Source: Candidatus Doudnabacteria bacterium (GTDB taxonomy: Bacteria > Patescibacteriota > Doudnabacteria > UBA920). From it: a DNA stretch of 64,000 bases. Shown piece after piece: positions 1 to 64,000 of this stretch. Every line of letters starts with the position of its first letter. Positions within the stretch are counted from its first letter, which is position 1. The notes beneath the pieces are model-generated. The model worked only from the letters and a program-made list of their open reading frames with translations. It ran no database searches and was not told the DNA's origin. A program made the translations under genes and the position numbers. The stretch spans positions 501,646-565,645 of the forward strand of contig CAWINB010000001.1 of assembly GCA_963837465.1 (NCBI GenBank). The letters are read 5' to 3'.

Positions 1-2
1 AT

Positions 3-278
3 GAAGCCTTTGGCAAACTCCCCGCAGGAGCTTTAGACGGCTTGCTAAAAGACAAAGTAAAACTAACCGCTGTCCTTAGCTATCATGTTGTAGCCGGAAA
101 ATTAACAGCCAAAGACCTTAATGACGAATCAGCTGCCAAGACTGAGCAGGGTACAAATATAGCCATTACCGAAAAAGGCGGCATGATTCTGATTAACAAT
201 GCCAAAATTTTACAGACGGACATTGAATGCACCAATGGCATAATTCATGTTATTGATACAGTGTTAATGCCGAAATAA
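3..278 (+). CDS. Fasciclin (FAS1) domain protein, N-terminus cut by window edge
   Basis: Reading frame is open back to base 3 (EAFGKLPAGALDGLLKDK...). FAS1 hallmarks are present: LxxxLxYHVVxG near the start and NGIIHVIDTVLMP at the C-terminus. Confidence 0.7.
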   Translation, partial: EAFGKLPAGALDGLLKDKVKLTAVLSYHVVAGKLTAKDLNDESAAKTEQGTNIAITEKGGMILINNAKILQTDIECTNGIIHVIDTVLMPK

Positions 279-302
279 TTTTATAAAAGAAAGGAATTAT
301 CT

Positions 303-548
303 ATGTGGCACAATTATGCAATTTTACCGTTTTCTCCAGGTGTAAGAATTTTGTTGGCTCTTGTAGTAATTTGGAGTTTGATTTGGAAAGGCATCGCCTT
401 GTGGAAAGCTGCCCGTAACTCCCAAACCGCGTGGTATGTCATTTTGCTTATCGTAAATACCGCAGGCATTTTGGAAATAGTATATATTGTTTTCTTTAGC
501 AAAAAGGGTTCTTCCGGTAATCATCAGACACCGCAGACCCTGGTTTAA
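303..548 (+). CDS. small hydrophobic membrane protein, hypothetical
   Basis: 81-aa ORF with two predicted TM helices (LLALVVIWSLIW, VILLIVNTAGILEIVYIVFF). It follows the FAS1 gene on the same strand. Confidence 0.4.
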   Translation: MWHNYAILPFSPGVRILLALVVIWSLIWKGIALWKAARNSQTAWYVILLIVNTAGILEIVYIVFFSKKGSSGNHQTPQTLV

Positions 549-596
549 CAAAATCGCAAAGAAGCCAAATAGAAGCCCAATTAAAAAGGAGAATTT

Positions 597-758
597 ATGA
601 GCAAAGCATTCAAGAAAAAAGTGCTAAAAATGCACCATACGATTAAAGAACTCGGGCACAAAGTTCAAAAAATTAACGAGCCGTTTTTAATGCTGGCTGA
701 ACCACAAAATTTACTTAGCTTGCAATATACCAACCTAAAAACAGATAGTGATGAATAA
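597..758 (+). CDS. small hypothetical protein (53 aa)
   Basis: ATG lies 7 nt after AAAGGAG. The ORF MSKAFKKKVLKMHHTIKELGHKV... was read by hand and is too short to appear in the supplied track. Confidence 0.3.
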   Translation: MSKAFKKKVLKMHHTIKELGHKVQKINEPFLMLAEPQNLLSLQYTNLKTDSDE

Positions 759-799
759 GGCTAGGCTTTTGCATCCGTAAGTATAACTAAATTACATTT

Positions 800-1204
800 A
801 TGAAAGGTTTTAACACAAATATCGAAAAAGGCACTTTGGAAAATAATAATTTCCGCAAAGTTCTATATACTGCCAAACACAGCCAGCTGGTATTAATGTG
901 TTTAAAGCCCCACGAGGAAATCGGCATGGAGGCCCATGAAGACAACGACCAGTTTTTTCGTTTTGAACAGGGGCAGGGCAAATGCGTTATTGACGGAAAC
1001 GAATATACGGTTGCTGACGGTTCAGCCATCATAATTCCAGCCGGAGCCGAGCACAACGTTATTAACACTTCAGAAACACAAGAACTTAAGATGTACACCA
1101 TTTATTCTCCGCCCCATCATAAAGACGGCATCGTGCGTACGACCAAACTAGAGGCTGAAGCAAAGGAAAATGACGAAGATTTTGACGGCGTTACGACTGA
1201 ATAA
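800..1204 (+). CDS. cupin-domain protein
   Basis: Both cupin motifs are recognisable: G(x)5HxH...E (EIGMEAHEDNDQFF) and PAGAEHNVIN. Confidence 0.65.
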   Translation: MKGFNTNIEKGTLENNNFRKVLYTAKHSQLVLMCLKPHEEIGMEAHEDNDQFFRFEQGQGKCVIDGNEYTVADGSAIIIPAGAEHNVINTSETQELKMYTIYSPPHHKDGIVRTTKLEAEAKENDEDFDGVTTE

Positions 1205-1218
1205 GTAATAAAAATTTT

Positions 1219-1458
1219 ATGTATAATATGGATGATAAAGCAGTAAATGAGTTAGCCAAGGGACTGGACAACATTGTCAGAAACGCCAGGACAATAATGG
1301 TAAACCCCGAAGACAACCACAACCGGCTTGAAGATATTATTAGCGTTGCCCAGCTCCAGTTAAAAAATTTGAAATTGGGCAAGTACAGAACAAAGGCAAC
1401 TCAACGTATGGCGAAGCCTCGTTTGGATAAGCCGAATAAAAAATTATGGACGATTTAG
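1219..1458 (+). CDS. hypothetical protein
   Basis: 79-aa ORF in a gene-dense, co-directional stretch. No recognisable motif. Confidence 0.35.
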   Translation: MYNMDDKAVNELAKGLDNIVRNARTIMVNPEDNHNRLEDIISVAQLQLKNLKLGKYRTKATQRMAKPRLDKPNKKLWTI

Positions 1459-1700
1459 GAACAAATTCTTCTGATCAAAAACAAATAGGCCACGCTTATA
1501 CTTGGCTTGGCGATCATGGGCAAGTAAGCTACAAGGAATTACAAAAGCTTGCACAGGCCGGCACTTCAGAATCCTTAGAGCGCTTGCATGGATTGGCGGA
1601 GGATAATAATATTCCTTACGACCAGACTACAGACCCTGTACTGTTGGCCGAGGAAATATATAGCGCAACGGAAGCCGATACCAATACTGGCGTAGAATAA
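1446..1700 (+). CDS. hypothetical protein
   Basis: 84-aa ORF that overlaps the previous ORF by 13 nt. No recognisable motif. Confidence 0.35.
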   Translation: MDDLGTNSSDQKQIGHAYTWLGDHGQVSYKELQKLAQAGTSESLERLHGLAEDNNIPYDQTTDPVLLAEEIYSATEADTNTGVE

Positions 1701-1747
1701 AAATTTATCATGTCCTTATAACCCGAAACCATTATTTTTCAAACAAT

Positions 1748-1786
1748 ACTCCTTAGAAATCTGAGCTTTCTAAGGAGTTATAGATT
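1748..1786. terminator. intrinsic terminator-like hairpin between convergent genes
   Basis: ACTCCTTAGAAA-tctgagc-TTTCTAAGGAGT forms a 12-bp stem. It is followed by T-rich sequence and sits between the + strand gene ending at 1700 and the - strand gene ending at 1865. Confidence 0.5.
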
Positions 1787-1864
1787 TGGCAAAATAAAAA
1801 CTCCTCATCCGAAGACTGATGAAGTCAGACTATATTATAGGAGCCTCTGTATGCAATAAATAAA

Positions 1865-2236
1865 TTAATAACGATTTTTAAATTTATTTAAAATAAGGCC
1901 CGTCAGCCAATAGCAAAGGCGGTAAACTACTGAGCAAATTAAGTCAAAGTATGGATTAAACAAAACTTCCAGACCGTTCACTGTTATAATGATTGCTAAA
2001 ATTCCAAAATAAAATATGTGGTACAACAAACTCCCCAGCGTACCAGTCTCCCCAAGCATAGCTTTAACGGAAGCTATAATTAAGAAAACAAACAGGATCC
2101 CAAATGAATAAGGTAAGTAATGCAACACTGTGGGCATAGCAGCGGCAACGACCGAGCGAAGAAAAGCAATTGAATCCTCGGTAGTGGAAGCTTCAATTTG
2201 CTGGAAAAAGGTTGCTGGAAAAAAAGCTTGTGCCAT
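1865..2236 (-). CDS. hypothetical membrane protein
   Basis: 123-aa ORF with several hydrophobic helices (ILFVFLIIASV, FGILAIIITV). Confidence 0.4.
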   Translation of the reverse strand: MAQAFFPATFFQQIEASTTEDSIAFLRSVVAAAMPTVLHYLPYSFGILFVFLIIASVKAMLGETGTLGSLLYHIFYFGILAIIITVNGLEVLFNPYFDLICSVVYRLCYWLTGLILNKFKNRY

Positions 2237-2242
2237 ACTCAG

Positions 2243-3052
2243 CTAAATCTTTTTAAATTGTGGGTCGCCAGCTAACTCAATTGGATAATGGTTACAAATT
2301 GAGGGCAACTTGTAACTCAACTGAACATGCGGGGTAAGGGTCAGCTGGTTTCCATCGTAAGATAAATATACCAGTCGATTTTGGATCCGGCTCCAGCCGG
2401 TAATAAGGTCAACGGCAATACCGACTGCGCTAGACGCTAAAATACCGTTTGGCCAGATGACTTGTGGTCGATGGCCAGCGACGCCATATTTGCTAGCCTC
2501 TAAAGCTAAATTATCTTCGGTTATAAATCCAAAACATTTCATACAAAGACTGTCCGGCATAGATAAAATAACCTGCCCTACCATCCGCGGAGGTTGGTCT
2601 TTGACTTGGAAAACGTCCATGCCGATATCAATATAAGGAATAAAATAACGGCGAGCGCAATTCTCCAACTCATCACGTTCTTTGAAGGAGTCAACGCAGC
2701 CAAAAATAATATCACATTTGCGCAATAACTCCGGAGCTTCCTGCCACCGATTGACGATTGTCTGAATTTTAGCTGCCGGCTGAAGTCCTAATATTAGCCG
2801 CTGTGCGATGACAATCTTTAATGCGTTATTATCTACGTCTGCCTTGGTTGCGCCTACTGTCCGGTTTAAATTTGACTCATCAATGGTTTGAGGGTCACAT
2901 AAGACATAATTCAAAAAACCAATGTGGGCCAATTGTTGGACAATGTGGGAGCCGCCTCCGCCCAAACCTATTATGCCAACCGTAGTAGCCGCTATAATTT
3001 CTTCTAACCGCGCGCCGAGAAACGACTGGCGGGAGTACCTGTCTTTAGACAT
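2243..3052 (-). CDS. E1-like ThiF/MoeB-family activating enzyme (BilD-like)
   Basis: RYSRQ start motif, so the start is placed at MSKDRYSRQ (3052) rather than the track's upstream Met. A Rossmann GLGGGGS loop and a CxxC (CMKC) are present. It is the last gene of the Ubl-E2-JAB-E1 operon. Confidence 0.75.
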   Translation of the reverse strand: MSKDRYSRQSFLGARLEEIIAATTVGIIGLGGGGSHIVQQLAHIGFLNYVLCDPQTIDESNLNRTVGATKADVDNNALKIVIAQRLILGLQPAAKIQTIVNRWQEAPELLRKCDIIFGCVDSFKERDELENCARRYFIPYIDIGMDVFQVKDQPPRMVGQVILSMPDSLCMKCFGFITEDNLALEASKYGVAGHRPQVIWPNGILASSAVGIAVDLITGWSRIQNRLVYLSYDGNQLTLTPHVQLSYKLPSICNHYPIELAGDPQFKKI

Positions 3053-3545
3053 ATGAAATTGAAGGATAGCCAATAATTGATATTTTACTAACCAAAACTG
3101 ACATGTGGCTGCCTGGAAACCAGGCATGACACAGTACATTATTGGAGCTTAATAACATTAATCCATGTGGTGCGTCGGGGCCAACCACTTGGAAACTGGG
3201 TATTAACGGGAGAATCCCGGCGATGTCAGTACCGCTGGGTTGTGGTTTACCAAAACCTGGGTGTAGGTGGACATGGAAGGCGCAAGCTCCTGTGTCCAAA
3301 ATTTTTTGCATTACCGCACGTATTGCCGCCGTGTTAATATGTGCGCCAACGGTGTTGTCAAACACATAATTTTTATCCGGAACCGGCCAATATTCGGTAA
3401 ATAATAAAAATTTTTCATCAGGGGAGACGGTGCCGATGCGGGCAAAGGCAAAACCAACCCGTTCGTGTGCAATTGGGTGCGGCCTTTGTAGATCCATTAG
3501 CATCTTATTGTACAGCGGCGCTGTTAATTTTGCCCTAACTATCAT
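3045..3545 (-). CDS. JAB/MPN (JAMM) metallopeptidase (BilC-like)
   Basis: JAMM motif elements are present: E (HERVGF), HVHLH, and SGTD. An ATGA start/stop overlap joins it to the upstream gene. Confidence 0.75.
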   Translation of the reverse strand: MIVRAKLTAPLYNKMLMDLQRPHPIAHERVGFAFARIGTVSPDEKFLLFTEYWPVPDKNYVFDNTVGAHINTAAIRAVMQKILDTGACAFHVHLHPGFGKPQPSGTDIAGILPLIPSFQVVGPDAPHGLMLLSSNNVLCHAWFPGSHMSVLVSKISIIGYPSISYV

Positions 3546-3892
3546 GAATGAGGAGTTAAATGATCTGAGAGTATTTGGGCTAGGCGTAGATTCTCCTGCC
3601 TTGTCTTCCAGGAAATTGCATGCCAGTTTTTTTCTAAGATTCTTACCCCATCAGCGTTCCAATTCGGGTTTTGTAGTCCCGGAAATCTGACTTTTTGGGA
3701 GAAGAATATTCTAGATAAGTAGCCGTCACGGGGCTCAGGGCAAAGTAAAGCGTCTACGGTATCCGGCGTAGACCCTTCACAAAGCTTTAGCTGCTGTAGT
3801 AGGATGTAAGTAAGGCCACCTTCTTCCGCTATGGATAAGGTGGAACAGAATGGCTTCAACTCTTCGAGTTGGTCGGTTGGTAAATTGCGCAT
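3542..3892 (-). CDS. E2-like (UBC-fold-like) protein, non-canonical (BilB-like)
   Basis: Its position between the Ubl and JAB genes matches the Bil/6E gene order. FPGLQNPNWNADGVRIL resembles the HPN-x-G-x-IC flap of UBC enzymes, but the canonical Cys position holds Arg. Confidence 0.45.
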   Translation of the reverse strand: MRNLPTDQLEELKPFCSTLSIAEEGGLTYILLQQLKLCEGSTPDTVDALLCPEPRDGYLSRIFFSQKVRFPGLQNPNWNADGVRILEKNWHAISWKTRQENLRLAQILSDHLTPHS

Positions 3893-3896
3893 AGGT

Positions 3897-4151
3897 TTAG
3901 GAAGATGAACTGCCTTTAGGGTGACTTATAAAAATTTCCCCACCTTTGATGTCGACCGTACCATCATCAGGCAATAACTTTAACTTGCCGTCGATGTTTT
4001 CCAGCAAGTCATCGGCCAGGGGGACGTGGCCGAGCTCTTTCAGTCCTTCCACTTTGTGTGGACCGCGACGGACGCGATAGTCTGTCCCATTAATTTTAAT
4101 TTCCACTAACTCTGGTTTGGGCTCAAGCCCGTTGTCTGTTTCTTGGGTCAT
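3897..4151 (-). CDS. small ubiquitin-like beta-grasp protein (BilA-like), C-terminal G followed by an SSSS tail
   Basis: 84 aa with a ThiS/MoaD-like beta-grasp pattern (VEIKINGTDYRVRRG). It is the first gene of the operon and ends ...HPKGSSSS. Confidence 0.5.
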   Translation of the reverse strand: MTQETDNGLEPKPELVEIKINGTDYRVRRGPHKVEGLKELGHVPLADDLLENIDGKLKLLPDDGTVDIKGGEIFISHPKGSSSS

Positions 4152-4167
4152 ATTTATCCCAGTGCTC

Positions 4168-4235
4168 CTAAATATTTAGTTATAAGGGTGGGAGCGACGC
4201 CGATATATACTTATTTTACTAGTGGGACTTTAAAA
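4168..4235. promoter_or_regulatory. candidate operator palindromes in the divergent intergenic region
   Basis: CTAAATATTTAG is a perfect 12-bp palindrome and GACTTT-aa-AAAGTC an inverted repeat. Both lie between the divergently transcribed Ubl operon and the XRE gene. Confidence 0.35.
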
Positions 4236-4327
4236 AGTCAATAATAACTATGTCAACTACATAAACATAGTAAATAGAGGCCTTTTGCTGTGCCTGTAAC
4301 AAGTTATCCACAGATACGTTTATATAA

Positions 4328-4355
4328 TTGACTCCCCTTGTTAAAATGTTATAAT
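4328..4355 (+). promoter_or_regulatory. sigma70-like promoter for the XRE/ImmA genes
   Basis: TTGACT, a 16-nt spacer, then TGtTATAAT (extended -10). It lies about 10 nt upstream of the 4364 start. Confidence 0.45.
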
Positions 4356-4363
4356 AAAATTAC

Positions 4364-4729
4364 ATGATTCTTGAAGAAAAGCTTTACGAAATTATTGGAG
4401 AACGGCTCGCAGCACGGCGCAAGGAAATTAACATGACCCAAGATGCCATTGCCGAAGCAGTTGAACTAGAGCGCACCTCCATCACCAATATTGAAGCGGG
4501 CAGGCAAAAGGCTCCTTTGAGCTTGTTGTATAGACTTTGTGCTGCTCTGAAGGTTGACCCTCTTACAATTTTGCCCACAAACAAGGAAGTGGCGGATGAC
4601 CGCACCGTGACTTTTGGCGTTGGCGAAAAAAAGGAGGAGATCCCGGTTAGCGTCAGTGGCATAAATGCGGATATCTCTGATCAGATGCATAAAAATATAG
4701 GACAACTTTTGGATAAAATTAATAAATAG
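4364..4729 (+). CDS. XRE-family helix-turn-helix transcriptional regulator
   Basis: HTH_XRE pattern INMTQDAIAEAVELERTSITNIEAGRQKAPLSLLYRLCAAL. Confidence 0.8.
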   Translation: MILEEKLYEIIGERLAARRKEINMTQDAIAEAVELERTSITNIEAGRQKAPLSLLYRLCAALKVDPLTILPTNKEVADDRTVTFGVGEKKEEIPVSVSGINADISDQMHKNIGQLLDKINK

Positions 4730-4736
4730 AAAAAAT

Positions 4737-5258
4737 ATGTCTATCAGAGCAAAGCAAATGGCAAAAAAAATTCTTGCGGAATCTAACAGCAAAGCGCCGG
4801 TGGATGTTGAAGCCTTGGCTAAAACTCATGGCATTCCGGTAGAGCAACAGGCTTATGACGACGAAGTATCAGGAATGTTAGTCGTAAAAGACGGTAAAGC
4901 TATTATTAGTATCAATAAAAAGCATTCTGATAATCGAAAACGTTTTTCAATCGCTCACGAGCTCGGACATTATTTTTTACATAAAAATTTAGCTAATGTT
5001 TTTGTAGATAAATCAATAGTTTTTTTGCGTGATAAAAAGGCTTCTGACGGGACGCAATTACAAGAAATTGAAGCAAATGTTTTTGCTGCAGAGCTGTTAA
5101 TGCCGGAAAGTGATTTACGAGCAAAGGTTAAAAAGAACCCTTTAGATTTAGAAAATCCAAAAGATTTTAAAAAATTAGAGAGTATTGCCAAAAAATTTAA
5201 AGTTAGCTCTCAGGCGCTCACGATTCGTTTAACCCGGCTCGGCTTAGTTACAGCCTAG
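4737..5258 (+). CDS. ImmA/IrrE-family zinc metallopeptidase
   Basis: HEXXH motif (IAHELGHYFLH). It lies immediately downstream of the XRE gene, the classical ImmR/ImmA or CapH/CapP arrangement. Confidence 0.8.
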   Translation: MSIRAKQMAKKILAESNSKAPVDVEALAKTHGIPVEQQAYDDEVSGMLVVKDGKAIISINKKHSDNRKRFSIAHELGHYFLHKNLANVFVDKSIVFLRDKKASDGTQLQEIEANVFAAELLMPESDLRAKVKKNPLDLENPKDFKKLESIAKKFKVSSQALTIRLTRLGLVTA

Positions 5259-5539
5259 TTTTTGACATAAGCGCTTGCTGAGGTGTATAATAATTTTATC
5301 TAATAGTGTACGGGATGAGTTTGGGGGTTAATCAGGTCGATCTTTAGCCACAAACTCTAGCACCCTTACTGCTTCAACTACGAAAGAAATAATAAAAAAT
5401 AAAATATCTATTAACGAAATAAGTTAATGGTCATATAACAACCTAAATAAAATCCTTCCCCATCTTAGATGGAAGGTGTTTTTGATTTGTAATCAAACTC
5501 CATAATAAAATATAAAATATTCAACTAACTTAAACTAAT

Positions 5540-6892
5540 ATGTCAAAACTTAATAATGTGACAGATAAAATCGCGGTGGAATACGTGGCGCTTAGTTCAT
5601 TGCGCTCACCTGAGATTAACCCTCGTCAGTGGACAAAAGAAGCAACTGCCCAGTTGGAAGAAAGTATAACTTCGTTTGGCGTGATTGATCCATTGTTAGT
5701 AAATAGCGCCCCAAAGCGCAAAGGTGTCATTATTGGCGGCAATTTCCGGGCTAAAGTTGCAAAAAAGCTTGGCATTAAAGAAGTGCCGGTAGTGTGGATT
5801 AATATTCCTGATTTGAAAAGGGAAACCGAGCTTTTGCTGAGAATGAATCGTAACGTCGGGGACTGGTCCTACTCCCTGTTGGCGGAGTTTGACCCGGATC
5901 TTCTTAAAAGTGTCGGTTTTTCTAGTGTGGAGATGGATAATATTTTTGCTATAGACGATACCCCGGAACAGTTCGACCTTCAGAAGGAATTGGCCAAGCT
6001 CGATATAAAAAAGGTTACTATTAAAAAGGGCGAGATTTATGAAATCGCCGGGTGCCGGTGCATGTGCGGCGATTCAACTGTGGAGAGCGACGTGTTAAAA
6101 CTTTACGGCAAGGAGCGTGCCGATTTAATTTTAACGGACCCTCCTTACCGACTTTCCTATCTAAAAGCCGGTAAGCGCGGAGGTAAACCAGTTGAAGGCT
6201 TTGGAGCTAAAAAGAACCGCAAATATTTGGAAACCGACGAATTACCCGCCGATTTTACCGAACGCTGGATGTCTAATATGGCAAAAGTAGTCAAAAAGGA
6301 TTTCCAGATTATTTGCTATGAAAACTGGAAGAACATTCGGGAAATTTGGAACTGTATGGAGCAGCAGGGATGGAAAGTCAAAAATATGCTGGTCTGGCAT
6401 GTGCCTACAAGGAATCAGGGTTTTGCGGGCAAGCATAAGTTCTTTTCCAAGCACGATATCGCAATTGTAGGGGCTGCTGATAAGTTAAAATTCAACTTTG
6501 AGAAAGAGGCGGGCGAACTGCAAAATGATTATGAGACGGCGTTGTATGCTATTTCGGGAAAACCGTTTTGGGAATCTTACCAGAAAGGTAAGAAATACTG
6601 CCCAACCGATTTCCTGGAATTCAACGCCGCGGATAAAAAATCATCAGGGCAGGCCATCATATTCGGAGTTAAACCGGTGGAAATTTTACTTCCTTATGCC
6701 AAAGTGTTATCCCAAAGAGGCGACATTATTGCCGAACCTTTCGGCGGTAGCGGTTCTACGGCCGCAACCGCCATTCGGCTACACCGCCGCTGTTTTTTGA
6801 TGGAAAAATCCCCAGTGTACCTTTCAGTCATATTGAACCGGCTAGAAAGATTAAGCGGGCAGAAAGCGCAGAGGGTCTATGCAGAAAAGTAA
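5540..6892 (+). CDS. ParB-like nuclease domain fused to a DNA N6/N4 methyltransferase
   Basis: N-terminal ParB motif (IIGGNFRAKVAKKLG), DPPY catalytic motif (LILTDPPYRL) and C-terminal EPFGGSGSTAATA SAM motif. Confidence 0.85.
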   Translation: MSKLNNVTDKIAVEYVALSSLRSPEINPRQWTKEATAQLEESITSFGVIDPLLVNSAPKRKGVIIGGNFRAKVAKKLGIKEVPVVWINIPDLKRETELLLRMNRNVGDWSYSLLAEFDPDLLKSVGFSSVEMDNIFAIDDTPEQFDLQKELAKLDIKKVTIKKGEIYEIAGCRCMCGDSTVESDVLKLYGKERADLILTDPPYRLSYLKAGKRGGKPVEGFGAKKNRKYLETDELPADFTERWMSNMAKVVKKDFQIICYENWKNIREIWNCMEQQGWKVKNMLVWHVPTRNQGFAGKHKFFSKHDIAIVGAADKLKFNFEKEAGELQNDYETALYAISGKPFWESYQKGKKYCPTDFLEFNAADKKSSGQAIIFGVKPVEILLPYAKVLSQRGDIIAEPFGGSGSTAATAIRLHRRCFLMEKSPVYLSVILNRLERLSGQKAQRVYAEK

Positions 6893-7328
6893 AAGGCAGG
6901 AAACAATCATCAAACGCCAGGCCAGGGAAAAATCCGCACTGTTGGAAAAATTTCGGCGCATGCCTATCTTACAGATTGCTTTGGATCAGACCAGAGTCAG
7001 CCGAAGCACCTATTATAGGTGGCTCGATGAAGACGAGCAGTTTAAAACTAATGCCGCAGAATCGATCGCTGAAGGCGAGCAGTTTATAACCGAGCTCAGT
7101 GAATCAAAATTATTGTCGCTAATAAACAAGGAACATTTTCCGGCCATACATTTGTGGCTCCGCTCACATCATTCTAAATATGCCAACAAGCTGGAACTGT
7201 CGGGAAGCATCAAACAACCTCGGGACGAAATGAATGAGGAAGAGTTCGGCATGTTCGCTCAGGCTCATAGTTTGTCCGGCTTTTCGCTGCCGCCGGATTT
7301 TGAAATAAAAAATAAAAAATTAAATTAA
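6879..7328 (+). CDS. terminase small-subunit-like HTH protein
   Basis: The HTH signature TRVSRSTYYRWL is typical of phage TerS-type proteins. It sits between the ParB-MTase and TerL-like genes. Confidence 0.55.
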   Translation: MQKSKRQETIIKRQAREKSALLEKFRRMPILQIALDQTRVSRSTYYRWLDEDEQFKTNAAESIAEGEQFITELSESKLLSLINKEHFPAIHLWLRSHHSKYANKLELSGSIKQPRDEMNEEEFGMFAQAHSLSGFSLPPDFEIKNKKLN

Positions 7329-7340
7329 GTCTGTAACCAT

Positions 7341-9413
7341 ATGATGCTAGAAAACTCTGGCTTCGTCATGGAAGCCATCAGGAGTAACCGACTGATAAGA
7401 CGTAAATTCGCCAAACACAGCCATCCGTTGTTTTTCTTAATTTACCTGTCCCGGTATATTAAGAAACCAACAGCCGCTTTTCAGCGGGAAATATTCTCCA
7501 TAACCTCCAATAAAAAACTGGACTTTATTGTCATCACGGCCTTTCGCGGCTCCGCCAAGTCCACGATCTGTACCACATCTCTGCCCATTTACTCCATAAT
7601 CAGCGGCAAGGCGCACAACATAGTCATCGCCAGCCAAACCCAGCTCCAAGCCCGCTCCCACTTGGCCGACATTAAAGCCGAGTTGGAAAGCAACGAACTT
7701 TTGGCCAACGACCTTGGACCATTTAAGGAAACGTCGGATCAATGGGGTGCTTACGCTTTGACCTTCAAAGATTATGACGCCCGCATTATGTGCGTGTCCA
7801 CGGAAACCGCTGTGCGCGGCATTAAGTTTAAAGAGTACCGTCCGGATTTAATAATCCTGGACGACATTGAGGATATTAATTCCACCCGAACCAAAGAAGC
7901 AAGGGACAAAATTCACGCCTGGTTTACCGGCGAGATTATTCCGCTGGGCGACCCCGCTACTAAAATTATCGTGCTTGGAAATTTCCTTCACGAGTACTCT
8001 TTAGTCGGCAGATTGAGGTCGGAAATTCAAAGCGGAAAACGCTCCGGTGTATTTAAGTGCTATCCGCTTGTGGACGACGACGGTAATTGTTTGTGGCCGG
8101 GCATGTATCCAACGCCCGAAGCTGTGGAAACCCAAAGGCGCAAGATAAATGACGAGCCTACGTGGCAGCGAGAATACTGCCTTAAAATCATGGAAAGCGA
8201 TGCTAGGCTGATTACGTTAGAACAAATGCACTTCTATGACAAGGTGCCGCCTAAGGATCAATACCACGGATATCTCTACACCTGGATTGGCACTGACTTT
8301 GCCGTCGGGCAAAACGACTGGAACGACTTTACCGCCGTGGTTACTTTTCAGGTTCACCATTTTAGGGGCAAGCTTCAAATTTATGTCTTACCGGATATTA
8401 TCAACAAGCGTTTGGATTTTGACCAGGCTATCGCGGCCATGCAGCAAATTTTAGATACCGTGGGCGAGCCGGAAAAAACCAAAATGATATTGGAAACTAA
8501 TGGTATTCAACTAGCCTACTACCAGCATATGCTTGGTAAGGGCTACCACCAAGTAGTACCAGTAAAAAGCAGTAACGACAAACTATTCAGAATCCAGCCG
8601 GTTATTAATTTGATTAAAACCGGAGAAATTTTATTGCCGAGAACCGGAGCGCAGGAGTTAATTTATCAGCTGCTGGATTTTCACAATACCATCCACGAAG
8701 ATCTTTGTGACGCTACCTCAATTGCCATAGGCCGGATTATAGAGGACATCACGACCAACAATCGCGGCCAGCGGCCACAGAGCTATTATTACGGCGGCAA
8801 AGACGGCCCGTATGTCAGCGAAGATCGGATAGCTCGGCTTAAAGCGGGTAAATTGGAATTTCCAATCCATAAGGAAGAAGACTGGGTAAAGCTGCGACCT
8901 TGGCAGACGCACCACTTAAACAGCATTCCGGAATATCAAAAAATTTCCAAGTGTAGCATCAACTATGCCCACATGCAGGAAAGTTTCTGTAGCCTGAAGC
9001 AAAAGATATATGACCGCTGGTATTATTACGATAACCTGGAAATGTATAGTGTAGGAGATCATACAGTCGGGCTTGAAGACGTGGAAGCCCCGCGCCTTTA
9101 TATTCTCATGGATCTGAAGTATTTTCCCAAATACTTGCCCTCGCTTATGGATTTATTCGGCCAGCCTTTTGAGCAGGATGAAGGAATGGTGACCTGGAAC
9201 GTTCAGCAGTTTTACCCATCAGAACATGTCATAGAGCTTTATCTGGTAGGTAAAGATTGTAAAGAGGCTCTAACTATAGCGCGCTTCTATAGTGAGCTGG
9301 GTAGACGACATTATTTTAACGTCTCACAAACTGATGGGTCGCTTCGCGATTACGTAAAAAGAAAGTTTGAGTTTATGAATAAAACATTGGCCGCTCGGCC
9401 GCTGTCATTCTAG
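7341..9413 (+). CDS. phage terminase large-subunit-like ATPase-nuclease, with a C-terminal extension domain
   Basis: Deviant Walker A (AFRGSAKST), Walker B (LIILDDIED) and an RNaseH-like nuclease region (WIGTDFAVGQNDWNDFTAVV). The C-terminal ~180 aa is homologous to the separate ORF at 59771-60307. Confidence 0.7.
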   Translation: MMLENSGFVMEAIRSNRLIRRKFAKHSHPLFFLIYLSRYIKKPTAAFQREIFSITSNKKLDFIVITAFRGSAKSTICTTSLPIYSIISGKAHNIVIASQTQLQARSHLADIKAELESNELLANDLGPFKETSDQWGAYALTFKDYDARIMCVSTETAVRGIKFKEYRPDLIILDDIEDINSTRTKEARDKIHAWFTGEIIPLGDPATKIIVLGNFLHEYSLVGRLRSEIQSGKRSGVFKCYPLVDDDGNCLWPGMYPTPEAVETQRRKINDEPTWQREYCLKIMESDARLITLEQMHFYDKVPPKDQYHGYLYTWIGTDFAVGQNDWNDFTAVVTFQVHHFRGKLQIYVLPDIINKRLDFDQAIAAMQQILDTVGEPEKTKMILETNGIQLAYYQHMLGKGYHQVVPVKSSNDKLFRIQPVINLIKTGEILLPRTGAQELIYQLLDFHNTIHEDLCDATSIAIGRIIEDITTNNRGQRPQSYYYGGKDGPYVSEDRIARLKAGKLEFPIHKEEDWVKLRPWQTHHLNSIPEYQKISKCSINYAHMQESFCSLKQKIYDRWYYYDNLEMYSVGDHTVGLEDVEAPRLYILMDLKYFPKYLPSLMDLFGQPFEQDEGMVTWNVQQFYPSEHVIELYLVGKDCKEALTIARFYSELGRRHYFNVSQTDGSLRDYVKRKFEFMNKTLAARPLSF

Positions 9414-9557
9414 GCTTGCCAAAACTGGACTTCCTATGGCCTTTGCGGTACCGTGTGCCTTGGAAAAGACGAATAAAAAATTAAGCGATCCGAAGGCTCT
9501 TTGTAGCCCGGCCAGCTAATAATGGAGTTTGAAATAACGAGAAAATTGTAATATACT

Positions 9558-9752
9558 GACTTTAACAATTTAATCAATCTAAGTAGCCTAAACCCGGCAG
9601 CAATGCCGGGCATGGCGAACAGTGAAATAAACTCTATGAAAATACTGAACCCGTCGTTCAGCTACTTTTCATAGAGTCGTATACCCGAAAGGGGCTACGG
9701 ACCCGCAAGGGTCATGCTGGCGGCGGGCTTTGTGCTATCTGCCAGCAAGAAA
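9558..9752 (+). ncRNA. conserved structured RNA leader, copy A, upstream of a PH-domain gene
   Basis: Elements in order: a GNRA-capped hairpin CCCGGCA-GCAA-TGCCGGG; CATGGCG; a covarying outer stem around the conserved ACTGAACCCGTCGTTCAGC hairpin; ATACCCGAAAGGG; a GCAA-capped hairpin; then ATGCTGGCGGCGGGCTTTGTG. The same architecture recurs at 41558 and 60488 with compensatory changes. Confidence 0.5.
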
Positions 9753-9767
9753 GGATAAATATACAAT

Positions 9768-10226
9768 ATGGAACCAATGGAATTAAAAGGCCAAAATGGC
9801 ACGCTCGTTATCACTGACGCGGGTGTAACCATTAAAAAAGGTCTCAAAGGATTTTTCTTAGGAGGCGGTAAGATGGGAGACAAAACTATCCCCTACTCCT
9901 CCATCGCCGCGGTGCAATTTAAAAAGGCTGGGGCGATAGCTGGCTATATACACTTAAGTTTAGTTGGGGGTATAGACTCAAGCACCAACGTGCTGATGAT
10001 GGCTAACGATGAGAACACCGTAACTTTCCAGATATGGGGCGGTAAGAATAAGAAATTTGAGGAAGGTAAAAATATCATCGAGCAAAAGATGATGGCAGCC
10101 AAATCCGGCGGCGCCCACCACAAATCAGAAGCCGATGACCTAGAAAAGTTTGCCCAGTTGAGGGATAAAGGAGTTATTACCGAGGATGAATTTCAACAGA
10201 AGAAAAAACAGCTGCTTGGTTTATAG
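9768..10226 (+). CDS. bacterial PH-like domain protein with C-terminal SHOCT domain
   Basis: The GTLVITDAGVTIKK...YIHLSLVGG region is typical of bPH/YokE-like proteins. The C-terminal LEKFAQLRDKGVITEDEFQQKKKQLLGL is a SHOCT signature. A GAAAGGA RBS is present. Confidence 0.6.
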   Translation: MEPMELKGQNGTLVITDAGVTIKKGLKGFFLGGGKMGDKTIPYSSIAAVQFKKAGAIAGYIHLSLVGGIDSSTNVLMMANDENTVTFQIWGGKNKKFEEGKNIIEQKMMAAKSGGAHHKSEADDLEKFAQLRDKGVITEDEFQQKKKQLLGL

Positions 10227-10292
10227 CCATTAATAACTTTTAATTGGAAGGACTCGGCCTTAGGGCCGTGTTCTTCAGTTCCAAAAACCCTT

Positions 10293-11138
10293 ATGTCCAC
10301 AAAAGGCCTTACCATACTGCTGCCGGACGGCGACCCCAACGGCATTAAAATCATTGAAGTCAACGGCTGGGTTGGCAAGGCCATTATTATCCCGAGGGCT
10401 AAGCTTAAGTTCATTAAAGACCGGCCGGAAAGCAATTTGCCAGCCTTGTATTTTTTGTTCGGCGAGAATATGGACGAGACCAAGCCCAGTGTTTACATTG
10501 GGGAAACTGAACTCTGTTACCAGCGGTTAACCAACCATGAAAGTAATAAGGATTTCTGGAACTTAGCCATTATTTTTATTGGCAGTTTGGATAAGGCCGA
10601 TGTCAGATACTTAGAAAATAAAGCCGTGCAGGAAGCCCACAGCTCTGGCCGCTATCTTATGACCAACGGTAACTCCCGTAACGAGAATACCTTATCGGAG
10701 TTTAAAAAATCAGCAGCTGATAGCTATTTTGAAAGTATTAAGTTTGTAATGGCGGTACTCGGTTATACACTGTTTGAACCCATAATTACCGACACCCACC
10801 ACGCTGAAGAAATCTATTACTTAAAAGCCTCTGGCGCGGAAGCCAAAGGCAGTCTTTTGGATACAGGAGAGTTTATTGTTTTTAAGGGCTCTACCGTGCG
10901 CCTGGCTGAAGTGCCGTCCATGCAGGGCACGGGTGGCTCTAAGCTTCGGCAGCTGATGAGCCGTGAGGATGACGGTAGGCTAAAGAAGATTAACGACGAG
11001 GCCTATCAACTGACCCAAGACGTGGTTTTTACCAGCCCAAGCCTGGCTGCAGATGTTATAACCGGCAGATCCAGCAACGGCTGGATTTCGTGGAAGGATA
11101 GTCAGGGCCGGACTCTGGATGAGAATAAAAGGAAATAA
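10293..11138 (+). CDS. GIY-YIG-like nuclease N-domain with DUF4357-like C-terminal domain
   Basis: LYFLFGEN...VYIGETE...RLTNH matches the GIY-(x13)-YIG-R pattern. The C-terminal NGWISWKDSQGRTLDE is a conserved tail. The protein is nearly identical to the 61201-62046 product. Confidence 0.55.
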   Translation: MSTKGLTILLPDGDPNGIKIIEVNGWVGKAIIIPRAKLKFIKDRPESNLPALYFLFGENMDETKPSVYIGETELCYQRLTNHESNKDFWNLAIIFIGSLDKADVRYLENKAVQEAHSSGRYLMTNGNSRNENTLSEFKKSAADSYFESIKFVMAVLGYTLFEPIITDTHHAEEIYYLKASGAEAKGSLLDTGEFIVFKGSTVRLAEVPSMQGTGGSKLRQLMSREDDGRLKKINDEAYQLTQDVVFTSPSLAADVITGRSSNGWISWKDSQGRTLDENKRK

Positions 11139-11147
11139 AATAGCTTA

Positions 11148-11855
11148 CTAATTCCAAATTTTTAAACCCCATCCACTAACTTTTCCTGTTAAACTCTTTG
11201 CAAATAAAGGCCAATAAATTTTTAAGTATGCATTTTTTTCAGCTAGCTTTTCTACATCAAGATCTTTATTGCTTACACCGATCCAAATAGCACTATTTAA
11301 AGACGTTGCCACTAAGTCAGTTGCCTGTAAAAGTGAATTGGTATCGTCATTAGAAAAAATAAGCCAAGAGCAAAGCCTATTTTTATATGGATCCTTCTTA
11401 TCAGATGTAACCCAGCTTTGACTGTCATTTTGAATGTGTTTAAAAAACTTTTTTGTCAGGTTAGCCTCAGTCTTATGGTCAAGATTGTCCATAACTACCA
11501 AACCTGTTTCGTCATTTTTTTTCAAAGATAAAAAAAATCGTTCAATCAAAAAATCTAAAGCGCCGAGATAAGTATCGCTAATTTTTCTTTCCGATTTCAT
11601 ACTATACTCACCAAGGTAAACAGCGCGGGCTTCAACTTTATATTTTTTTAATACTGAAAATATTTCTTCGGTAATTTTTAATTTTTGAGTTTGATTTAAT
11701 TTATTCTTGCGCGCTGATTTTAAAGTACTTATAGTATGCCTTTCTCCAATTTTTTCCAATTCGGTTGCCGCTTTTATTAAATCGTTGGCGTCAAAAATCA
11801 ATCCGCACAATACAAAATAAGCACGGCCTCGTTGGCCATCTTTGCAAATATCCAT
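11148..11855 (-). CDS. hypothetical protein
   Basis: The start is placed at MDICKDGQRGRAYFVL. The longer track ORF runs antisense through the MTase fragment. Low GC with no recognisable motif, and it replaces the 5' half of the copy-2 MTase. Confidence 0.4.
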   Translation of the reverse strand: MDICKDGQRGRAYFVLCGLIFDANDLIKAATELEKIGERHTISTLKSARKNKLNQTQKLKITEEIFSVLKKYKVEARAVYLGEYSMKSERKISDTYLGALDFLIERFFLSLKKNDETGLVVMDNLDHKTEANLTKKFFKHIQNDSQSWVTSDKKDPYKNRLCSWLIFSNDDTNSLLQATDLVATSLNSAIWIGVSNKDLDVEKLAEKNAYLKIYWPLFAKSLTGKVSGWGLKIWN

Positions 11856-12470
11856 AAAGCGGCCAAGGATGACTTTTCCATTATTGTATACGAAAACTGG
11901 AAAAACATCCGGACAATTTGGGGCGAGATGGAAAAATACTGGAAGGTAAAAAATATGATTGTTTGGCACTTGCCCAACCGTGTGCAAGGATTTTCCGCTA
12001 AATATAAATTCTTTAACAAGCACGACATTGCCATGGTCGGCAGCGGCGACAGCGACAAAGAATACAATTTGGAGTCTGAAGAAGACGGATTGCAGAACGA
12101 ATACGACACAGCTCTTTACGGCATTTCCGGCAAACCGCAGTGGGAATCGTACGCCAAAGGTAAAAAATATTGCCCGACGGACTTTATTGAGTATGTGGCC
12201 AGTGACGAAAAAAGTTCGGGCCAGGGCGTAATTTTTGGTACCAAACCAATTGAGATTCTCATTCCCTACATTAAGGTATTAACCAAACGCGGCGATTTAA
12301 TTTTGGAACCGTTTGGCGGCAGTGGCAGTACTTTGATTGCCGCAACCAAAATGAAGCGCCGCTGCTGCATTATGGAAAAGTCGTCGGTTTATGCTGAAGT
12401 AATTATTAAGCGCTGGGAAAAGCTCACGGGCCAAAAAGCCCAGCGGATAATAGCAGGAAGGGAAACCTAA
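11832..12470 (+). pseudogene. 5'-truncated ParB-MTase (C-terminal methyltransferase half only)
   Basis: It aligns to residues ~235-450 of the 5540 and 56445 products (IVYENWKNIRTIWGEME...EPFGGSGSTLIAAT) but lacks the ParB domain and the DPPY motif. Confidence 0.6.
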
Positions 12471-12474
12471 AACT

Positions 12475-13017
12475 ATGGATGAACCCAATGACATTGTTAT
12501 GCTTCCCAACCCGGAAGGTAGTGGTAACTATTCCAGCTCCGCTGACATGAAGCAGGATAAGCAAAAAGAGTTGATGGTCGAGCAGCTCAAGAAAACGCCA
12601 ATCGTGCAGGTGGCATGCGAAAAATTAGGAATTGGCCGGAGTTCCTACTACAGGTGGCGGCAAGAGGATAAAAAATTTGAGAAAGATTGTGACGACGCGA
12701 TTAAAGAAGGTCGAAACTTGGTAAATGACGTTGCCGTATCGCAGCTGTTAAGCGCCATAAGAACCGGCAATATGACGGCAATAATGTTTTGGTTAAAACA
12801 TTTTGACGAAAACTTTAAAACCAAAATTGAAATTTCGGGATCAGTCAAGCAGGTACGTGAGGAGCTTACCGAAGAAGAGATGGCTCTTTTTCTTGAGTCC
12901 TTAAAACTTGCCGGCTTTTCCGAAAAGCAAATTAATATTAATTCTAATAAGGAGACAAACGACAATGATCAACCTAGAGAAACTTCCGTTCCTGATCGAC
13001 CCGATCAGGAAAAGTAG
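12475..13017 (+). CDS. terminase small-subunit-like HTH protein (copy 2)
   Basis: GRSSYYRWRQEDKKF HTH signature. Paralogous to the 6879 and 57785 products. Confidence 0.55.
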   Translation: MDEPNDIVMLPNPEGSGNYSSSADMKQDKQKELMVEQLKKTPIVQVACEKLGIGRSSYYRWRQEDKKFEKDCDDAIKEGRNLVNDVAVSQLLSAIRTGNMTAIMFWLKHFDENFKTKIEISGSVKQVREELTEEEMALFLESLKLAGFSEKQININSNKETNDNDQPRETSVPDRPDQEK

Positions 13018-14443
13018 GCTGCTTAGGCGCAAGTTCGCCAAGCGCAGTCACCCTATGTTTTTTCTGCTGTACTTAGCCAAATATATGACTAAGCCCACAG
13101 CAGAGTTTCAGCGTGAAATTTTCACGCTCACCGAAGACAAGAAACTGGACTTTCTTGTCTTAACCGCCTTTCGCGGTTCTGCTAAGTCCACAATCTGCAA
13201 TACCTCACTGGCTATCTGGTCAGTAGTTAGCGGCCGGGCTAACAACATTATTATTGCCAGCCAGACCAGACAGCAAGCCAGACAACATCTAGCGAATATT
13301 AAAAAGGAATTAGAAACTAATGATTTACTCCGCAATGACCTCGGTCCGTTCGAGGAAGAATCGGACGAATGGGGTGCATTCGCGATTACCTTTAAGGATT
13401 ACGATGCCCGCATTATGGCCGTTTCCACCGAACAGGCCATCCGTGGTATGCGCTACAAACAATATCGACCCGAAATAATAATATTGGATGATATTGAAGA
13501 CGTTAATTCTACCAGAACCAGAGAAGCCCGAGAGAAAATATACAACTGGTTTACTTCGGAAATTGTGCCATTGGGAACGCCGGATACCAGAATTATTGTC
13601 CTTGGTAACTTTGTTCACGAATATTCTTTAGTAGGCAGACTGATGGCGGAAATTCAAAGCGGCCAGCGACTTGGTATGTTTAAGCGTTACCCGTTAATTA
13701 ATGACGAAGGTTTGTGCATTTGGCCGGGAATGTATCCGAATGATGCGGCCATTGAAGCCTTTAGGAAAAAAGTTGGCGATGAGGCAACTTGGGAGCGGGA
13801 GTACAAACTTAATATTATAGCTGCCGGAGAAAAGCTAATTCCACTGGAATGGATTAAGTTTTACGAAGAGTTGCCTTCAAGGAAAAAATCGCGCGATTAC
13901 TCTTATACTTCTTGTGCAGTAGACTTAGCAATTGGCGAGAATGAAACCAATGACTGTACGGCTATCGTTTGCGGGCAAGTCCACCGCCCAGACGGCAACC
14001 TGAAAGTTTATATTCTAGCCAATCCCACCAACGCGCGTCTAAATTTTCCTAAAGCCATAGAAGCCATGAAAAATACCCTAAACGTTTTAGGCGAACAAGG
14101 CCGCACCAAAATGTTTATTGAAACCGTAGGTTTTCAAGAAGCCTATTACCAATATATGTTTGAAAACGGTTACAGACAAGTTGAGGGCGTTAAAGTTACA
14201 ACAGATAAACGCACCAGACTTGCGCTTACAACCAAACTGATTAAAGAGGGCGTAATCGTGTTTGCTAAAACTGGTTGCGATGAACTTATCCAGCAATTAG
14301 TTGGCTTCGGCAAAGAGCATCACGACGATTTAGCCGACGCGTTCAGCATGTTAATTATGCAAATCATGAAAGAGCATGAGGAAGGAGCTGGTTTTAGGGC
14401 TTGGCTAAAATTCTGCGAACGGAACGGCGGACCGTGGCTATAA
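12965..14443 (+). CDS. terminase large-subunit-like protein (copy 2, no C-terminal extension)
   Basis: Start placed at MINLEK by alignment to MMLENSG of copy 1. AFRGSAKST, IIILDDIED, and about 75% identity to copy 1 over the core. Confidence 0.7.
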   Translation: MINLEKLPFLIDPIRKSRLLRRKFAKRSHPMFFLLYLAKYMTKPTAEFQREIFTLTEDKKLDFLVLTAFRGSAKSTICNTSLAIWSVVSGRANNIIIASQTRQQARQHLANIKKELETNDLLRNDLGPFEEESDEWGAFAITFKDYDARIMAVSTEQAIRGMRYKQYRPEIIILDDIEDVNSTRTREAREKIYNWFTSEIVPLGTPDTRIIVLGNFVHEYSLVGRLMAEIQSGQRLGMFKRYPLINDEGLCIWPGMYPNDAAIEAFRKKVGDEATWEREYKLNIIAAGEKLIPLEWIKFYEELPSRKKSRDYSYTSCAVDLAIGENETNDCTAIVCGQVHRPDGNLKVYILANPTNARLNFPKAIEAMKNTLNVLGEQGRTKMFIETVGFQEAYYQYMFENGYRQVEGVKVTTDKRTRLALTTKLIKEGVIVFAKTGCDELIQQLVGFGKEHHDDLADAFSMLIMQIMKEHEEGAGFRAWLKFCERNGGPWL

Positions 14444-14470
14444 ATGTGGCTAAAATTTGAAGGCCAAAAA

Positions 14471-14505
14471 TAAAACGCCGAATTTATTCCAGCGTTTTAT
14501 TAATA
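14471..14505 (+). terminator. intrinsic terminator after TerL-like copy 2
   Basis: AAAACGC-(13 nt)-GCGTTTT stem followed by ATTAATAA. Confidence 0.5.
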
Positions 14506-14678
14506 ACTATATTTCCTTTTTGGAAAAAACTAAATTTAACTTTCTCCAACAAGGAGGCAAGGGAAGGATGTGCAGTCCTCCCTTGCCAGCTTGAGTGCGT
14601 AAACTTTTATTTTTGTAGGTCGAGTTTGTGGCTCTCGACCTGTTTGAATTCCGCTGCCACAAAGCGGTTGCCCTTTTA

Positions 14679-15284
14679 TTAGGGTTTGCTGAGCTCGGCA
14701 ACATCTTCTGGATCATTGCCGTTGAACTGGAAGTCCTGTGCCCAGCATTGGCGATGAAGTTCGGTAATGGGGCCAAATATCAGCCCGTCTTCCCGAATTA
14801 ATATCTCTATCGCCGTCTCGAGCGTGTGCCGCTCCTGCCCATACTGGTGCATAGCGGCATATTCGCGGACTGTGGGATGGCCGCCTTGACCTAAGGGCAC
14901 AGCACCGATAAGTGCCATAACCCCTCGAGCAAAAGCGCTGCGCTTGTAAGTTGATGCTCGTGGCATCCGCTCCAGCGCAATCCTATGCAGCTCTCCCCAC
15001 TGTGACGTGGGGAAAACAAACACCAGATGCTGCCACTCTCCGGTCTCCGGATCCTGACCTTCTATGTCAGTCAAGACATCGAACTTCTCAATTATCTTGA
15101 CCTCGACCAGTTCCCCGGATATAAGCCCGAAAACCTCGTGGGGATTGAATTCATCATCCCATGCCCCTTGAACGAAATATCGGGCTCCGCACTCACACTC
15201 GTAAGTGATATTATAGTCTGCCGGAATCTCCAGCTTACGCTGACAGAACTGACAGACTATTTCTGGTAAGTTCGCCCTGTCCAC
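14679..15284 (-). CDS. zinc-ribbon domain protein, hypothetical (last gene of the higher-GC cluster)
   Basis: N-terminal CQFCQRK...YECECGARY Cys4 ribbon. It shares the high GC content of the genes upstream of it. Confidence 0.45.
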   Translation of the reverse strand: MDRANLPEIVCQFCQRKLEIPADYNITYECECGARYFVQGAWDDEFNPHEVFGLISGELVEVKIIEKFDVLTDIEGQDPETGEWQHLVFVFPTSQWGELHRIALERMPRASTYKRSAFARGVMALIGAVPLGQGGHPTVREYAAMHQYGQERHTLETAIEILIREDGLIFGPITELHRQCWAQDFQFNGNDPEDVAELSKP

Positions 15285-15343
15285 TTTTATTCTTCCTTTC
15301 TTGCGCTGGTTGCGCTCCTAGGGTGAAAGGGATTGGAGATAAA

Positions 15344-17230
15344 CTACTGCGCGGCTTTGAGCGCGACAAGAGCGACAGCGGTTGGATTATTCCACGACCC
15401 GACTGTGAAGACCTCGTCACACAACTCCACCGCATACTTCGGATTTCCAGAAGCCGAAACGATGCCTACCACCTTCACATTTTTATCGTGGGCGATGGCA
15501 TACACCGACGGTGCCGGAAAACCACTATCCAAGAAATCCCCGAACACCATTATGGTAGTATTCGGCAGGGCCTGGCGGATAGCCAGTTCAAGCCCTCGAG
15601 CATAGGAAGTACCAAAACCCGGCTGCAGCATAAGAATGCCGTCAATAACGACATCTACATCTGACTCCGGAGTCGGAACAACCACAGCTGGATGATCAGC
15701 GAACACCGTCAACCCAAAGGTTGCGCCCTTGGGTCCGTAGTAAAGAGCAGTGGCTTGTGCCGCAGCCATTGCTGACTGCATCCTGCCCTCGTGCCCCATA
15801 GAACCGCTCGTGTCAAACACGAACAGCAGGTTTGGAGCGTCGGTGCTCACGCGCTTTTGGCGAATTTCGGCGAGGTCGTCAACCGCGCCGCCACTTGCCA
15901 AGGCTTCCTCCATTGTCCGAAGCTCGTCTAACGGAGCTTCAAAGTGGAGACCGCGAAGCAAGTCTACCTGCTCGCCAGCACGGCTCATTGTCTGCGCCCC
16001 GTCTTCCACCTCGTCAAATTGTGAGATAGCTTTAAGAGCGCTTAAATGAGATATGCCTTTGAGCAATCGGTATTCAGGTCCGCCGCGAACTCGATGCTGG
16101 GGAGGGATGGTTGTCCACCGCTCCAACAACTCGATTCGCTTTTCGCCGCTAAGTCCGCGCAAGAGTGGCATCATCTTCACCAACTCCTGTGGGATATCCG
16201 CCGAAATACTTAGCTCGGGCATTCCGTCGCCCTTGCCACCTAAGGCACCGCCGCTAGTCGCCGCACCCGTTTCCGGACTCGGAGAATCTAACTGCACTGC
16301 CTGTTTGATGACTTCGGGTTTCTCGGATTGCACTATTGCCTTTTGACCTCGGACCTTAGCTTCAAAGCTGCCGTCCAGAGCCTTCAGGTCAAACCGTGCC
16401 TGCCCTTGGCTGTTGGCGAGTTCCTGCGAAATTTCACCTGCGGTCTTAATTCCATCCGCAGTCAGAAATTCCTTTGTTGGATCAGAACCAAGTAACTTGG
16501 CTAAGCTCGTGGTGTTAACCACGGCTTTGCCTTGTCCCGGCTCTTTCGCAGGATTTTGCTTTTGCCCTTGCGAGGAAGATTGAGACGAGGTTGAACCTTC
16601 AGCCTGATTTTGGTCTTGATCAGCTTGCGCCGAACTTTGACCTTTACCAGACTTAGGCTGTCTTCTCGACTCCCGGCGAAGACTGGCACAAAAAGATTCT
16701 GTGCTAAAATCAGTATCGCCATTTTCTCCCGAACCACTTTGCGTCGATGGTTTTCCAGGCTTGCCCGACTGTGAAGTGGGTTTGCCTTGGGAATCAGACT
16801 GGGACTGTTTGTCGCCCCCACCTTTCTCGGATGAAGGCTGTGGCTGTCCCGAATCTGAAATCTGACTCTCTACTTCTGCTTGCGCATAGGCTGAATCAGA
16901 CTTTTCATCTTTTTGGTCGCTGCTGTTTGCCTCCGAAGGTTCGCCGGAATTTTCCTGCTGGTTTTCGCCTTCTCCTTGTTCAGGATTAGTTTCATCCGCA
17001 GGATTATCTTCCGATTCCTCTGAAGACTCTCCGTCCGGGCTTTGTGAGCCTGGGGGTGAATCATCATCCGGCGTTGCTCCTCCGGAGGCTGCTAAGGGCG
17101 GTTGGATGTTCCTCCGAACACCTCGTGAAGGATCTTCGTGATCCAAGTGTCGGCAGTTTCTCCGTTCATCGTAACGTCGGGCGTAATTTCCACCCGCCCA
17201 CGATACACACGGCAACCGACGCTGATGCAA
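15344..17230 (-). CDS. von Willebrand factor A (vWA) domain protein with long acidic/Ser/Gln-rich low-complexity N-region
   Basis: MIDAS motif LLFVFDTSGSMG. The N-terminal 138 nt overlap the upstream AAA+ gene, and the true start is uncertain. Confidence 0.7.
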   Translation of the reverse strand: MHQRRLPCVSWAGGNYARRYDERRNCRHLDHEDPSRGVRRNIQPPLAASGGATPDDDSPPGSQSPDGESSEESEDNPADETNPEQGEGENQQENSGEPSEANSSDQKDEKSDSAYAQAEVESQISDSGQPQPSSEKGGGDKQSQSDSQGKPTSQSGKPGKPSTQSGSGENGDTDFSTESFCASLRRESRRQPKSGKGQSSAQADQDQNQAEGSTSSQSSSQGQKQNPAKEPGQGKAVVNTTSLAKLLGSDPTKEFLTADGIKTAGEISQELANSQGQARFDLKALDGSFEAKVRGQKAIVQSEKPEVIKQAVQLDSPSPETGAATSGGALGGKGDGMPELSISADIPQELVKMMPLLRGLSGEKRIELLERWTTIPPQHRVRGGPEYRLLKGISHLSALKAISQFDEVEDGAQTMSRAGEQVDLLRGLHFEAPLDELRTMEEALASGGAVDDLAEIRQKRVSTDAPNLLFVFDTSGSMGHEGRMQSAMAAAQATALYYGPKGATFGLTVFADHPAVVVPTPESDVDVVIDGILMLQPGFGTSYARGLELAIRQALPNTTIMVFGDFLDSGFPAPSVYAIAHDKNVKVVGIVSASGNPKYAVELCDEVFTVGSWNNPTAVALVALKAAQ

Positions 17231-18267
17231 GTGTCCGGCGTGATGACTTCACTCCCCGAAAGGAGCGAATACACAGCCGACTCCTGCAACAAATCGATAT
17301 AAGAACGGGGGCCGGCAACTACCTTAAACTTTCCGGAGAAATCCGTAAAGTTAGGCAATTGCGTTTGCGTGAGCTTCGTCACCGTGGCGCAGCCACGGAT
17401 AATTTGCTCGTCTATATTGAGCAGCCCGCCGAGACCTTTCTCGGCAACGAAACTACGAACGGCCAAAAGGTCGGCCGGGTCGCAATGCGTGACGGACGGT
17501 AAAGTCCGTTTTGCACCGCTGCCAATTCGGCGGAGAACTTCCACGTCTTCGTCGATTGGGAGAAATCCCAGCTCGACAACCGACGTGAATCTGTCCTTTA
17601 CCGAAATCGGAATGGGTTGAGCACTCGGATCATACTTCTTGGTGTTAGCCGTAGCGAACAACGTAAAGTTGAGATCCTTCGTGCCAACACCTTCCACGGA
17701 CACCTGCTGTTCCTCCATGATTTGAAGGAGACCGAATTGTGCCCTTGCAGGCACTTTATCAATCTCATCAAAGTGGAAGAATCCAGGCATTCCTGTTACC
17801 GTGTCTGCGAGGAATGACCGGACGGTTTGAAGTGCGTTTACAAACTGCAAACGTCCTTCGCCATCGTATTCCGACTTCCGCCGAGAAAGAAATTCCTCGG
17901 GCGTCAAGTCGGAACGTCCCTGCACGCGGTCGTAAACCACGTGCCCACCGTTCATTGCGCCCACAAGCTTTGACGCACCCTTCATCAGGGTGGTCTTTGC
18001 GAGGCCCGGGGCGGAGAACACCAACAGGTGTCCCTTAAGCCCGAGAGCCCGACGGAACAGTGCGCAGACCAACGAGTCTTTCAACTCGCTGTAGCCCACA
18101 ACAATCTCGTCCAGTCCCGACCGCAAGGATCGGAACGAATCAACAACGTTCAGTAACTGTTTCATCTTTTTTCCTTTTTGCCCCGACTGCCTACCCAGCC
18201 GGAGCCAATTGAATTTGGTATACCGGCGGGTGTAGGCCCGCCAAAAGCAGAAAGGAACCCCGAACAT
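17092..18267 (-). CDS. MoxR-like AAA+ ATPase
   Basis: Walker A-like SAPGLAKTTLMK and Walker B FFHFDEIDK. It is paired with the downstream vWA gene. Confidence 0.7.
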   Translation of the reverse strand: MFGVPFCFWRAYTRRYTKFNWLRLGRQSGQKGKKMKQLLNVVDSFRSLRSGLDEIVVGYSELKDSLVCALFRRALGLKGHLLVFSAPGLAKTTLMKGASKLVGAMNGGHVVYDRVQGRSDLTPEEFLSRRKSEYDGEGRLQFVNALQTVRSFLADTVTGMPGFFHFDEIDKVPARAQFGLLQIMEEQQVSVEGVGTKDLNFTLFATANTKKYDPSAQPIPISVKDRFTSVVELGFLPIDEDVEVLRRIGSGAKRTLPSVTHCDPADLLAVRSFVAEKGLGGLLNIDEQIIRGCATVTKLTQTQLPNFTDFSGKFKVVAGPRSYIDLLQESAVYSLLSGSEVITPDTCISVGCRVYRGRVEITPDVTMNGETADTWITKILHEVFGGTSNRP

Positions 18268-18432
18268 AGGGGAAACTCACATATTATTTTTTACATAATA
18301 CACGAGTTAAACCAAATATTCAGTTGTCAAAGATCAATCTTGAGTGTTTCAACCCAAGCGCCAGGCGGCTCCTGTTAGGGCAACAGGGCTTTGTTCCCCC
18401 GGTGTCCACCTGGCGTTTAAGTTGAATAAGTC

Positions 18433-18478
18433 GGTCGGGAGAATAAAAGATTGTGCAAATCTTTTATTCTCCCACTCC
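18433..18478. other. perfect 16-bp inverted repeat within the intergenic region of the operon
   Basis: GGGAGAATAAAAGATT-gtgcaa-ATCTTTTATTCTCCC. No U-tract follows on either strand. Confidence 0.5.
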
Positions 18479-18581
18479 GAGTGCTAAACACCGAGATTCA
18501 CGCCTTGCTCGGTTTGGCGACAGGGTTCATGCCTTCTCCTCTATGGCGATCGGTTTTAAATAAAACCGGCAAAATTTTCTT

Positions 18582-18962
18582 TTAGTTTTTCACCTCCTGT
18601 TTTAACCGCTTGCGGAGTTGGGAAGCCAACTGGGCTTCTTGTTTCTTTAAAGCGGTTATAAACTCCCGACGGACATCGTGTCCGTCCGCCGCCGAAACCT
18701 GTTTGCGTTGTTTGAGACAACGTAACAGTTCGGTCAAGCGGTAAGCTTCTTCCGGCGTATCGGGGCCGGAAGCAACGAGCCGAACATCAGCGGCGAACTT
18801 TTCGGGCAACGTCACATAGAACGTAACGTTGCCGAGAGTGATGGCGGTTTTACCCTCGATGCTGACTTCAGAACCGGAGCTTTGCCCCGACTCTTCCATC
18901 ATATCGATTGGCTCGTCGCCATACTCTTCAGATAGAAGGTTTTGCCAATTGAAACTAGACAT
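18582..18962 (-). CDS. hypothetical protein
   Basis: 126-aa ORF whose start overlaps the helicase stop by 8 nt. No recognisable motif. Confidence 0.4.
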   Translation of the reverse strand: MSSFNWQNLLSEEYGDEPIDMMEESGQSSGSEVSIEGKTAITLGNVTFYVTLPEKFAADVRLVASGPDTPEEAYRLTELLRCLKQRKQVSAADGHDVRREFITALKKQEAQLASQLRKRLKQEVKN

Positions 18963-21081
18963 GGCTCACCTCCTGCGAAAGAGCAGACTCGGCAATCCGC
19001 CGGAATCGAGCCTCGGTGACACCGAGGACTCCGGCGACTTTGCCGCAGGTCCCGTTGGGCGGGAAGCCCGTTTGGGACCAGAGCGATTTAGCGATACAAC
19101 GGAGACTGGCGTCGTCAAACACCAACTCACTGTTTTCGCCTTCCTCGCTGATCGGCTTTGCGGCGCCGAATGTCGGGCCGCAGTTGCGGATGATGCGTTT
19201 GACCGCACTGCGCGGAAGGACGGAAGCCAGCTTTGCAGCCAGTTCCACCTGTCCGAACAGGAAACGATCAGCAACATCAGATTTGAATTGCCGCTGGAAT
19301 TCGTCGCTTGCGTTGTTGAAACGCAAGAACGAAAACGTAAGTTCCAGCAGTCGCGAGACGTAATCAACGAGCTCGCGAACAGCCCACGGCACTTTAACCG
19401 TGTAGGCTGTCATACCGAACGTGATCACTTGATCAACGATTTCGGGATCCATCTGCGCCTTATCCCGAAGGACATAGTTGGCGCAGACTTCGGTCAACCG
19501 CCGCACCCAGGTTTCGTATTCGGCGTTCTCGGAGCGACAAAGCTCCTCAATTGCCTTATACTCATCCGGATGCATTCCGAGCCGAGCCAGTCGTTGGCCT
19601 CGGTCGGTGAGCACGATCATCTTGCCGACGGGCATCGCGAATTGCTCCGCGATGAGCCGACGAATGATGCGCTCGAACTGCTCCACGAGTGGCTGGGTTT
19701 CAGCCAGCGTAGAGCCGAAGTAGGTTTGCCGGAGAAACCCAACGAGTTTCTGCGCCGACGTGTAACCGAGCTGCATAAGCCCGGCAACGTGCGACGTAAG
19801 AAAATACTCGTTGTAAAGGCGGCTTTCGATTTTGGAAGCCTTCTGTTTGAGCAGAGACTCCTGAATCTCAACCACCTCAATCTCTGAAGTTGCTACCACC
19901 CAGCCGTAGCCGATGGTATCAAACTGCGGACGGCCTGCTCGACCGAGAGCCTGCCAGAAACGGCTTGCAGAAATGAGCTGACGCTCACCGCCGCCTTCCG
20001 GTTCCTGATGGATGCTCTCGATGATGACGTGCCGGGCAGGGAGGTTAACTCCCTGAACCAAGGTCTCGCAGCACACCACGATTGGAAGTTTTCCAGCCAA
20101 CGCAAGCTCAAATACAAGCTCACGCTCTTGCTGGGAACATCCGCCGTGATGTAGACCGACACCTTTTGGCAACGTAGCCTTAAGTGTGGTCGTAAAGTCG
20201 CCTGCCTCGTTAGGCAAGGACTTCGCCGAAGTTTCCAGTTCGCTATTGCCGTAACCCAGCCTCTCGGCTAAGTGTTCGGCAATTTTTCTCGCCCGCTCCC
20301 GATAAGGAGTGTAGACGAGAATTGGAGACTGGTCGTCGTTGTCGCGGATGTAATCCACAACTTCGGCAACCCGCGCTTCCGTGTTGGCGAATCCGGACAA
20401 TTGGCGGTTAGCGAGACCCTTGTTACCCTCGGTAAAAGCGACGTTGGTAATTTCGTCTCCGTAGTCATTGACATCGGAATCGAAATGCACCACACGAGTC
20501 ACCAAGGGAACCGGACGAACGTCCGACTTGACCACCGCGGCGTTGAGCCAGGCGGCCAATTTCGGTTCGTCCTGTTCGTGAATGGTGGCGGAAAGCCCGA
20601 CGATTCGGACTTTCGGGTAGAGCTGACGCAATTTGGTAATGATCAGCTCGGTTTCCGGATCGAGATTGTGAATCTCATCCAGAACCACCATTGGGCAGTG
20701 ATGCCCGAAGTTGGGGTCGTTGTGGAGGATGACGCCGAGTTTCCACGGCGTTAGAACCCTCATCTGCGATGAACGGAAGCTGCCGATTGAGAGGGAATAA
20801 TCTTTATTTCCCACTCTCACGTTAGCCTCCGGAAACCGCTGACGGAGCCAGTCGGCCTTTTCAAAACACAAGGCACGAGTCGGCTCTACTACCACGCCCT
20901 TACCGGCGATTTCCAAGCCGGTGAATCCGGACTCGGTCTTGCCAGCGCCAGTCGGGGCGATAACTAGGATGTTTCGGTTGGTATCGCGCAACAGGTTTTC
21001 GGCCTGTTGCTGATACTCGTAGAGAGTGATGTTGGGTGTCATACTACTGCACCTCCTCGAGGGTTTTGAGACCCTCGCCAT
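18955..21081 (-). CDS. SF2 DExH-box helicase (Hel308/Ski2-like)
   Basis: Walker A APTGAGKTE, DEIH box (VVLDEIHNLD), SAT-like motif, and motif VI QALGRAGRP. Confidence 0.8.
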   Translation of the reverse strand: MARVSKPSRRCSSMTPNITLYEYQQQAENLLRDTNRNILVIAPTGAGKTESGFTGLEIAGKGVVVEPTRALCFEKADWLRQRFPEANVRVGNKDYSLSIGSFRSSQMRVLTPWKLGVILHNDPNFGHHCPMVVLDEIHNLDPETELIITKLRQLYPKVRIVGLSATIHEQDEPKLAAWLNAAVVKSDVRPVPLVTRVVHFDSDVNDYGDEITNVAFTEGNKGLANRQLSGFANTEARVAEVVDYIRDNDDQSPILVYTPYRERARKIAEHLAERLGYGNSELETSAKSLPNEAGDFTTTLKATLPKGVGLHHGGCSQQERELVFELALAGKLPIVVCCETLVQGVNLPARHVIIESIHQEPEGGGERQLISASRFWQALGRAGRPQFDTIGYGWVVATSEIEVVEIQESLLKQKASKIESRLYNEYFLTSHVAGLMQLGYTSAQKLVGFLRQTYFGSTLAETQPLVEQFERIIRRLIAEQFAMPVGKMIVLTDRGQRLARLGMHPDEYKAIEELCRSENAEYETWVRRLTEVCANYVLRDKAQMDPEIVDQVITFGMTAYTVKVPWAVRELVDYVSRLLELTFSFLRFNNASDEFQRQFKSDVADRFLFGQVELAAKLASVLPRSAVKRIIRNCGPTFGAAKPISEEGENSELVFDDASLRCIAKSLWSQTGFPPNGTCGKVAGVLGVTEARFRRIAESALSQEVSHV

Positions 21082-21823
21082 TCAGCACTCTCTGCGGCCC
21101 GCCAGCCTGAACCACCTCGCCTGGGAGAACATCCCGGAGGTTGATGAATTCAAACGAGCGAGCGTTGCCATTGTTTCCAATGGTGCGCCGAATGTGCTCG
21201 GCGCGAGCAAACGAAGAGACGCGGTCTTTCCGGCGGTCGTAGACCGTGATGCGATTGGCGATATCAATCGCCACCGCACCGGTCACCTCCCGTTCGGGAA
21301 GACTGCCGAGCATCACCACGACGTTGCCGCTGAACAGGACTTTATCTTGCTGTCCTTCCCAGCGAATATCGTAGCGGCTACCCGGCGTTGCAATCCACCA
21401 TACCCCGTTTTCATTCACCCCCTCAATTTTGGCGATAAACGCCGGTTGGGGGTTAATGATGGGCTCGGCTCCTTTCGGGCCGATGGTGAACCGCAGCTCT
21501 CCCTTCAGGTCTTTGACTTCGCCCGCGTCATGCGGGTAAAGACGAACCATCAGGTTGTCGCGCGACCGGCACTTCTTGCCGGTTCCGGCGTCGATGAAAT
21601 CGACGGCGGCCTCACTCTCCGCATGTAGCCGGTAAACTTCACCGGCCAAGGGGCGCTGACGATCGCGAATTTTCAGCTTTGACGGGAACATTCCCGCATC
21701 GCCGCTAATCGCAAACGTCGTCAGCTTCAGAACGTCCCCTGCCTTCATGTGCTGCGGGGGACACAAGCGGAGAGATTGAATCAGCTCCGCGGAAATCGTG
21801 ACAAAGGCTGTGTAGCGAGCCAT
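21044..21823 (-). CDS. hypothetical protein overlapping the helicase start, possible nuclease partner (HamA-like?)
   Basis: AAGGAG RBS 6 nt before the ATG. A possible PD-(D/E)xK arrangement (VDFID ... GEVKD). It overlaps the helicase gene by 38 nt. Confidence 0.4.
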   Translation of the reverse strand: MARYTAFVTISAELIQSLRLCPPQHMKAGDVLKLTTFAISGDAGMFPSKLKIRDRQRPLAGEVYRLHAESEAAVDFIDAGTGKKCRSRDNLMVRLYPHDAGEVKDLKGELRFTIGPKGAEPIINPQPAFIAKIEGVNENGVWWIATPGSRYDIRWEGQQDKVLFSGNVVVMLGSLPEREVTGAVAIDIANRITVYDRRKDRVSSFARAEHIRRTIGNNGNARSFEFINLRDVLPGEVVQAGGPQRVLNGEGLKTLEEVQ

Positions 21824-21843
21824 GACAACTCCTTACCCGAAAT

Positions 21844-21972
21844 TCAGACCCTCGGGACCGGGGGAAAGTAAGCCAATACTACGCCACCTTCGGCATTGAA
21901 CACTAGCCGGGGCGGATTATTTTTGAGCTGTTCCAAGGCGGCTTCAAAAGCCGTCTCGTCTTTCTCTTTCAT
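21844..21972 (-). CDS. possible small ORF (42 aa)
   Basis: Hand-translated MKEKDETAFEAALEQLKNNPPRLVFNAEGGVVLAYFPPVPRV, with an AGAGGTG RBS. Weak evidence. Confidence 0.2.
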   Translation of the reverse strand: MKEKDETAFEAALEQLKNNPPRLVFNAEGGVVLAYFPPVPRV

Positions 21973-22027
21973 GACACCTCTTGTCCGATATTTCCATTTG
22001 AACCGTCGGACTGCGGGTCAATGCCCT

Positions 22028-22942
22028 TTACTTTCCCTTTTGGGGATCGTATTGGACAAGCCTGCCTTCGGGAATTTTTACGCGGTCTTTATTGTTAACA
22101 TTGACCACGAAAAACCCCCGCTTCCTAGACTTGAAAGCTGTTTCGGGTGTTATCCCAAACAGGTCTGCCAAGGCCTTCCCGGGCTTTCCTTTTTCTTCTT
22201 CCGTCAGATATACAACCCCAACGGCAGTAAGTAGGCCAGAAGCTTTAAAGTCAGGATGAAACCACCCCAACCTCTTAGCTCTCCAAGCGGCACTGCGAGA
22301 AATGTTGTAGCCTTTCGACTTCAACTGCTCCCACAGTGGATCTAGGGAAAGTTGCCGTTCGGCTTCGGTTAGGATTATCCGACCTGCTTCATCAGCAGGT
22401 TTGGATTTGCCAGCCATAAGCCGTTTTAGGCCACGAGCCATATTGATCCGTTTGGTCTGGTTAGGATCGGTTCTCTCCTGAAAAGGAAAAATCTCCGGGT
22501 CTTCCCCAACCATTTCGCGACAGGCCGCAACCATAGACTTTATTTGCGTCAGGAGTGCCGTAAAGGCAACATCCTTTTCTTCCGCAAGCTCAGCCACAGT
22601 TGATCCGGTTAGCCATTCAAGAAAGAGCTTATAGGCATCTTCCCCAAAGGCTTCCTGGACTATTATGGCGACCAGCGACCAAAGTTCTTCAATAATCGCG
22701 ATCCTTTCGGGATTGCGAAAATCAGGAACATACTTGGCCTCGATGTCAGTAGGTCGCATATCATCAGCACCCGGCAGGGCGGAGAATTGCTTCTCACCCC
22801 ACAAAGCACCGACCCTATCCAACCGGTCTTCCAGCTGCTGGTCTTGGTAAAGAGCAGTGATTTCATCACTCCTCTTTTTCTGTTCGGCCAAAAGTTGCTT
22901 GCGTTGTTGGCGCAAGGTTTCTTTAACGTTTTGCAGCGTCAT
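22028..22942 (-). CDS. hypothetical protein, first gene of the higher-GC minus-strand cluster
   Basis: 304-aa ORF with the same elevated GC as the genes downstream of it. No recognisable catalytic motif. Confidence 0.45.
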   Translation of the reverse strand: MTLQNVKETLRQQRKQLLAEQKKRSDEITALYQDQQLEDRLDRVGALWGEKQFSALPGADDMRPTDIEAKYVPDFRNPERIAIIEELWSLVAIIVQEAFGEDAYKLFLEWLTGSTVAELAEEKDVAFTALLTQIKSMVAACREMVGEDPEIFPFQERTDPNQTKRINMARGLKRLMAGKSKPADEAGRIILTEAERQLSLDPLWEQLKSKGYNISRSAAWRAKRLGWFHPDFKASGLLTAVGVVYLTEEEKGKPGKALADLFGITPETAFKSRKRGFFVVNVNNKDRVKIPEGRLVQYDPQKGK

Positions 22943-24271
22943 TTTCTATCCTCCTTTCTTGAGCGTCAGGTTCTAAGACCTTAGTGCCCTGGAGGATGTG
23001 GACTCCACTATATATAGAGGCCATATCCTCCAAAGCATCGCTAAGAAAGAAGTTTGCACTATTGATTCTTTTTTTAAAGAACAAAATTTGGCAAAATAAA
23101 AACCCTGAAAAAGCTTCAGGGCTTAAATATTATTGCCAAACTTCAGACCACAATTATTTTATGGCCTAAAGAGTAGGGGCGAGAAAGTTGAGTAGACTTC
23201 TCGCCCGATTTGCACCGGGCTAAGTTTTTAGACTTGCTTCAGTGCGAGTGAGTGTAAGTTGGTTTCAATCCCTTCTAACGAGGACCTTATCTATGGCTCT
23301 GACTAACTAACATCAGAGTTGCAATTAAAACCATTGCTGCCAGCAAAGCAGCTCCTTGAAAGAATTAGGAATGATTCCAAAAAACTTCTTTCAAGATTGA
23401 GAACAAGAGAGTTTCAATCACTCGTCCGTCCGAAGACGGACTTGCCGTCTTCTCACCCAAAGGTGAGGACCGACCCCGAATGGGGCATTGATTGAGCTTA
23501 CTCTGCTGGCAGCGTGGTGGTTTTGTGATTTTGACTTAAACTTGCATCCCTGTAAATGGACAGTTTAGACTTTCACCAAACCACAACGCTGACAACAAAG
23601 ATCTTATTAGCTATTATCCCTCTTTAAAATTTAAATGAACTTTACGATAGTTCTCACTATGCCCTGTAAATATAGCAAGGACTGTTCCCCGCGTTTTCTA
23701 GAAATTTGGCCAATCGGACAGGTATCTTGGTTTTTGATATCTGATGATTTAATTGACCAACATTTTTTTGAAAATGCAGGGTGCACTCATTGCTAGGTAT
23801 CGGCAAGCGGCCAGAGGCGTCCCTCCTGTAAGGGACACCACTAAGCACTTTAATAACTTAACCGGCTTTAGCGGAAAGTCGCTCTTCCCAAATATTTCTA
23901 CTTGAGACGGGGATGTCTTTGGGGTTATTCACTCCCATCGCTATCCTTTAAGCAAGACTTTGTGATGTAAAGAACTAACTCTCCTCTGCACCGTCCCTTG
24001 CGGGACAGTGGTTTAATGGAGAGGAGACTGAAGGGGATGTTCCCGGTAAACTTCTATGGGCAAAGTTTATAAGGCTTCCCTTCATTCCTCTCTCCGTTAG
24101 CTATTTATTTGTTAAGGTGCTTTGCTTGGTTTTTTATGTTGACTAAACAGTATATACCTAAATACTCAAAGCGTCAATACTATGCTGATAGTAATATAGC
24201 CCATTTATGATTATGCCTATAAATAAATACCTATTTTTGGCTTATTTTCATATATAAGTGTCAGAATAGAC

Positions 24272-24300
24272 TTGACAACATTCTAAAAAGGGTATATAAT
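24272..24300 (+). promoter_or_regulatory. consensus sigma70 promoter
   Basis: TTGACA, a 17-nt spacer, then TATAAT, ending 24 nt before the 24325 ATG. Confidence 0.55.
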
Positions 24301-24324
24301 ACTAATATAATTAACATTATTACT

Positions 24325-25134
24325 ATGGAAATCCCAAATATCGCCAAATACTTAGAAATCTTTGAAAAATTAGGCCTAAATAAGAACGAGGCCCAAATTT
24401 ACGAGCTTTTGCTTAACTCCGGCCCATTAGGCGTAAAACCCATTCTTTTTAGAACAAAGCTAAAAAGAGGGAACGCTTACTATCATTTAGATAGCCTAAA
24501 AGCTAAAGGGTTAGTGGAAACTCAGACAGAGCGTGGTAAAACCATATTTATTGCCAAACACCCCGAACAGCTAGAGCTGCTTTTGGCACAACAAAAAGCC
24601 GCCTTAGCGGCGGCGGAAGAAGATCTGCATAAAACCTTGCCTGGCTTACGGAGTATGTTTCAACTAGCCACTACTAAACCGGGGGTAAAGTTCTTTGAGG
24701 GCAAGGACGGGATTATCCAAATTTACGAAACCTTGCTGGCACAAAGCCAAAGTATTGATAGTATAGAAGACAAAGGGGAGATGGTTGGTTTTTTTGCCGA
24801 TTATGTTAAGGAGTTTATTGCCAAGCGCATTAAGCAAAAAATCTTTAACCGGGTTATCGCGCCTTCTGCCAGCCCCATTAATGTAAGTTCGCCAAAGGAA
24901 TATAGGGAAGCTAGGTTGTTGCCAGCGGGGCAATTTCCTTTCCGCATGGATATTAAAATTGTCGGTAACTTGGTTTCTTTAATCTCTTTTCAAAAAGATA
25001 ACCCTGTAGGTATATTAATTGAAAATAAGGAAATCGCAGAAAACTACAAAATGCTTTTTGAATTGTTGTGGAAATTTCTTGAGCCGAAGACTGGGTTAAG
25101 AACCACGCCTGCTCAAACCTCAAGCGGCCAATAA
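24325..25134 (+). CDS. TrmB-family transcriptional regulator
   Basis: N-terminal TrmB wHTH (LGLNKNEAQIYELLLNSGPLGVKPI) and a C-terminal TrmB-like sensor region. Confidence 0.65.
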   Translation: MEIPNIAKYLEIFEKLGLNKNEAQIYELLLNSGPLGVKPILFRTKLKRGNAYYHLDSLKAKGLVETQTERGKTIFIAKHPEQLELLLAQQKAALAAAEEDLHKTLPGLRSMFQLATTKPGVKFFEGKDGIIQIYETLLAQSQSIDSIEDKGEMVGFFADYVKEFIAKRIKQKIFNRVIAPSASPINVSSPKEYREARLLPAGQFPFRMDIKIVGNLVSLISFQKDNPVGILIENKEIAENYKMLFELLWKFLEPKTGLRTTPAQTSSGQ

Positions 25135-28122
25135 AGTTTGGCTAGCTCTTTCTGCCGTCCTACCAGTTTTGTCTAAACTTTGCAAATATTGTGTATCTTG
25201 CATTACTTCCTTTAACGGTTTAATTTCAAAGCCGGGCAATTTAAATTTTTCAGCTAAATTTTTAGAAGATCCTTGTTTGGTGACAATCATAGCCAATGGC
25301 ACACGGTCTTGTCTTAAGTCTTGTCCTTCAAAGCCCGGGCCTAAAACAACCAAGGCCTCGAAAGGTTCGCGTTTTTGCGATAACACCGATTCAAGTTCAT
25401 GGAAACGATAGTAGTACCCGTCTAGGTCGCGGATGCTGTCGTCTATAATTACCCCTTGTGAAGCCATTCTGTCTGTTAAGTTGCTTAGAAATTCCGTATA
25501 TTTTTCTCCGCTGGCAAAAACGGTAGATCTTGTTGCTAATTCAACATCCAACTGATTTGGCAACAGGCGTTTGATATCGGATAAATCTCCAATCATAACG
25601 TTGGCCGGGAAAGCTTGGATGAATTGATGATAATCGGCTTCTTGCCAGTTTGGCCTCAAGTAACCGGTAATATTATTTTCTAAAGCATTTTTAGCCTTCT
25701 GAAATGCTGGTGATTGGTCGGCAACTTGTATTTTATAAGGATAAGTCGTGTTGCCATTAGCGTCACGAACGCTGGTTTGGTCAGGAACGGCTTGAGCCAG
25801 ACGGAGATTTTCCTGTATTTGAGGTAGAATGGTTTTTAAGGCATTAATATCAGTAGCCAAAGACTTTCTGTATTCAGGATTATAAGAAAAATTATCTTTT
25901 GAGGTTTCACCTTTAGCAACTACAATACATTTATAAATAAAGTCCGCAAGTCTACTTCTGTCTTCGGCGCTTAATTCTAACCCTGTTGCAGCTTGTAGGG
26001 CTTCAAAGTCAATTAACTTTTCAACTACTGACGCGAGAGGGTAGTAAATTTTATCCGATAGGGCTAACTCATTATATAAATTGGCCAAACCCGCCCGTGC
26101 GCGTTCTTCTTTACTAACTCCGCTTCCAGGCCCTATTTCCAAAAGTTTTTGGTTGGGTTTTTGAGCGGATTTTTCTTTTAGAAAACCTGCGAGGTCAATA
26201 CCAAACCTTCTGTCATAGTCAGCCATGCTTCGGTCTACACGCCAATGAATTTCCGGAATCGGTTCCAGTCTGCCCATTCGGGCCAGTGTAGATAAAGTAA
26301 TGGCTCGTTTTTCAGGATCCTTGAGCAGGCCAGCCAAAACCAACGCTTGCTGACTTTCAAATTGAGATAAGTCAACTTCTTTTCGCTCCAACAGGTAAGC
26401 AATATCTTTAAATTGTGAACGAATGACTTGTTCATCCGGTCGGGTTTGTTGTAACTCAGCAACAAAACGGTTAACGGAATCTACAGATAAAGTTTTACTT
26501 CTTTTTAATTCTCCACCCAACTCTGACAGAAAATCTTTGGCACGGGACATTAATGAACTTTCTATATCTTGTTGGCTGTAATGAACGCCAGGATACTTTT
26601 GCCGCATTTCTGTAAACGCCGTAGCCGCGGTCTGTTTAGCAGCGTCTAAAAATTCATTATAAGTTGTAAAAATTGTATTCGCGGTATTTTTTTGTTTCCC
26701 AAGCTCTAAAATGGCGTGGCCTAAGTTAGTATCGTAATCCAAAGATAGAAAAGTCCTAACGCCCGGCAAACCATATTGTTTGGCAAATTGAGTCAGTTTT
26801 GCTTCGCTGGTTTTTTCCAAAAGTGCCCGTGCCAAAACGAGCTGCTCGGCCCAAGGCAGGTTGTGAATTCCAATGCCCGCTTCCTGAAAAAAGCTAGTGA
26901 CTTTTCCCAAAACAAATTCAGGATCGTCTAAAGGCCTGAGCCGTTTATAATATTCGGCAGGATTTTCTCCCAACCTAGGTTTTAAATAGCTAGTAATAGA
27001 ATATTCTCTTACCCGATCTTTCATTTGCTTCCCCCCTATAATAGTATTCGTGGAAACATTCTTTGCTGTTGGTTCTTGTCCTCGTTCAATCAAGCGCCGT
27101 TTAACAGATTCCTGAATTTGCCCTAATTCTTCAGAACCTAAAAGAGGAAATGTTGCAACTATAGTTTTCTTTCCCTGTTCTTCTTTAACGATTGCGGCTG
27201 TTTGTTTGTCTAAGAGCCTTGCGGTCATGTGTTCAGGATCAATTTCTATACCTGTCCCTACTAATTTTTGTCTCCCAACATAATAATTAGCATATTGTCC
27301 GTCAGCATTGGAGAAAGAAACGTTTGGAGCTTTAGGGTTTAACCTTCTTTCATGTACATTAAACTCCGCTGCGGTCCGACTGCCAGCCAAAACACGAAAA
27401 TCAGATCTTTGCAACAGTCCTCCTTCCAGCAAATGTGGTAAATACTTAGTTGCAAACTTTAGAGGGTTGCCATCAAAACTTAACAATTTTTTATCTTCCA
27501 CGGTCTGTGGCTTTATACCCGCGAATTCATGAATCATAGAGGCGCTAAAAGGTACGCGCTGGCCACTAACCGGATGGGTTACTATTAGCCTGCCATCATT
27601 ACCTCGTTCGGCTTGCCATTTGCGAAGTGTGGTCGCAATGGCCATTTCGGCTAAATTAACTTGCTCTCCAGAATCCAAAACAAATGCTCCCGTCCACGAT
27701 TGATGTTTTTGTCCTAATTCCCAGGGTTCCAATAGGGCGGATTTGTTTCGCTCTGCATAACTATTCTGTCCTGTTGCCAACAAATCTTCCACATTTGCTG
27801 GCGTTGCCATCACAGGTCGCGCTATAGCTTTTTCGGCCGGAGTATTTTCTGTTTCTGATTTTGCTAAGCCGTTTGTGGAAGCTAAGACTCTTACCATATC
27901 AGGTTGCGTCATTTTTTTACTTGCGACATATATTTCATCTCGGGATGACCAATGCTTTAATTTTTCAACATCAAAAACAGGCTGTCCTGCTTCATAAGCC
28001 AGAACGCCGTATTTAGCCAAGCCTGCCAAAACACCTGCTTTGGTTTTTTCCTGTCCCTTAGGTTGTTCGGCAGGATTGGTTTGAATTTCAGACTCTGCTA
28101 CCGAACCATATTCAGCTCTCAT
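25120..28122 (-). CDS. large hypothetical protein (1000 aa) with an internal Rossmann/SAM-MTase-like motif
   Basis: LLEIGPGSG resembles SAM-MTase motif I. The rest is unrecognised. Convergent with the TrmB gene. Confidence 0.45.
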   Translation of the reverse strand: MRAEYGSVAESEIQTNPAEQPKGQEKTKAGVLAGLAKYGVLAYEAGQPVFDVEKLKHWSSRDEIYVASKKMTQPDMVRVLASTNGLAKSETENTPAEKAIARPVMATPANVEDLLATGQNSYAERNKSALLEPWELGQKHQSWTGAFVLDSGEQVNLAEMAIATTLRKWQAERGNDGRLIVTHPVSGQRVPFSASMIHEFAGIKPQTVEDKKLLSFDGNPLKFATKYLPHLLEGGLLQRSDFRVLAGSRTAAEFNVHERRLNPKAPNVSFSNADGQYANYYVGRQKLVGTGIEIDPEHMTARLLDKQTAAIVKEEQGKKTIVATFPLLGSEELGQIQESVKRRLIERGQEPTAKNVSTNTIIGGKQMKDRVREYSITSYLKPRLGENPAEYYKRLRPLDDPEFVLGKVTSFFQEAGIGIHNLPWAEQLVLARALLEKTSEAKLTQFAKQYGLPGVRTFLSLDYDTNLGHAILELGKQKNTANTIFTTYNEFLDAAKQTAATAFTEMRQKYPGVHYSQQDIESSLMSRAKDFLSELGGELKRSKTLSVDSVNRFVAELQQTRPDEQVIRSQFKDIAYLLERKEVDLSQFESQQALVLAGLLKDPEKRAITLSTLARMGRLEPIPEIHWRVDRSMADYDRRFGIDLAGFLKEKSAQKPNQKLLEIGPGSGVSKEERARAGLANLYNELALSDKIYYPLASVVEKLIDFEALQAATGLELSAEDRSRLADFIYKCIVVAKGETSKDNFSYNPEYRKSLATDINALKTILPQIQENLRLAQAVPDQTSVRDANGNTTYPYKIQVADQSPAFQKAKNALENNITGYLRPNWQEADYHQFIQAFPANVMIGDLSDIKRLLPNQLDVELATRSTVFASGEKYTEFLSNLTDRMASQGVIIDDSIRDLDGYYYRFHELESVLSQKREPFEALVVLGPGFEGQDLRQDRVPLAMIVTKQGSSKNLAEKFKLPGFEIKPLKEVMQDTQYLQSLDKTGRTAERASQTLLAA

Positions 28123-28258
28123 AAAGATATTATAACTTATTTTGGCTATAAATTAAATAGAAAACTAGGGCTTTTCCCTAGCTTTCAGGGGTCTAGACAA
28201 GGCACGTGGGTTGCGTCATCAATGTGTTGTAAGCCTTAATCATAGAAAGGAGCAACAT

Positions 28259-29644
28259 ATGCAAGAACTAACGACAAGCCCGGCGGTGGGTTTGGCTAAC
28301 CAAATTGCAGCGCCACCCCCAGGAGTTAAATACTGCCTTTATGCAAGGAAGTCCAGCGAGGACGACGAACGGCAAGCTTTAAGTATAGACAGTCAGATTA
28401 AAGAGATGCTGGCGGCCGCAGAGCGGGATGGATTGAACATAGCGGAAGTCAGGAAAGAAAGTCATTCGGCCAAAGCCTCAGGTTGCAGGCCGGTATACAA
28501 TCAACTAATAAATGAAATCAGAGCAGGATTTTTTAACGGCATCCTAACCTGGGCACCAGACAGGCTAAGTAGAAACGCTGGGGACTTGGGAGCCATAGTA
28601 GACTTGATGGACCAAGGGTTGCTTAAGGAAATCCGGACACACGGCCAAAGATTTTCCAACTCGCCGAATGAAAAGTTTTTATTAATGATTTTGTGTAGCC
28701 AAGCCAAACTTGAGAACGACAACCGCGGCATCAACGTAAAACGCGGACAACGGAGTAAGCTGGAGATGGGTCACCGTCCATGCCTGGCACCTCTTGGGTA
28801 CCTCAACGAAAAACTAACGACCAGAGGTGAAAGTAAAATACTTATAAATGCCGAACGAGCCCCAATCATAACAGAAATGTTTAATAAGGTAGCTTTTAAA
28901 CACTACACAGGGCGGGACTTATTTGAATGGATAAATGAGGAAACAAATTTTATCACAAGGGCAGGCAAGAAAATAGCTTTAAGTGTAATTTATCGGGTGC
29001 TGCAAAATTCATTTTACTATGGCAAGTTTGAATGGCCGGTCGGATCTGGCAAGTGGTATGACGGAAAACATAAACCGTTGATAACCAAAGAGCTGTTCGA
29101 CAAAGTCAGGGAAAATTTAACGATAGCGCCAAAGTCCAGGCCGGGAACAAAAGAGTTTAATTTTACCAAGCTCATGCGCTGCGGATCTTGTGGATCGGGC
29201 ATAACAGCCGAGGAAAAATTTAAAAAGCTGAGTGATGAGACAGTCAATAGGTATGTTTACTATAAATGTACAAAGTTTGCCAACCATGAGTGTGACGAGC
29301 CGTCAATTCGAGAGGAGGAGCTGACGACCCAGCTACTGGACTTAATGGACAAGATCGACCTAGACGAGCTGGGAGCCAGGAAAAAAGTGCAGGAGGAAAT
29401 TGAGAAGTATAAGAGGTTCAGCCAAGGGGTTTTCGGAAAAATGTTGACTCAGGAATACCACGTGCCGCAGGTTGACGTGAAGAATTATGCAAAATTTGTA
29501 CTGCAAAATGGAACGAGGGATGAAAAGCGCGACTTGCTGGCTTGCCTAAAATCCAAGATATTTTTAAAGAAACAGAAAATTTATATCGACAAAAAGCGAG
29601 CTAAGGAAACCGGTAGCGGAGAGATGGGAATCGAACCGAGTTAA
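28259..29644 (+). CDS. large serine recombinase (resolvase/invertase N-domain, recombinase domain, zinc ribbon)
   Basis: Start placed at MQEL after an AAAGGAG RBS. Catalytic YARKSSEDDERQALSIDSQ, a recombinase domain and a CGSCGSG...C ribbon. Confidence 0.85.
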   Translation: MQELTTSPAVGLANQIAAPPPGVKYCLYARKSSEDDERQALSIDSQIKEMLAAAERDGLNIAEVRKESHSAKASGCRPVYNQLINEIRAGFFNGILTWAPDRLSRNAGDLGAIVDLMDQGLLKEIRTHGQRFSNSPNEKFLLMILCSQAKLENDNRGINVKRGQRSKLEMGHRPCLAPLGYLNEKLTTRGESKILINAERAPIITEMFNKVAFKHYTGRDLFEWINEETNFITRAGKKIALSVIYRVLQNSFYYGKFEWPVGSGKWYDGKHKPLITKELFDKVRENLTIAPKSRPGTKEFNFTKLMRCGSCGSGITAEEKFKKLSDETVNRYVYYKCTKFANHECDEPSIREEELTTQLLDLMDKIDLDELGARKKVQEEIEKYKRFSQGVFGKMLTQEYHVPQVDVKNYAKFVLQNGTRDEKRDLLACLKSKIFLKKQKIYIDKKRAKETGSGEMGIEPS

Positions 29645-29675
29645 ACATTGGAAAAATAGCAGAAATAGGCAAAAC

Positions 29676-29712
29676 AAAATCACGGAACATTTGTTCCGTG
29701 ATTTTGTATTTG
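29676..29712. terminator. bidirectional intrinsic terminator
   Basis: AAAATCACGGAAC-attt-GTTCCGTGATTTT, a 13-bp stem flanked by an A-run and a T-run. It lies between the convergent serine recombinase gene and the 29858 gene. Confidence 0.55.
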
Positions 29713-29857
29713 TTCGGATCGAACAAGTTTTTCAGTACAAATGCCACAGGGCATCTGGGTCAGTTTGCACAGAAAAATTTGGCTCGCCTTTGTCGACCGC
29801 ATTAGAACCTACTATCTACAAAAGGAAATAGCAATAAGCGCTTAAAGGTAGCCGCTC

Positions 29858-30448
29858 TTATTTAGTTTTTTTTGTTTTTGCCGTAGTAATTTCTCCGTAC
29901 AGTTTAAGCAAAACTCTGCTTAAACGTTCTAAATCATTTTCCAGCTCCTTTTGATTTTCTTGCGTAACTTTATGTAATTCCCCTATGTCCAAAACAAAAC
30001 TAACCTTACTTTCCGGATAACGAAAGACATCGTTCAAGTCATCGCTTATGTCGCTATGCGATGTTAAAAATGAATCCCAAAATTTTAACTTGTAATATTT
30101 ATTACTTAATTCTAATAATTCCGGCAAGTAAGGGGAACTTTTTATACCTAAAGCGGAGAAGGCATTTTTTATTTCGTCTTGCAGTTGAGCATTATCGTGG
30201 ATTGCAGAAAATTCTTGAGTGATTCGGATATTTAGAGCTTTGAATAGCAATTCTATTGCGTGTTTTAAACACCAAATTATTGGTATTAACAATAATTTAT
30301 CAGTATAAATAGATCCTTCACGAAAGGCGTCTTTGGGTACATGGTGCGCATCATTTAATTCAAGAAGTCCAATACGGGATAGCTCCAAATATGCTTCGCA
30401 ATATTTAATCCAATTTACGAACCAAGCCTTACTTTTAATTTTTGTCAT
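29858..30448 (-). CDS. hypothetical protein (gene 4 of the four-gene operon)
   Basis: 196 aa, low GC, on the same strand as the three genes upstream of it. No recognisable motif. Confidence 0.45.
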   Translation of the reverse strand: MTKIKSKAWFVNWIKYCEAYLELSRIGLLELNDAHHVPKDAFREGSIYTDKLLLIPIIWCLKHAIELLFKALNIRITQEFSAIHDNAQLQDEIKNAFSALGIKSSPYLPELLELSNKYYKLKFWDSFLTSHSDISDDLNDVFRYPESKVSFVLDIGELHKVTQENQKELENDLERLSRVLLKLYGEITTAKTKKTK

Positions 30449-30485
30449 AGTATTAAGTTAATGCCGAAGCTATTATTTAGTGGCT

Positions 30486-31112
30486 TTAATCCGTAAGTAA
30501 TTTTTCTATTGGAAATTCGGTCATTCCGGGATTTGGCCAGAATTCTCCAATAGTTACCGTTTTTTCAAACTTCAAAATAAATTTAATGCTGTCTAGGGGG
30601 TAAGAGGTAGTTATAATGGATCGTCTTATTTCGTCTGTATCTATTTCGCCGCCAAACTCCAAAACAAGAAGCAAGGAAACAGGGGTCTTAGCGTACTTGT
30701 TTGGTATGTTGTTTATAAACCTAATTAAATCTTGAGTACTTTTTTCATTAGGATTTTTTCCAAATCTTTTTAATTGAAAAGCGGGGCCTTTTGATTCATG
30801 ATCGGTAAGAGTGCCCTTAACAATCGCAATGTCTACGGGAGTCGCGCTCTCCAAGTAACTTCTGAAAACTGTTTCAATTTCGGCAGCCGAGAAGGTTGAT
30901 TTTTTCGGGACTAAATTCGTCTTATTTTTTTTGAGTTCAAAACCGATTAAGGTTGGTGATTTCCATAGATCCTCAAAAAATTTACTAAGGACAATAGCAA
31001 TCACCAGTTCGTAGTCTTTCGATCCTGGGCCGTGACCAAATTTCCTTAAAAAATCCCTTATGGTACTCCGTTCAACAAAAACATACTCATCTAAAATCAT
31101 AAAATTAGGCAA
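30486..31112 (-). CDS. hypothetical protein (gene 3 of the four-gene operon)
   Basis: 208-aa ORF, 17 nt downstream of the 1224-aa gene. Confidence 0.45.
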   Translation of the reverse strand: MPNFMILDEYVFVERSTIRDFLRKFGHGPGSKDYELVIAIVLSKFFEDLWKSPTLIGFELKKNKTNLVPKKSTFSAAEIETVFRSYLESATPVDIAIVKGTLTDHESKGPAFQLKRFGKNPNEKSTQDLIRFINNIPNKYAKTPVSLLLVLEFGGEIDTDEIRRSIITTSYPLDSIKFILKFEKTVTIGEFWPNPGMTEFPIEKLLTD

Positions 31113-31129
31113 CTAGCATTAAAATATTT

Positions 31130-34100
31130 TTAATGAGTGAAGTTTTTTAGCCCCCAATATTTACTTGGATTTTTTTCAAACAGCACTTTAAGCATCTTTT
31201 TCGCACGCGAGTCAGTTTTGTTTTGTTTAAGTAATTCTATTACCGGTTCAGTTTCGTGAATATCGAATTCCTTCGGAAAAGAAGCAATCAGGCTAACCGC
31301 TTTTAGAAAATGTTCAAGGCCGAAAATCTTATAAATTTTTTCCAAAATTGCAAAATTATCCATTTCCGGCCACCAGTACATTCCACGATAGGTTTCGTCC
31401 TTAATATTCGTAGGATTTTTCAAAGTTTCTTCATAAAATTTAGATTCGGTGGTTAGGCACTGGATGTATAAATCATACCACTCTTTAGTGCCAAATTTAC
31501 TCCCAATAGCTTCATTTATGGCCATGTACAAAATACCAAATACACGATGTTCATATTTATCGTTTAGCATTTTGAAATACTTTAAGGATATGGCTATTTC
31601 TTTTTCTTTAATAACCCCGTTCGAACCATCGCGCACCGGCTTTTCAGATACTGCGGCAAACTTGAACAAGTTTTTTCTGTCTTTAACTTTGGCAAAAATT
31701 TGTTTTATTAAATCCTCAAAAGGCTTACTGTCCCACGGTTGAAGATCGTCATATAAGCCTGGGCGAGCCCATTTCCAATTTTTATAATCATCCTTTCGGT
31801 ATTCTGCATAATAGATAAACAGAGGGGCGGATTCATCCAGCGTTTCTTCTGGAAAACCAGCAAGTGTTCGTACCAAATACAACGCCCTCGCATGGCTTAG
31901 AGCCCTAATGCTGTCAAAGGGTTGTAAAATACTTCTGACCAAAGATTTTTGGACGTTATCCCTGACATTTTTAGGAGCATTTTTTACTTTGTCAAGCATA
32001 CCAAAGGCTAAACCCTCGACTTCTTTTGATAATTTAAGGGCATCCACCACATCGTCGCTGAAAAATAAAGTATCACGCTTGTCCGGCAAGACGGTCAAAC
32101 GATTTTTTGCCAGCTGTGATAGCGCAAAACAAGCCATGTGCAAGACGTAATAATTATCGTCCTCGCACAAGATTTTTGTAAGATCAATAGTTTGCCGCAA
32201 GTAACTTCTGCCGTCTAATACCGCACATTTCATTAGCTCCCAGCCGCACCAGCCGCGAACTGAAGTTATAGAGTGAGTCTCTTCGCCTTTTTTTACGATT
32301 CTATAGTGCTCATTGTACTTATTTTTTCGATCATCAGGATCTTGCCCGGGTAAATAGGGATCAGGGTCTTTTATAAAAACTTTAATGATCCTGAGAGCCT
32401 CGGCAATTTTCTTTTTTGTTGCGAGCCGGCCGGCAAATTGTACTAGGGCACTACGTGCGCCAGCGTTAGTAATTTTAATCTTTAGTTTGTTAACGTCATT
32501 GTCAAATTTGTTTAAAAATGGGTCTACAAAATCATTATAAATTTTCATTAACAAATCTGAATCGTCTGAATCGTCATTGCCCTGACTGTTAAAAATACTG
32601 TAGCACAAAACTACTTGCTGACTAAGACTTAGTTTAGGTTTCGAGCCTAGTTCATTGATTATTGCTAAAGCCCTTGGATAGCCTTCGGGTTTGGAAAAAA
32701 TTTTATTTAAAAGCTGTGCTGCGGTAAAGCCGCCTAATTTATCACTTTTATCCGCCCCAAAATAACTATTAAATAAAAAACATTTAAATAATTCGGTTGC
32801 AAAATCAAAATCGCTGTCTAAAAGCTGAGTGATAGAATCGATAGAATCATGTAAACTTAAAAAAAAGCGCTTAGTGTAATAATCGGAGCTACAAAACCAT
32901 TTTTTCATCTCTTGTTTTGCAGGTTCGTAACCCTTAGTGGATTTAGCTAATTGGGTCACTATCTGTTCCACAAAAGCGTTTACTGGTACGTTAAATTTTT
33001 TGATTGTTAACTCAACTAATCTCCACTTTTTTTCGATTGAAAGAGAGGCTTGATTGATTACAGCTTGGTAAATCAAATCACGTTTATGAGGTATACCTCT
33101 TTTGGACAAAATGAACTCTTTCAAAATTTCAAATGCTTCTTCTGAAACCTCACTGTTAGTGCTTGCATATCTATCTAAGACAATTGGATAGACGGCCCGA
33201 TTTAAAAAATCTGGTCGCTGCTTGCTAACTTTTCTTTCAGGGTTGATACACCTTTGCTTTATAAGTTGCCAATTTTTATTTGGATTTGAGTCGTAAAATT
33301 TTCTCAAGGCTGGACTCAAAATGTAGATAAAATGGCGGTCATAAGCATGGTAGCCGCCACTATATGAAATACCCCCGCCCATATGCTCCCACCCCTTAAA
33401 GGCAACTCTGCGATCAAATTTTCTGTAAAATTTATCGTACTGATCTACTATAATTTTTACTAACTTTTCAAAGCGGGTAAAAAAGTCTTTTTTAATAAAC
33501 CCCTCTTGGAGCCAGTCTCCCAAAATAGAATAAATTTCCGAAGGTGCATAAAAGGTAAATTCTCCGTCATCCTCGGTAATATTAAAAGACGTGATAATTA
33601 AATCAAATATTTTTTGCTTTAATTTATCGCCAGCAAGACTGTAAATCTCATGCAGTACCTTACAAACCTCGCCTTTTTCCCACTCCTTGCGATCGTGACC
33701 GTTATCTTTTAAATAGAAAAATGCTTTCTCATTAAAAGTTATAAGATTTTTAAGAACTAAAAATGCGTCCTCTAGATAGCGCTTACCTTGTTTACTCGCA
33801 ATAATTTTTTTTACAATTTTTGTTACATCAACTTCAAGAAAATCTGCTTGATAAAACCTTCTAAGGATTTTAGTTTTAGTATCCAAAAAATTCAAAACAA
33901 ATTTTATATTTTTTTCACTATTGAGATTTTGCTCAAAGATCCGGCTCAAGCTAAAAGAAAATCTATAAACCTTGTATAATTGCCAAATTTCACCCCAATC
34001 CTGAAGATTTCTAATCTTTTTTTGTGATAAGCGATCCAAAATAAATGAAGCTAAGGATGGCTTCGCTGAGATTGCCGCTAACTGGCCGCTGGCCCAAACC

Positions 34101-34804
34101 GGCGAAAGATTATTTTCAAGAGCATCAATTACATTTTTAAACTGGATTTCTGTTTTAACTCTAGCATCGTCAAAATACCCACTATATTCTTTTGCTTTCT
34201 GCCTAATATCAGCCACGTTTTTTAGCACCTCTTCACGGGTAAATTTTGCCCCTTTACTTGAGCCTTCATAAATCTTGCGAATAAGTATGCTGTCGCACTT
34301 AGCCTCAAGCTCATCTTCTGGCAACCAAAAATCTAACAGTTCGCTAAATAATGAATATACAGTCAATTGGTTTGCGGTTTGGTCAACCACCCAAAAACGA
34401 ACTTTTTCAAGGACGATTATCTCCTCTTCAGTAAATTTTTTCTTTTTAAATTTTGGCGCTATAAATTTACTCCAGTATTTTATATTTTCAACATCTTTAG
34501 ATAATTTTTCATCCAGCTTTGTGCAAATAATAAGTATTTCGTCCTTGTCATCTATAGTTTTTTTTAGGAGGATGTTGGAAAGGATCTCTTTTAAATTTGA
34601 ATAGCTTAAAGGTTTTGATCTGGCCTTGGATTCACAAATAATTTTTTTACCATCTTTAAAAACAAGATTAAAATCTTGAAAGCCGGGAGTCTCTAGTTCA
34701 ATATACAAAAAATTACCATTCCTTAAATACTGTAAAAATAAGGACATGGCTGCCCATGATTGAGCGTTGATCCCTTTATAGTTGCTTTGACCTGGTATTT
34801 TCAT
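31130..34804 (-). CDS. very large hypothetical protein (1224 aa), possible N-terminal PD-(D/E)xK nuclease-like region followed by an extended helical body
   Basis: YIELETPGFQDFNLVFKDGKKIICESK gives a D...ExK arrangement. The remainder appears all-helical and repetitive. A 4-nt start overlap joins it to the upstream gene. Confidence 0.5.
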   Translation of the reverse strand: MKIPGQSNYKGINAQSWAAMSLFLQYLRNGNFLYIELETPGFQDFNLVFKDGKKIICESKARSKPLSYSNLKEILSNILLKKTIDDKDEILIICTKLDEKLSKDVENIKYWSKFIAPKFKKKKFTEEEIIVLEKVRFWVVDQTANQLTVYSLFSELLDFWLPEDELEAKCDSILIRKIYEGSSKGAKFTREEVLKNVADIRQKAKEYSGYFDDARVKTEIQFKNVIDALENNLSPVWASGQLAAISAKPSLASFILDRLSQKKIRNLQDWGEIWQLYKVYRFSFSLSRIFEQNLNSEKNIKFVLNFLDTKTKILRRFYQADFLEVDVTKIVKKIIASKQGKRYLEDAFLVLKNLITFNEKAFFYLKDNGHDRKEWEKGEVCKVLHEIYSLAGDKLKQKIFDLIITSFNITEDDGEFTFYAPSEIYSILGDWLQEGFIKKDFFTRFEKLVKIIVDQYDKFYRKFDRRVAFKGWEHMGGGISYSGGYHAYDRHFIYILSPALRKFYDSNPNKNWQLIKQRCINPERKVSKQRPDFLNRAVYPIVLDRYASTNSEVSEEAFEILKEFILSKRGIPHKRDLIYQAVINQASLSIEKKWRLVELTIKKFNVPVNAFVEQIVTQLAKSTKGYEPAKQEMKKWFCSSDYYTKRFFLSLHDSIDSITQLLDSDFDFATELFKCFLFNSYFGADKSDKLGGFTAAQLLNKIFSKPEGYPRALAIINELGSKPKLSLSQQVVLCYSIFNSQGNDDSDDSDLLMKIYNDFVDPFLNKFDNDVNKLKIKITNAGARSALVQFAGRLATKKKIAEALRIIKVFIKDPDPYLPGQDPDDRKNKYNEHYRIVKKGEETHSITSVRGWCGWELMKCAVLDGRSYLRQTIDLTKILCEDDNYYVLHMACFALSQLAKNRLTVLPDKRDTLFFSDDVVDALKLSKEVEGLAFGMLDKVKNAPKNVRDNVQKSLVRSILQPFDSIRALSHARALYLVRTLAGFPEETLDESAPLFIYYAEYRKDDYKNWKWARPGLYDDLQPWDSKPFEDLIKQIFAKVKDRKNLFKFAAVSEKPVRDGSNGVIKEKEIAISLKYFKMLNDKYEHRVFGILYMAINEAIGSKFGTKEWYDLYIQCLTTESKFYEETLKNPTNIKDETYRGMYWWPEMDNFAILEKIYKIFGLEHFLKAVSLIASFPKEFDIHETEPVIELLKQNKTDSRAKKMLKVLFEKNPSKYWGLKNFTH

Positions 34805-35406
34805 ACTGATAAAACTTGACCTTCACGAATTTTACTTTTAACTGAAGCGACTGCGGGGCGCTCTTTTTCCAAATAGCCCATAATTTTTTCACAGTAATTG
34901 GCGAAGTTGCTGCTACCGAAATTGTAATTTACATTCAATAAACGATTGTACTTTATTAGCAGATCCTCGATTAGACTTATAAAACGGTCGATATCGTATA
35001 TCCTAAAATTTGGCAACTGTTTTTTTCTTAGTAATTCAGAAATATAATCACGGGCATCTTGGTTAATTTTTCCCGAACAAGCAAAATAGAATTCTTCAAT
35101 GTGTATTTGAGATTTATTATCCAATGGACTAGTAAATTCTCTCACCGCTGCTTCCTCAATTGCCTTGGTCATTTTACGTACGTCGTTTTTTCCACTTTTT
35201 TTTACATCACCAATTTTTATAAACAGGCAGCAATGCTTGTGCTCGCCAAACAAATCTCTATAAGCAAAGTATACATCTTTGCCTTTCTCAAATGGCCCTT
35301 GGAAATCTTCTGCGGCGAAAGCACCAAGGGCTTTTAGCAAAGGAATAAAGACTTTAATCCTTACTCCATTTTCTGACAACCGTTTCAATTGTGCTCTTAT
35401 AGTCAC
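34801..35406 (-). CDS. hypothetical protein (gene 1 of the four-gene operon)
   Basis: 201 aa, translationally coupled to the 1224-aa gene by an ATGA overlap. Confidence 0.45.
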   Translation of the reverse strand: MTIRAQLKRLSENGVRIKVFIPLLKALGAFAAEDFQGPFEKGKDVYFAYRDLFGEHKHCCLFIKIGDVKKSGKNDVRKMTKAIEEAAVREFTSPLDNKSQIHIEEFYFACSGKINQDARDYISELLRKKQLPNFRIYDIDRFISLIEDLLIKYNRLLNVNYNFGSSNFANYCEKIMGYLEKERPAVASVKSKIREGQVLSV

Positions 35407-35414
35407 GTTTTAAA

Positions 35415-37118
35415 TTATATTATATTTAGCTGTAATCTTTTCTCTATTAGCCGCTTCCTTGCTTCTAGAAAACCATCAAAATTTGCGATGCTCCACTCGC
35501 CGCTGGGAATAAGGTGTTTTTGTAGCTCGGCCTTGTTGCTTCCGATTGATTGCGTCCATTCTTGAAAAGGGGTATTGGACTTTGTTTTGTTCTCAGTGCT
35601 GCCGATATACCGGATGTTATAGATCGAGTTAAACTTGTCTTCCGGGATCCCTGCCTTTTTTAACTCAGAGCGAGAAAAAATATGATCCTGTTCCGGTGCG
35701 TTGCCTTTCAGCCGGGGAGCAAAATTTATTGCGCCGCCGTAACAGATAGCCAAAACGAGATAGCTGTCCCGGGAATTGTAGGAAACGCGATCAAGATCCT
35801 CAGCAGTCACCTGGCCGAATTTTTTAGTTTCATTGCGGATTTTGTCTTTGATAGCTTCTGCCGGAAATTGATTACCAGGGTTCTGGTCTATTGCCTCTTT
35901 GCATTTATATAGCACTGTGTCCGACTGTCCGCCGAATACTCCGCTTAGCAGGGTGTTGATTAGCCAGACCCTGATTACCGTAATCTGAGCTTCCGAAATG
36001 CAGTTTTTCTCTTCGCCGATTCCTTTAATGTCATTCTTAAAAGCCCAATAGACGATAGGGATCAGGGCATTATGGCTTGGTATAGTTCGCTCGCTGGTAA
36101 GATAAAAACGGTCTAGCAGGTCAAAGACAAGCGAAATCGCGCCGCTAATTTTCACCCAATCTTTTTTTAACGTCTCGATTGTTTTTGGTTTGAAATTTTT
36201 TACCTTGTACAACAACTCTTCCGTGGTCGTTGCATATAGCAATAGGGTTGTTTTTAATATAAAATCGTTGGTAAATTTGTAACGATCTTTGTTGATCTTT
36301 GAAAGTAGCTCATCAAATTTTTCCCGCGCATCTCCCCACTTTGATTTAATAGTCGAGAACAACAGATCGGAGTACGTTAGCTCCGTTCCGCCCGAGTTCG
36401 TTCGCACAAAAATATCCAGTACCCGATCATAGTCCTGCACTGTTTCTGGATAATAATAGATTAGTTTTTCGGTTTTTAATTTATCGTATAGCTGGGCAAT
36501 GCCGTTTTTATGCTTGTCTGTTAGCTCAATCGAATACTCGTCTTTAATGCCCTGGGCCGTGTTGTTTATTTCCGAGAAAAATTTTTGGATGGAGTAAATG
36601 TCCTTTACCCTATACCAGAGTTTTCTAGGTCCGTCATCGTCAGCCTCCTCCAAAAAACTAGTACCTTTTTTCTTGTTAAAAAACTTAAACTCGTAGAGTA
36701 AATCGTCTTCACTTTCTTCCTCGCCGCTAAGGATATTGAAGTATAGTTCATATGGATTGGTATGAATAATATAGTTTCCTTTTAGTACCAAGAAAAAAGT
36801 CGTCAGCCGTTGTTGGCCATCAAGAACCAAAAGATACTCGCGCACCGGGTCGATGCTGGTGTCCTCCGTGTTAGTTTCTAGGCTTGTATCCACAAACCGA
36901 AGTTTTTTTATCTTTTCGTCCTGTAAATATTTCCCTTCAAGTCGCCAAAACAGGAATGTGCTAATTGGATAGTCGCGCATTATGGAATCAAAAAGCGCAT
37001 ATACCTGATCAGGCCGCCAGACGAAATTACGCTGAATATCAGGCAAAAAATATTTGCGATTTATGTCCTCGACAACCTCAGATATAGATTTTCTAGTATA
37101 GTCTTGAAGCATAAGCAA
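35415..37118 (-). CDS. GmrSD-like type IV restriction enzyme (DUF262 N-domain + DUF1524/His-Me C-domain)
   Basis: DUF262 signatures LPDIQRNFVW and DGQQRLTT. The C-terminal region ends with an HNH-like motif (HIFSRS). Confidence 0.8.
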   Translation of the reverse strand: MLMLQDYTRKSISEVVEDINRKYFLPDIQRNFVWRPDQVYALFDSIMRDYPISTFLFWRLEGKYLQDEKIKKLRFVDTSLETNTEDTSIDPVREYLLVLDGQQRLTTFFLVLKGNYIIHTNPYELYFNILSGEEESEDDLLYEFKFFNKKKGTSFLEEADDDGPRKLWYRVKDIYSIQKFFSEINNTAQGIKDEYSIELTDKHKNGIAQLYDKLKTEKLIYYYPETVQDYDRVLDIFVRTNSGGTELTYSDLLFSTIKSKWGDAREKFDELLSKINKDRYKFTNDFILKTTLLLYATTTEELLYKVKNFKPKTIETLKKDWVKISGAISLVFDLLDRFYLTSERTIPSHNALIPIVYWAFKNDIKGIGEEKNCISEAQITVIRVWLINTLLSGVFGGQSDTVLYKCKEAIDQNPGNQFPAEAIKDKIRNETKKFGQVTAEDLDRVSYNSRDSYLVLAICYGGAINFAPRLKGNAPEQDHIFSRSELKKAGIPEDKFNSIYNIRYIGSTENKTKSNTPFQEWTQSIGSNKAELQKHLIPSGEWSIANFDGFLEARKRLIEKRLQLNII

Positions 37119-37130
37119 TAAGTAAGTTAA

Positions 37131-39398
37131 TTATAATTTTTTTATATCGTTCAGCGCTTGCTCAATATTTCCATTATGCACTAAGAAAAAGTGTAATTTG
37201 TTTTTGCCCAACGACTGCCATGTTTCGGCCAGCGCAACTTTGTAAGCTGTGTCCTCGTTGCTAATCCGATCCTCGCCTTTCCATTCCAGTGCCAGAATAT
37301 TACCCTTTTTAGTTAAAGCTACAAAGTCCGGATAAAACTTATTTTTCTGCCAACCGTGCAAGAAAAACGGGTCCTTCTTTTCCCGGTTCCTAACCCAAAA
37401 TTCAATATTGGGCAGCGTATCCAAATCCAGCCTCTCTATGAAATTCAGCTCTTCCTTGTTTAATTTATCAATTTTGCGGTAATAATTTTTATTGAACTCC
37501 TGCGGTATTTCCTGCTCTATCGTGATGGTTTCCGGAAACGGCTCAAATGGCTGGGCTGTAATCTTTTTCTTGGCCAGCAAGGAGTCAAAACTCTTTTTGG
37601 CATAGGCGGCCAGAATGCCATCTATAACTGAAGCCAGCTTATCACAAAAGACATAGCGATTGACGGATAGCTCGGCCAGCGAGCGATGTTTAAGCTGATA
37701 GGTCAAAGCCTTTTCAATAAATTTGACCTTGTCGGATTGCTCAAGTAGGGTAAAGCGCAATTTTTTATCAAGCCATAGCATCAATTCCTGCTGCGAGGAT
37801 TTTCTAACGCTGTAAGGCAAGTTTAAAATCTGCTGCCGCCCTTTGATCCAGTGATCGCCCTGAATATCAATAACTGCGCGGCCGTCGCTGTCATAGTGAA
37901 TTTCAAAATCAAATTCGGCATTTTGTTTTGCCAACTCAAAATTATCACCGATCAACTCTTCAAAGGTAAGCGGCTCGTCGCCTAATGCCATCATAGGAAC
38001 GGCGAAATCTTTTTTGACAGCGCGTTCAATTACCCGGGGATCCTTTTGGTCTTTATCGGAAGCGTTAAGTATGTCAGCTTTGCTGTAACCGTTGTTTTCT
38101 AGGCCACCGATGATTTGGGAGGCCGCTTCATTAAAGTTACGAGCCGAGGCAAACACATAGCAGCGGTTTAACTCTTCCTGCTGTTTGCTCTTGGCATAAG
38201 GCATACGGATGATGCGGCCGATAATCTGTTCTACGGCTATCTTTGCGCCAATGTTGGCCAGAGAGATAAGCACATAGGCATAGGAGCAGTCCCAACCTTC
38301 AGCCAGAGCATTAACGGTAATAATGTAACGGATGGGGCATTTTTTGCTGAATAAATCTACTCCCTCTAACCCGTTCTTTTCCGATACTTTTATAGCTATT
38401 TCCTCTTCAGCTATTTTAAGTTTAAGCAAAAAATCCTTGACCTGCTCAACGGTTACATTGTTTTGGGTTTTGCTATTGGGCTGGGCTTGAATTAAAGCGA
38501 TGGGCCGAATGTATTCACCCTTGTTTTTCTTGGCAGTTTTTTCTAACTCTTCCCTCTGATGTAGGCCGCGCTGGAGAGCCTGCTCCCACTGGTTGGCACT
38601 TTCTAGCACAATGGGAATTTTAACCATCTGTTCTTCTTTTAGCTCTCCGGCGCCAATATTCACTAAAATATTGCTGCCGGAACGAGGGGTGGCAGTATAC
38701 TCAATAATAAAGTCTGGGTTTAATTCCTTTAAAAAATCAACTGATAGCTGAGTTTGGGTACGATGGCCTTCATCGATAACAACCAGCGGGTTATTAAGCC
38801 GGATGACATTTGCGAGAGAATAGACTACTGTGCCTTCCTCGTCTTTTTCAAGCCCCGAGTCGTCGCTGATATGCTGGAAATGATCTAGTAAATTGCCGTT
38901 CTCCTGATAAACTTTATATTTATTCTGTAAAGTTTTTTCTTTGCGGAAAGCCTCCAAGCTGGAAACAATTATGCAAAGGTTATCTTCTACATCTTCCTTG
39001 CGGATTCGCAACGCCTCTTCATTGGAAAATATCCGGATACCATTTTCAAAGGTTTCATCTAAAATTTGTCGGTGTGGATCATGCCGGTCTTTAAACTTTT
39101 TTAGGGTTTGGGTCTTAATGGCTTCCGACGGCACGAACCACATAACAATACCGCGCTCCATTTTGCTCTTTAACACGGAACTCATAATCTCGCCAAGTGC
39201 ATTACAGCCGACAAGGGTCTTGCCGCCGCCCGTGGGGATCTTTATGCAGACGTAAGGAACTTCGCCAAAAAATTCAGAGTTGTATGACTGCTCGGCGATT
39301 TCAATAAAGGCACGCTTGGCGCTACCTACCTCTTGCAGAGTTTTTAGATAAGCCCCAAGTTTGTCGAGCGCAATTTGTTGATATTTTTTAAGTTCCAT
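37131..39398 (-). CDS. res: Type III restriction enzyme Res subunit (SF2 helicase-nuclease)
   Basis: Walker A PTGGGKTLV, DEGH box (VVIDEGHRTQ) and helicase motif VI. Confidence 0.85.
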   Translation of the reverse strand: MELKKYQQIALDKLGAYLKTLQEVGSAKRAFIEIAEQSYNSEFFGEVPYVCIKIPTGGGKTLVGCNALGEIMSSVLKSKMERGIVMWFVPSEAIKTQTLKKFKDRHDPHRQILDETFENGIRIFSNEEALRIRKEDVEDNLCIIVSSLEAFRKEKTLQNKYKVYQENGNLLDHFQHISDDSGLEKDEEGTVVYSLANVIRLNNPLVVIDEGHRTQTQLSVDFLKELNPDFIIEYTATPRSGSNILVNIGAGELKEEQMVKIPIVLESANQWEQALQRGLHQREELEKTAKKNKGEYIRPIALIQAQPNSKTQNNVTVEQVKDFLLKLKIAEEEIAIKVSEKNGLEGVDLFSKKCPIRYIITVNALAEGWDCSYAYVLISLANIGAKIAVEQIIGRIIRMPYAKSKQQEELNRCYVFASARNFNEAASQIIGGLENNGYSKADILNASDKDQKDPRVIERAVKKDFAVPMMALGDEPLTFEELIGDNFELAKQNAEFDFEIHYDSDGRAVIDIQGDHWIKGRQQILNLPYSVRKSSQQELMLWLDKKLRFTLLEQSDKVKFIEKALTYQLKHRSLAELSVNRYVFCDKLASVIDGILAAYAKKSFDSLLAKKKITAQPFEPFPETITIEQEIPQEFNKNYYRKIDKLNKEELNFIERLDLDTLPNIEFWVRNREKKDPFFLHGWQKNKFYPDFVALTKKGNILALEWKGEDRISNEDTAYKVALAETWQSLGKNKLHFFLVHNGNIEQALNDIKKL

Positions 39399-39399
39399 A

Positions 39400-40815
39400 T
39401 TAGTAAACCCTTACCTCGTAAGGGATTTGTTTAAAGGTTAAATTATATTGGTCTAAAATTGTGTCATTGATCAGGCACTTGTCGGCGTAGACGACTTTTT
39501 GAAAGCCATCCTTTTTAAGTTTATTTAAAAACGACTTGCCTAAAATATTATTGCCCTTTTCCTTGTATAACAGGTAATATTCCGTTTCGTTAAACTGCCC
39601 AACAAAATTTCCACTAATCTCTTTTGGATTTATGTTAGTCTTGGTCTCGGTAAAATAAATATACGTGGCCAACTGGTTAAATTCGCATTCTTCATCAATC
39701 TGCCCCTGCTCGTTAAACAGCGGTTTACCAAGTTCGCAATATTCAAAGCCCTCTTTGTAGCCGTATTTTATGATAGCGCGTTTTACCCGTTCGGCCGTGA
39801 TATCTTTAGCAACCGCATCTTCCATTTCCACCATAATAAATTTACGATTGCCGCCATCTTCCTTATTTAAATCTAAAACCGCGTGGCCGGTGGTGCCGGA
39901 TCCAGCAAAGGAATCTAATATTAAGTCAGCATCTTTAGTTGCCAATTGTAGCATCCTTTTAATTAAACTCACTGGTTTTGGATAATCAAATGGCTGGTTC
40001 TCACCAAATATACTTTTTAGATCTTTTTTTGCTGAATCATTCGAACCAACCTCGCCGTGCTTCCATAAAGTTTTTGGCTTTAAGCCTTGTTGAACCTCCG
40101 TTAAGAATCTTTTCAAATTTGGAGTTGAGTCGCCGCTTTTTCCAAACCAAACCCTGTTTTCTTTTATTAAAATTAGCATATCTTCCTGTGCGTAAATCCA
40201 GTGCTTGTTAGGCGGCAAATTCCATACTCGTCCAGTTACAGAAGACTTGATTGGATAGCGGCCATTTTTTCGTTCCTCTTTTGCATACAAAGGAATTGCT
40301 TTCCAAGGCCCTCTAGGATCTTTGTCGGGATTAGAATACCGGGCGTCGGCCTCTTCCGACCTGGGCAATAAACCTAGTGGCTTAGTTTCTATTGATTTGG
40401 CATAAACAAAAATATACTCATGGCAATCGGAAATCATTTTTGAGTCATTTTTTGTTGTGTACATTTTTTCCCAAACTACCTGGGCAATAAAATTTTCCGC
40501 CCCGAAAATCTCATCCAACAATAACTTTAAATTGGCACCTTCCTTATCATCAATTGAAATAAAAATCACCCCCTCATCTGCCAATAAATCTCTTAACAAT
40601 TTCAGTCGGGGATACATCATACACAGCCATTTATCATGGCGATTTAAATCCTGCGACTCCGCGCCCACTACTTTGCCCAGCCATTTTTTTATTTTTGGCG
40701 AGTTAACTTTATCGTTATAAACCCAGCCTTCGTTGCCGGTATTATAGGGCGGATCAATGTAGATGCATTTTACTTTGCCACCATAAAAAGGCATCAGAGC
40801 CTTTAGGGCTTCCAA
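39400..40815 (-). CDS. mod: Type III restriction-modification Mod subunit (N6-adenine DNA methyltransferase)
   Basis: IYIDPPYNTG (DPPY) and SAM motif LDSFAGSGTTG. Lies 2 nt upstream of res. Confidence 0.85.
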   Translation of the reverse strand: MEALKALMPFYGGKVKCIYIDPPYNTGNEGWVYNDKVNSPKIKKWLGKVVGAESQDLNRHDKWLCMMYPRLKLLRDLLADEGVIFISIDDKEGANLKLLLDEIFGAENFIAQVVWEKMYTTKNDSKMISDCHEYIFVYAKSIETKPLGLLPRSEEADARYSNPDKDPRGPWKAIPLYAKEERKNGRYPIKSSVTGRVWNLPPNKHWIYAQEDMLILIKENRVWFGKSGDSTPNLKRFLTEVQQGLKPKTLWKHGEVGSNDSAKKDLKSIFGENQPFDYPKPVSLIKRMLQLATKDADLILDSFAGSGTTGHAVLDLNKEDGGNRKFIMVEMEDAVAKDITAERVKRAIIKYGYKEGFEYCELGKPLFNEQGQIDEECEFNQLATYIYFTETKTNINPKEISGNFVGQFNETEYYLLYKEKGNNILGKSFLNKLKKDGFQKVVYADKCLINDTILDQYNLTFKQIPYEVRVY

Positions 40816-40981
40816 ATTATCGCCGTGGACTATAAGGTTCTGGGAACTGTCGCCAACAGAATGCGCTTTTAACTTTTTTGAGGAGTCGGAAAGGAACCTC
40901 TTTGTCGTGATTAACTACAGCTTCCTTACCGATCCAATTTAATGTAGGCATAGGGAAATATGAGATTAAAGACTGCTGGAT

Positions 40982-41518
40982 TTACTTATGGTTGCTTTCA
41001 AACTCTTTGAGCAACTCCAAATAGTGTTTTTGAATAGGAAATGAAACCCACTTTTCAGTTAAAGGACTGATGTTTCCGGCATTTTCAACTATGGTATGGC
41101 ATGGCTGAAAATAAAAGCCCTCAAGCGAGGCCACAAACAGCCAAGGCGAGTGCCAGCGGCGGATTAAATCTTCGGCGATCTGTTTTATTTCATTGTTGTC
41201 CGGCCGGGCGCGATACTTGGTTTCTACCAGAAAAATTTTACCTTCAGTTGGAGCCACAAGAATAAAGTCAGGCGTGTGCCGGATGTCGGCCATGACTTCC
41301 TTATGCTCTTTGAGCAGATGTTGGTATTGAGCTAACTCCGGTGTTGAATATTCGTAACCAAATCGGAGGATAGTGTATTCTCCCATTTCTCGGAACATTT
41401 GTTCAAAAATAATTTCAGCGATTTTACCTTTTATCAACTCCCGGGAAAAGTCAGTGTGTGTGGACATAAAAAAGAATATCGTTACTTCTTGCCCATATTG
41501 TAGCATTTTTAAGGCCAT
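40982..41518 (-). CDS. small PD-(D/E)xK-fold-like hypothetical protein
   Basis: PDFILVAP...KIFLVETKYR gives D-x11-E-x-K spacing. Confidence 0.4.
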   Translation of the reverse strand: MALKMLQYGQEVTIFFFMSTHTDFSRELIKGKIAEIIFEQMFREMGEYTILRFGYEYSTPELAQYQHLLKEHKEVMADIRHTPDFILVAPTEGKIFLVETKYRARPDNNEIKQIAEDLIRRWHSPWLFVASLEGFYFQPCHTIVENAGNISPLTEKWVSFPIQKHYLELLKEFESNHK

Positions 41519-41557
41519 TATGCACTTTATAGTTAAGCCATAAAGTGGTATAATCCA

Positions 41558-41745
41558 AATAACAATTTAGCCTAAACCACGGGCAACCGCGGCATGGCAT
41601 TAACCAAGACTCATCCTAGGTACTGAACCCCGCGTTCAGCGCTCTAGGATGAGCCATACCCGAAAGGGTGTGGGCCGTAAGGCCAGCTGGCGCGGGGCTT
41701 TGTGATTATATACACAATATTCCTACGTCGGCAGAAAGAAAAAGC
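41558..41745 (+). ncRNA. conserved structured RNA leader, copy B
   Basis: TGgTATAAT extended -10 lies immediately upstream. The architecture matches copy A, with compensatory substitutions in the outer stem (CTCATCCTAG/CTAGGATGAG) and in the distal hairpin (GGCCGTAAGGCC). Confidence 0.5.
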
Positions 41746-41751
41746 TAAACT

Positions 41752-42213
41752 ATGGAGTATCAAAAAGTTTGGGAAAAAGTATTAAACCCAGACGAAAAAG
41801 TGGAGTATGAGTTTTCTTTCAGCAATAAATACCGGAAAATGGTGCTAATTGTTTGGTCTATTGTTAGCCTCCTATTTTTATTATTTCACGTGATTTTGCT
41901 TGCCATTTTTATATTTTTAATTGTTTTATTCTGGTGGTATAGAGTGAAAATAGCCAACGCCTATGCTTTCACTGACAGAAGGGTAGTGGTTCACAAGGGA
42001 TGGCTGTCTACCAAAACCACGACTATTGACTACGACAAAATAGTGGAGGTTTCTGTTAAAGAGCCTTTCACTGAACGTAAGTTTTATGGCAGCGGTGACC
42101 TCTATATAAAAACCGCGGGCAATATAATACATGACTTAACTCTTGCCCATATAAACGCTCCTTACGAAGTAAAAAAGAGATTAGATCAATTAAGAAACAA
42201 CTATTTAAAATAA
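41752..42213 (+). CDS. bPH_2 (YdbT-like) bacterial PH-domain membrane protein
   Basis: An N-terminal TM hairpin (MVLIVWSIVSLLFLLFHVILLAIFIFLIVLFWWY) is followed by a PH-like region. Confidence 0.6.
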   Translation: MEYQKVWEKVLNPDEKVEYEFSFSNKYRKMVLIVWSIVSLLFLLFHVILLAIFIFLIVLFWWYRVKIANAYAFTDRRVVVHKGWLSTKTTTIDYDKIVEVSVKEPFTERKFYGSGDLYIKTAGNIIHDLTLAHINAPYEVKKRLDQLRNNYLK

Positions 42214-42254
42214 GATGGGATTGGTAATTTCCGTCCCCAGAAAGGAAAATTTTT

Positions 42255-43013
42255 ATGAACGGTTTGTTTGTGCTTTTATTTCTACTCTCAATCGCAGGAT
42301 TGATAGCAGGACTGATTAAGCCCGCGTGGTTTAATAAATTATTTGCAGGGAAAGCTAATAGGAAAAATACCGCTTTGGCCTTTGGTATTGCCATGGTCGT
42401 ATTTTTGATATTGATCAGCGTTACAAGTCCAAAAAGTAATATAGCCAGCCAACAAGCGAATGTGCAACCCCAGCAGCAGGCCGCCACGATAAGTCAAAAT
42501 GCGGTTATTCCTTCTACCACAAACACAAGCAGCCCTGCAACTGCCAAAGCGATAGCCCCGGCAGCCTCACCAAAGACAATCAAAGCTGCTCCAATTATTC
42601 CTGCCAACCCTCAACCAAAACAGCCAGCGGCTACTACACCTGCGCCTGTTGCAACCCCGCAGCCAACTCCAACTCCAACTCCACAAACAGACAATCAAAA
42701 TACTTCACCAGTATCAAATGAAACAGTTAGTCAAACAAATGCTGTTGCAAAAGCAAAAGATTATTTAAATTACTCAGCATTTTCTCATGATGGACTGGTT
42801 GCTCAATTGGAGTACGACCAATTTTCACAGGCCGATGCGGTTTATGGGGCAGATAATTCCGGTGCTGACTGGGATGCGGAGGCGGCTGCAAAGGCCAAAG
42901 ACTACATGAGCTATTCAGCTTTTTCACGCGGCAGTTTAATTGCACAGTTGGAATATGATAAGTTCACACAAGAACAAGCAGAGTACGGAGCTAACTCGGT
43001 TGGACTACAATAG
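42255..43013 (+). CDS. membrane-anchored protein with two Ltp-like (phage superinfection-exclusion lipoprotein) repeats
   Basis: Two N-terminal TM segments, a Pro/Thr/Ala-rich linker, then two repeats: AKAKDYLNYSAFSHDGLVAQLEYDQFSQADAVYGA and AKAKDYMSYSAFSRGSLIAQLEYDKFTQEQAEYGA. Confidence 0.6.
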   Translation: MNGLFVLLFLLSIAGLIAGLIKPAWFNKLFAGKANRKNTALAFGIAMVVFLILISVTSPKSNIASQQANVQPQQQAATISQNAVIPSTTNTSSPATAKAIAPAASPKTIKAAPIIPANPQPKQPAATTPAPVATPQPTPTPTPQTDNQNTSPVSNETVSQTNAVAKAKDYLNYSAFSHDGLVAQLEYDQFSQADAVYGADNSGADWDAEAAAKAKDYMSYSAFSRGSLIAQLEYDKFTQEQAEYGANSVGLQ

Positions 43014-43032
43014 GATAAATAAAATCGCTAGC

Positions 43033-43797
43033 ATGAACTCATTTAAAGACATCGCATACGAAATCCTGCGTGAATCAAACAAACCTTTGCATAGCAAAGA
43101 CATAACTGACATCGCCCTTAAACGCGGCTGGTTAAAAACGGCCGGCAAGACGCCGGAAGCGACCATGAACGCCACCATCCTTGTCGATGTTAATTCCAAA
43201 AAGGAAAAATCCCGATTTATTAAAACCGGCCCTTCCACTTATGCCTTAAATCTTCAGTTTGTGGAAACCCCTGCCACGGTAGCGGCCGAAGTCAAAGAAC
43301 AAAAAATATTCAAGATTGCCGAAGGCATATCCGAACGGCAAAAAGGCGACATCACCGAAGCCCGGGTAGCGGAATTGATAACGCTATATGGGGAGAGGTG
43401 CCTAGCCTGCTACCGGCCAATCTCGGACGATGAGGGCATCGATATTATCGTCAAAGAAAAAGGTGTGCCCAAGATTATGTACCTACAAGTTAAAAGCCGG
43501 TTTGGGGACGACTCCGGAGAAGCGTTCACAGCTACGGTAAAAACCCATAACGTAGTGGATAGTTTTTCCATGGGCATAATCTTCTGCTTTTTTGATACCG
43601 AGCGCGGCGATCTTTGGGACTATCTGTGGTTCGTGCCTGCTCCGGATTTTCTTAAAAAAGCCAACCGTTTGAGCGAGGGCAACCTGCTGGGCTTTGTGGC
43701 GGGCCGAAAGAAAAAGGAGTCCAACAAGTGGGACGAATATTTGATCGACAAGCGCGAACTGGCTAATACGATTATCCAGCAAATGAAGCGAATATAG
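43033..43797 (+). CDS. HARE-HTH N-domain protein with C-terminal restriction-endonuclease-like region
   Basis: Start placed at MNSFKDIAYEILRESNKPLHSKDITDIAL...GKTPEATMNATI (HARE-HTH signature). The C-terminal DIIVKEKG...YLQVKSR resembles a nuclease core. Confidence 0.5.
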   Translation: MNSFKDIAYEILRESNKPLHSKDITDIALKRGWLKTAGKTPEATMNATILVDVNSKKEKSRFIKTGPSTYALNLQFVETPATVAAEVKEQKIFKIAEGISERQKGDITEARVAELITLYGERCLACYRPISDDEGIDIIVKEKGVPKIMYLQVKSRFGDDSGEAFTATVKTHNVVDSFSMGIIFCFFDTERGDLWDYLWFVPAPDFLKKANRLSEGNLLGFVAGRKKKESNKWDEYLIDKRELANTIIQQMKRI

Positions 43798-43874
43798 GCC
43801 AGCCACGGTCGCCACAAGTATTGTTATTCCGACTAACTTAATCAGCGCAGACGACCTGTGGGTTTGAATTAAAA

Positions 43875-44270
43875 ATTATTCGGGCAATTAAGATGAGTGA
43901 AACAAACCGGTGAAACATTGAGAAATTACCCAAAAGATTCCCCCAAACAGTTTTCAGAACTCAATATACCCCTGATTTGGCGGGCGTCTCGGAGACAATT
44001 CCCCAAAATTTCCCCAAGGGTCTAAAATCAGCATATCAACGACAACAAAAAAGAACTATACTGCCATACCATAAAATTATTCAGGCAATTAAAGCCAGTG
44101 AAGCCATTGCCAGATTACCCAAAGGATTACCCAACAGAGTTTTATGATCACATATACCGCTGATTTGGCGGGTCAACGGGACACAATTACCCAAAATTTA
44201 CCCAAAGGTTTATTTCGGCTCAGAATGACCAAAAAGATGACCAACATATAAATAAAGAAGGTTATGGGCC
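43875..44270. repeat. two tandem ~200-bp degenerate repeats containing paired direct hexamers (TTACCCA/TTCCCCA) at ~11-bp spacing
   Basis: Units begin ATTATTCGGGCAATTAAG (43875) and ATTATTCAGGCAATTAAAG (44075). Internal sites include ATTACCCAAAAGATTCCCCCA, ATTCCCCAAAATTTCCCCA, ATTACCCAAAGGATTACCCA and ATTACCCAAAATTTACCCA. Confidence 0.6.
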
Positions 44271-44344
44271 TATTAACAAGCCTATTTTAGGGTAAGTGAA
44301 CAAAACGTGAACACCTCGTTTTATTGCAAAGCATACGGGTTATT

Positions 44345-44720
44345 TTTACATGACTAAATGCCCAAAAATGTGCCCATTGATAAGAAAAACATGAAATAAA
44401 GCCTTTTAACAAGGGTGTTTTGGGCAGGTGTGCCCAAAAAATGCCCAGCCCGCAAAATGCGAGCCTCTAAAATTGCACAAAAAAATGCACAGTGGCTGTG
44501 TAAGACATAAAAATAACCTTTTAACGAGGGTATTTTAAGTGGTACTGCACAAAAATTGCACACCTTTAAAAAATTACTATCTCCTCATTAAGAGGGTTAA
44601 TAATTTTCTCGAACCTGCTGACCCGTGGCCCTTTATGAAAAAAATACACACCGCCACTGTAAAGAGGCATAACAGCGCAATTATAAGGGGTATTTTAAGA
44701 CGATTACACAAAAATTACAC
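44345..44720. repeat. second array of degenerate tandem repeats with paired hexamers separated by A-tracts
   Basis: Sites: TGCCCA-A5-TGTGCCCA, TGCCCA-A6-TGCCCA, TGCACA-A7-TGCACA, TGCACA-A5T-TGCACA and TACACA-A5T-TACACA. The unit CCTTTTAACRAGGGTRTTTT recurs three times. Confidence 0.55.
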
Positions 44721-44766
44721 AGGTTAAAAATGGTTAAATTAAGAAGTAGGAGTTATAATTCCTCGT

Positions 44767-45663
44767 ATGAACACGGGGAACAAAAAAATATCAAAATTAC
44801 CAAGAATTCCGAAATACCAAAATCGAATATGGCATTTGAACGGTAAGTTAATGCTAATTTTGGTAGCGGTACCAGAATTTCAAAGGGAGATAAAAGCCCT
44901 ACGCAATAACGCAGATTTTAATATTCTCAGCCTTAACAAAGGCATACTTATAACCCATCCATTCCCAAATAGTGACCTATCAAGGAAAAGGGTTGAGGGG
45001 AAGATGTTAGATCGCTTTGAAGTTATATTCAACTGGTACAAGTCCAGGGGATATTTTGCCAGCAGTGATATGAGCAATCCTATAATGGCTAAGCTCGGCG
45101 AAGATCCATTTTTTACTGAGCTAAAAAGAATCGGTAAAAAATTCCACCTACCATACGAATTTTACTGCGATGCTTTTTCAGGAATTTCTGCCTATGTTTT
45201 AACTGGCCGGGCGGCGGCCCCAAGTAAGTATCCTGAAATCAGGGAAAACATGTCAGATGAAGAAAGACACCTACGCCGGTTATTGTACGAAAATAGCAAA
45301 GCGCGGATAAAGGAGTTTGAAACTAAATACCCCTTATTGCTAAAAATATTAGAGAGAACAGGTAAGCCAATACTTCGAAAAGGTAAAGATCCCTACGAAG
45401 GGTACATCAAGGAGCACTGGCAAAATTATGATAAATTAGGAAAATGGAAAAAACGTGAAATCAAATACGGACTTAAAAACTCCTCTGAACTCAAATTGTC
45501 AAGGGGTATAAAAAAATGGTCACAACCTACCACTCGCAAGATTGTCAAGAGGAGTGGTTATTCCGTAGAAAACCTCAAAACGTTTAAAAAAGACGTCAAT
45601 AAATTAACGATAAGTATATTCGGTTTTCCTATCGACGAACAAACAGTTTCTGGTAAAAAATAA
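44767..45663 (+). CDS. hypothetical protein
   Basis: 298-aa ORF downstream of the repeat arrays. Lys-rich, with no recognisable motif. Confidence 0.45.
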   Translation: MNTGNKKISKLPRIPKYQNRIWHLNGKLMLILVAVPEFQREIKALRNNADFNILSLNKGILITHPFPNSDLSRKRVEGKMLDRFEVIFNWYKSRGYFASSDMSNPIMAKLGEDPFFTELKRIGKKFHLPYEFYCDAFSGISAYVLTGRAAAPSKYPEIRENMSDEERHLRRLLYENSKARIKEFETKYPLLLKILERTGKPILRKGKDPYEGYIKEHWQNYDKLGKWKKREIKYGLKNSSELKLSRGIKKWSQPTTRKIVKRSGYSVENLKTFKKDVNKLTISIFGFPIDEQTVSGKK

Positions 45664-45761
45664 AAATCGGCCTTTATACTCACGACTGAAAAAACCTGAT
45701 GCTATATTAGCGTTAGGTTTTTAATTATGGCGAAAGTCTACGGGTCAAAATCTGCTCTCGC

Positions 45762-45968
45762 ATGGGCGGCGCCATCCCCGTGGACAACGCCCAGTCGACA
45801 GCAGATTTTTTTATGCAATTATCAGAACAGGCGTTAAAAGAATTTGAGGAAATCTGGCAACATGATCACCCGGGGAAAATACTATCCCGGGAAGAGCTTT
45901 TTAAAATTGCAAATAAAGTTATTCATATTGTTGAAATTTTATATGTTGATGCTGGGGATTTGGAGTAA
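45762..45968 (+). CDS. small hypothetical protein
   Basis: 68-aa ORF. Confidence 0.3.
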   Translation: MGGAIPVDNAQSTADFFMQLSEQALKEFEEIWQHDHPGKILSREELFKIANKVIHIVEILYVDAGDLE

Positions 45969-46244
45969 AGTAATTTAAATTCTAAATCCGCGGTATTAAC
46001 CGCATACAATTTACGACAAGAGGTCGTCGGCGAGTCCTCTATAAAAAACCGGCCGAAACCTTTCTGGTGCGTAGATTCAAATCCCCGACCCGAGTGCCGA
46101 CTTCTCGACGGGGTCCTTCATCTGCGCGGCAGGAAGTAACACGATAAACTTTGCCAGACAACAATTCAGAATTGAAGACTCTGACTGGCTGAAAGGTTAT
46201 CAATAACGTAAATATTTAATAACTAATAATTAAATCCTGATTAT

Positions 46245-46460
46245 ATGAAGGTAAAAAAAGTCGCCTACTCCGATTTGTTAACAAATAAACAAATTAACAG
46301 CTCTACTTTAGTAAGAATCCCTATAGAGCTTCATCAAAAATTAAAAATAGAGGCTGCATGCATGGGCAAAACAATCAAGGGTATTGTAACTCAAGTCATT
46401 GAAGCACATTTCAAACAAAACAGCGAAATAACTAAAAACTTGACTTATAAAAGGTATTAA
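46245..46460 (+). CDS. small ribbon-helix-helix-like DNA-binding protein upstream of the serine recombinase
   Basis: A beta-strand (VRIPIEL) followed by two helices (HQKLKIEAACMGKTIKGIVTQVIEAHF), the Arc/CopG-like pattern. Confidence 0.4.
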   Translation: MKVKKVAYSDLLTNKQINSSTLVRIPIELHQKLKIEAACMGKTIKGIVTQVIEAHFKQNSEITKNLTYKRY

Positions 46461-46495
46461 GGTATTTATATGTTAACAGCATTAACCAATTCTTT

Positions 46496-48277
46496 ATGGA
46501 AAATGGTAACAAAAAAATTAAATATTTCCTTTATTGCCGAAAAAGTTCCGAGGCCGAGGATCGGCAAGTCGCTTCCATCGAAGCGCAGATTGACGAGTTG
46601 GAAAAACTTGCCCAAAATTTGAAACTGGAAATTGTCGACATTATTAGGGAAACCAAATCAGCCAAAGCCCCTGGCAGGCAACTATTCAATAGCATGATCG
46701 CACGGATTGATAAAGGCGAAGCCCAGGGAATAATTTGTTGGAAACTTGACCGCCTGTCCAGAAATCCTGTTGACGGAGGTTTAATAAGCTGGATGCTCCA
46801 GCAAAACACAATAAGACACATTCAAACGTATGGTGGCAGTTACTATCCGACTGATAATGTCGTAGTTATTGCCGTCGAACTTGGTGTCGCCAACCAGTAC
46901 GTGCGGGACTTGTCAGTAAACGTTAAGCGCGGTTTTAGGAAAAAACTACAGGACGGAAATCCGACAGGGATGGTTCCCCAAGGTTACTTAAATAGTATGA
47001 CCTTGGAGCGAGGGTCCAACATAACTCTCAAAGATCACGAGCGCTTCCCGTTGGTGCGCCGGATGTGGAGCATGATGCTCAGCGGCAATTATAATCCGCA
47101 AGAGATTCTAAAGATTGCAAATGGCGAATGGGGCTACAAAACACTGAAGCGAAAGAAACTCGGCGGCAAAGCGCTGTCACGCAGCTCCATTTACCAAATG
47201 TTCACAAACCCTTTTTATTACGGCTTTTTACTGGAACACAAAACCGGCGAGTTACACCAGGGTAGCCACGAGCCGATGGTCAGCAAAGAGGAATTCGACA
47301 AGGTGCAGATCTTATTAGGCAGCAAGGGAATGAAACGCGCTCCGCACACTAAGCAATTTGCCCATACCGCCCAAATTGGATGTGGCACCTGTGGCTGCCA
47401 AATTTGCGCCCATGAAAAGTTTCAGATTATTTGCAGCGTTTGTAAATTTAAATACGCCTATAACCTAGATATCCATCCTTGTTGTCCCAACTGCAAAACC
47501 AAAGTTAAGGATATGAAAAAACCAAAGATCCTGCACTACGTTTATTACGGCTGTAGCCGGCGCAAAAATACCGAAACCTTTTGTTGTGCGGAACGCTCAA
47601 TTCAACAGGAAGAGCTGGAGGGGCAAATTAAAAAATATTTGTCGACAATAACCATCAGACAGGAATACGTGGATTGGGCACTGAAGCATTTAGAGGAATC
47701 AAAAAGCGATAAGGCCCAAACTAAAGTGTCCATAGCGGAGTCACTGGAAAAGGCTTTGGCTGATGTTGAAAAAAGATTGGACGGCCTAGTAGAGATGAGG
47801 TCGTTAAAAGAGCTTAGCCAAGAGGAATTCCTCGCGAGAAAACAGCCGCTGGATGCCGAACGGCAGCGAATCAGGGACTTAGTGGCAAAACAAAAGAAGA
47901 GCGGACAGAATGGCAATTTTCAAACGACAAAGGCGCTGACGTTCGCCGAGCGGGCGCTGCGGGAGTACGATAAAGGCGACCTTAACAAGAAACGGGCTAT
48001 AGTTGCCGAGTTAGGTTCGAACCTAACTTTATCCGCCAAAAACCTTAGTGTTTCCGCCGAAGAACCGTTCCAAATCCTAGTTGAGGCGACAAAGTGTATA
48101 GCCGACTTAAACCCTACGTTCGAACCTGCAATTCAAGCTGTGAATAAAAGAGAAAAGCACGCTTTAGGCGTGCTTAATCCCACTTGGCTCAGCGGCTGGA
48201 TTGCGGTCGCCCCTTTGGGCAACTTTCGGAGGCTTTTTGGAGGCCTGCGCTGGGCACTCGGGTCAGAGGTTTTTTGA
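46496..48277 (+). CDS. large serine recombinase
   Basis: Catalytic YCRKSSEAEDRQVASIEAQ, a recombinase domain, and an extended Cys-rich zinc ribbon (CGTCGCQICAHEKFQIICSVC...CCPNC). Confidence 0.85.
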   Translation: MENGNKKIKYFLYCRKSSEAEDRQVASIEAQIDELEKLAQNLKLEIVDIIRETKSAKAPGRQLFNSMIARIDKGEAQGIICWKLDRLSRNPVDGGLISWMLQQNTIRHIQTYGGSYYPTDNVVVIAVELGVANQYVRDLSVNVKRGFRKKLQDGNPTGMVPQGYLNSMTLERGSNITLKDHERFPLVRRMWSMMLSGNYNPQEILKIANGEWGYKTLKRKKLGGKALSRSSIYQMFTNPFYYGFLLEHKTGELHQGSHEPMVSKEEFDKVQILLGSKGMKRAPHTKQFAHTAQIGCGTCGCQICAHEKFQIICSVCKFKYAYNLDIHPCCPNCKTKVKDMKKPKILHYVYYGCSRRKNTETFCCAERSIQQEELEGQIKKYLSTITIRQEYVDWALKHLEESKSDKAQTKVSIAESLEKALADVEKRLDGLVEMRSLKELSQEEFLARKQPLDAERQRIRDLVAKQKKSGQNGNFQTTKALTFAERALREYDKGDLNKKRAIVAELGSNLTLSAKNLSVSAEEPFQILVEATKCIADLNPTFEPAIQAVNKREKHALGVLNPTWLSGWIAVAPLGNFRRLFGGLRWALGSEVF

Positions 48278-48514
48278 AGGGATTTTGGACAGGAAAATAG
48301 ACATAAATAGACAGTACAGTGGCCCTGTGTTTGTATGTCTATTTATAACCAATTTTAGGCTTATTTATAAGGAAAATTGGACTTAGACTGTGTCTATTTC
48401 ACGTCTAAAGATTTTTTGCTACTGCCACAGTCCCCCAATTAGGCCCTTAAGGTTAGGTTAAGTTTATCTACTCTATATTTTCTGTTATAATAAAGAAAAA
48501 TAAATCTTTTCTTT

Positions 48515-51172
48515 ATGAGTTCTGAACAAAGGGATGGTCAACATCCTATGTTCGATAAAATAGAGCGGGCCGCAGTAGTCGAAGAGCCTCATCCCAAGCC
48601 TGAAGTTCAAGGCAATCCTGAAGCCAGGGCGGAAGAGCTTTTTGCTTTATGGCAGGATTTTCGCCGCGCTAGCATCGACTCACATATTAAACGTCGTAAG
48701 TATAAAAAAGAGCATCCGACGGAAGAATTTAATGACCCAAACGGCGACAAATTAAACAAAGTTCGCTCGGCTCTTTCGGAACGCTGGAGCGACCCCGCTG
48801 TCCAGGCTCTATTTAAAAAAAGAGTCGGCGAAGCAGCTGTGGAATGGGGCAAAATTAAGAAGCCGTTAAAGGAATACAAAACTATCCAAAGCGGCCTGCA
48901 AGCCTCTCAAGCAGACTTAGAAAAACTATACCGGGAAGTTTTTGAACACCGGGGCAAAGACCCGGATGAGTTAACGCAGATCCAGATTGCCGAACTTTCC
49001 GCCCAAGCTGACTCCCAAAAAAACCAAGTCGAAGCAATGGAACAAAGCAGCCCGGAATTGTCGGCGCAGCTTTCTTTTGAACGGTTAAAAGATTATCAAA
49101 AACAATTGTCGCGGGACGGTTTTATCTGGACGGCATCACGGGAAAAATATTTTGAAAAAATTATTGACCATTTGGTTGTAGTAAACCAAAATCGGCCCCT
49201 GCTTTTAGCCGGGGAAACCGGCACCGGCAAAACCCGATTGGCGCGTGCCGTATCCAAAAGGCTTACCGGCAAAAATCCCTATGAAGTCGGTGAAGAAGCC
49301 AAGACGGATATTCGCCCCTTATTAGGTTCACGGGCGATTGATGAAAAAGGTTCTTATATCAATTACGGCCAACTGGGACAGGCCCTAAGCGGCAAAGAAA
49401 CTTCGCGGGATACCAAACCCGGAGCCGGCGGTATTTTTTATATGGACGAAATGAACGGCTATCCGGGCGACGCCTTGCGTTCACTGGTTAAGCAGATTTC
49501 CGGCAGAAGGCCCGGGGAAGAAATCACTTTTGCGGCCTGGGCCGGACAGAAAGAAAAGCTGTCGCAGGATTTTGGTTTTTTAGGCTCGGCTAATTTGCCT
49601 TCCGAAAAGCATCCTGACCGCGCTGATTTGCCTGTTGAAGTTGCCCGCGAACTGGGGTCTCTTGAAATTGATTATCCTCCGCAGTCGGCCGAAGACCCTG
49701 AACTCTACGAAATGATGTTGGCTGGTTTGATGGATCAAAACGGCAGAATTCGCGTGCCGCAGGAAGCCTTGGCCCCTGAATACGAAGATGTCGTTGATGC
49801 GGCCACCAAAGAAAAACATAAGCGATTAAAAACCGAACCCGAATCCGGCGGCGCATTGTGGCGGTTTGCCAACTTGGTTGCCGATGTTCAAAAAAGCTAT
49901 AAAGGCCAGGACAATGCCTTAACGTCAACTTTAAGGGACGCATCTCATTTGCGGGCGGCGGTTTTGGATCCCGGCTTGGTGCTGTCGTGGCTGGCGGCTT
50001 ACAGAAAAGCGGCAATGCGTCGTAATGTTGATTTGCAGACATTCTTGGGTGAAAAACTGGAAACCTGGGCGGGACAGAAAATTTATCCCGAGGAAGACAG
50101 AAATTTGCTTAAACAATTCGTTGTTAAATTTAACCTTGAAACTCCCGACCGTCCGGTTAACCATAAACAAACAATTTTATCCCCGGCGGAAATAGGCAGG
50201 CTGTCGCCGCGCGTGCCCAGGGAAGCCCAAATCATGGAAAACGAGGCACGCCCTACCGAAGCCATGGCAATTTTGGAAAATGGCACCCAGGTTTTGTACA
50301 ACCTGGAAAGCAAGAACCCGGCAAGCGGCAGCCGTGTCGTGAAAAAGGGCGATCGCAGCCGCCAGACTTTTGTGTTTAAAGGTTTTGTTATAGGAGAGCC
50401 GCGGGATCATGCTTTAATAGAAAGCTCCACCGGCAAGCTGGAAACCGTCAGCCCTTCTGACTTTGCAAGGAATTGGGAAGCCGCCTCTTTAGGTTTCAGT
50501 GAAAAATTTGAAGGGCGGGAAATTAAACTGGATGTGCTGGAAGCCAGGGCGAAATCCGAGAAGTTTTATAAAGAACATAATTTAAGCGAATTTGCGGCCA
50601 ACTTACCCAAAGATATCAGGTTCTCCCCGGATAGCGAAGCCAAGATCAGGGAAGCTTTAAAAATGGGTTTTGACAGGGCTATGGTTTTACCCGCAACTTC
50701 GGTTCAGGGCCAGTATCAAGACAAGCTGTTGACTGAAATGCAGGCTGGCTACGCCACTGCCGACCAATTCTGGTCTGAAAAACCTAAAACCGTGGCTACT
50801 CGAAACCGTCCGGCTAAAGCCTACCTGTTTCTTTACAGCAGCGGAGCGATACCGCAGGAAACCAAAAATTTAAACCAGACTCAAACCGAAGCGCTATTCC
50901 GCCAAAAACACTGGAATGGCTTAACACTGGCCGAATTCCGCCTGACCGAGCGGCTGCATTTTGAAGCTGACGGAAACCACAATTTCCATAGCTGGAATAA
51001 CGACGCCAAGCTTTCGAACTGGACTAGGCTTTTAGATAGCGCTGATGCTTCTGGTGCCGCGGCTGCCCGCTGGAATCCGGACAATTCGCGCGTCTATTTC
51101 TACTGGCGCGATCCGGCGTCTGTCCATCCGAGGTTGGGCGCCCGTCCCGCGGTCGTTGTAGAAATCCTTTAG
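48515..51172 (+). CDS. DGR target protein: AAA_5/MoxR-like ATPase with C-terminal variable (CLec/FGE-like) region
   Basis: Walker A LLAGETGTGKTRLA. The C-terminal 40 codons coincide with the VR, whose differences from the TR fall on TR adenines. Confidence 0.8.
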   Translation: MSSEQRDGQHPMFDKIERAAVVEEPHPKPEVQGNPEARAEELFALWQDFRRASIDSHIKRRKYKKEHPTEEFNDPNGDKLNKVRSALSERWSDPAVQALFKKRVGEAAVEWGKIKKPLKEYKTIQSGLQASQADLEKLYREVFEHRGKDPDELTQIQIAELSAQADSQKNQVEAMEQSSPELSAQLSFERLKDYQKQLSRDGFIWTASREKYFEKIIDHLVVVNQNRPLLLAGETGTGKTRLARAVSKRLTGKNPYEVGEEAKTDIRPLLGSRAIDEKGSYINYGQLGQALSGKETSRDTKPGAGGIFYMDEMNGYPGDALRSLVKQISGRRPGEEITFAAWAGQKEKLSQDFGFLGSANLPSEKHPDRADLPVEVARELGSLEIDYPPQSAEDPELYEMMLAGLMDQNGRIRVPQEALAPEYEDVVDAATKEKHKRLKTEPESGGALWRFANLVADVQKSYKGQDNALTSTLRDASHLRAAVLDPGLVLSWLAAYRKAAMRRNVDLQTFLGEKLETWAGQKIYPEEDRNLLKQFVVKFNLETPDRPVNHKQTILSPAEIGRLSPRVPREAQIMENEARPTEAMAILENGTQVLYNLESKNPASGSRVVKKGDRSRQTFVFKGFVIGEPRDHALIESSTGKLETVSPSDFARNWEAASLGFSEKFEGREIKLDVLEARAKSEKFYKEHNLSEFAANLPKDIRFSPDSEAKIREALKMGFDRAMVLPATSVQGQYQDKLLTEMQAGYATADQFWSEKPKTVATRNRPAKAYLFLYSSGAIPQETKNLNQTQTEALFRQKHWNGLTLAEFRLTERLHFEADGNHNFHSWNNDAKLSNWTRLLDSADASGAAAARWNPDNSRVYFYWRDPASVHPRLGARPAVVVEIL
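51048..51169 (+). repeat. DGR variable repeat (VR)
   Basis: 122 bp matching the TR at 51412-51533 with 14 mismatches, 13 of them at TR adenines. Confidence 0.8.
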
Positions 51173-51411
51173 TCTTTGTATTTTAATGTTTTCTTTTTTT
51201 ATTTTTGTTTTTATCCTCGAAAATTTTTTATTTTAACCTTTCGGCTAATGAAACCACTCTGCAAAGAGATTGGTTCGCCGACTCTCAATCCATAAACGGA
51301 TTGAACAAGACAGTAAACAACGACGTTCCTTGTGAGAATACCGGTCAGGGATAGCTCCGCGGAGTGTCCCGCGCGTTATGGATGGATCAAGGAATACGGG
51401 GCGGGTGGGCC

Positions 51412-51533
51412 CTTCTGGTGCCGCTAATGCCAACTGGAATCCGGACAATTCGCGCGTCAATTTCAACTGGAACGATCCGGCGAATGTCAATCCGAAGTTG
51501 GGCACCCGTCCCGCGGTCGTTGTGGGCATAGGG
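51412..51533 (+). repeat. DGR template repeat (TR)
   Basis: Non-coding copy with AAC-rich codon positions (ANANWNPDNSRVNFNWNDPANVNPK if translated). Confidence 0.8.
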
Positions 51534-51534
51534 G

Positions 51535-51903
51535 TTATCTGTTACCCGGCTGGTTGCGGATGTATTTGATCCAACCGCTGAGCATTTTGCTTATCTCCTC
51601 CAAATTGGCCATCAGCTGGTAAAATTGGGTGTTGACGATAATGTTGTTTTCACAACACAGCCGTACCAGCAATTTGCATAACTCGCATTTGGAATAAGCT
51701 TTCAGCAGGCCGCTTTCCCGGAGCGGCAGGGGCATGGCATTGGCCTCAAAAATATATTCCAGTATGGCTAAAAGGGAACGATCCAGCACCTGGCCCAAAG
51801 TATAACGCAACGGTTTGGGAAAGTCGGCCAGCAGGGGCAAAAGGATTTGATAGGTTTTATAAGTTTTAACCACCACCGGCGGTTCAAAGGAAGTTTGGGT
51901 CAT
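51535..51903 (-). CDS. avd: Avd-like four-helix-bundle accessory protein (IVS/Avd family)
   Basis: FPKPLRYTLGQVLDRSLLAILEYIFEAN matches the Avd/IVS pattern FPKxExYxLxxQxxR...NIxEG. On the opposite strand to the TR and RT. Confidence 0.7.
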   Translation of the reverse strand: MTQTSFEPPVVVKTYKTYQILLPLLADFPKPLRYTLGQVLDRSLLAILEYIFEANAMPLPLRESGLLKAYSKCELCKLLVRLCCENNIIVNTQFYQLMANLEEISKMLSGWIKYIRNQPGNR

Positions 51904-52902
51904 ATGGACTTATTGCCTTTTAATAAATTTGCAAAAGTTGAAAATCTTTATGATGCTTGGGATCGCTTCACGCCCGGCAAACGGGAGCGCCCGGATGTGG
52001 TGGCCTTTGAGCGCCGCTTGGAAAACCAACTGCAACAGCTTTCGGAGGATTTAAGCGGCGGGCTTTATGTGCACGGGGACTATAAAAGTTTTTTTGTGCG
52101 CGACCCGAAGTTCAGGATTATACACAAAGCCAAAGTCAGAGACCGGGTTGTGCATCAGGCGCTTTACAGCGTACTCTACCGGCTGTTTGACCGGCGGTTC
52201 TATTTTGATTCGTATTCGTCCAGGGTTGGCAAAGGTACCCAGGCGGCGGTGCTCCGAGTCTGGGAATTTATTCGAAAGGAAAGCAGTAATTTTAACCAGC
52301 AGGCTTATGTTTTGCATGGCGATGTTGATGATTTTTTTGCCAGCGTTGACCACCAGATTTTATTAACGTTTATCCGCAAACGCCTTAAAGAGCCAAATTA
52401 TTTGCGGCTTTGCACGACCATAATTGACAGTTTCCATGTCACCCCGGGCAAAGGAGTGCCGCTGGGCAATTTGACCTCGCAGATTTTCGCCAATATTTAT
52501 CTGCACGAATTGGATTACTTTGTGAAGCAGACTTTGGGCGTGGAAAAGTATGTCAGGTACAACGACGACTTTTATTTAGTCAGCAAAGATAAATCCGAAC
52601 TTTCCGGCTTGAGCCTGACCATCAGGCGGTTTTTAGCTGAAAAGTTAACGCTGTCTTTGCCGGAGGAAAAAACAATACTCAGAAGCCTAAACAACGGCGT
52701 GGATATTTTGGGGGTGGTGGCTTTTCCTTACGGGCTGGTGCCAAGAAAAAGAGTCAGGACGGCGGTTTTGGAAGTGGCTGCGCAAGCCCGAAAAACAGGA
52801 TATAATAGCTATGTGGTCAAACAGCTGAATTCATATATTGGTTTGCTGGGAATTTCCAAGAGTTTTTTACTGAAAGAACGCTTGCGTTTAAGCATCGGTT
52901 AA
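51904..52902 (+). CDS. DGR-type reverse transcriptase
   Basis: LGNLTSQIFANIYL (the DGR-specific SQ motif), catalytic YVRYNDDFYL, and motif A LHGDVDDFF. Confidence 0.85.
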   Translation: MDLLPFNKFAKVENLYDAWDRFTPGKRERPDVVAFERRLENQLQQLSEDLSGGLYVHGDYKSFFVRDPKFRIIHKAKVRDRVVHQALYSVLYRLFDRRFYFDSYSSRVGKGTQAAVLRVWEFIRKESSNFNQQAYVLHGDVDDFFASVDHQILLTFIRKRLKEPNYLRLCTTIIDSFHVTPGKGVPLGNLTSQIFANIYLHELDYFVKQTLGVEKYVRYNDDFYLVSKDKSELSGLSLTIRRFLAEKLTLSLPEEKTILRSLNNGVDILGVVAFPYGLVPRKRVRTAVLEVAAQARKTGYNSYVVKQLNSYIGLLGISKSFLLKERLRLSIG

Positions 52903-52914
52903 TTATTTTAGTTT

Positions 52915-55491
52915 ATGGGTCCAGAAACAAGAAATTTTGAGCAGCCGGAGGCAGGAAATTTTGACGCTAAAGCCGCTTTGCAGAAAGCGCGAGGCCGACT
53001 TATCGGGCAGGCTTTAAAATCGCGCGAAGGTATTGCCGGTCTTAAGGCTTGGCGGTCTTTATCTAACAGAAGCAAAGGGGTACGGCAGGCCAGAACTGTG
53101 TTTGAAAACCTTTCGGCTTACGACTTAGCCGTTTCCGGCAACCCCGAGCAAGCCGGGGCGTTTGGCGCGGAGATGGCCAACAAAACAAGTTTGGGAAGCG
53201 GCAGAGTACAGGAACTCCTGTCCTGCTTTGAAGCCAAGCAATTGGGAGCGACATTGCCGGAAGTCCGGCCTGAAGTCCGGCAAATTTTCCAGAATGTTTT
53301 AAAGAGCAGGTCCACGGAGGGCGAGGTTGACGTCGCCCAAGTCATGTCTTCGGCCAACGTGTCTTTAGGCGGCAAGTTCCAGTGGTTTGAATCCCGCTTG
53401 GCTTCGGCCATAGATTTTTTGGAGCGCAAGGATTTGGAAGAGGCCAGAGCCGAAGCTGAAAAGCCAATACCTCCGGAAATCCAAGAACAGAAAGAGCAGA
53501 GCCCACAAAGCAATCTGCCTCCGCCTCAGGAAGACAGCCTGACGCCCAGTATGGACGAGATGGAAACCTCAAAGGAAAACGAGCCCGGAGCATATTTTAA
53601 AGTGCGGCCTTTTTACGGCGGCTATTATCGCGGCGATGATTTTGACATATGGGACGAGAAGGTCATGAAGTGGAAAAAGTCGGCAAGTATGCTCTCTGAA
53701 TTTACCAGCCCTGCCATAGAAGAGAAAAGTCGTAAGGTCTTTTCCGGCAGCGTCCAAGGCGGCAGACGCACGGTATTGCCCATGCCTTATGGTTTTGCGC
53801 CGGATGTTTCCAGTCTGCGGACCCAGGGCAACGAGACTGTAACCATATTGGCTGACGGACACGGCAGTTTTGTTGTTGACGCTGCCAGAGCTTCGGGAGT
53901 GATTACCTTTTCTCTGGAAATAGCAAAAACCCAAGAAAGTTTAAGGGAAGCAGCGCGGGCAAAATCCAAAGCCGCGACTTATAAATTTTCTCCCGGTACT
54001 GATGCTAAACTTGCAGAGATAACTCAAGGCAAACATTCCATTATGGATCAGGCGCGCTCTGCTAAGGCTTATGTTAAGAAGCTCTTAAAATATTCCAATG
54101 ATTCAAGCTTTAACAACATATACAGAACTGGCGATCCGGCAGGTTATTTTTCAAGAATTGAACAGCACGAAGAGGCTGACTGCGATGTGGCCAACACTTA
54201 TTTCGTGGCTTTGCTGCGGCGTCTTGGAATGGAGGCAAGATTAGTTTCCGGCCATTACGTCAAAGTTAAGGATAAGCAGAATGCGGCGGTTATTTCTTCG
54301 GGTACCGGCCACGCTTGGGCGGAAGTTTGGGATGGGCGGGCTTGGCAGCGCCTTGATGCCACGCCGCCGGGCGATCCTAATATGGACGATGAGGAAATAG
54401 ACGAGCAAAGCTCTGACGCGGCTATGGAAGGCGACTTTGGCGAACAGGAGGCTCCGGAGTTAAGCGATGAGGAATTGGAGCAATTAATCACTGAAGCCCA
54501 AGAAGCTTTGGAAAAGAAGGAACGGGAACCGGAAGAATTAGCGGCTTTAAACTTTGCCGAACAAGCGGGTTGCAGCCCTGAAGAAGCCAAGCAGATACTA
54601 AAACGTATTACTGAAGCGCGAGAGAAGAGGGACAAACAGGGAAGGAATATCAGGGCAAGATTATTGGCTGAATGGCAAAAAATAATCCAGGATAATTTGA
54701 TTGACAGAACCCGCTACACCGCGCCTATACGAATGTCCAGAGGGGAAGAATTGGTTGACCCGGTGGAAACGGTATTGGACTTGCGCGCCGGTGAAGCTGA
54801 TCCGACCGGTTTTTCCAAGCATGAACGTAAGACTGAAAAGGAACAGATTTACGGCGGCTTTGACGCTTTTCTGGTAGTGGACAAAAGCGGCTCTATGGCA
54901 GAAACTGACGGCTCAAGCGGCAGGCCAAAGTGGGAAGACCAGCAGGTCTTTAGCTTTTTGCTGATGGATTCAATGTACGCCGCCGCGCAGGAATTTAAGC
55001 GGCAGAAAATAAAGCTGATTTCGCCGATGGATGTCAGGGTGGCTTTAGTCAGTTTTAACGCCGGGGGCGGCAGGGTTGAATTGCCGCTGGGCACCGCTTG
55101 GGGGCCTAAGGAACAACTGCAAGTTTGGAAAGCATTGCAGGAGAATGTGGGCGGAGGCACCCCGGATCATTTGGGCTTACAAACCGTTAAGAAGATGATT
55201 GAGCAAGATGCCGTTAACTTGCAACAAAGTAAACAGCGGCTTCGTTTGGTATTGGTATCCGCCGATGGCGGCAGCGACAGCGTACCCGCCACTATCTCGG
55301 CCAAGGAAGACTTAAAGTCAGCGGGCGTGGTGGTGAAAGCCGCGGGTATCGGTTCCGGTGCCAGCCAGGTAATTGCCACTTATACGCCGGACGGCAGCAA
55401 TTTGGCCAGCTTTGCCGATGCTCCGGATTGGGCGGCCGAAGAAATCATTACTCAGGCCAAACTTTTAAATCCGAAAAAAGTTAAAAGGTAA
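52915..55491 (+). CDS. vWA-domain protein with transglutaminase-like cysteine protease region
   Basis: Transglutaminase-like triad elements (EADCDVANTYF, GHAWAEVWD) and a C-terminal vWA MIDAS motif (FLVVDKSGSMAETDG). Confidence 0.75.
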   Translation: MGPETRNFEQPEAGNFDAKAALQKARGRLIGQALKSREGIAGLKAWRSLSNRSKGVRQARTVFENLSAYDLAVSGNPEQAGAFGAEMANKTSLGSGRVQELLSCFEAKQLGATLPEVRPEVRQIFQNVLKSRSTEGEVDVAQVMSSANVSLGGKFQWFESRLASAIDFLERKDLEEARAEAEKPIPPEIQEQKEQSPQSNLPPPQEDSLTPSMDEMETSKENEPGAYFKVRPFYGGYYRGDDFDIWDEKVMKWKKSASMLSEFTSPAIEEKSRKVFSGSVQGGRRTVLPMPYGFAPDVSSLRTQGNETVTILADGHGSFVVDAARASGVITFSLEIAKTQESLREAARAKSKAATYKFSPGTDAKLAEITQGKHSIMDQARSAKAYVKKLLKYSNDSSFNNIYRTGDPAGYFSRIEQHEEADCDVANTYFVALLRRLGMEARLVSGHYVKVKDKQNAAVISSGTGHAWAEVWDGRAWQRLDATPPGDPNMDDEEIDEQSSDAAMEGDFGEQEAPELSDEELEQLITEAQEALEKKEREPEELAALNFAEQAGCSPEEAKQILKRITEAREKRDKQGRNIRARLLAEWQKIIQDNLIDRTRYTAPIRMSRGEELVDPVETVLDLRAGEADPTGFSKHERKTEKEQIYGGFDAFLVVDKSGSMAETDGSSGRPKWEDQQVFSFLLMDSMYAAAQEFKRQKIKLISPMDVRVALVSFNAGGGRVELPLGTAWGPKEQLQVWKALQENVGGGTPDHLGLQTVKKMIEQDAVNLQQSKQRLRLVLVSADGGSDSVPATISAKEDLKSAGVVVKAAGIGSGASQVIATYTPDGSNLASFADAPDWAAEEIITQAKLLNPKKVKR

Positions 55492-55624
55492 AAGGTAAAA
55501 CAAAAAATCGCTATGGAAAATTTTCAAACATAGCCTTGCAAAGTTTTTTATTTCTATGATTGTAAGGGAAAGATGCTTGAGGGGAACCCTTAAAACACTT
55601 ACAGCCATTTTTATTTGATTTCAT

Positions 55625-55733
55625 TGTCGCTGAGGTTTTGCCGGTAGGTGGAGATACAAAAAGGGTCCCCCACCTACCGGCGGCAACCTTTCGGATGCCG
55701 TCCACCTGTCCTTGCGAACAGGCACCTCAGCGA
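55625..55733. other. nested-helix structured element in an intergenic region
   Basis: Outer pairing GTCGCTGAGGT ... ACCTCAGCGAC encloses GCCGGTAGGTGG ... CCACCTACCGGC (11 bp). GTCGCTGAGG occurs a third time at 55761. Confidence 0.35.
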
Positions 55734-56444
55734 CGAGTGGCGGTTGGGAGACCGTCTTTATGTCGCTGAGGATGAAGCCATATCCGAAATTAGATTTCGG
55801 GGTTAGGCGATGGTGAAATGTGCTTATATTATATATAAATTTTGCGGGTTAGGCAACGAGATTGGTTGTATTAAAAATTACCAGAATTGGTAGTGCTTCC
55901 GTTGGACGACTGTGCCAGTGTTACGGACTTAAGTAGTATTTTAACATTCAATAGTGATACCTAAGCGGCGCCAAAAAAATTTAGCAATTATTGACTGTGG
56001 AATTTAAACTCTGGCTATGCCCACGATTCCTTAAATGCCCTGTAGGTCTTAGTGTTCAACCTTATTGCCCTAATCCTGTGAATTGCCAGTTTGAGGTATC
56101 ATCTGGCCTAAGGCAACGGGCTTACTTCAGGTATCATGTGGGATGGCACAAGTCTTAAGTTTGACAGTCAAATTAAAAAGAGTTACTATATTTATATACA
56201 GCCATCGTGAACTAGAAAGTGTATGGTTTAGGTTTTCCAAAAGAGTCCCGGAGTCGAAACCTCTTCGGGAAAATTCGGCCATATTGCTCTAAAACGGAAA
56301 ATAATAAAAAATAAAATATCCAATTAATATTTAAAGTTTGATGGATTAATAAAACTTAATAAGACCATCCAATCAGAATGGACGGCAGTTTTTTGCTATG
56401 CGGAAAACTAAAACAATCAAGTATCAAAATTAAAGTTATAACCC

Positions 56445-57788
56445 ATGAAAGAAAAATTATTAAGCGAGCTTAAGTTGAAAGTTGAGTATGTGTCAGTGGC
56501 TGCGCTGAAACCCAGCGAGTATAATCCACGCAAATTCTCCAAAGAGCAGTTTGAGCAGCTAAAAACTAGCATTAAAGAGCACTCCTTGGTAGAGCCTTTG
56601 GTGGCGAACTCCGCGCCGAATAGAAAGAACATTTTAATAGGAGGACACGGTAGGTTAAAAGCCGCCAAGGAATTGGGGCTTAAAACCGTGCCGGTGGTTT
56701 ACGTCAGCATTCCCGATATCGAGACCGAGAAGGATCTAAACGTGAGACTGAATAAGGCGGTCGGAGAATTTGATCTGGAGTTGCTGTTAAAGAATTTCAG
56801 CGAGGAATTTTTGTCCGGAGTTGGATTTTCCAGTGAGGAATTGGATAAAATTTTTGCTGTTGAGGAGATACCGGAATTATTTGATCTGGAAAAAGAACTT
56901 AAGAAACTCAATATTCAAAAGGTCAGCGTTAAACAAGGTGACGTCTACGAGATTGCCGGTTGTCGGGTTATGAACGGTAACAGTACCGTTGAAGCCGATA
57001 TGATAAAACTCATGGACGGCCAGAGGGCGGATATGTGTTTGACGGACCCACCTTATTTACTAGACTACCTACACGGCAAAAAGAAAAAAGACGCTACTAA
57101 AGGTTTTGGCCTTAAGCGTGATCGTACCTATCTAGGGACTACGGAACTGCCGGAAAATTTTACCGACCTGTGGATGGCTAGTATCGCCAAAATCCAAAAG
57201 CCGGATTTCTCTATTATAGTTTATGAGAATCCAAAGAACCTGCGAACCATCTGGAACGCTTTAGAAAAGTATTGGAAATACCGTAACACTATAATTTGGC
57301 ATCTGCCAAATCGGGTACAGGGCTTCTCCGCTAAGTATAAGTTTTTCAACAAATGGGACTTCGCCATGGTCGGTACCTCCGGTCAGGTGTCCTTAAACGA
57401 CGAGCCGGAAAAGGATGCGCTATTGCAAGAGGAGTATGAGTCCGCTTTATTTGCCACCTCCGGCAAGCCGCATTGGGAGTCTTATGCCAAGGGCAAAAAG
57501 TATTGCCCGACTGACTTTATTGAGTATAAAGCGTCGGATAAAAAATCATCGGGCCAAGGAATAATCTTTGGCACTAAGCCAGTGGAGATTCTGATTCCAT
57601 ATATTAAGGTGCTGACTAGGCGTGATGAATTGATAGTGGAACCGTTCGGGGGGTCGGGGTCAACAGCGGTAGCAGCCATAAAAATGAAGCGCCGTTGTTA
57701 CCTGATGGAAAAATCTAACGTCTACACGGAAGTCATATTGAACAGACTTTCGAAGTTAACCGGGCAAAAGCCAAGGAGGGTGGCATGA
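56445..57788 (+). CDS. ParB-like nuclease domain fused to DNA methyltransferase (copy 3)
   Basis: ParB motif ILIGGHGRLKAAKELG, catalytic CLTDPPYLLDYL, and EPFGGSGSTAVAA. Confidence 0.85.
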   Translation: MKEKLLSELKLKVEYVSVAALKPSEYNPRKFSKEQFEQLKTSIKEHSLVEPLVANSAPNRKNILIGGHGRLKAAKELGLKTVPVVYVSIPDIETEKDLNVRLNKAVGEFDLELLLKNFSEEFLSGVGFSSEELDKIFAVEEIPELFDLEKELKKLNIQKVSVKQGDVYEIAGCRVMNGNSTVEADMIKLMDGQRADMCLTDPPYLLDYLHGKKKKDATKGFGLKRDRTYLGTTELPENFTDLWMASIAKIQKPDFSIIVYENPKNLRTIWNALEKYWKYRNTIIWHLPNRVQGFSAKYKFFNKWDFAMVGTSGQVSLNDEPEKDALLQEEYESALFATSGKPHWESYAKGKKYCPTDFIEYKASDKKSSGQGIIFGTKPVEILIPYIKVLTRRDELIVEPFGGSGSTAVAAIKMKRRCYLMEKSNVYTEVILNRLSKLTGQKPRRVA

Positions 57789-58225
57789 GCCGGAAAAATT
57801 ACCAACAGGCAAAACAAAAAGCGGCCGTTATCGAACAGCTAAAAAAATTTCCGATTGTTCAGTTAGCCGTTCAGAAGGCCGGAGTATCCAGACCCAGTTA
57901 TTACCAATGGCGGAAACAGGATGCGGAATTCGCTAAAACCGCGGATGAGGCCATGGCCGAAGGCATCCTGTTTATTAACGACATCGCCGAAGGTAATATG
58001 ATATCTCTGATAAACGAAAAGGACATGCGAAGCATTCGTTTTTGGCTCACGCACCGTCATCCCGTCTATGCCGCAAAACTGCAGCTCGAAGGGAAGTTGG
58101 AGTTATCGGACGAGGCTTTAAGTAGCGAGCAGCAGGAAATCGTAGACAGGGCCTTGGGATTGCTCGCCGGGGATAAAAGCCAACTCGGCGAACAAAAAGG
58201 AGGCAACCATGAACCTCACGCCTGA
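57785..58225 (+). CDS. terminase small-subunit-like HTH protein (copy 3)
   Basis: GVSRPSYYQWRKQDAEF HTH signature. Confidence 0.55.
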   Translation: MSRKNYQQAKQKAAVIEQLKKFPIVQLAVQKAGVSRPSYYQWRKQDAEFAKTADEAMAEGILFINDIAEGNMISLINEKDMRSIRFWLTHRHPVYAAKLQLEGKLELSDEALSSEQQEIVDRALGLLAGDKSQLGEQKGGNHEPHA

Positions 58226-59738
58226 CATCACTGAGCGGATGGGTAAAGATGCCGGTATCCGCCGCGCCATAACAAAAAAGAGCCATGAAGCTTTCTTTGC
58301 CTTCTATCTGCCGCATTACTTAGAGTACCAAAGCGCATTGTTCCATCACGAGCTGTTTGCCGCTACCGAAGACAGGACTGCTAAACTTTTGGTCGTCCAA
58401 GGTTTTAGGAACAGCGGCAAATCAACAATATTATCTTTGTCTTTTCCCCTTTGGCTCGCCATAAGCGGGCAGGCGCAGGAAATCATCATCATTTGCAAAA
58501 ACCAGATGTTGGCCAGACATGCGATGAAAAATATTCAGGCAGAATTAGAAGAGAATGAACAGCTAACCAAGGATTTTTATCCCTTTGATTTTAGGGAGGA
58601 TGCCTCGGACGCTTACATCGTAAGCTTAAAACGCTACCGCGCCGAAATCGTGGCCGTTTCCCGCGAGCAAAGCGTGCGCGGCTTAAAACATCGGCAGTAT
58701 AGGCCACAGGCTATTATTATTGACGATCCGGATGACATCGGGTCGGTAAAAACTTTGGAAAGCCGGGAGAATACCTGGCAATGGATGATGCGGGATATTG
58801 TGCCATTGGGGGATAAAAATACCAGAATTGTGGTTATCGGTTCGCCGCTTCATGGCGATTCGCTGATTATGCGCCTACACGATAAGATCGAAAGCGGACA
58901 GATGCGGGGACTGTCCATGCGCATTCCCATTCTTGACCAAAACGGCAAACCCGCTTGGCCTGCCAAATTTCCGACTCAGAAGGAAATCCAAGAGGAGAAA
59001 ATGAAGATGGATGAGATCAGTTGGAACAGGGAAATGATGCTGTTGCTTACTCCTGAGCTCGGACAGCTGGTCACCTTAGAGGACATAGTTAAGTATAATA
59101 ACCTACCTCCCCGTGCGAGTACTTGCGGCTATATTGCCACCTGGTCGGGAGTGGACTTCGCCATCGGCCAGAAGCCGGGCAGCGATTATACGGCTATCGT
59201 GACAATACAAATACATGTCGTTAATGGAAAGCTGAAAATTTACGTCCTGCCGAACCCCGTTAACCGCCACTTGGATAATTATGGCAATATCGCCGCCATG
59301 AAGCAGGTAATCGACAATGCCAAACAAACAGGCCACAGCAAAATGTTTATGGAGGCCAACTTATTTCAAGTTTCGTTTTACCAGCAGATGATCGGCGCTG
59401 GCTATAACCAGATAGCGCCAGTTACGGTCAGTGGTGATAAGCTAACAAGGTTACAACCGACAGCTATGATGATCAAGGATGGTCGGCTACTATTTCCCAA
59501 AGAGGGCTGCCGTGACCTCATTTTCCAACTGGTAGATTTTGGCTCGGCACGCAAAGACGATTTGGCGGATGCCTTGAGCTTGGTCGTCAATGAAGCTATT
59601 AACGAACATAATAAAAATCTCTCGCTGTACGGTTACTTGGATTGGGTAGAATCTAACGGCGGACCGTATATGGACATTGACGGCAGCAAACCGACCAGGA
59701 GATTTCAAAGCCTCATCCCGGAAGGCCAAGAAGAATGA
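58209..59738 (+). CDS. terminase large-subunit-like protein (copy 3, canonical Walker A)
   Basis: GFRNSGKST (GxxxxGKST), Walker B IIIDDPDD, and nuclease-region similarity to copies 1 and 2. Confidence 0.7.
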   Translation: MNLTPDITERMGKDAGIRRAITKKSHEAFFAFYLPHYLEYQSALFHHELFAATEDRTAKLLVVQGFRNSGKSTILSLSFPLWLAISGQAQEIIIICKNQMLARHAMKNIQAELEENEQLTKDFYPFDFREDASDAYIVSLKRYRAEIVAVSREQSVRGLKHRQYRPQAIIIDDPDDIGSVKTLESRENTWQWMMRDIVPLGDKNTRIVVIGSPLHGDSLIMRLHDKIESGQMRGLSMRIPILDQNGKPAWPAKFPTQKEIQEEKMKMDEISWNREMMLLLTPELGQLVTLEDIVKYNNLPPRASTCGYIATWSGVDFAIGQKPGSDYTAIVTIQIHVVNGKLKIYVLPNPVNRHLDNYGNIAAMKQVIDNAKQTGHSKMFMEANLFQVSFYQQMIGAGYNQIAPVTVSGDKLTRLQPTAMMIKDGRLLFPKEGCRDLIFQLVDFGSARKDDLADALSLVVNEAINEHNKNLSLYGYLDWVESNGGPYMDIDGSKPTRRFQSLIPEGQEE

Positions 59739-59770
59739 ATGGCACTTAAAAACACCGCTTTGCGGTTTTT

Positions 59771-60307
59771 TTAAGTTGGCTTCTTTACAGACAGTAGCGC
59801 CCTATTCATAAATTCGTATTTGGTTTCTAGATATTGGCGCAAAAGGTCGTAATCATCAAACAGTATTTTTTGATAATCTTTTTTTAATTTTTTGTCGGCC
59901 TTTATGACCTCAAAAAAATTTTTATAATCGTGAGGCTCCTGGGCGCGGTGGTGGGCTAAATATACCTCGATAATGCGGCCGTTAGGCCACGGTAAGCCAT
60001 CCTGCCAGATAACGACTTCCGGAAGTTGCTGTATAGGCGGCCTAGGGAAGAACTTGTTGAATTGAGGGATATATTTAGGAAAGTCTTTGGGGTCGCCAAG
60101 GACATACAGTTTTGGCGCTTCTTTGGCCAACAGCCCCATTCCCCATTCGTCAATCCACCAAATTTTAAGTTCCGGGAAAAAGCGAGAAATATTGGAACGT
60201 ATGGAATCAATCTCGTTTAGCAAATTCAGCGACACGATTCCGCGTTTGGGCAGCGGCTGGTCTGCCGGTGCTTCCTCTATATGATCTTTTTGCCATTGGG
60301 TAAGCAT
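59771..60307 (-). CDS. stand-alone homologue of the TerL-copy-1 C-terminal extension domain, inverted
   Basis: APKLYVLGDPKDFPKYIP...RIIEVYLAHH...KYEFMNRAL aligns to APRLYILMDLKYFPKYLP...HVIELYLVGK...RKFEFMNKTL at the end of the 7341-9413 product. Confidence 0.5.
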   Translation of the reverse strand: MLTQWQKDHIEEAPADQPLPKRGIVSLNLLNEIDSIRSNISRFFPELKIWWIDEWGMGLLAKEAPKLYVLGDPKDFPKYIPQFNKFFPRPPIQQLPEVVIWQDGLPWPNGRIIEVYLAHHRAQEPHDYKNFFEVIKADKKLKKDYQKILFDDYDLLRQYLETKYEFMNRALLSVKKPT

Positions 60308-60487
60308 GAAATTGTATTTAAAACTTACAATTTATTATAGCTTTTTAGGGGGATTTTATAAAGCTGGACTTACTTAAGGGTTTGCGGTACCGTGTGCCTT
60401 GGAAAACTATTAAATAAAACCAAGGGTGTTTAAGTCTGCCCAGCTAAAATGGAGATTGAAATAAGCGGAAAATGATAGTATAATAAC

Positions 60488-60680
60488 TTTAACAATTTAA
60501 TCAAAGTAGCCTAAACCCGGCACAATGCCGGGCATGGCGAATAACCAAAACCTATAGAAAGTACTGAACCCGTCGTTCAGCTATCTTTCTATAGGTCATA
60601 CCCGAAAGGGTGTGGGCTCGCAAGAGCCATGCTGGCGGCGGGCTTTGTGTTGTCCGGATGCCAGCAGAAAGGTTATAAAC
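60488..60680 (+). ncRNA. conserved structured RNA leader, copy C
   Basis: A TATAAT box at 60479 precedes it. The architecture matches copy A, with outer stem CCTATAGAAAG/CTTTCTATAGG and distal hairpin GCTCGCAAGAGC. Confidence 0.5.
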
Positions 60681-60682
60681 TT

Positions 60683-61114
60683 ATGACTGAAGATTTGGTG
60701 CAAGCTATTGGCAGTAGAGGTAGAAAATTATTAGCAGAAAATATTGGATCAGATGAAAAAGTTTTGGTTCAACTGCAAGGCGCTTTTGGACAAGTTTTAG
60801 TAGTGACAGATAAACGGTTCTACATTATCAAATGGGGTTTTATGACCGGCAGTACTTTTGGCGGCCGATGCCTGGCGTTTGAGTATAAAAATATTAGTGG
60901 CGTGAAAATTACCAAGAATTTTGCCACGGGGTTATTTGAAATTGTCACCCCGGGCAACCAAGATACCCAAAAAAGCTACTGGGGATCCAATAATCGCAAT
61001 AATGCTAATAAAGCTGATAATATAGTGGTATTTCGCAGAAAGAGCTTTGGCCCGTTCCAGCAAGCCGCAAACCTGGCCAGGGATTTAATTAACCAAGCTC
61101 ATAATAAAAATTAA
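60683..61114 (+). CDS. bacterial PH-like domain protein (divergent paralogue of the 9768 product)
   Basis: Start placed at MTEDL after GAAAGG. The track ORF begins 54 nt earlier, inside the conserved RNA sequence. The LVVTDKRFYIIKWG...GLFEIVTPG region is PH-like. Confidence 0.5.
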   Translation: MTEDLVQAIGSRGRKLLAENIGSDEKVLVQLQGAFGQVLVVTDKRFYIIKWGFMTGSTFGGRCLAFEYKNISGVKITKNFATGLFEIVTPGNQDTQKSYWGSNNRNNANKADNIVVFRRKSFGPFQQAANLARDLINQAHNKN

Positions 61115-61200
61115 CCACGCAGTTTTACCTTAGTTTAAAAACAATATTAATTCAGAAGAACCCGGCCTTCGAGCCGTGTTCTTCAGTTCCCAAAACCCTT

Positions 61201-62046
61201 ATGTCCACAAAAGGCCTTACCATACTATTGCCAGACGGTGATCCCAACGGCATTAAAATTATTGAAGTTAACGGTTGGGTTGGCAAGGCCATTATTATCC
61301 CGAGGGCCAAGCTTAAATTTATTAAAGATCGACCGGAAAGTAATCTGCCAGCACTGTATTTTTTGTTTGGAGAGAATATGGATGAGACCAAACCCAGCGT
61401 TTACATTGGGGAAACCGAAACCTGTTACCAGAGATTGACTAATCATGAAAGCAATAAGGATTTTTGGAATTTAGCCATTATTTTCATTGGCAGTTTGGAT
61501 AAGGCAGATGTCAGGTATCTAGAAAACAAAGCCGTGGAGGAAGCCCAAAGTTCCGGCCGCTACCTGATGACCAATGGTAATTCCCGTAATGAAAATACCT
61601 TATCCGAGTTTAAAAAATCAGCGGCAGACAGTTATTTTGAAAGTATTAAGTTTGTCATGGCAGTGCTGGGTTACACTTTGTTTGAGCCGGTCTTTGCAGA
61701 TACCCATACAGCCGACGAAGTATATTATTTAAAAGCCTCTGGCGCGGAAGCCAAAGGCAGTCTTTTGGATACAGGAGAGTTTATTGTATTTAAGGGCTCT
61801 ACCGTGCGCTTAGCCGAAGTGCCTTCTATGCAAGGCACAGGCGGCTCAAAGCTTAGGCAGCTAATGAGCCGGGATGATGATGGCAGGCTTAAAAAAGTTA
61901 GCGACGAATCCTATCAGTTAACCCAAGATGTAGTCTTTACCAGCCCAAGTCTGGCTGCGGACGTGGTTACTGGCAGATCCAGCAACGGCTGGATATCATG
62001 GAAAGATAGCCAGGGGCGAACACTGGATGAGAATAAGAGGAAGTAG
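61201..62046 (+). CDS. GIY-YIG-like nuclease N-domain with DUF4357-like C-terminal domain (copy 2)
   Basis: Nearly identical to the 10293-11138 product over the full 281-aa length. Confidence 0.55.
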   Translation: MSTKGLTILLPDGDPNGIKIIEVNGWVGKAIIIPRAKLKFIKDRPESNLPALYFLFGENMDETKPSVYIGETETCYQRLTNHESNKDFWNLAIIFIGSLDKADVRYLENKAVEEAQSSGRYLMTNGNSRNENTLSEFKKSAADSYFESIKFVMAVLGYTLFEPVFADTHTADEVYYLKASGAEAKGSLLDTGEFIVFKGSTVRLAEVPSMQGTGGSKLRQLMSRDDDGRLKKVSDESYQLTQDVVFTSPSLAADVVTGRSSNGWISWKDSQGRTLDENKRK

Positions 62047-62050
62047 TTTA

Positions 62051-63517
62051 TTATTTATACTTTTCAAACCATTCAAACAGAATTTCGGTAGCCCTAACAT
62101 CATCCTCGTTATAATCAATAATATCTTGCAGTACTTTAGGGTCATTTTCTTCCAGCCATTTTTCATACCAAAAAATGCTTTGCGCACCGCCAGCTTTAGC
62201 GTCACGCCATTTGAAGTTGATAAATTTAGATTTGGCGATATCTTTAATGGAATAGAAGTAAAGTGGAAAAATCACACTTTCTTTTCTCGTAGTTTCCAAG
62301 TCAAATAATCTGGAATGAAAATTGTTGAACTCTGGAGATCCGCCATAATTTTCTGCCAGTTTGGAAGTCCAAGTTTTTTCATAGTTTGCATAATGATAAA
62401 TTATGTATTCTTTAGGCAAAATTTTTAGCCACTGTATAAAGTCATCCCACATTTCTTTTTCTTGCTCAGGCTGTTCAGCTAAAAAATAAAGAAAATATTT
62501 ACCTTGTTCCGGATATTTTTTTACTTTTCCAACTTTGGCATAGTCAAAATTCGGATCACCGGAAATCCAAAACCCGAATAGATATTGCACTTGCAATAAC
62601 GGGTCTCCTTCAATATCAAAAAATAGCTTCAGTTTAGCCGTTGGCAATTGTGGTTTGGCCAGCCATTTTAGCTCGCCTGCTGCAAGGCTTTGGGCTTGCA
62701 GTTTTATCCTATCCAAGGTTTCTGGTGAGCATTGTGGAATTTTAGGCAGCGATGCCACGTCCATTTTCGCGGCATCTGCAACTGTATTAATGCCGCATTC
62801 GCGTAAAGCTGGATGAGATCTGGCATCCAGTTTATAAATGAGGGCTATGTCATTTTTTTCCTCAGCTTCAGCTACACATTTTTTGTACCAGGGGCTGTCT
62901 TTACAGGTGGAAACTAATTTCAGCGGCGGTTTCTTGCCCCTCAAGATATCTAAAATTTGATTGGTTCTTTCTATGGCTTTTTCCGTGTCCTTTACTTCTG
63001 GATCAAACAATACTGTTTCTTTGTCTTTATTGATAATACCCATACCCTTGGGAAAGGCGCCTTGCAACTGTTCAAGGATAATGCCGTAAATTATTAATTG
63101 GTATTTTTGATCAGGATCGATTTCCTTGGATGACTTAATGTCGATAGGTGTGTATAAATAATTGCCAAATTTTGATTTACCTGGAATTTTTTTTAATAAG
63201 TCCGGTCTGCCACGATAAATAACATCATCCGCTTGGTATTGTATTTCGCCCTGGTAAATCAATTCGGATCCAGACTGCATTAAAGTTAGAGTGGCTTCAA
63301 AAGCCTTGGCCGGGTCTGCAGTCTTTACAGATACAAAATCCAAGTCTTTAATATATTCTTTTTCATGCAACACCCCTTTTTCAAAAAGCTTCAGAGTCAA
63401 TTCTGGAAGTTTGTCCTTATCCTTTGGGTCGCTAAAATAATCGTGCCAGATCCAATGAGGGCATCTGGAGTATTGGAAAAATAACGATGGGGTAAAAATA
63501 ATCTTCTTACTTTGCAT
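62051..63517 (-). CDS. TM0106-family RecB-like nuclease (PD-(D/E)xK N-domain with Cys cluster, RNaseH-like C-domain)
   Basis: N-terminal QYSRCPHWIWHDY with GRPDLL...TPIDIKSSK, and C-terminal FFDIEGDP with YNEDDVRAT. Both are typical of this family. Confidence 0.65.
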   Translation of the reverse strand: MQSKKIIFTPSLFFQYSRCPHWIWHDYFSDPKDKDKLPELTLKLFEKGVLHEKEYIKDLDFVSVKTADPAKAFEATLTLMQSGSELIYQGEIQYQADDVIYRGRPDLLKKIPGKSKFGNYLYTPIDIKSSKEIDPDQKYQLIIYGIILEQLQGAFPKGMGIINKDKETVLFDPEVKDTEKAIERTNQILDILRGKKPPLKLVSTCKDSPWYKKCVAEAEEKNDIALIYKLDARSHPALRECGINTVADAAKMDVASLPKIPQCSPETLDRIKLQAQSLAAGELKWLAKPQLPTAKLKLFFDIEGDPLLQVQYLFGFWISGDPNFDYAKVGKVKKYPEQGKYFLYFLAEQPEQEKEMWDDFIQWLKILPKEYIIYHYANYEKTWTSKLAENYGGSPEFNNFHSRLFDLETTRKESVIFPLYFYSIKDIAKSKFINFKWRDAKAGGAQSIFWYEKWLEENDPKVLQDIIDYNEDDVRATEILFEWFEKYK

Positions 63518-63537
63518 ATGTAATTTAGGGAATAATT

Positions 63538-63888
63538 TTATATCGGAAAAATTACTACAATTGCCGCGCCCGGATACTTCCGCGACGGGAAAGCCGTTTC
63601 AATTTTGCCTTGAACGGTTAAATCCTCAAGTTCTTTCTGTACAACCTGCTGCAATACGCCTGTGCCTTTGCCATGGACAATCCGGCAGAAGGATTCACCT
63701 GAATCGGCCATGTGACTGATATAACCATAAACATTAAGAGAAGCTTCCTGCGCGATCTGGCCGTGAAGATCCAACTCTGGCAATTCACCGGAGCGGTCGG
63801 CTATTTCCGCATGGGTCCGTCTGATTTGTTGTTCGCTAACGTTATCTACCGGCGGCAGGCCTTTATTGGGATTTTTATCTCGGCGCAT
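63538..63888 (-). CDS. Smr-domain protein
   Basis: LDLHGQ ... HGKGTGVL is the Smr signature. Confidence 0.6.
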   Translation of the reverse strand: MRRDKNPNKGLPPVDNVSEQQIRRTHAEIADRSGELPELDLHGQIAQEASLNVYGYISHMADSGESFCRIVHGKGTGVLQQVVQKELEDLTVQGKIETAFPSRKYPGAAIVVIFPI

Positions 63889-64000
63889 AATTATTTGGGT
63901 TTATGGTATTGTAAAGACTTTTCCGCCGGGGAGATGCCGCCTAAGGCTTTGTGGGGAAAATAATTCCAAGCGTCAATGACCACTTCCACAATATCGTTCA

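Follow-up and report, generated by a model that had tools for sequence, protein, structure and literature searches.

What is the function of a non-coding stretch of about 900 bases that consists of six tandem, diverged copies of one module (SU1–SU6) and lies just upstream of a recombinase operon at the edge of a defense island? The stretch belongs to 64,000 nucleotides of a Candidatus Doudnabacteria genome, which were analyzed as a whole and are referred to here as the window. Its features, and those of the genes on either side, are as follows, from left to right.

42940–43797, plus strand: HARE-HTH protein gene, upstream
43872–43926, plus strand: left arm of long unit 1, AAAATTATTCGGGCAATTAA and then a direct pair
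43897–43904 and 43910–43917: direct pair GTGAAACA-N5-GTGAAACA, period 13
43927–44016, plus strand: SU1, with TACCCA at 43927, (C)CCCCA at 43940, TCCCCA at 44000 and TCCCCA at 44011; its core carries ATATACCCCTGATTTGGCGGG
44073–44115, plus strand: left arm of long unit 2, AAAATTATTCAGGCAATTAA and then GCCAGTGAAGCCATTGCCAG, homologous to 43872–43926
44116–44204, plus strand: SU2, with TACCCA four times (44116, 44128, 44188, 44199)
44226–44313, plus strand: SU3, with TGACCA at 44226 and 44238 and TGAACA at 44297 and 44308; its core also has the pair GCCTATT-N5-GCCTATT (44268–44286)
44359–44447, plus strand: SU4, with TGCCCA four times (44359, 44371, 44431, 44442); its core carries CCTTTTAACAAGGGTGTTTT
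44474–44562, plus strand: SU5, with TGCACA four times (44474, 44486, 44546, 44557); its core carries CCTTTTAACGAGGGTATTTT
44586–44612, plus strand: ATTAAGAGGGTTAATAATTTTCTCG, a degenerate copy of the ribosome-binding/5′ region of the 44767 gene
44633–44721, plus strand: SU6, the gene-proximal module, with TACACA at 44645, 44705 and 44716
44722–44738, plus strand: extra direct pair GGTTAAA-N3-GGTTAAA between SU6 and the gene start, period 10
44754–44759, plus strand: perfect TATAAT hexamer, 7 nt before the ATG at 44767, with TGGTTA 17 bp upstream
44767–45663, plus strand: gene for a 298-aa protein, first of the downstream operon
45762–45968, plus strand: gene for a 68-aa protein
46245–46460, plus strand: gene for a 71-aa omega/Arc-like ribbon-helix-helix protein
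46496–48277, plus strand: large serine recombinase gene, terminal in the island

The original prediction described this region as packed with paired direct hexamers, and the pairs stand out more strongly than it had indicated. When pair sites are merged at an 11–13-bp period, 12 are found in 43862–44766, compared with 0.61 ± 0.78 (maximum 4) in 1000 dinucleotide-preserving shuffles; other 905-bp stretches of the window hold at most 3 each. Within 43897–44738, there are 12 perfect direct pairs of 6–10-mers versus 0.6 by chance, and direct 6-mer pairs with a 10–14-bp period number 26 in 43897–44723 versus 0–5 per kb in the rest of the window. The array is identical between two assemblies, whose three differences all lie outside it. 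Two units of about 200 bp had been proposed as a first block, and these can be delimited as 43872–44024 and 44073–44212 (72% identical); all of the pairs listed for a second block are present as well. The division into two blocks, however, does not hold. Three pairs had been missed, namely TGACCA (44226/44238), TGAACA (44297/44308) and GTGAAACA (43897/43910), and together with those already listed they resolve the region into one continuous series of six modules. The recurring CCTTTTAACRAGGGTRTTTT unit is exact in SU4 and SU5 only (two occurrences), and degenerate in SU3 and SU6. Phased A-tracts had also been claimed: there is indeed one A-tract inside each hexamer pair, but along the region the tracts are irregularly phased, and AAA periodicity has peaks at both 12 and 10.5 bp instead of one clean helical period. 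Tandem Repeats Finder, which had been suggested as a check, sees one 23-bp array in the region and nothing more, because the units are too diverged.

Each module is about 90 bp long and contains four hexamers of the form T-V-M-M-C-A, all in one orientation, at 0, +12, +72 and +83 bp, which bracket a core of 53–54 bp. The spacer is 6 bp in pair 1 and 5 bp in pair 2, and the pairs are 60 bp apart. This arrangement, which had been overlooked, is invariant to within ±1 bp: the spacing is 12/60/11 in four modules, 13/60/11 in SU1 and 12/59/11 in SU3. In SU6, the first site is degenerate (TTATGA at 44633), and the spacing is still 12/60/11. Overall identity between modules is 40–61% in a fixed register and about 70% in the best local alignments. 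The hexamers differ by module (TCCCCA in SU1, TACCCA in SU2, TGACCA/TGAACA in SU3, TGCCCA in SU4, TGCACA in SU5, TACACA in SU6) and are connected by single-base steps, yet they are matched inside each module. Mean hexamer identity is 5.39/6 within modules versus 4.14/6 between modules, and the observed within-module value was reached in 0 of 20000 label permutations. For example, SU4 and SU5 differ by one C-to-A change that is repeated in all four hexamers, the 24 hexamer positions being otherwise equal. The graded variation noted earlier is thus real, and is better described as concerted, module-specific hexamers related by single-base steps. Invariant spacing and matched hexamers, in modules that are otherwise only 40–61% identical, argue for selection on four matched sites; such selection would in turn make protein binding the likely function.

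It is also conceivable that the array is a functionless relic, in which the region upstream of the 44767 gene was duplicated in tandem and is now decaying, the pairs being short slippage duplications. Some features of the modules are consistent with this. Those that look oldest have one imperfect pair (SU1), and one site is lost in SU6. The tail of SU5 resembles a ribosome-binding region in decay: ATTAAGAGGGTTAATAATTTTCTCG can be aligned to ATTAAGAAGTAGGAGTTATAATTCCTCG at 44738–44766, albeit weakly (local alignment z = 2.6), and this resemblance suggests that the modules arose by tandem duplication of the upstream region of that gene. But neutral decay cannot yield four identical changes in the four hexamers of one module, nor would it leave the 20 other hexamer positions unchanged while about 40% of the surroundings differ, as seen for SU4 versus SU5. 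For that comparison alone, the probability is estimated at roughly 0.6^20, or ~4e-5. Recent duplication within modules is ruled out by the flanks of the two pairs, which are unlike each other within a module and instead resemble their counterparts in other modules, so the matching did not come about by recent copying inside a module. Moreover, the repeated part covers only 6–10 of the 11–12 bases per period, which sets the pairs apart from fresh tandem duplications, and neutral decay would hardly have kept their spacing to ±1 bp. We consider a relic very unlikely.

If the array is functional, it could act as protein, as RNA or as DNA. No coding signal was found in it; the open reading frames that overlap it are short (20–69 aa), and repeats spaced at 11, 12 and 13 bp do not keep a reading frame, which together rule out a coding region. 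In the case of RNA, the modules would be transcribed, as an array of small-RNA genes or one long structured leader, and the paired hexamers would act as seed or protein-binding motifs, or as template-realignment repeats for a reverse transcriptase. Several elements could be taken as signs of transcription: TATTTT (plus strand; TAAAAT on the minus) lies 8–9 bp from pair 2 in SU3, SU5 and SU6, a single minus-strand promoter-like site (TTCACG-16-TAAAAT) is present at 44311–44284, and there are two minus-strand terminator-like hairpins whose T-runs are the pair spacers. Such promoter- and terminator-like sites, however, are no more frequent than in shuffles, and those found lack conservation between modules; the −10-like element reads TGTTTT in SU4 and is missing from SU1 and SU2. 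RNAalifold finds no consensus pairs at all on the plus strand and 3 weak ones on the minus strand, and Rfam matches are at chance level only (E = 5.9 and 7.9). A reverse transcriptase of a diversity-generating retroelement is encoded 7 kb downstream, and two equal direct copies, whatever their sequence, are what a realignment mechanism would presumably need; but this enzyme already has its own template and variable repeats elsewhere. Among the alternatives considered here, a role in RNA seems to us the least probable.

Four further ideas were discarded. Mutagenesis of the hexamers by the retroelement does not fit with constant A-tracts and a final A that never vary, or with template and variable repeats located elsewhere. 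Elsewhere in the window the hexamers show neither depletion nor enrichment, which speaks against targets of restriction-modification systems. Promoters of the sigma-54 or lambda CII type fit some hexamers only, and mimicry of tRNA anticodons or of codons does not agree with the flanking bases.

The reading we prefer, albeit tentatively and as somewhat short of probable, is that of an operator-type control region with six specificities, in which double-stranded regulatory DNA is organized into protein-docking modules of about 90 bp. Matched hexamers and fixed geometry amid divergence, along with the lack of conserved RNA structure, lend indirect support to the protein-binding (transcription-factor) sites proposed in the original prediction. 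A direct repeat of the form hexamer-N5/6-hexamer is a minimal site for neighboring dimers or tandem monomers one helical turn apart, such as ribbon-helix-helix proteins of the ParR, Arc and omega kind or winged-helix proteins of the OmpR/PhoB kind. By a helical-phase estimate, the two pairs of a module lie on approximately the same face of the helix, and each module may assemble two bound pairs into one complex across its core.

What might be regulated is suggested by the genes downstream. The array ends 46 bp upstream of an operon that encodes, in order, an HTH-like 298-aa protein, a 68-aa protein, an omega-like ribbon-helix-helix protein and the large serine recombinase; because of this position, the array may be the control region of the recombination module of the island. 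No conserved sigma-70-type promoter was found in the module cores. TATAAT and TGGTTA, just before the gene start, can be read as a candidate promoter for a leaderless mRNA, a site at which the scanning tool made no call. Members of the very small, uncharacterized family to which the 298-aa protein belongs occur at the edges of mobile or defense islands, usually just upstream of a site-specific recombinase. Single members of the family give weak HTH matches, and the protein itself has no family match in Pfam, NCBIfam, PHROG or PADLOC, and hence no recognized NTPase family. Its structure model reaches a pLDDT of 39 from the single sequence and 71 from 11 sequences, in the latter case as an all-helical fold; against the PDB, this model gave nothing significant, the top matches being sigma-70 chains (E = 0.26 or worse), which we do not rely on. 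Small proteins whose translations look related to the 68-aa protein lie upstream of related recombinases at two loci, L118 and L114.

The 71-aa protein is our guess, from its sequence, for a candidate binder of the direct hexamer pairs. It matches Pfam Omega_Repress with E = 3.3e-5 (24.5 bits, below the curated cut-off of 33.3) and the omega repressor structures 2bnw and 1irq in the PDB with E of about 0.008; an Arc-like PHROG (E = 3e-4) and Mnt (E = 0.3) are also matched. SU6, with TACACA, may thus be the operator of this protein. The other five modules could be docking sites for altered-specificity regulators, for example from related islands, or, less likely, graded-affinity sites for one regulator. 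It is a costly premise that a single intergenic region is served by six or seven different regulators, and no paralogs of the small proteins were found within the window.

A bolder version of the multiple-specificity idea, which strikes us as rather unlikely, is that the array is a bank of six or seven orthogonal variants of an operator or assembly site, each co-evolved with a different small DNA-binding protein. These proteins would be of one family and would come from sibling islands or phages of the same population, and six variants would let the defense island sense, or be moved by, six relatives. Plasmids that carry several oriT variants and are mobilized by different helpers provide a precedent. 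Here, the variants would have been compressed into one tandem array, which would record single-base steps in specificity.

Related to this is the possibility that the modules are hitch-hiking or maintenance sites (parC-, pac- or oriT-like), each of them serving one particular helper or sibling element through its cognate protein, such that the island is segregated, packaged or mobilized by six related machineries. The layout of repeats, core and repeats in one orientation is that of R1 parC, which has two separate sets of repeats (PMC2241845), and in Clostridium perfringens plasmids, about 10 ParMRC families have lineage-specific repeats matched to protein specificity (PMC9426499). An omega/ParR-like ribbon-helix-helix gene is present in the operon. 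The window also contains three diverged modules of ParB-methylase, small terminase and large terminase, which implies that several packaging specificities coexist in the genome. But the distance to these modules exceeds 12 kb, and nothing like the four-site module was found near them. Beside the array itself, no gene for a partition motor (ParM, ParA or TubZ), a relaxase or a terminase was recognized, and the 298-aa protein is without a recognized NTPase family. We know of no element with six such sites in tandem. Hitch-hiking is unlikely in our view.

Replication-origin iterons had been offered in the original prediction as one typical setting for such repeats. In this case, an initiator would bind the hexamers as iterons and the DNA would melt at the cores, in the manner of SaPI/PICI origins or iteron plasmids. 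SaPI origins do contain short island-specific iterons matched to Rep (PMC9371898). With a GC content of 0.37, the array is the most A+T-rich part of its neighborhood, and the gene for P0127, a homolog of the 298-aa protein, is followed by a DUF5659 gene and one for an AAA_25 protein, which we take to be of a helicase-like family. Several observations count against an origin, however. The module cores are 54–68% AT and the richest 40-bp segment reaches 80%, while the 99th percentile for 40-bp segments of the window is 82%; the cores are therefore not an unwinding element. No DnaA box (TTWTNCACA) was found in the array. The repeats are 6–10 bp long and module-specific, as opposed to near-identical iterons of 17–22 bp, and all four sites of a module have the same orientation. 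Lastly, no rep, helicase or primase gene is adjacent, the neighboring proteins having no match to a Rep/initiator, helicase or primase family in Pfam, NCBIfam, PHROGs or PADLOC. The iteron claim is not supported by these comparisons, and an origin is distinctly unlikely.

How widespread is the array? The original prediction had named lack of conservation in related genomes as one of two observations that would together speak against it, and on this one the result goes against it. At the closest related locus, L114, the flanking genes are 88% and 96% identical at the DNA level, and the array is absent, with a different 3.7-kb segment in its place; homology ends at the stop codon of the HARE-HTH gene. 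A segment of L114 (1088–1125) was considered as a homolog of the SU1 core and set aside as too short for trust. No array was found upstream of the recombinase relatives L114–L118, or upstream of the 298-aa relatives L247–L253 and L374–L377. Since homologous loci do without it, the array is not needed for the recombination module in general. Its absence from the closest relative is a further point against an origin, and would be in keeping with a relic, as would the lack of any detectable relative.

Broader searches gave a similar picture. In distant mode, blastn of the array against plasmid and phage collections returned no match. A scan of viral contigs for exact 16-mers of the cores yielded 112 single chance matches, none with an array, and a core-plus-pair pattern had 0 matches there. 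In metagenomes, 77 of the 120 core-plus-pair matches listed are one human-gut repeat, and two of those listed have equal hexamers, both isolated. A sequence-free geometry pattern gave, among the matches listed from viral contigs, simple 12-bp tandem or coding repeats only. A genome scan with the recombinase produced one distant relative, and viral contigs searched with the HARE-HTH protein and the alignment of the 298-aa family produced none. We found no relative of the array, so the evidence comes from a single locus and its biological weight is uncertain.

Provided that proteins differing in specificity bind the modules, the array displays a recognition code that shifts base by base while the rest stays fixed, along a path from TCCCCA through TACCCA, TGCCCA and TGCACA to TACACA, with TGACCA/TGAACA as a side branch. 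Multiple specificities, if true, would provide a ready-made set of orthogonal operators and a way to study how mobile islands keep clear of cross-talk with their relatives or put it to use. Should a single protein bind every module, the array may represent a natural affinity series controlling excision of the defense island. Either way, it bears on the regulation of serine-recombinase islands, so far poorly understood.

Among known systems, SaPI origins have 6–12 penta- or hexanucleotide iterons, divided equally between the two sides of a central AT-rich region; the two sets are opposite in direction, lie just downstream of rep, and are island-specific, matched to the winged-helix domain of Rep (PMC9371898). 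The array resembles them in part, with short repeats in two sets around a central region, and its site sequence, too, would be particular to the island and vary with the protein that binds it. It differs in that hexamers are fewer (2 + 2 per module), all point in the same direction and flank a region that is not AT-rich, and in that the upstream gene encodes a HARE-HTH protein and not Rep. Classical iterons are 17–22 bp long and near-identical within one origin, and the array does not contain at least three repeats of that description.

The omega repressor of pSM19035 binds cooperatively to contiguous 7-bp heptads, which are non-palindromic and directly oriented, have no gaps, and must number at least 4 for full activity (PMC9499535). 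The best matches of our candidate 71-aa binder are to omega repressor. The heptad is WATCACW, and a CACA end is common to TGCACA and TACACA. However, the sites here are not contiguous but gapped, in pairs 11–13 bp apart, and omega operators have a single specificity.

Boxes of the OmpR/PhoB family (PhoP, WalR, PmrA) are hexamer-N5-hexamer direct repeats. Pair 2 of every module has this same geometry, its half-sites being 6 bp long and its A/T-rich spacer 5 bp, for a period of 11 bp, and the WalR consensus, TGTWAH-N5-TGTWAH, is similar to TGTGTA-N5-TGTGTA on the reverse strand of the array. On the other hand, no response regulator or OmpR-type winged-helix gene was found among the scanned genes of 22–63 kb, and to our knowledge such boxes do not occur as six tandem modules with stepwise different half-sites.

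Finally, the array can be compared with parC. Reportedly, according to the title of Dam and Gerdes 1994, ten direct repeats flank the promoter in R1 parC. Two separate sets of repeats are described for this site (PMC2241845). The minimum is two 11-bp repeats for R1 ParR, whereas one Clostridium perfringens ParR requires two 8-bp repeats with 3 bp between them, and in related plasmids the repeat sequence diversifies along with ParR specificity (PMC9426499). As in parC, short direct repeats here lie about one helical turn apart in one orientation (12 bp in pair 1, or 13 in SU1, and 11 bp in pair 2, as for a type II partition site), their sets bracket a core, and the minimal binding unit would be at least 2 repeats. 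The site is directly upstream of an operon that encodes a small ribbon-helix-helix protein, in our case a putative one and a candidate binder, and the module-specific hexamers recall related replicons with their own ParR-matched repeats. The differences are that R1 parC has 5 + 5 identical 11-bp repeats in single copy, whereas the array has 2 + 2 hexamers per module, six tandem modules and six hexamers; that no actin-like ParM gene is recognized, the protein encoded downstream being the 298-aa one with no Pfam or NCBIfam match; and that the element is an integrated island, not a plasmid.

The DNA from the HARE-HTH stop codon (43797) to the start of the 298-aa gene (44767) is non-coding, with overlapping ORFs of 20–69 aa only, and its plus strand is A-rich (A 0.38, GC 0.38). 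Within this region, 43897–44723 contains 26 perfect direct 6-mer matches at a 10–14-bp period, versus 0–5 per kb in the remainder of the 64-kb window. Merging the matches at an 11–13-bp period leaves 12 sites, as compared with a mean of 0.61 ± 0.78 (maximum 4) in 1000 dinucleotide-preserving shuffles and ≤3 in any other 905-bp stretch of the window. The array sequence is the same in two assemblies, whose three differences fall outside it. This enrichment, together with this identity, indicates that the repeat-packed region of the original prediction is real and far beyond chance. Its paired hexamers also hold up. Its two-block layout does not, since alignment gives one continuous series of modules, SU1 to SU6.

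Each module contains four hexamers in the same orientation (consensus over modules T-[ACG]-[CA]-[CA]-C-A), arranged as pair 1 (6-bp spacer), a core of 53–54 bp, and pair 2 (5-bp spacer). With a helical repeat of 10.5 bp, the four sites are calculated to fall on one face of the helix to within about ±50 degrees. Distances between successive modules are not constant (188, 109, 134, 115 and 159 bp), so the constraint operates inside the modules.

Modules of the array (hexamer positions; hexamers; spacing in bp) and extra direct pairs
SU1: 43927, 43940, 44000, 44011; TACCCA, (C)CCCCA, TCCCCA x2; 13/60/11
SU2: 44116, 44128, 44188, 44199; TACCCA x4; 12/60/11
SU3: 44226, 44238, 44297, 44308; TGACCA x2, TGAACA x2; 12/59/11
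SU4: 44359, 44371, 44431, 44442; TGCCCA x4; 12/60/11
SU5: 44474, 44486, 44546, 44557; TGCACA x4; 12/60/11
SU6: (44633), 44645, 44705, 44716; first degenerate, TACACA x3; 12/60/11
Extra pair: 43897 and 43910; GTGAAACA x2
Extra pair: 44268 and 44280; GCCTATT x2
Extra pair: 44722 and 44732; GGTTAAA x2

The modules are old duplicates. Local alignment gives 72% identity for SU1 and SU2 (153 nt), 70% for SU4 and SU5 (97 nt) and 73% for SU3 and SU5 (49 nt); in fixed register, identity is only 40–61%. Mean hexamer identity is 5.39/6 within modules versus 4.14/6 between them, and none of 20000 label permutations attained the within-module value. From SU4 to SU5, all four hexamers carry the identical C-to-A change, with no further difference across 24 positions. 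As about 40% of surrounding positions differ, the other 20 hexamer positions would stay intact under neutral drift with an estimated probability of ~0.6^20. A neutral relic is contradicted by these concerted hexamers and by the invariant spacing. Nor are the matched hexamers recent intra-module copies, because, within a module, the sequences flanking pair 1 are unrelated to those flanking pair 2, each resembling its counterpart in other modules. Fresh slippage duplication of the pairs is likewise rejected, as only 6–10 of the 11–12 bases per period are repeated. All this is most simply explained by purifying selection that maintains four matched sites and their geometry, the site sequence being specific to each module. 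The graded hexamer variation noted in the original prediction is thereby borne out as stepwise, concerted and module-specific, and we judge its combination with such regular geometry unusual.

We read the array as acting as DNA, rather than as RNA or protein. No conserved structure speaks for an RNA role: RNAalifold finds no plus-strand consensus among the modules and, for the minus strand, three weak pairs, and an Rfam search of the array region gives no match above chance. A protein-coding reading is rejected, because periods of 11, 12 and 13 bp in the pairs do not fit a reading frame. Neither sigma-70-like promoters (2 found, 3.2 expected) nor intrinsic terminators (3 found, 1.6 expected) are enriched in the array.

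Mobile and defence genes are intermixed along the window; around the array lie:
Upstream: type III restriction-modification pair, GmrSD/HEC-05 protein, LOOT RNA, bacterial PH-domain gene
Also upstream: Ltp superinfection-exclusion lipoprotein gene, HARE-HTH gene
Downstream, same strand: 298-aa gene, 68-aa gene, 71-aa gene (46245..46460), large serine recombinase gene (46496..48277)

The 71-aa product is probably a ribbon-helix-helix protein, with matches to omega repressor in Pfam (E = 3.3e-5, under the curated cut-off) and the PDB (2bnw and 1irq, E about 0.008), to an Arc-like PHROG (E = 3e-4) and to Mnt (E = 0.3). The 298-aa protein is an orphan in an indexed search, with ten remote relatives found by exhaustive search. 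On readable contigs these occupy island edges, and most have a serine or tyrosine recombinase just downstream; the neighbours of one are an Ltp gene, a DUF5659 gene and an AAA_25 protein. HTH or winged-helix matches in this family are weak and come from single members. The predicted structure is all-helical (pLDDT 71), with no significant match in the PDB. Between the 68-aa and ribbon-helix-helix genes is a GC-richer, 275-bp non-coding gap (45969–46244) in which several hairpin-forming inverted repeats, e.g. CCCCGACCCGAGTGCCGACTTCTCGACGGGG, can be read by eye; it has no Rfam match at gathering score.

Searches of plasmids and phages by blastn returned no match to the array, nor did any relative of it appear among the matches listed when viral and metagenome contigs were scanned with patterns. 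No array lies upstream at any of the loci where the recombinase or the 298-aa protein has a relative. In the closest locus, L114, both flanking genes are retained, at 87.6% DNA identity over 769 nt for the HARE-HTH gene and 95.5% over 1679 nt for that of the recombinase. Between them, 3.66 kb of other genes (923–4580) replaces the 2.7 kb that includes the array (window 43797–46511), only the 68-aa gene having a counterpart, a faint one. The array thus belongs to a swappable segment, in a cassette position adjoining the serine recombinase gene. Its absence from L114 goes against the conservation in related genomes raised with the original prediction; the array is so far unique, and the finding rests on a single locus without relatives. 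In L118, another locus, a related module comprises a small protein, a ribbon-helix-helix protein and a serine recombinase. Short direct-repeat pairs (GAAAGTGA x2, CGACCGAAA x2, AACCTCAA x2, TTAGGA x2) lie upstream of its ribbon-helix-helix gene (9133–9600), and a repeat-rich 820-bp intergenic region (7640–8457) lies upstream of a 221-aa gene. These repeats are similar in style to the array, not homologous.

Other elements in the window are:
9585–9713, 41569–41684, 60508–60628 (+): LOOT RNA (RF03000), above gathering score
55679–55809 (-): LOOT RNA, fourth copy, above gathering score
5540–9413, 11832–14443, 56445–59738: ParB-domain DNA methylase, small and large terminase module, three diverged copies
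10293–11138, 61201–62046: two 281-aa DUF4357/RAMA-domain proteins, 95% identical
48515–52902: diversity-generating retroelement
about 51048–51161 and about 51412–51525: its variable and template repeats
51535–51903 (-): bAvd
51847–52902: reverse transcriptase

Each plus-strand LOOT RNA lies 0–70 bp upstream of a small bacterial PH-like-domain gene (bPH_2 at 41752, DUF4429+SHOCT at 9768, a weak bPH_3 match at 60629), which suggests a cis-acting leader of this gene class. Both DUF4357/RAMA genes follow a LOOT RNA plus small-gene unit; this shared setting and their identity point to recent duplication of the whole unit. In the retroelement, the C-terminus of an 885-aa AAA_5 (McrB-like) protein recurs downstream; where the two copies align well, their mismatches coincide with adenines in the downstream one. 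The target looks like an intracellular ATPase rather than a tail fibre. The three methylase/terminase modules (36–71% protein identity, methylase truncated in the second) indicate that several phage-like or satellite-like elements may lie side by side. A higher-GC block at 15000–22000 (0.50–0.57 versus about 0.42 elsewhere) encodes, on the minus strand, a VWA protein, a MoxR-like AAA ATPase and a DEAD/ResIII helicase. It is probably a defence-like cassette that was acquired separately.

What, then, might the array do? The original prediction offered origin iterons or transcription-factor sites. For a replication origin, most of the defining features are missing: the repeats are short and differ between modules, neighbouring genes include no recognised initiator, the array has no DnaA box, and the module cores are only 54–68% AT. 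In a SaPI-type origin the iterons must be opposed, the centre AT-rich and a rep gene close by (PMC9371898); the array shares hexamer iterons with such origins, in which iteron sequence is island-specific, but has 0/3 of these features. A centromere, packaging or transfer site with several specificities is possible, given the three diverged terminase modules present in the window, against which no motor, relaxase or terminase gene adjoins the array.

The transcription-factor idea survives in a broader form, protein docking, favoured by the matched sites, fixed geometry and candidate binder. Proteins that bind next to each other at one-turn intervals along the helix classically recognise a hexamer-N5/6-hexamer direct repeat, and OmpR/PhoB-type winged-helix proteins use the same geometry. 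We consider it likely that some protein binds double-stranded DNA here. More tentatively, the geometry and the ribbon-helix-helix-encoding operon 46 bp beyond the array lead us to a specific model, in which the array, with six predicted docking modules, would control the recombination operon of the island. SU6 would be the likely operator for the ribbon-helix-helix protein that this operon encodes. The remaining five modules would serve either regulators whose specificity has changed or a single regulator with a different, selected affinity for each module. The perfect match of four sites per module favours the former. No such regulators have been identified for SU1–SU5, which keeps our confidence in this model low. 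The SU5 tail is similar to the ribosome-binding region of the 298-aa gene (local alignment, z = 2.6), suggesting that the modules arose by duplication of that gene's upstream region.

Ribbon-helix-helix centromere proteins offer a comparison. R1 ParR needs at least two 11-bp repeats, and Clostridium perfringens ParR_B needs two 8-bp repeats 3 bp apart; in related plasmids, repeat sequence diversifies along with ParR specificity (PMC9426499). The R1 parC repeats fall into two separate sets (PMC2241845), described as flanking the promoter of the ParR-encoding operon (Dam and Gerdes 1994, cited in PMC9426499). Among known sites, the array most resembles direct-repeat operators and centromeres, but it fits none of the families tested.

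Follow-up and report, generated by a model that had tools for sequence, protein, structure and literature searches.

We put at about 85% the probability that positions 48515-55491 of the window (the whole 64,000-nt stretch of DNA analysed here) form a self-contained cassette of the CPR (Patescibacteria) type, in which a diversity-generating retroelement (DGR) of B3 layout is joined to a two-protein system that it diversifies, a reading that includes the candidate leader RNA and the putative sensor/effector pair described below. Judged from its sequence, the locus is a genuine, intact DGR, and this is supported because all of the defining DGR features that can be tested in sequence are present. 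The genes and elements follow one another in the order target with variable repeat (VR), leader, template repeat (TR), inverted avd, reverse transcriptase (RT) and partner gene (Table 1). A preliminary description had called a complete DGR here, and the adenine-specific mismatches, the RT, the Avd, the lectin-fold VR and the related loci all agree with it; its unit covered the DGR core, and missed the partner gene and the leader RNA.

As a DGR the locus is ordinary, and its type is already catalogued in the ultra-small CPR bacteria. Diversity-generating retroelements of CPR and DPANN organisms were reportedly treated by Paul et al. in 2017 (Nat Microbiol). The order TR-(avd)-RT is architecture B3, found in 90% of CPR DGRs (Wu et al. 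2018 NAR, PMC5758913), and AAA/Midasin targets are on record for CPR DGRs (Wu 2018, PMC5758913; Dore 2024, PMC10907252); the locus is therefore a known CPR DGR type. What we add to Wu et al. 2018 is the predicted C-type-lectin (CLec) fold, the linkage to a transglutaminase-vWA (TGase-vWA) protein and the covarying leader RNA, part of which Paul 2017 may already hold.

Table 1. Features of the cassette, in window coordinates
Feature	Position	Strand	Basis or remark
DGR target gene, 885 aa: N-terminal region, AAA_5 ATPase, linker, C-terminal lectin-fold domain with VR	48515-51172	+	ORF
AAA_5 (MoxR/dynein/midasin-type) ATPase core of target	49196-49603	+	Pfam AAA_5, residues 228-363, E 1.4e-10
C-terminal FGE-sulfatase/C-type-lectin-fold domain of target (predicted)	50492-51169	+	start approximate
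Variable repeat (VR)	51048-51159	+	14 mismatches to TR, 13 at TR adenines
GC-rich VR 3' boundary, IMH-like, CGTCCCGCGGTCGTTGT	51143-51159	+	complete VR/TR divergence beyond
Non-coding structured leader RNA, ~150 nt, directly 5' of TR	about 51245-51411	+	alignments, covariation
P0 5' strand ACAACGAC, candidate primer strand	51317-51324	+	perfect 8-bp complement of TR 3' end
P1 5' strand GUUCCUUGU, candidate equivalent of the Bordetella 'stop duplex'	51325-51333	+	compensatory changes
P2 hairpin, 9-bp stem, one bulged base, CGCG tetraloop; candidate Avd-binding stem-loop	51348-51370	+	
P1 3' strand A-U-CAAGGAAU, 17 nt upstream of TR	51386-51395	+	
Template repeat (TR)	51412-51523	+	23 adenines, all at codon position 1 or 2
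P0 3' strand GUCGUUGU, last 8 nt of TR	51516-51523	+	covariation
avd (accessory variability determinant), 122 aa	51535-51903	-	inverted relative to TR and RT
DGR reverse transcriptase, 332 aa from ATG	51904-52902	+	RVT_1 E 1.3e-17; LGNLTSQ, YNDD
Partner gene, 858 aa: N-terminal region, transglutaminase-like Cys-protease core, acidic linker, vWA with MIDAS	52915-55491	+	Pfam Transglut_core, VWA

The retroelement core

A repeat search returns VR and TR as a single 112-nt direct repeat with 88% identity and a spacing of 364. In an ungapped comparison, the concentration of mismatches on adenine has a hypergeometric probability of 4.3e-10 (at least 13 of 14 on A, given 23 A in the 112-nt TR), and the lone exception, the T-to-G change noticed earlier, pairs TR T51425 with VR G51061 and is synonymous (GCT/GCG). 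These counts match the earlier ones for the 112-nt core only: homology ends at 51159/51523, 10 nt before the ends first proposed (51169/51533), and the subsequent 10 nt are unrelated (VR AGAAATCCTT, TR GGGCATAGGG). The VR lies at the end of the target gene, as described, yet stops 13 nt before its stop codon rather than reaching the last codon. The Asn codons of the TR had all been given as AAC, but several are AAT; they correspond in the VR to R, Y, Y, R, S and H, as reported, and also to A, with K to R and T to A as additional changes. The TR has one stop-prone codon and could encode up to 3.2e13 protein variants. The GC-rich 3' boundary sequence of the VR is also found in three related loci (L002, L004, L005), and A-biased TR/VR pairs of the same kind occur in 19. 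No further VR turned up on either strand of the window in an adenine-tolerant scan, and no GC-rich hairpin follows the VR at this locus, a feature present in only 34% of DGRs (Wu 2018, PMC5758913).

The best PDB match of the RT is the Bordetella phage DGR RT (bRT, 8ub7, E 4.7e-31), with which its [I/L]GxxxSQ motif aligns, while group II intron and retron RTs match only at about 1e-14. Both motifs previously read in its translation, LGNLTSQ and YNDD, are there; the ORF as listed begins at a TTG (51847) within avd. Its relatives all come from CPR/DPANN organisms (Doudnabacteria, Saccharibacteria, Paceibacteria and similar). The Avd-family protein that had been recognized does match bAvd (E 3.4e-10), and matches NCBIfam DivGenRetAVD with E 1.2e-13 at 51 bits, below the cutoff of 80; its minus-strand orientation had been overlooked. 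The avd ATG abuts the RT ATG (CATATG, 51901-51906), and the inverted avd is kept in L001-L006, L017, L019, L056, L059 and L060.

On the established DGR mechanism, plus-strand TR RNA would be copied by an RT-Avd complex that misinserts bases at random across from the 23 template adenines, and the cDNA would then replace the VR as far as the GC-rich boundary, so that up to 13 codons, or some 3e13 variants, could be rewritten on the ligand-binding face of the C-terminal lectin-fold domain.

The leader upstream of the template repeat

The results on the leader, like those on the partner gene, are drawn from 20 related loci. By covariation, the sequence 5' of the TR is a conserved structured RNA within one subfamily, to which the 18 phylogenetically related leader sequences belong; the claim is limited to that subfamily, since a composite-helix test on more distant loci missed its BPP-1 positive control. 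An invariant block, GATTGGTTCGCC (51268-51279), sits between variable hairpins and is followed by the 5' strand of P0, P1 and P2; P0 runs directly into the 9-bp P1, which encloses the 9-bp P2 tetraloop hairpin (UGCG in most relatives). The 27 proposed pairs are 95.1% paired across these 18 sequences, compared with 35-58% when partners are slid, and 13 of the 27 show compensatory double changes, a count matched by 0 of 500 shuffles. Three of the covarying pairs fall in P0 (changed in L001 and L037), two in P1 (L058 and L060/L061) and eight in P2, out of its nine pairs. In L037 the TR and its own VR differ at exactly the P0 position that the leader compensates. The junction pair is C:A in 6 of the 18 sequences, and in L060/L061 one P0 mismatch goes uncompensated. 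G-U pairs place the structure on the plus strand, P0, P1 and P2 all reappear when the window sequence is folded by itself (MFE), and a search of Rfam gave no match to the leader.

By analogy, P0, P1 and P2 would correspond to the primer:template duplex, the stop duplex and the Avd-binding stem-loop of the Bordetella spacer, relocated from 3' to 5' of the TR, and the resulting topology, with the primer 5' of the template, would be retron-like. We infer that priming may start from the leader; P0 could also be a mere closing stem. Primer elements 5' of the TR would explain why the B3 layout has an antisense avd straight after it.

A tentative alternative, to which we give a minority of the probability, is that the RNA is canonical too: a working spacer would follow the TR and pass through avd in antisense, as it does in Bordetella, and the leader would be a promoter-proximal 5' UTR, a stability/processing element, a regulatory RNA or no more than a closing stem by which the TR is insulated. 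Among 278 Avd-containing DGRs, said to span CPR and Nanoarchaeota, Handa et al. (bioRxiv 10.1101/2023.10.23.563531) place putative Avd-binding stem-loops and stop duplexes just 3' of the TR in 207, with stem-loops taken from single-sequence folds, and read-through is conceivable with TR and RT on one strand. The region after the TR is also well conserved at the nucleotide level, but avd coding on the opposite strand accounts for this, and there are just 11 nt between the TR and the stop codon of avd. Moreover, in none of 11 loci does the flank 3' of the TR offer a better-than-chance complement to the TR 3' end, whereas the leader holds a perfect, compensated 8-mer and repeats the order and dimensions of the Bordetella spacer elements. 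If the leader is indeed the priming RNA, its priming elements and those of the textbook Bordetella phage DGR flank the template on different sides.

The diversified target and its partner

The target VR lies at the C-terminus of a domain whose predicted fold is FGE/C-type lectin, with matches to TvpA, Mtd and TaqVP; for CPR VRs of this kind the fold was left open by Wu et al. 2018 (PMC5758913). The AAA domain is divergent (Pfam AAA_5 matched, no MoxR-specific model did), and its Walker A, Walker B and sensor-1, including GETGTGKT and FYMDEMN, are conserved in 6 homologs. The ATPase and lectin parts are fused in this locus, L001, L017-L019 and L056-L061, and are separate genes in L002-L004. In the partner protein C423, H466, D481, D656 and S660 are invariant among 22 homologs, and S658 is at least 90% conserved; the catalytic triad and the MIDAS motif are thereby invariant or almost so. 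Of the 15 related loci examined, 14 have the TGase-vWA gene next to an AAA-VR gene, at identities as low as 32% and in either of two gene orders. Neither target (maximum KD19 hydropathy 0.99) nor partner has a signal peptide or TM segment, and no PADLOC defence family matches either. The tight linkage within the cassette and the missing signal peptides and TM segments suggest that the two proteins form a cytoplasmic, ATPase-coupled sensor/effector pair, in which the variable lectin tip of the AAA+ target would sense a ligand and the adjacent transglutaminase-vWA protein would act with it as effector, following MoxR-vWA logic.

Whether this system is still being diversified bears on a second, improbable explanation, namely that the cassette is an inactive relic, its target formerly diversified and its A-biased mismatches fossils. 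Within the protein collection the target is a singleton, which leaves no VR population variants to compare; in L003 just 5 of the 14 mismatches of a TR-like copy fall on A, which hints at decay in this lineage, and L018 has a TR/VR pair with no RT or avd nearby. Against this, all four ORFs are intact with YNDD, LGNLTSQ, Walker A/B, Cys-His-Asp and MIDAS, the TR retains its 23 adenines with none at a third codon position, compensatory change maintains the leader structure, and VR codons at variable positions differ between loci on an invariant scaffold.

We consider it very improbable that this is a tropism-switching phage DGR, with the cassette in a prophage and the target a receptor-binding protein like BPP-1 Mtd: a large serine integrase and an Arc-like repressor (46245-48277) flank the cassette, ParB-methylase, TerS and TerL genes (56445-59738) lie on the other flank and a ParB-methylase is also near the L056 cassette, but the target has an AAA+ ATPase and does not resemble tail proteins, the terminase is not followed by portal, capsid or tail genes, none of the three paralogous ParB-MTase/TerS/TerL modules in the window is within a complete prophage, other loci carry the same cassette in unrelated, non-phage surroundings, IMG/VR viral contigs lack the TGase-vWA protein and the leader motif, and the CPR DGR clade is classed as cellular (Roux 2021, PMC8144416).

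Comparison with known systems

The Bordetella phage BPP-1 DGR (mtd-avd-TR-spacer-brt) has a homologous RT and Avd, likewise a CLec-fold target with C-terminal VR, and a GC-rich 3' boundary at which its VR and TR cease to match. Its spacer RNA (bioRxiv 10.1101/2023.10.23.563531) has the same element order as our proposed leader: a primer:template duplex, an adjoining second duplex and a 9-bp tetraloop stem-loop. It differs in that here avd is inverted and follows the TR, the structured RNA is 5' rather than 3' of the TR, the VR is not followed by a cruciform, the target is by prediction a cytoplasmic ATPase fusion and not a phage tail fibre, and the context is cellular and not viral. The likeness to retron non-coding RNA (msr-msd) is one of proposed topology only, a 5' strand pairing with the 3' end of the template (an a1/a2-like P0) and a priming region 5' of the template in the same RNA; the RT is outside the retron clade, a 2'-5' branch at a conserved G is not evidenced here, and the product would serve homing into the VR, whereas the retron product is kept as msDNA.

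With the vWA-MoxR (VMAP) ternary conflict systems whose FGS/CLec domains are DGR-diversified (Kaur 2020 eLife, PMC7159879; Dore 2024 PNAS, PMC10907252), the cassette shares an AAA+ ATPase of MoxR/AAA_5 kind, a vWA protein, a peptidase-type effector domain, a DGR-diversified lectin and predicted cytoplasmic location. Here, in contrast, it is the ATPase, and not the vWA protein, that has the lectin fused to it or encoded beside it, the vWA protein itself carries the thiol-peptidase (transglutaminase) that would otherwise be on a separate VMAP protein, neither a VMAP domain nor a Trypco or EAD adaptor is seen, and the RT is of the CPR clade and not of clade 5A-E; the multicellularity survey of Kaur et al. 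2020 left out CPR (PMC7159879). The closest relatives are the B3 DGRs of CPR/DPANN with UVR4 or Midasin-AAA targets (Wu 2018, PMC5758913), which have the same gene order with inverted avd, the same host group as judged by RT relatives, the same target type (AAA ATPase with C-terminal VR) and the same A-to-N signature, and from which this locus differs in nothing essential.

Overall, we believe that two features make this locus worth following up, namely the covariation-supported pairing of a leader RNA with the 3' end of the template repeat (TR), and a near-obligate partner gene encoding a transglutaminase-like core and a vWA domain (TGase-vWA). Together they suggest a reading to which we give roughly even odds, a probability of about 0.5: that the cis-priming RNA of the B3 diversity-generating retroelements (DGRs) of CPR bacteria is circularly permuted, with the primer, the stop strand and the Avd stem-loop in a 5' leader of about 150 nt whose ACAACGAC pairs with the TR end in a retron-like manner, and that the diversified part is the sensor tip of a cytoplasmic AAA+ ATPase with a dedicated TGase-vWA effector, an intracellular device and not a surface adhesin. 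Neither the permuted leader nor the cytoplasmic pairing of AAA and TGase-vWA proteins was found in the literature compared, Paul et al. 2017 and the final Handa et al. aside.

The retroelement and its class

By its sequence, the locus is a real and intact DGR. The region contains one long direct repeat, 112 nt long and ungapped at a spacing of 364, in which the TR and the variable repeat (VR) differ at 14 positions, 13 of them among the 23 adenines of the TR (p=4.3e-10) and the fourteenth a synonymous T/G difference. The preliminary description had counted the same 14 mismatches, with 13 at TR adenines and the T/G exception, and had proposed pairwise alignment as a check; the count and the adenine bias hold on alignment, while the repeat ends it placed at 51169 and 51533 overshoot by 10 nt. 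In the VR frame the TR adenines are distributed 11/12/0 over codon positions 1/2/3, all 23 thus falling at position 1 or 2, and the TR includes nine AAY codons and, in AAG, a sole codon able to mutate to stop, for a capacity of 3.2e13 protein variants. The VR ends 13 nt before the stop codon of the target gene, within what is predicted from structure to be a C-type-lectin fold at the C-terminus. VR and TR share the GC-rich 3' boundary CGTCCCGCGGTCGTTGT, beyond which their sequences are unrelated, and this boundary is kept in relatives, as befits an IMH/IMH* pair. An adenine-tolerant scan of both strands of the 64-kb window, at full length and in 40-nt sub-windows, found no second VR, and in an exact-sequence cluster look-up for VR variants the target protein was a singleton. 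We also looked 3' of the VR for a GC-rich inverted repeat, cruciform or terminator, and there is no stable hairpin in 51140-51260 (z +0.5); such a hairpin does not define the family, since only 34% of DGRs possess one (Wu et al. 2018, PMC5758913). A 63-aa ORF across the TR (51378-51569, + strand) arises because the VR reading frame runs on through the TR (…ANANWNPDNSRVNFNWNDPANVNPKLGTRPAVVV…); it is not a gene, and could be mis-annotated as one.

Features of the cassette and its leader RNA, in window positions
Feature	Positions	Strand	Description
Target gene	48515-51172	+	885-aa AAA_5 ATPase with predicted C-terminal lectin-fold domain; holds the VR
VR	51048-51159	+	
Leader RNA	51245-51411	+	5' of the TR
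Invariant block	51268-51279		GATTGGTTCGCC; 5' of P0-P2; flanking hairpins vary in sequence and length
Helix P0	51317-51324 and 51516-51523	+	ACAACGAC pairs with the final 8 nt of the TR, GUCGUUGU
Helix P1	51325-51333 and 51386-51395	+	GUUCCUUGU, directly 3' of P0, pairs with A-U-CAAGGAAU, 17 nt 5' of the TR
Helix P2	51348-51370	+	9-bp hairpin inside P1; one bulge; tetraloop mostly UGCG
TR	51412-51523	+	
avd	51535-51903	-	122-aa Avd homolog, between TR and RT
RT	51904-52902	+	RVT_1 reverse transcriptase, ATG start
TGase-vWA	52915-55491	+	858 aa; transglutaminase-like core and vWA domain; directly 3' of the RT

The best PDB match of the reverse transcriptase (RT) is the Bordetella bRT (8ub7, E 4.7e-31), with group II intron and retron RTs at about 1e-14. 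Its LGNLTSQ aligns with IGSLTSQ of bRT and its YNDD with YMDD, and both motifs reported earlier are indeed present in the translation; RTs of the DGR clade are marked by [I/L/V]GxxxSQ where others have QGxxxSP, and by YxDD. The listed RT ORF starts at an in-frame TTG within avd; from the ATG, the start codons of avd and RT lie back to back (CATATG, 51901-51906), so that the ribosome binding site and any divergent promoter of each gene lie inside the coding sequence of the other. The Avd-like protein that had been noted is a real homolog, matching Pfam bAvd (E 3.4e-10, 40.8 bits against a cutoff of 40) and, over its full length, NCBIfam DivGenRetAVD (E 1.2e-13, below the 80-bit cutoff); a PDB sequence search returned no match for it. 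All 15 genomic relatives of the RT are CPR/Patescibacteria or DPANN MAG loci, TR/VR pairs are adenine-biased in each of the eight scanned RT relatives that yielded pairs, and the closest RT and TGase-vWA homologs come from MAGs of Doudnabacteria and other Patescibacteria. PADLOC assigned no defence family to the target, Avd or TGase-vWA, and the RT matched generic RT models. Since every hallmark of a DGR that can be tested in sequence is present, the earlier interpretation of the locus is supported.

The order of TR (+), avd (-) and RT (+) is that of the B3 class, whose definition is 'TR-(avd)-RT' with a reverse-strand avd (Wu et al. 2018, PMC5758913). The same survey placed the CPR VR class UVR4 in proteins matching the Midasin AAA domain and left the fold of these CPR VR classes open; novel C-Lec variants were later predicted in CPR (Roux et al. 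2021, PMC8144416), and the structure predicted here supports a CLec fold for the VR domain of the target. The inverted avd and the ATPase target, unusual at first sight, are the known CPR norm. The novelty of the locus as a DGR is therefore low, because it belongs to the already described CPR B3/AAA-CLec class; it is one further example of a class surveyed in hundreds, and the interest lies in what this class does and how it works. DGR density in CPR bacteria is unusually high, and according to Roux et al. 2021 (PMC8144416) it is not settled whether the targets are truly non-membrane proteins, nor what their role is.

The leader RNA 5' of the template repeat

Strongly conserved non-coding blocks 5' of the TR first emerged when five loci were aligned from the VR to avd. 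Scanning metagenomes with an 18-mer of this leader gave 34 loci, of which nine are genuine because they also carry the second conserved block, and the 25 without it are chance matches. Six further leader loci came from TGase-vWA look-ups, and structure was scored on 18 distinct sequences, which represent one related subfamily. Across them, 95.1% of cells in the three helices are paired, as opposed to 35-58% with the partners slid, and compensatory double changes occur in 13 of the 27 pairs; none of 500 shuffles reached the observed values. Compensation involves eight pairs of P2, two of P1 (C-G to U-A in the related locus L058, and the same change at another pair in L060/61) and three of P0, where G-C becomes A-U in L001, C-G becomes U-A in L037, and L058 has U-A, L059 C-G, at a ninth pair. 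At the compensated pair of L037, the TR base differs from that of the locus's own VR; the leader therefore tracks the TR and not the protein-coding VR. G-U pairs place the structure on the + strand. The junction pair is C:A in 6 of the 18 sequences, and L060/61 have one uncompensated P0 mismatch. The minimum free energy fold of the window sequence alone recovers P0, P1 and P2, and with the invariant block and its flanking hairpins further 5', the structured leader is about 150 nt long. An Rfam search of 50900-52100 at E<=1 gave no match. Pairing of GATTGGTTCGCC with the TR interior was considered and dropped, since the complementarity is not conserved in other loci. Separately, an invariant GGGGCG shortly ahead of the TR (51398-51403) can pair with CGUCCC (51507-51512) near the TR 3' end, which would lengthen P0 beyond a bulge of 3 nt and make the TR a closed loop; its only support is one G-U to G-C change.

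In Bordetella, a 140-nt spacer lies 3' of the TR and presents three elements in order: a strand pairing with the 3' part of the TR, with the priming nucleotide at its end; an adjacent strand pairing just 5' of the TR (the 'cPRT stop' duplex); and stem-loops, among them an Avd-binding one. In DGRs generally, the Avd-binding stem-loop tends to have 9 bp, bases that flip out, and a tetraloop (Handa et al., bioRxiv 10.1101/2023.10.23.563531). The leader repeats the order and dimensions of these elements, but on the other side of the template. This fits the B3 layout, where the TR end and the avd stop codon are only 11 non-coding nucleotides apart, and we therefore propose, by analogy, that the leader is a permuted spacer. 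Its topology would resemble that of a retron, with the primer ahead of the template. Such elements have been described 3' of the TR in CPR DGRs, based on folding single sequences that took in 40 nt upstream and 100 nt downstream of the TR (Handa et al., bioRxiv 10.1101/2023.10.23.563531), a design in which a leader 90-170 nt upstream was by construction invisible.

If P0 primes, cDNA synthesis would start just 5' of TR position 51516, which is consistent with the last adenine mismatch at 51504. It also agrees with a view of the TR/VR differences inside P0 (that of L037 and, in six loci, G/A at the junction) as IMH/IMH* differences rather than products of mutagenesis. P0 could instead be only a closing stem. 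As for the opposite flank, the sequence downstream of the TR has no significant complement to the TR 3' boundary in 11 loci, and in a contiguous-complement test the upstream flank exceeded the downstream one in the window, L007 and L018. Two other approaches were set aside. A scan for composite P0+P1 helices, controlled by shuffling, pointed to upstream matches in L006, L008 and L017, which were discarded because the BPP-1 control failed, its true spacer elements scoring only p=0.82 and a spurious upstream match p=0.013; duplex folding of the TR 3' end against the flanks was abandoned, as large loops are tolerated and the long duplexes obtained were non-specific. If priming elements can sit on either side of the template, the rules, which come from Bordetella as the sole model, would be more flexible than has been supposed. 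DGR RNA searches limited to the 3' side of the TR would then miss the arrangement of this class, and directed-evolution engineering of compact DGRs would gain a second natural RNA layout.

The ATPase target and its TGase-vWA partner

In the five loci with the closest RTs (L001-L005), target/VR, TR, avd (-) and RT are ordered as in the window, and TGase-vWA then follows in L001-L003 and L005; the L004 contig stops within the RT gene. The TGase-vWA family comprises >130 clusters from many CPR phyla. Among ten sampled homologs (72-32% identity), nine adjoin an AAA_5 protein (884-1013 aa) whose VR is C-terminal and whose TR is adenine-biased, and the contig of the tenth ends 2.3 kb away. The partner is near-obligate, and it is predicted to be cytoplasmic: signal peptides and hydrophobic segments are absent from both the target and the TGase-vWA protein. 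Gene order varies: the TGase gene precedes the ATPase in L018 and L019 and otherwise follows the RT. In L002-L004 the target is split, one gene encoding the ATPase (555 aa) and two others each encoding a 361-aa lectin protein with a VR of its own. This variable order, together with fusion and fission, argues that the AAA-VR target and TGase-vWA are functionally linked rather than simply syntenic by descent.

Cys423, His466 and Asp481 of the transglutaminase core and D656 and S660 of the vWA MIDAS are invariant in 22 homologs, down to 27% identity, and MIDAS S658 is conserved in at least 90% of them. A PDB sequence search found no match for TGase-vWA and only marginal P-loop matches for the ATPase. 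AAA_5/MoxR ATPases usually work with vWA partners. As to function, we infer that the target would be an intracellular, ATP-coupled sensor acting through its lectin tip, with TGase-vWA as a thiol-peptidase or transamidase effector. The window locus and 20 relatives thus provide a testable picture, in which a cytoplasmic ATPase with a hypervariable lectin tip is accompanied by a TGase-vWA protein predicted to be catalytically intact.

Several related loci depart from the layout of the window. Two lectin-domain genes are diversified from one TR in L017 (11384-11507), L002, L004 and L049; the latter three have two VRs each, and the second target of L017 is a stand-alone 311-aa protein 3' of the TGase gene. 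L018 (13113-13228 / 13557-13672) has an AAA-lectin target and an adenine-biased TR, with 20 of 25 mismatches at A, and adjoins TGase-vWA; no RT or avd was called nearby and an AbiEii gene follows instead. The RT has perhaps been lost, or works in trans from another site. The cassette of L059 is otherwise identical, but a toxin-antitoxin-like pair of DUF6922 and AbiEii genes (846-1717) separates its target gene from the leader/TR. Finally, the TR-like copy of L003, from Saccharibacteria (7443-7588), differs from a VR (6251-6396) at 14 positions, only 5 of them at TR adenines, and has G opposite several A of that VR; it may be a TR that has decayed or been overwritten.

Genomic context and relation to vWA-MoxR systems

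The cassette is flanked by a large serine integrase with an Arc-like repressor and by a ParB-methylase/TerS/TerL module. A prophage origin with a role in phage tropism was rejected, because no portal, capsid or tail genes follow this module, paralogous copies bring the modules in the window to three, other loci do not share the flanks of the cassette, and a search of IMG/VR viral contigs gave no match to the TGase-vWA protein or the leader 18-mer. Serine recombinases adjoin the cassette in the window and also in L002 and L019, and the cassette may therefore travel on integrative elements.

The three ParB-N6/N4 DNA methylase modules with small and large terminase-like genes (5540-9413, 11832-14443 and 56445-59738) are 36-71% identical, the second has a truncated methylase, and portal, capsid and tail genes follow none of them; three are unusual for a genome of ~0.7 Mb. 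Candidate explanations are mobile elements of the satellite or island type and a repeated module for defence or packaging. Two 281-aa DUF4357/RAMA-domain genes (10293-11138 and 61201-62046), each a few kb from a terminase module, have 95% protein identity, which suggests recent duplication or recombination between elements. A second large serine recombinase (28211-29644) adjoins a defence-like island on the - strand (31130-40815) with a 1224-aa protein lacking a family match, a GmrSD-type nuclease, a ResIII helicase and an N6/N4 methylase (type III R-M-like). In addition, a second and canonical MoxR-type pair, an AAA_3/AAA_5 ATPase (17092-18267) and a vWA protein (15344-17230), is encoded on the - strand and has no DGR; it lies in a GC-rich stretch (14000-22000, GC 0.50-0.56 versus ~0.42 elsewhere), next to a DEAD-box helicase (18955-21081), and was possibly acquired horizontally.

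The target and its partner can be compared with the vWA-MoxR 'ternary' conflict systems, in which lectin domains are DGR-diversified (Kaur et al. 2020, PMC7159879; Dore et al. 2024, PMC10907252). The likeness lies in an AAA_5 domain in the target, which matches only the general AAA_5 model, and a VWA/VWA_2 domain with a MIDAS in the neighbouring gene. Unlike the VMAP systems, the window cassette, judged on gene content alone, lacks the third conserved protein (VMAP, with its N-terminal effector or adaptor). The DGR-diversified FGS/CLec domain, which sits on the vWA protein there, is here fused to or beside the ATPase, and the vWA protein of the window carries a transglutaminase core in place of a lectin domain. 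Given the missing third component and the different distribution of domains, we do not class the locus among the VMAP systems; its way of working may nonetheless be similar, and it resembles the vWA-MoxR systems in both its parts and its logic.

Follow-up and report, generated by a model that had tools for sequence, protein, structure and literature searches.

A DGR-diversified MoxR-class ATPase and its constant transglutaminase-vWA neighbour in Candidatus Doudnabacteria and other CPR bacteria

Introduction

What kind of machine is built around an ATPase whose tail is the target of a DGR, and what part in it is played by the protein encoded alongside? This question is raised by a cassette at positions 48515-55491 of a 64,000-nt stretch of the genome of Candidatus Doudnabacteria bacterium (the whole of this stretch is referred to below as the window). 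CPR bacteria are unusually rich in DGRs, whose commonest target there is an AAA-ATPase-lectin protein (Paul et al., 2017, in the passage of PMC10907252 that cites it); in passages of Wu et al. (2018; PMC5758913), a target class is likewise designated "UVR4 / Midasin / P-loop NTPase, category g1." The present locus is a member of this CPR AAA-ATPase-lectin class, and the choice of an ATPase as DGR target, put forward in the original prediction for this DNA, is accordingly not new. What appears undescribed is its fixed partnership with a transglutaminase-vWA protein: full-text literature searches, in the portions of text they returned, yielded no description of such an obligate neighbour.

Organization of the locus

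The cassette forms a compact unit of CPR/Patescibacteria, self-contained in its four genes, and all four of these predicted genes lie exactly where the original prediction had placed them. Its features are as follows:

48515..51172, plus strand: DGR target gene, a MoxR-class ATPase of 885 aa (Pfam AAA_5)
51048..51159, plus strand: VR, 112 nt, encoding target residues ~845-882 (from the TR/VR comparison)
51136-51159, plus strand: IMH-like invariant end, the GC-rich 3' part of the VR, 24 nt
51412..51523, plus strand: TR, 112 nt, intergenic, with 23 adenines and AAY codons at the variable positions
51535..51903, minus strand: bAvd-like four-helix bundle (accessory variability determinant), 122 aa (Pfam PF22296, E 3.4e-10)
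51904..52902, plus strand: DGR reverse transcriptase (RT), 332 aa (RVT_1, E 1.3e-17; PADLOC RT, E 1.5e-47)
52915..55491, plus strand: partner protein, transglutaminase-vWA, 858 aa (Pfam Transglut_core and VWA/VWA_2)

With an RT, a bAvd whose PF22296 score is barely over the gathering threshold, and a TR/VR pair, the locus is a complete DGR. For the RT, whose homologues are 331-335 aa long, the ATG at position 51904 was chosen as start codon; the open reading frame as called mechanically begins at a TTG at 51847. The translation contains the motifs LGNLTSQ and YNDD, which we take to be signatures of DGR-type RTs. The resulting layout is target, TR, avd (reversed) and RT, with avd on the strand opposite both the RT and the target; this layout recurs in homologous CPR loci, where avd is found in the same orientation. 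In the relevant passages of Wu et al. [quoted passage not shown]

Diversification of the ATPase tail

The 112-nt TR and VR are 88% identical, and TR adenines account for 13 of the 14 mismatches between them. Specifically, the VR carries another base at 13 of the 23 adenines of the TR, nearly all in codon positions 1-2 of AAY codons, while the sole difference at another base is a silent T->G. The DGR (RT, Avd, and TR) copies TR into VR with adenine-specific errors, and therefore rewrites about a dozen codons on the predicted binding face of a C-type-lectin-like domain, all of them within the last ~38 codons of the 885-aa ATPase; the original prediction that a DGR rewrites the tail of this protein is thereby borne out. 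At its 3' end the repeat has a GC-rich stretch of 24 nt that is present in only two copies in the window, those of the VR and TR (0 expected by chance), and no other target of the TR was found within the window.

Comparison of 12 close homologues places the highest entropy, 2.4-3.1 bits, at positions matching A-containing TR codons, while the scaffold residues lying between the variable ones (A851, W853, P855, V860, L874, and G875) are invariant. Additionally, in a Doudnabacteria scaffold that is otherwise 100% identical, the VR alone is represented by a run of N, consistent with heterogeneity in the population having broken the assembly at this point. No hairpin was found 3' of the VR, and a promoter/terminator scan of the cassette returned fewer sites than shuffled controls.

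The target ATPase

The assignment of the diversified protein as an NTPase carrying the motif GETGTGKT holds: AAA_5 is matched over residues 228-363 (Pfam, E 1.4e-10), and the motif is its Walker A. The order of domains comprises an N-terminal helical region (~1-223), a MoxR-class AAA+ core and lid (~229-555), a small beta domain resembling Tudor/SH3 folds (~580-675), and a C-terminal C-type-lectin-like domain (~675-885). In the structure model the ATPase adopts a MoxR fold, the AAA+ core bearing the helix-2 insert (H2-insert) and pre-sensor-1 hairpin, and the nearest folds are MoxR, dynein, and midasin. Residues G233-T240 (Walker A), D311/E312 (Walker B), N360 (sensor 1), and R369, probably the arginine finger, are invariant or nearly so. 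The protein is a soluble member of the MoxR clade of AAA+ ATPases with intact catalytic motifs. Neither the ATPase nor its partner has a stretch hydrophobic enough to serve as signal peptide or transmembrane helix, the maximum 19-residue Kyte-Doolittle means being 0.99 and 1.27, respectively.

A CLec/FGE-like fold had been anticipated for the C-terminus, and the fold check agrees, placing the VR within a C-type-lectin fold at the C-terminus of the target. Database comparisons of the protein returned little: Pfam at E <= 10 gave no FGE or lectin family in the C-terminal domain of any of 15 homologues, Foldseek against the PDB produced nothing below E 0.07, its matches being limited to Tudor-like folds over the middle beta domain, a profile of the ATPase run against PDB sequences brought up marginal P-loop matches only, and PADLOC-DB v2 holds no model for the ATPase, its weak generic AAA matches having E values of at least 8e-6.

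The transglutaminase-vWA partner

The partner is composed of a conserved N-terminal region, a transglutaminase-like core (Transglut_core, PF01841; residues 367-482, E 1.9e-14), an acidic linker (~487-530), and a vWA domain (Pfam VWA/VWA_2; residues 652-820, E 3e-6) that matches solved vWA domains at E 4e-9. As originally proposed, it combines a Cys-His-Asp core with a MIDAS: the catalytic triad C423, H466, and D481 is invariant among 18 homologues with identities down to 25%, and of the MIDAS motif D656-x-S658-x-S660 ... D784, residues D656, S660, and D784 are invariant in the same set and S658 is at least 90% conserved. Judged from its sequence, the partner is predicted to be a soluble protein with an intact transglutaminase-like domain and a MIDAS-competent vWA. 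No PADLOC-DB v2 model matches it.

Conservation and variation of the pairing

The original prediction had named linkage of the two genes in homologues as one of its two tests. A census was made of 67 species-level CPR loci, 48 of which could be assessed, and in all 48 a transglutaminase-vWA gene adjoins the ATPase gene; the remaining 19 of the 67 are truncated where their contigs end, which leaves no unlinked case among the assessable loci (0 cases). These two genes, in either order, are the only ones conserved, with no third conserved neighbour across the 48 loci. Adjacency of the ATPase and its partner is therefore constant among the assessable CPR loci, and the target is a motor that always travels with a transglutaminase-vWA protein.

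An RT or Avd is present in 30 of the 48 linked loci, an A-biased VR/TR pair was detected in 24 related loci, and in 16 loci the ATPase open reading frame contains the VR at its 3' end. Throughout the census the VR belongs either to the ATPase or to a lectin protein encoded on its own, and in no case to the vWA protein. Some lineages have the lectin module fused to the ATPase and others encode it by a separate gene, which by Rosetta-stone logic suggests a functional tie between the two. In some loci, short ATPases that do not carry a lectin tail lie beside the transglutaminase-vWA gene. Some related loci (L007 and L075) have kept a VR-like tail but lack RT or Avd. For L004 and L015, no A-rich TR was found on the contig; the idea that their second repeat copy is a TR inside a duplicated target gene was rejected, both copies being VR-like. 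The family as a whole is small and patchy: of 1.84 billion representatives, only 174 clusters belong to it at E <= 1e-30.

Genomic neighbourhood

Within the window the cassette is flanked by the following genes:

46496-48277: serine integrase (phrog_95, E 3e-58)
56445-57788: ParB-methylase
57785-59738: small and large terminase (phrog_38, E 4e-65)

Type III R-M and HEC-05/GmrSD genes are found within 10-13 kb of the cassette, AbiEii adjoins two homologous loci, and large serine recombinases lie less than 1 kb from the module in five loci. Among 125 neighbouring open reading frames of 18 loci, PADLOC and Pfam identified 5 methylases, 4 recombinases, and many housekeeping genes, these being raw counts with no background rate. 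The neighbourhoods are mixed, with a faint flavour of mobile elements and defence.

Comparison with known systems

The locus shares with other CPR AAA-ATPase-lectin DGRs both its host organisms and its target, an AAA_5/midasin-like ATPase with a C-terminal VR; it differs in that the VR fold, seen here to be C-type-lectin-like, was left unassigned by Wu et al. in the passages concerned (PMC5758913). To this known class the present census adds the partner, fused and split variants of the lectin, and versions that lack a DGR.

The original prediction had also matched the locus to proposed DGR-diversified conflict systems. The part of that claim which stands is the shared grammar: the locus follows that of the Kaur/Aravind MoxR-vWA conflict systems, and like the VMAP ternary systems (Kaur, Burroughs, Iyer, and Aravind, 2020; PMC7159879), including the Thiohalocapsa DGR loci (PMC10907252), it combines a MoxR-class ATPase, a MIDAS vWA, a peptidase-type effector, and a DGR-hypervariable lectin/FGS sensor. 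The part which falls is identity with the published VMAP ternary system. Whereas VMAP systems have three core genes in the strict order VMAP-MoxR-vWA, only two genes are conserved here, in variable order, and a VMAP-C protein is absent as judged by synteny and Pfam. In VMAP systems the diversified FGS/lectin is fused to the vWA, while here the lectin is either part of the ATPase or a protein of its own, and it is the transglutaminase that is fused to the vWA protein; transglutaminase-like peptidases are rare in VMAPs (PMC7159879). Similarly, the WxhapG and PsWRxa motifs at the N-terminus of VMAP MoxR proteins were not seen in the alignment, a modelled helical N-domain of ~220 residues taking their place, and the host organisms, multicellular bacteria in the VMAP case, are here ultra-small members of the CPR. 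Assignment as a VMAP ternary system was rejected on gene number and order, lectin placement, and the MoxR N-terminal motifs.

Two further groups of systems are comparable. CbbQ-CbbO and NorQ-NorD each consist of a MoxR AAA+ ATPase and a vWA/MIDAS adaptor, but remodel one fixed enzyme (Rubisco and NO reductase, respectively), show only 17-18% sequence identity, and have no lectin domain, DGR, or transglutaminase domain, all three of which are found here. MoxR (MRP)-DUF58-transglutaminase operons, among them the bifidobacterial PFNA cluster, likewise bring together a MoxR ATPase with vWA-like and transglutaminase-like proteins (Wong and Houry, 2012, in the passage of PMC6803598 that cites it). 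As described there, these operons encode an AAA_3/MRP ATPase, a separate vWA-like DUF58 protein, and a polytopic membrane transglutaminase, in contrast to the AAA_5 ATPase, DGR, and single soluble vWA-transglutaminase protein of the present locus.

Function of the module

The fixed pairing of the ATPase with its partner suggests that the two act together as sensor and effector. If the analogues CbbQ-CbbO, NorQ-NorD, RavA-ViaA, and midasin are a guide, the module may couple an anticipatory sensor (the DGR-diversified lectin) through an ATP-gated switch (MoxR-vWA) to an effector (the transglutaminase-like thiol enzyme), a reading to which we assign a probability of about 0.5. Specifically, the ATPase would form a hexameric ring showing up to six variable lectin tips, and the vWA/MIDAS of the partner would dock either on the ring itself or on the client bound to it. 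Binding of a ligand by a lectin tip, most likely a foreign cytoplasmic protein of a phage or mobile element, would lead to ATP hydrolysis that remodels the complex, after which the transglutaminase-like domain might be allowed to act, by cleavage or cross-linking, on a target that is either the captured ligand or a protein of the host. Both physical contact between ATPase and vWA and the direction of signalling are assumed from the analogues. The MoxR-vWA mechanism has been described in PMC7159879 (section 8), and a comparable idea has already been suggested for CPR ATPase-lectin targets (PMC10907252). A defence role is suggested, weakly, by genomic context; the sensing of invaders foreseen in the original prediction stays conjectural, as the neighbourhoods contain some methylases and serine recombinases and are otherwise housekeeping. 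More tentatively still, it is possible that ultra-small, non-multicellular CPR bacteria hold here a minimal two-protein anticipatory immunity, in which DGR lectin "paratopes" on a MoxR ring would capture cytoplasmic invader proteins and pass them via the MIDAS-vWA to transglutaminase-like cross-linking or cleavage.

The variation among loci bears on a non-immune explanation, namely that the MoxR-vWA-transglutaminase pair is a substrate-adaptable chaperone or maturation machine that remodels or modifies proteins, the DGR serving to widen its range of client proteins or metabolites, for example host proteins scavenged by an episymbiont. Several full-length loci (L052, L071, and L075) carry the pair with no DGR within 5-10 kb, so that the pair evidently also works without diversification, and a general chaperone role fits this equally well. 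The tail-less ATPases and the housekeeping genes among many neighbours agree with such a role, as do the nearest solved relatives, CbbQ and NorQ, which are enzyme-maturation chaperones, and the MoxR genes that commonly precede DUF58 and transglutaminase genes (PMC6803598). A fixed housekeeping client is, however, hard to square with a hypermutated binding site, and the module is found in unrelated contexts, often beside serine recombinases, as a small and patchy family; we consider this explanation rather unlikely. The VR-like tails retained in loci that lack RT or Avd, together with the missing A-rich TRs of L004 and L015, could suggest that the DGR is decaying and the VR/TR pair a historical footprint on a tail now fixed. 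For the window this is highly improbable, as RT, Avd, TR, and IMH-like end are all intact, substitutions other than those at TR adenines are limited to one silent change, and a close relative shows an assembly gap specific to the VR.

The remaining explanations would assign the variable tip to a surface or to a virus. Reviews predict that CPR DGRs diversify attachment proteins or modulate host interaction (PMC8867640), and the lectin-fold DGR targets of phages and Treponema work at surfaces, from which the tip might be supposed to bind variable host-surface ligands as an attachment factor of an episymbiotic cell. Such a location is improbable for two proteins devoid of export or membrane segments, one of them an AAA+ ATPase requiring cytoplasmic ATP, and CPR targets typically have no transmembrane domains (Roux et al.). 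The flanking serine recombinase and ParB-methylase/terminase genes recall instead (pro)phage cargo that serves the phage in tropism switching or counter-defence. Against this, the window shows no portal, capsid, or tail genes after the terminase, the ATPase matches PHROGs only marginally (E 3e-4 or weaker, confined to the AAA/P-loop region) and its partner not at all, and the target is not a structural protein. Elsewhere in Doudnabacteria the same cassette lies between dnaX and a P-type ATPase gene, with no phage genes; because the same cassette is thus found outside phage contexts, cargo of a prophage was discarded as the principal explanation and has very little chance of being correct.

Significance

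With the target recognized as a MoxR-class motor that has a constant transglutaminase-vWA companion, what was an orphan "variable ATPase" becomes a defined machine of two components, whose proposed steps (MIDAS-dependent docking, ATP-gated activation, and a thiol-enzyme output) are open to testing. As a compact, soluble system pairing DGR-programmable binding with an enzymatic read-out, it may also appeal to protein engineers. Should the surveillance reading hold, MoxR-vWA conflict systems would reach beyond multicellular bacteria, and the MoxR-vWA/DGR logic tied by Kaur et al. to multicellularity would also run, in a simpler form that is binary and mobile, in the most reduced of all known bacteria.

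Organization of the Retroelement

The original prediction placed a diversity-generating retroelement (DGR) with an ATPase target and a transglutaminase-vWA partner at 48515-55491, and four genes and one repeat pair do occupy the positions claimed for them:

48515-51172 (+), DGR target gene, 885 aa; Pfam AAA_5 (E 1.4e-10, residues 228-363), Walker A GETGTGKT
51048-51159, variable repeat (VR), 112 nt, ending four codons before the end of the target gene
51412-51523, template repeat (TR), 88% identity to the VR, 23 adenines
51535-51903 (-), bAvd-like accessory gene, E 3.4e-10
51904-52902, reverse transcriptase (RT), RVT_1 E 1.3e-17, PADLOC RT E 1.5e-47; start most likely the ATG at 51904
52915-55491 (+), partner gene, 858 aa; Transglut_core E 1.9e-14, VWA/VWA_2 E 3e-6

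Thirteen of the 14 mismatches between VR and TR fall at TR adenines, mostly at positions 1 and 2 of AAY codons, and the sole remaining mismatch is a silent T-to-G change. The IMH-like 3' end of the repeats, 24 nt and GC-rich, occurs in the 64 kb at two sites only, those of VR and TR, where none would be expected by chance.

The Diversified ATPase and Its Partner

An AlphaFold2 model of ATPase residues 1-560 (36-sequence alignment, pLDDT 87.1, pTM 0.85) comprises an N-terminal helical domain of ~220 residues, an AAA+ core with beta-hairpins 271-284 and 336-348 at the helix-2 insert and pre-sensor-1 hairpin positions, and a helical lid region. For the C-terminal part, Foldseek returned no significant match, only Tudor-like folds aligned to the middle beta domain, and Pfam detected neither a lectin nor an FGE family in any homologue. 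Among 12 close homologues, entropy is highest (2.4-3.1 bits) at residues matching A-containing TR codons, while the scaffold residues between these variable positions are invariant. The CLec/FGE-type fold expected of this domain is accepted with moderate confidence, a lectin fold being the best reading of one method together with the VR pattern.

The catalytic and MIDAS residues of the partner are intact, as judged from alignment of 18 homologues with identity down to 25%: C423, H466, and D481 (transglutaminase core) and D656, S660, and D784 (MIDAS) show no variation, and conservation of the MIDAS residue S658 is 90% or higher. The vWA part, separated from the transglutaminase domain by an acidic linker, matches solved vWA domains (E 4e-9).

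Linkage and Gene Arrangement

All recognizable relatives of the two large proteins belong to the Patescibacteria/CPR (Doudna-, Uhr-, Lipton-, Magasanik-, Kaiser-, Davies-, and Moranbacteria). The ATPase family is small, with 174 clusters (50% identity) at E <= 1e-30 and 473 at E <= 1e-10 among 1.84 billion representatives. A scan of one genome per GTDB species with the transglutaminase-vWA alignment yielded 72 loci, essentially all CPR, whose six-frame ORFs were searched with ATPase, lectin-module, RT, and Avd profiles and in which A-biased repeats were sought. The ATPase is present in 48 of the 67 family-level loci, and in every one of the other 19 the available sequence extends less than 3.5 kb to one side. 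An unlinked partner, which was to count against the original prediction, was clearly not encountered: no assessable locus of the census is unlinked, and linkage holds in 48 of 48. Among these linked loci, 30 carry RT or Avd, 24 a VR/TR pair with at least 75% adenine bias, and 16 an ATPase ORF whose 3' end contains the VR. The genes occur in five recurrent arrangements:

ATPase(VR)-TR-avd-RT-partner, as in the window
ATPase and separate lectin targets, then avd-RT-partner
partner-ATPase(VR)-TR-avd-RT
target-TR-avd-RT-partner-short ATPase
partner-ATPase, DGR absent within 5-10 kb (e.g., L052, L071, and L075)

In Doudnabacteria the same cassette is flanked by dnaX and a P-type ATPase, a Liptonbacteria-type locus is split, its ATPase having 590 aa and its lectin proteins of ~380 aa being encoded separately, and in more distant loci the transglutaminase-vWA gene precedes that of the ATPase. 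Long ATPases (at least 890 aa) bear the VR-type tail, short ones (~560-800 aa) lack it, and stand-alone targets consist of the same beta-plus-lectin module. What is conserved at the core is therefore the pair of ATPase and transglutaminase-vWA protein, to which DGR and lectin module, fused or separate, are attached in most lineages; such a constant pair with a module now fused, now separate, is classic evidence for functional interaction. At L004/L015, two tandem lectin-module genes of ~380-400 aa (5877-8292) are 99% identical over 300 nt; both C-terminal repeats are VR-like, the copy directly before avd, at the usual TR place, lacks adenine richness, and the 22-kb locus contains no further TR copy.

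Genomic Context

The cassette (GC 0.47-0.49) is embedded in lower-GC DNA, with the following neighbors in the window:

46496-48277, large serine recombinase, 220 nt upstream of the cassette
56445-59738 (+), ParB-N6/N4 methylase fusion, small terminase-like HTH protein, and large terminase (phrog_38, E 4e-65), downstream
35415-40815 (-), HEC-05/GmrSD_N protein (567 aa; PADLOC E 6e-135), Type III restriction enzyme (755 aa; E 4e-92), and Type III methyltransferase (471 aa; E 1e-167)

In five independent loci (the window, L049, L014, L033, and L008) the module has a large serine recombinase within 1 kb, and in five more the distance is 3-8 kb, which suggests that the module travels on, or integrates beside, serine-recombinase elements. 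The defense-island signal is weak: the Type III and HEC-05/GmrSD cluster lies 8-13 kb upstream of the cassette and AbiEii genes adjoin two homologous loci, and 125 neighboring ORFs from 18 loci include five DNA methylases, four serine recombinases, and three LRR proteins, the remainder being largely housekeeping (e.g., GatB, PGK, enolase, and YidC).

Several further features were observed in the window. The ~950-nt gap between the transglutaminase-vWA and ParB-methylase genes holds a full-length match to the Rfam LOOT RNA (RF03000; 55679-55809, -; 49.5 bits against a gathering threshold of 46.4; E 3.4e-7). Two very large ORFs without Pfam or PADLOC match (25120-28122, -, 1000 aa; 31130-34804, -, 1224 aa) lie on either side of another large serine recombinase (28211-29644) and border the defense cluster. 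A second, unrelated MoxR and vWA couple (15344-18267, -) lies within a GC-rich stretch, 14000-22000 (GC 0.50-0.56 vs. 0.36-0.46 in its surroundings):

17092-18267 (-), ATPase, 391 aa; AAA_3/AAA_5
15344-17230 (-), vWA protein, 628 aa, 3' of its ATPase; C-terminal VWA_2/VWA_CoxE
18955-21081, DEAD/Helicase_C protein adjoining the couple

Proposed Function and Alternatives

By analogy with the characterized MoxR-vWA couples CbbQ-CbbO, NorQ-NorD, RavA-ViaA, and midasin (PMC7159879, section 8), the ATPase would form a ring displaying variable lectin tips, the partner MIDAS would dock onto this ring or a ring-bound client, ATP hydrolysis would remodel the complex, and the transglutaminase-like thiol enzyme may provide the output via cleavage or cross-linking. 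The hypervariable binding site argues for changing ligands, probably foreign, and we assign a surveillance role a probability of about 0.5. The main rival, a non-immune chaperone adaptable to its substrates, is appreciably less probable; it draws support from the DGR-less versions of the pair and the nature of the closest solved relatives.

Other explanations are unlikely. One is surface adhesion; neither protein contains a hydrophobic stretch capable of forming a signal peptide or membrane helix, and both are predicted to be cytoplasmic. Carriage as phage cargo is another: in the window, the terminase is followed by no portal, capsid, or tail gene. The downstream ParB-methylase/terminase group looks like a prophage remnant or the packaging module of another element. 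The same judgment applies to a dead DGR. Over more than 7 kb of cassette, a Doudnabacteria scaffold from Rifle (L010) and the L001 assembly are 100% identical except at the VR center, where an N-run scaffold gap (L010 8167-8177) replaces the central 84 nt (L001 10535-10618); this gap probably reflects assembly collapse at a heterogeneous VR, an indirect sign of DGR activity.

Relation to Known Systems

The locus is of an already known kind, a DGR of CPR bacteria that has an ATPase-lectin target and follows the logic of MoxR-vWA conflict systems. The ATPase of such targets is suggested to transduce the signal (PMC10907252). Wu et al. (2018, PMC5758913) matched the "UVR4" targets of CPR to the AAA domain of Midasin, assigned no fold to their VR, and placed 90% of CPR DGRs in one sub-architecture, "B3." DGR-linked MoxR-vWA-VMAP ternary systems have been described in multicellular bacteria, CPR genomes having been excluded from the multicellularity association test as information was lacking (Kaur et al., 2020, PMC7159879). 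The proposed match to DGR-diversified conflict systems stands in part: the grammar is common to both, but VMAP ternary systems have an FGS or lectin domain fused to the vWA protein, a required third VMAP protein, and a strict gene order, and by these features the window locus falls outside their membership. MoxR-DUF58-transglutaminase neighborhoods, known for MRP-type MoxR genes (PMC6803598), differ in having a membrane transglutaminase and no DGR. Full-text literature searches turned up no account of a transglutaminase-vWA protein as partner of CPR DGR targets; the partner appears unreported so far, although Paul (2017) may mention it. What is added is a defined binary variant, in which a MoxR-class ATPase, its DGR lectin fused or separate, is invariably linked to a soluble protein combining transglutaminase and vWA domains; the DGR is sometimes absent, and serine recombinases are often adjacent.
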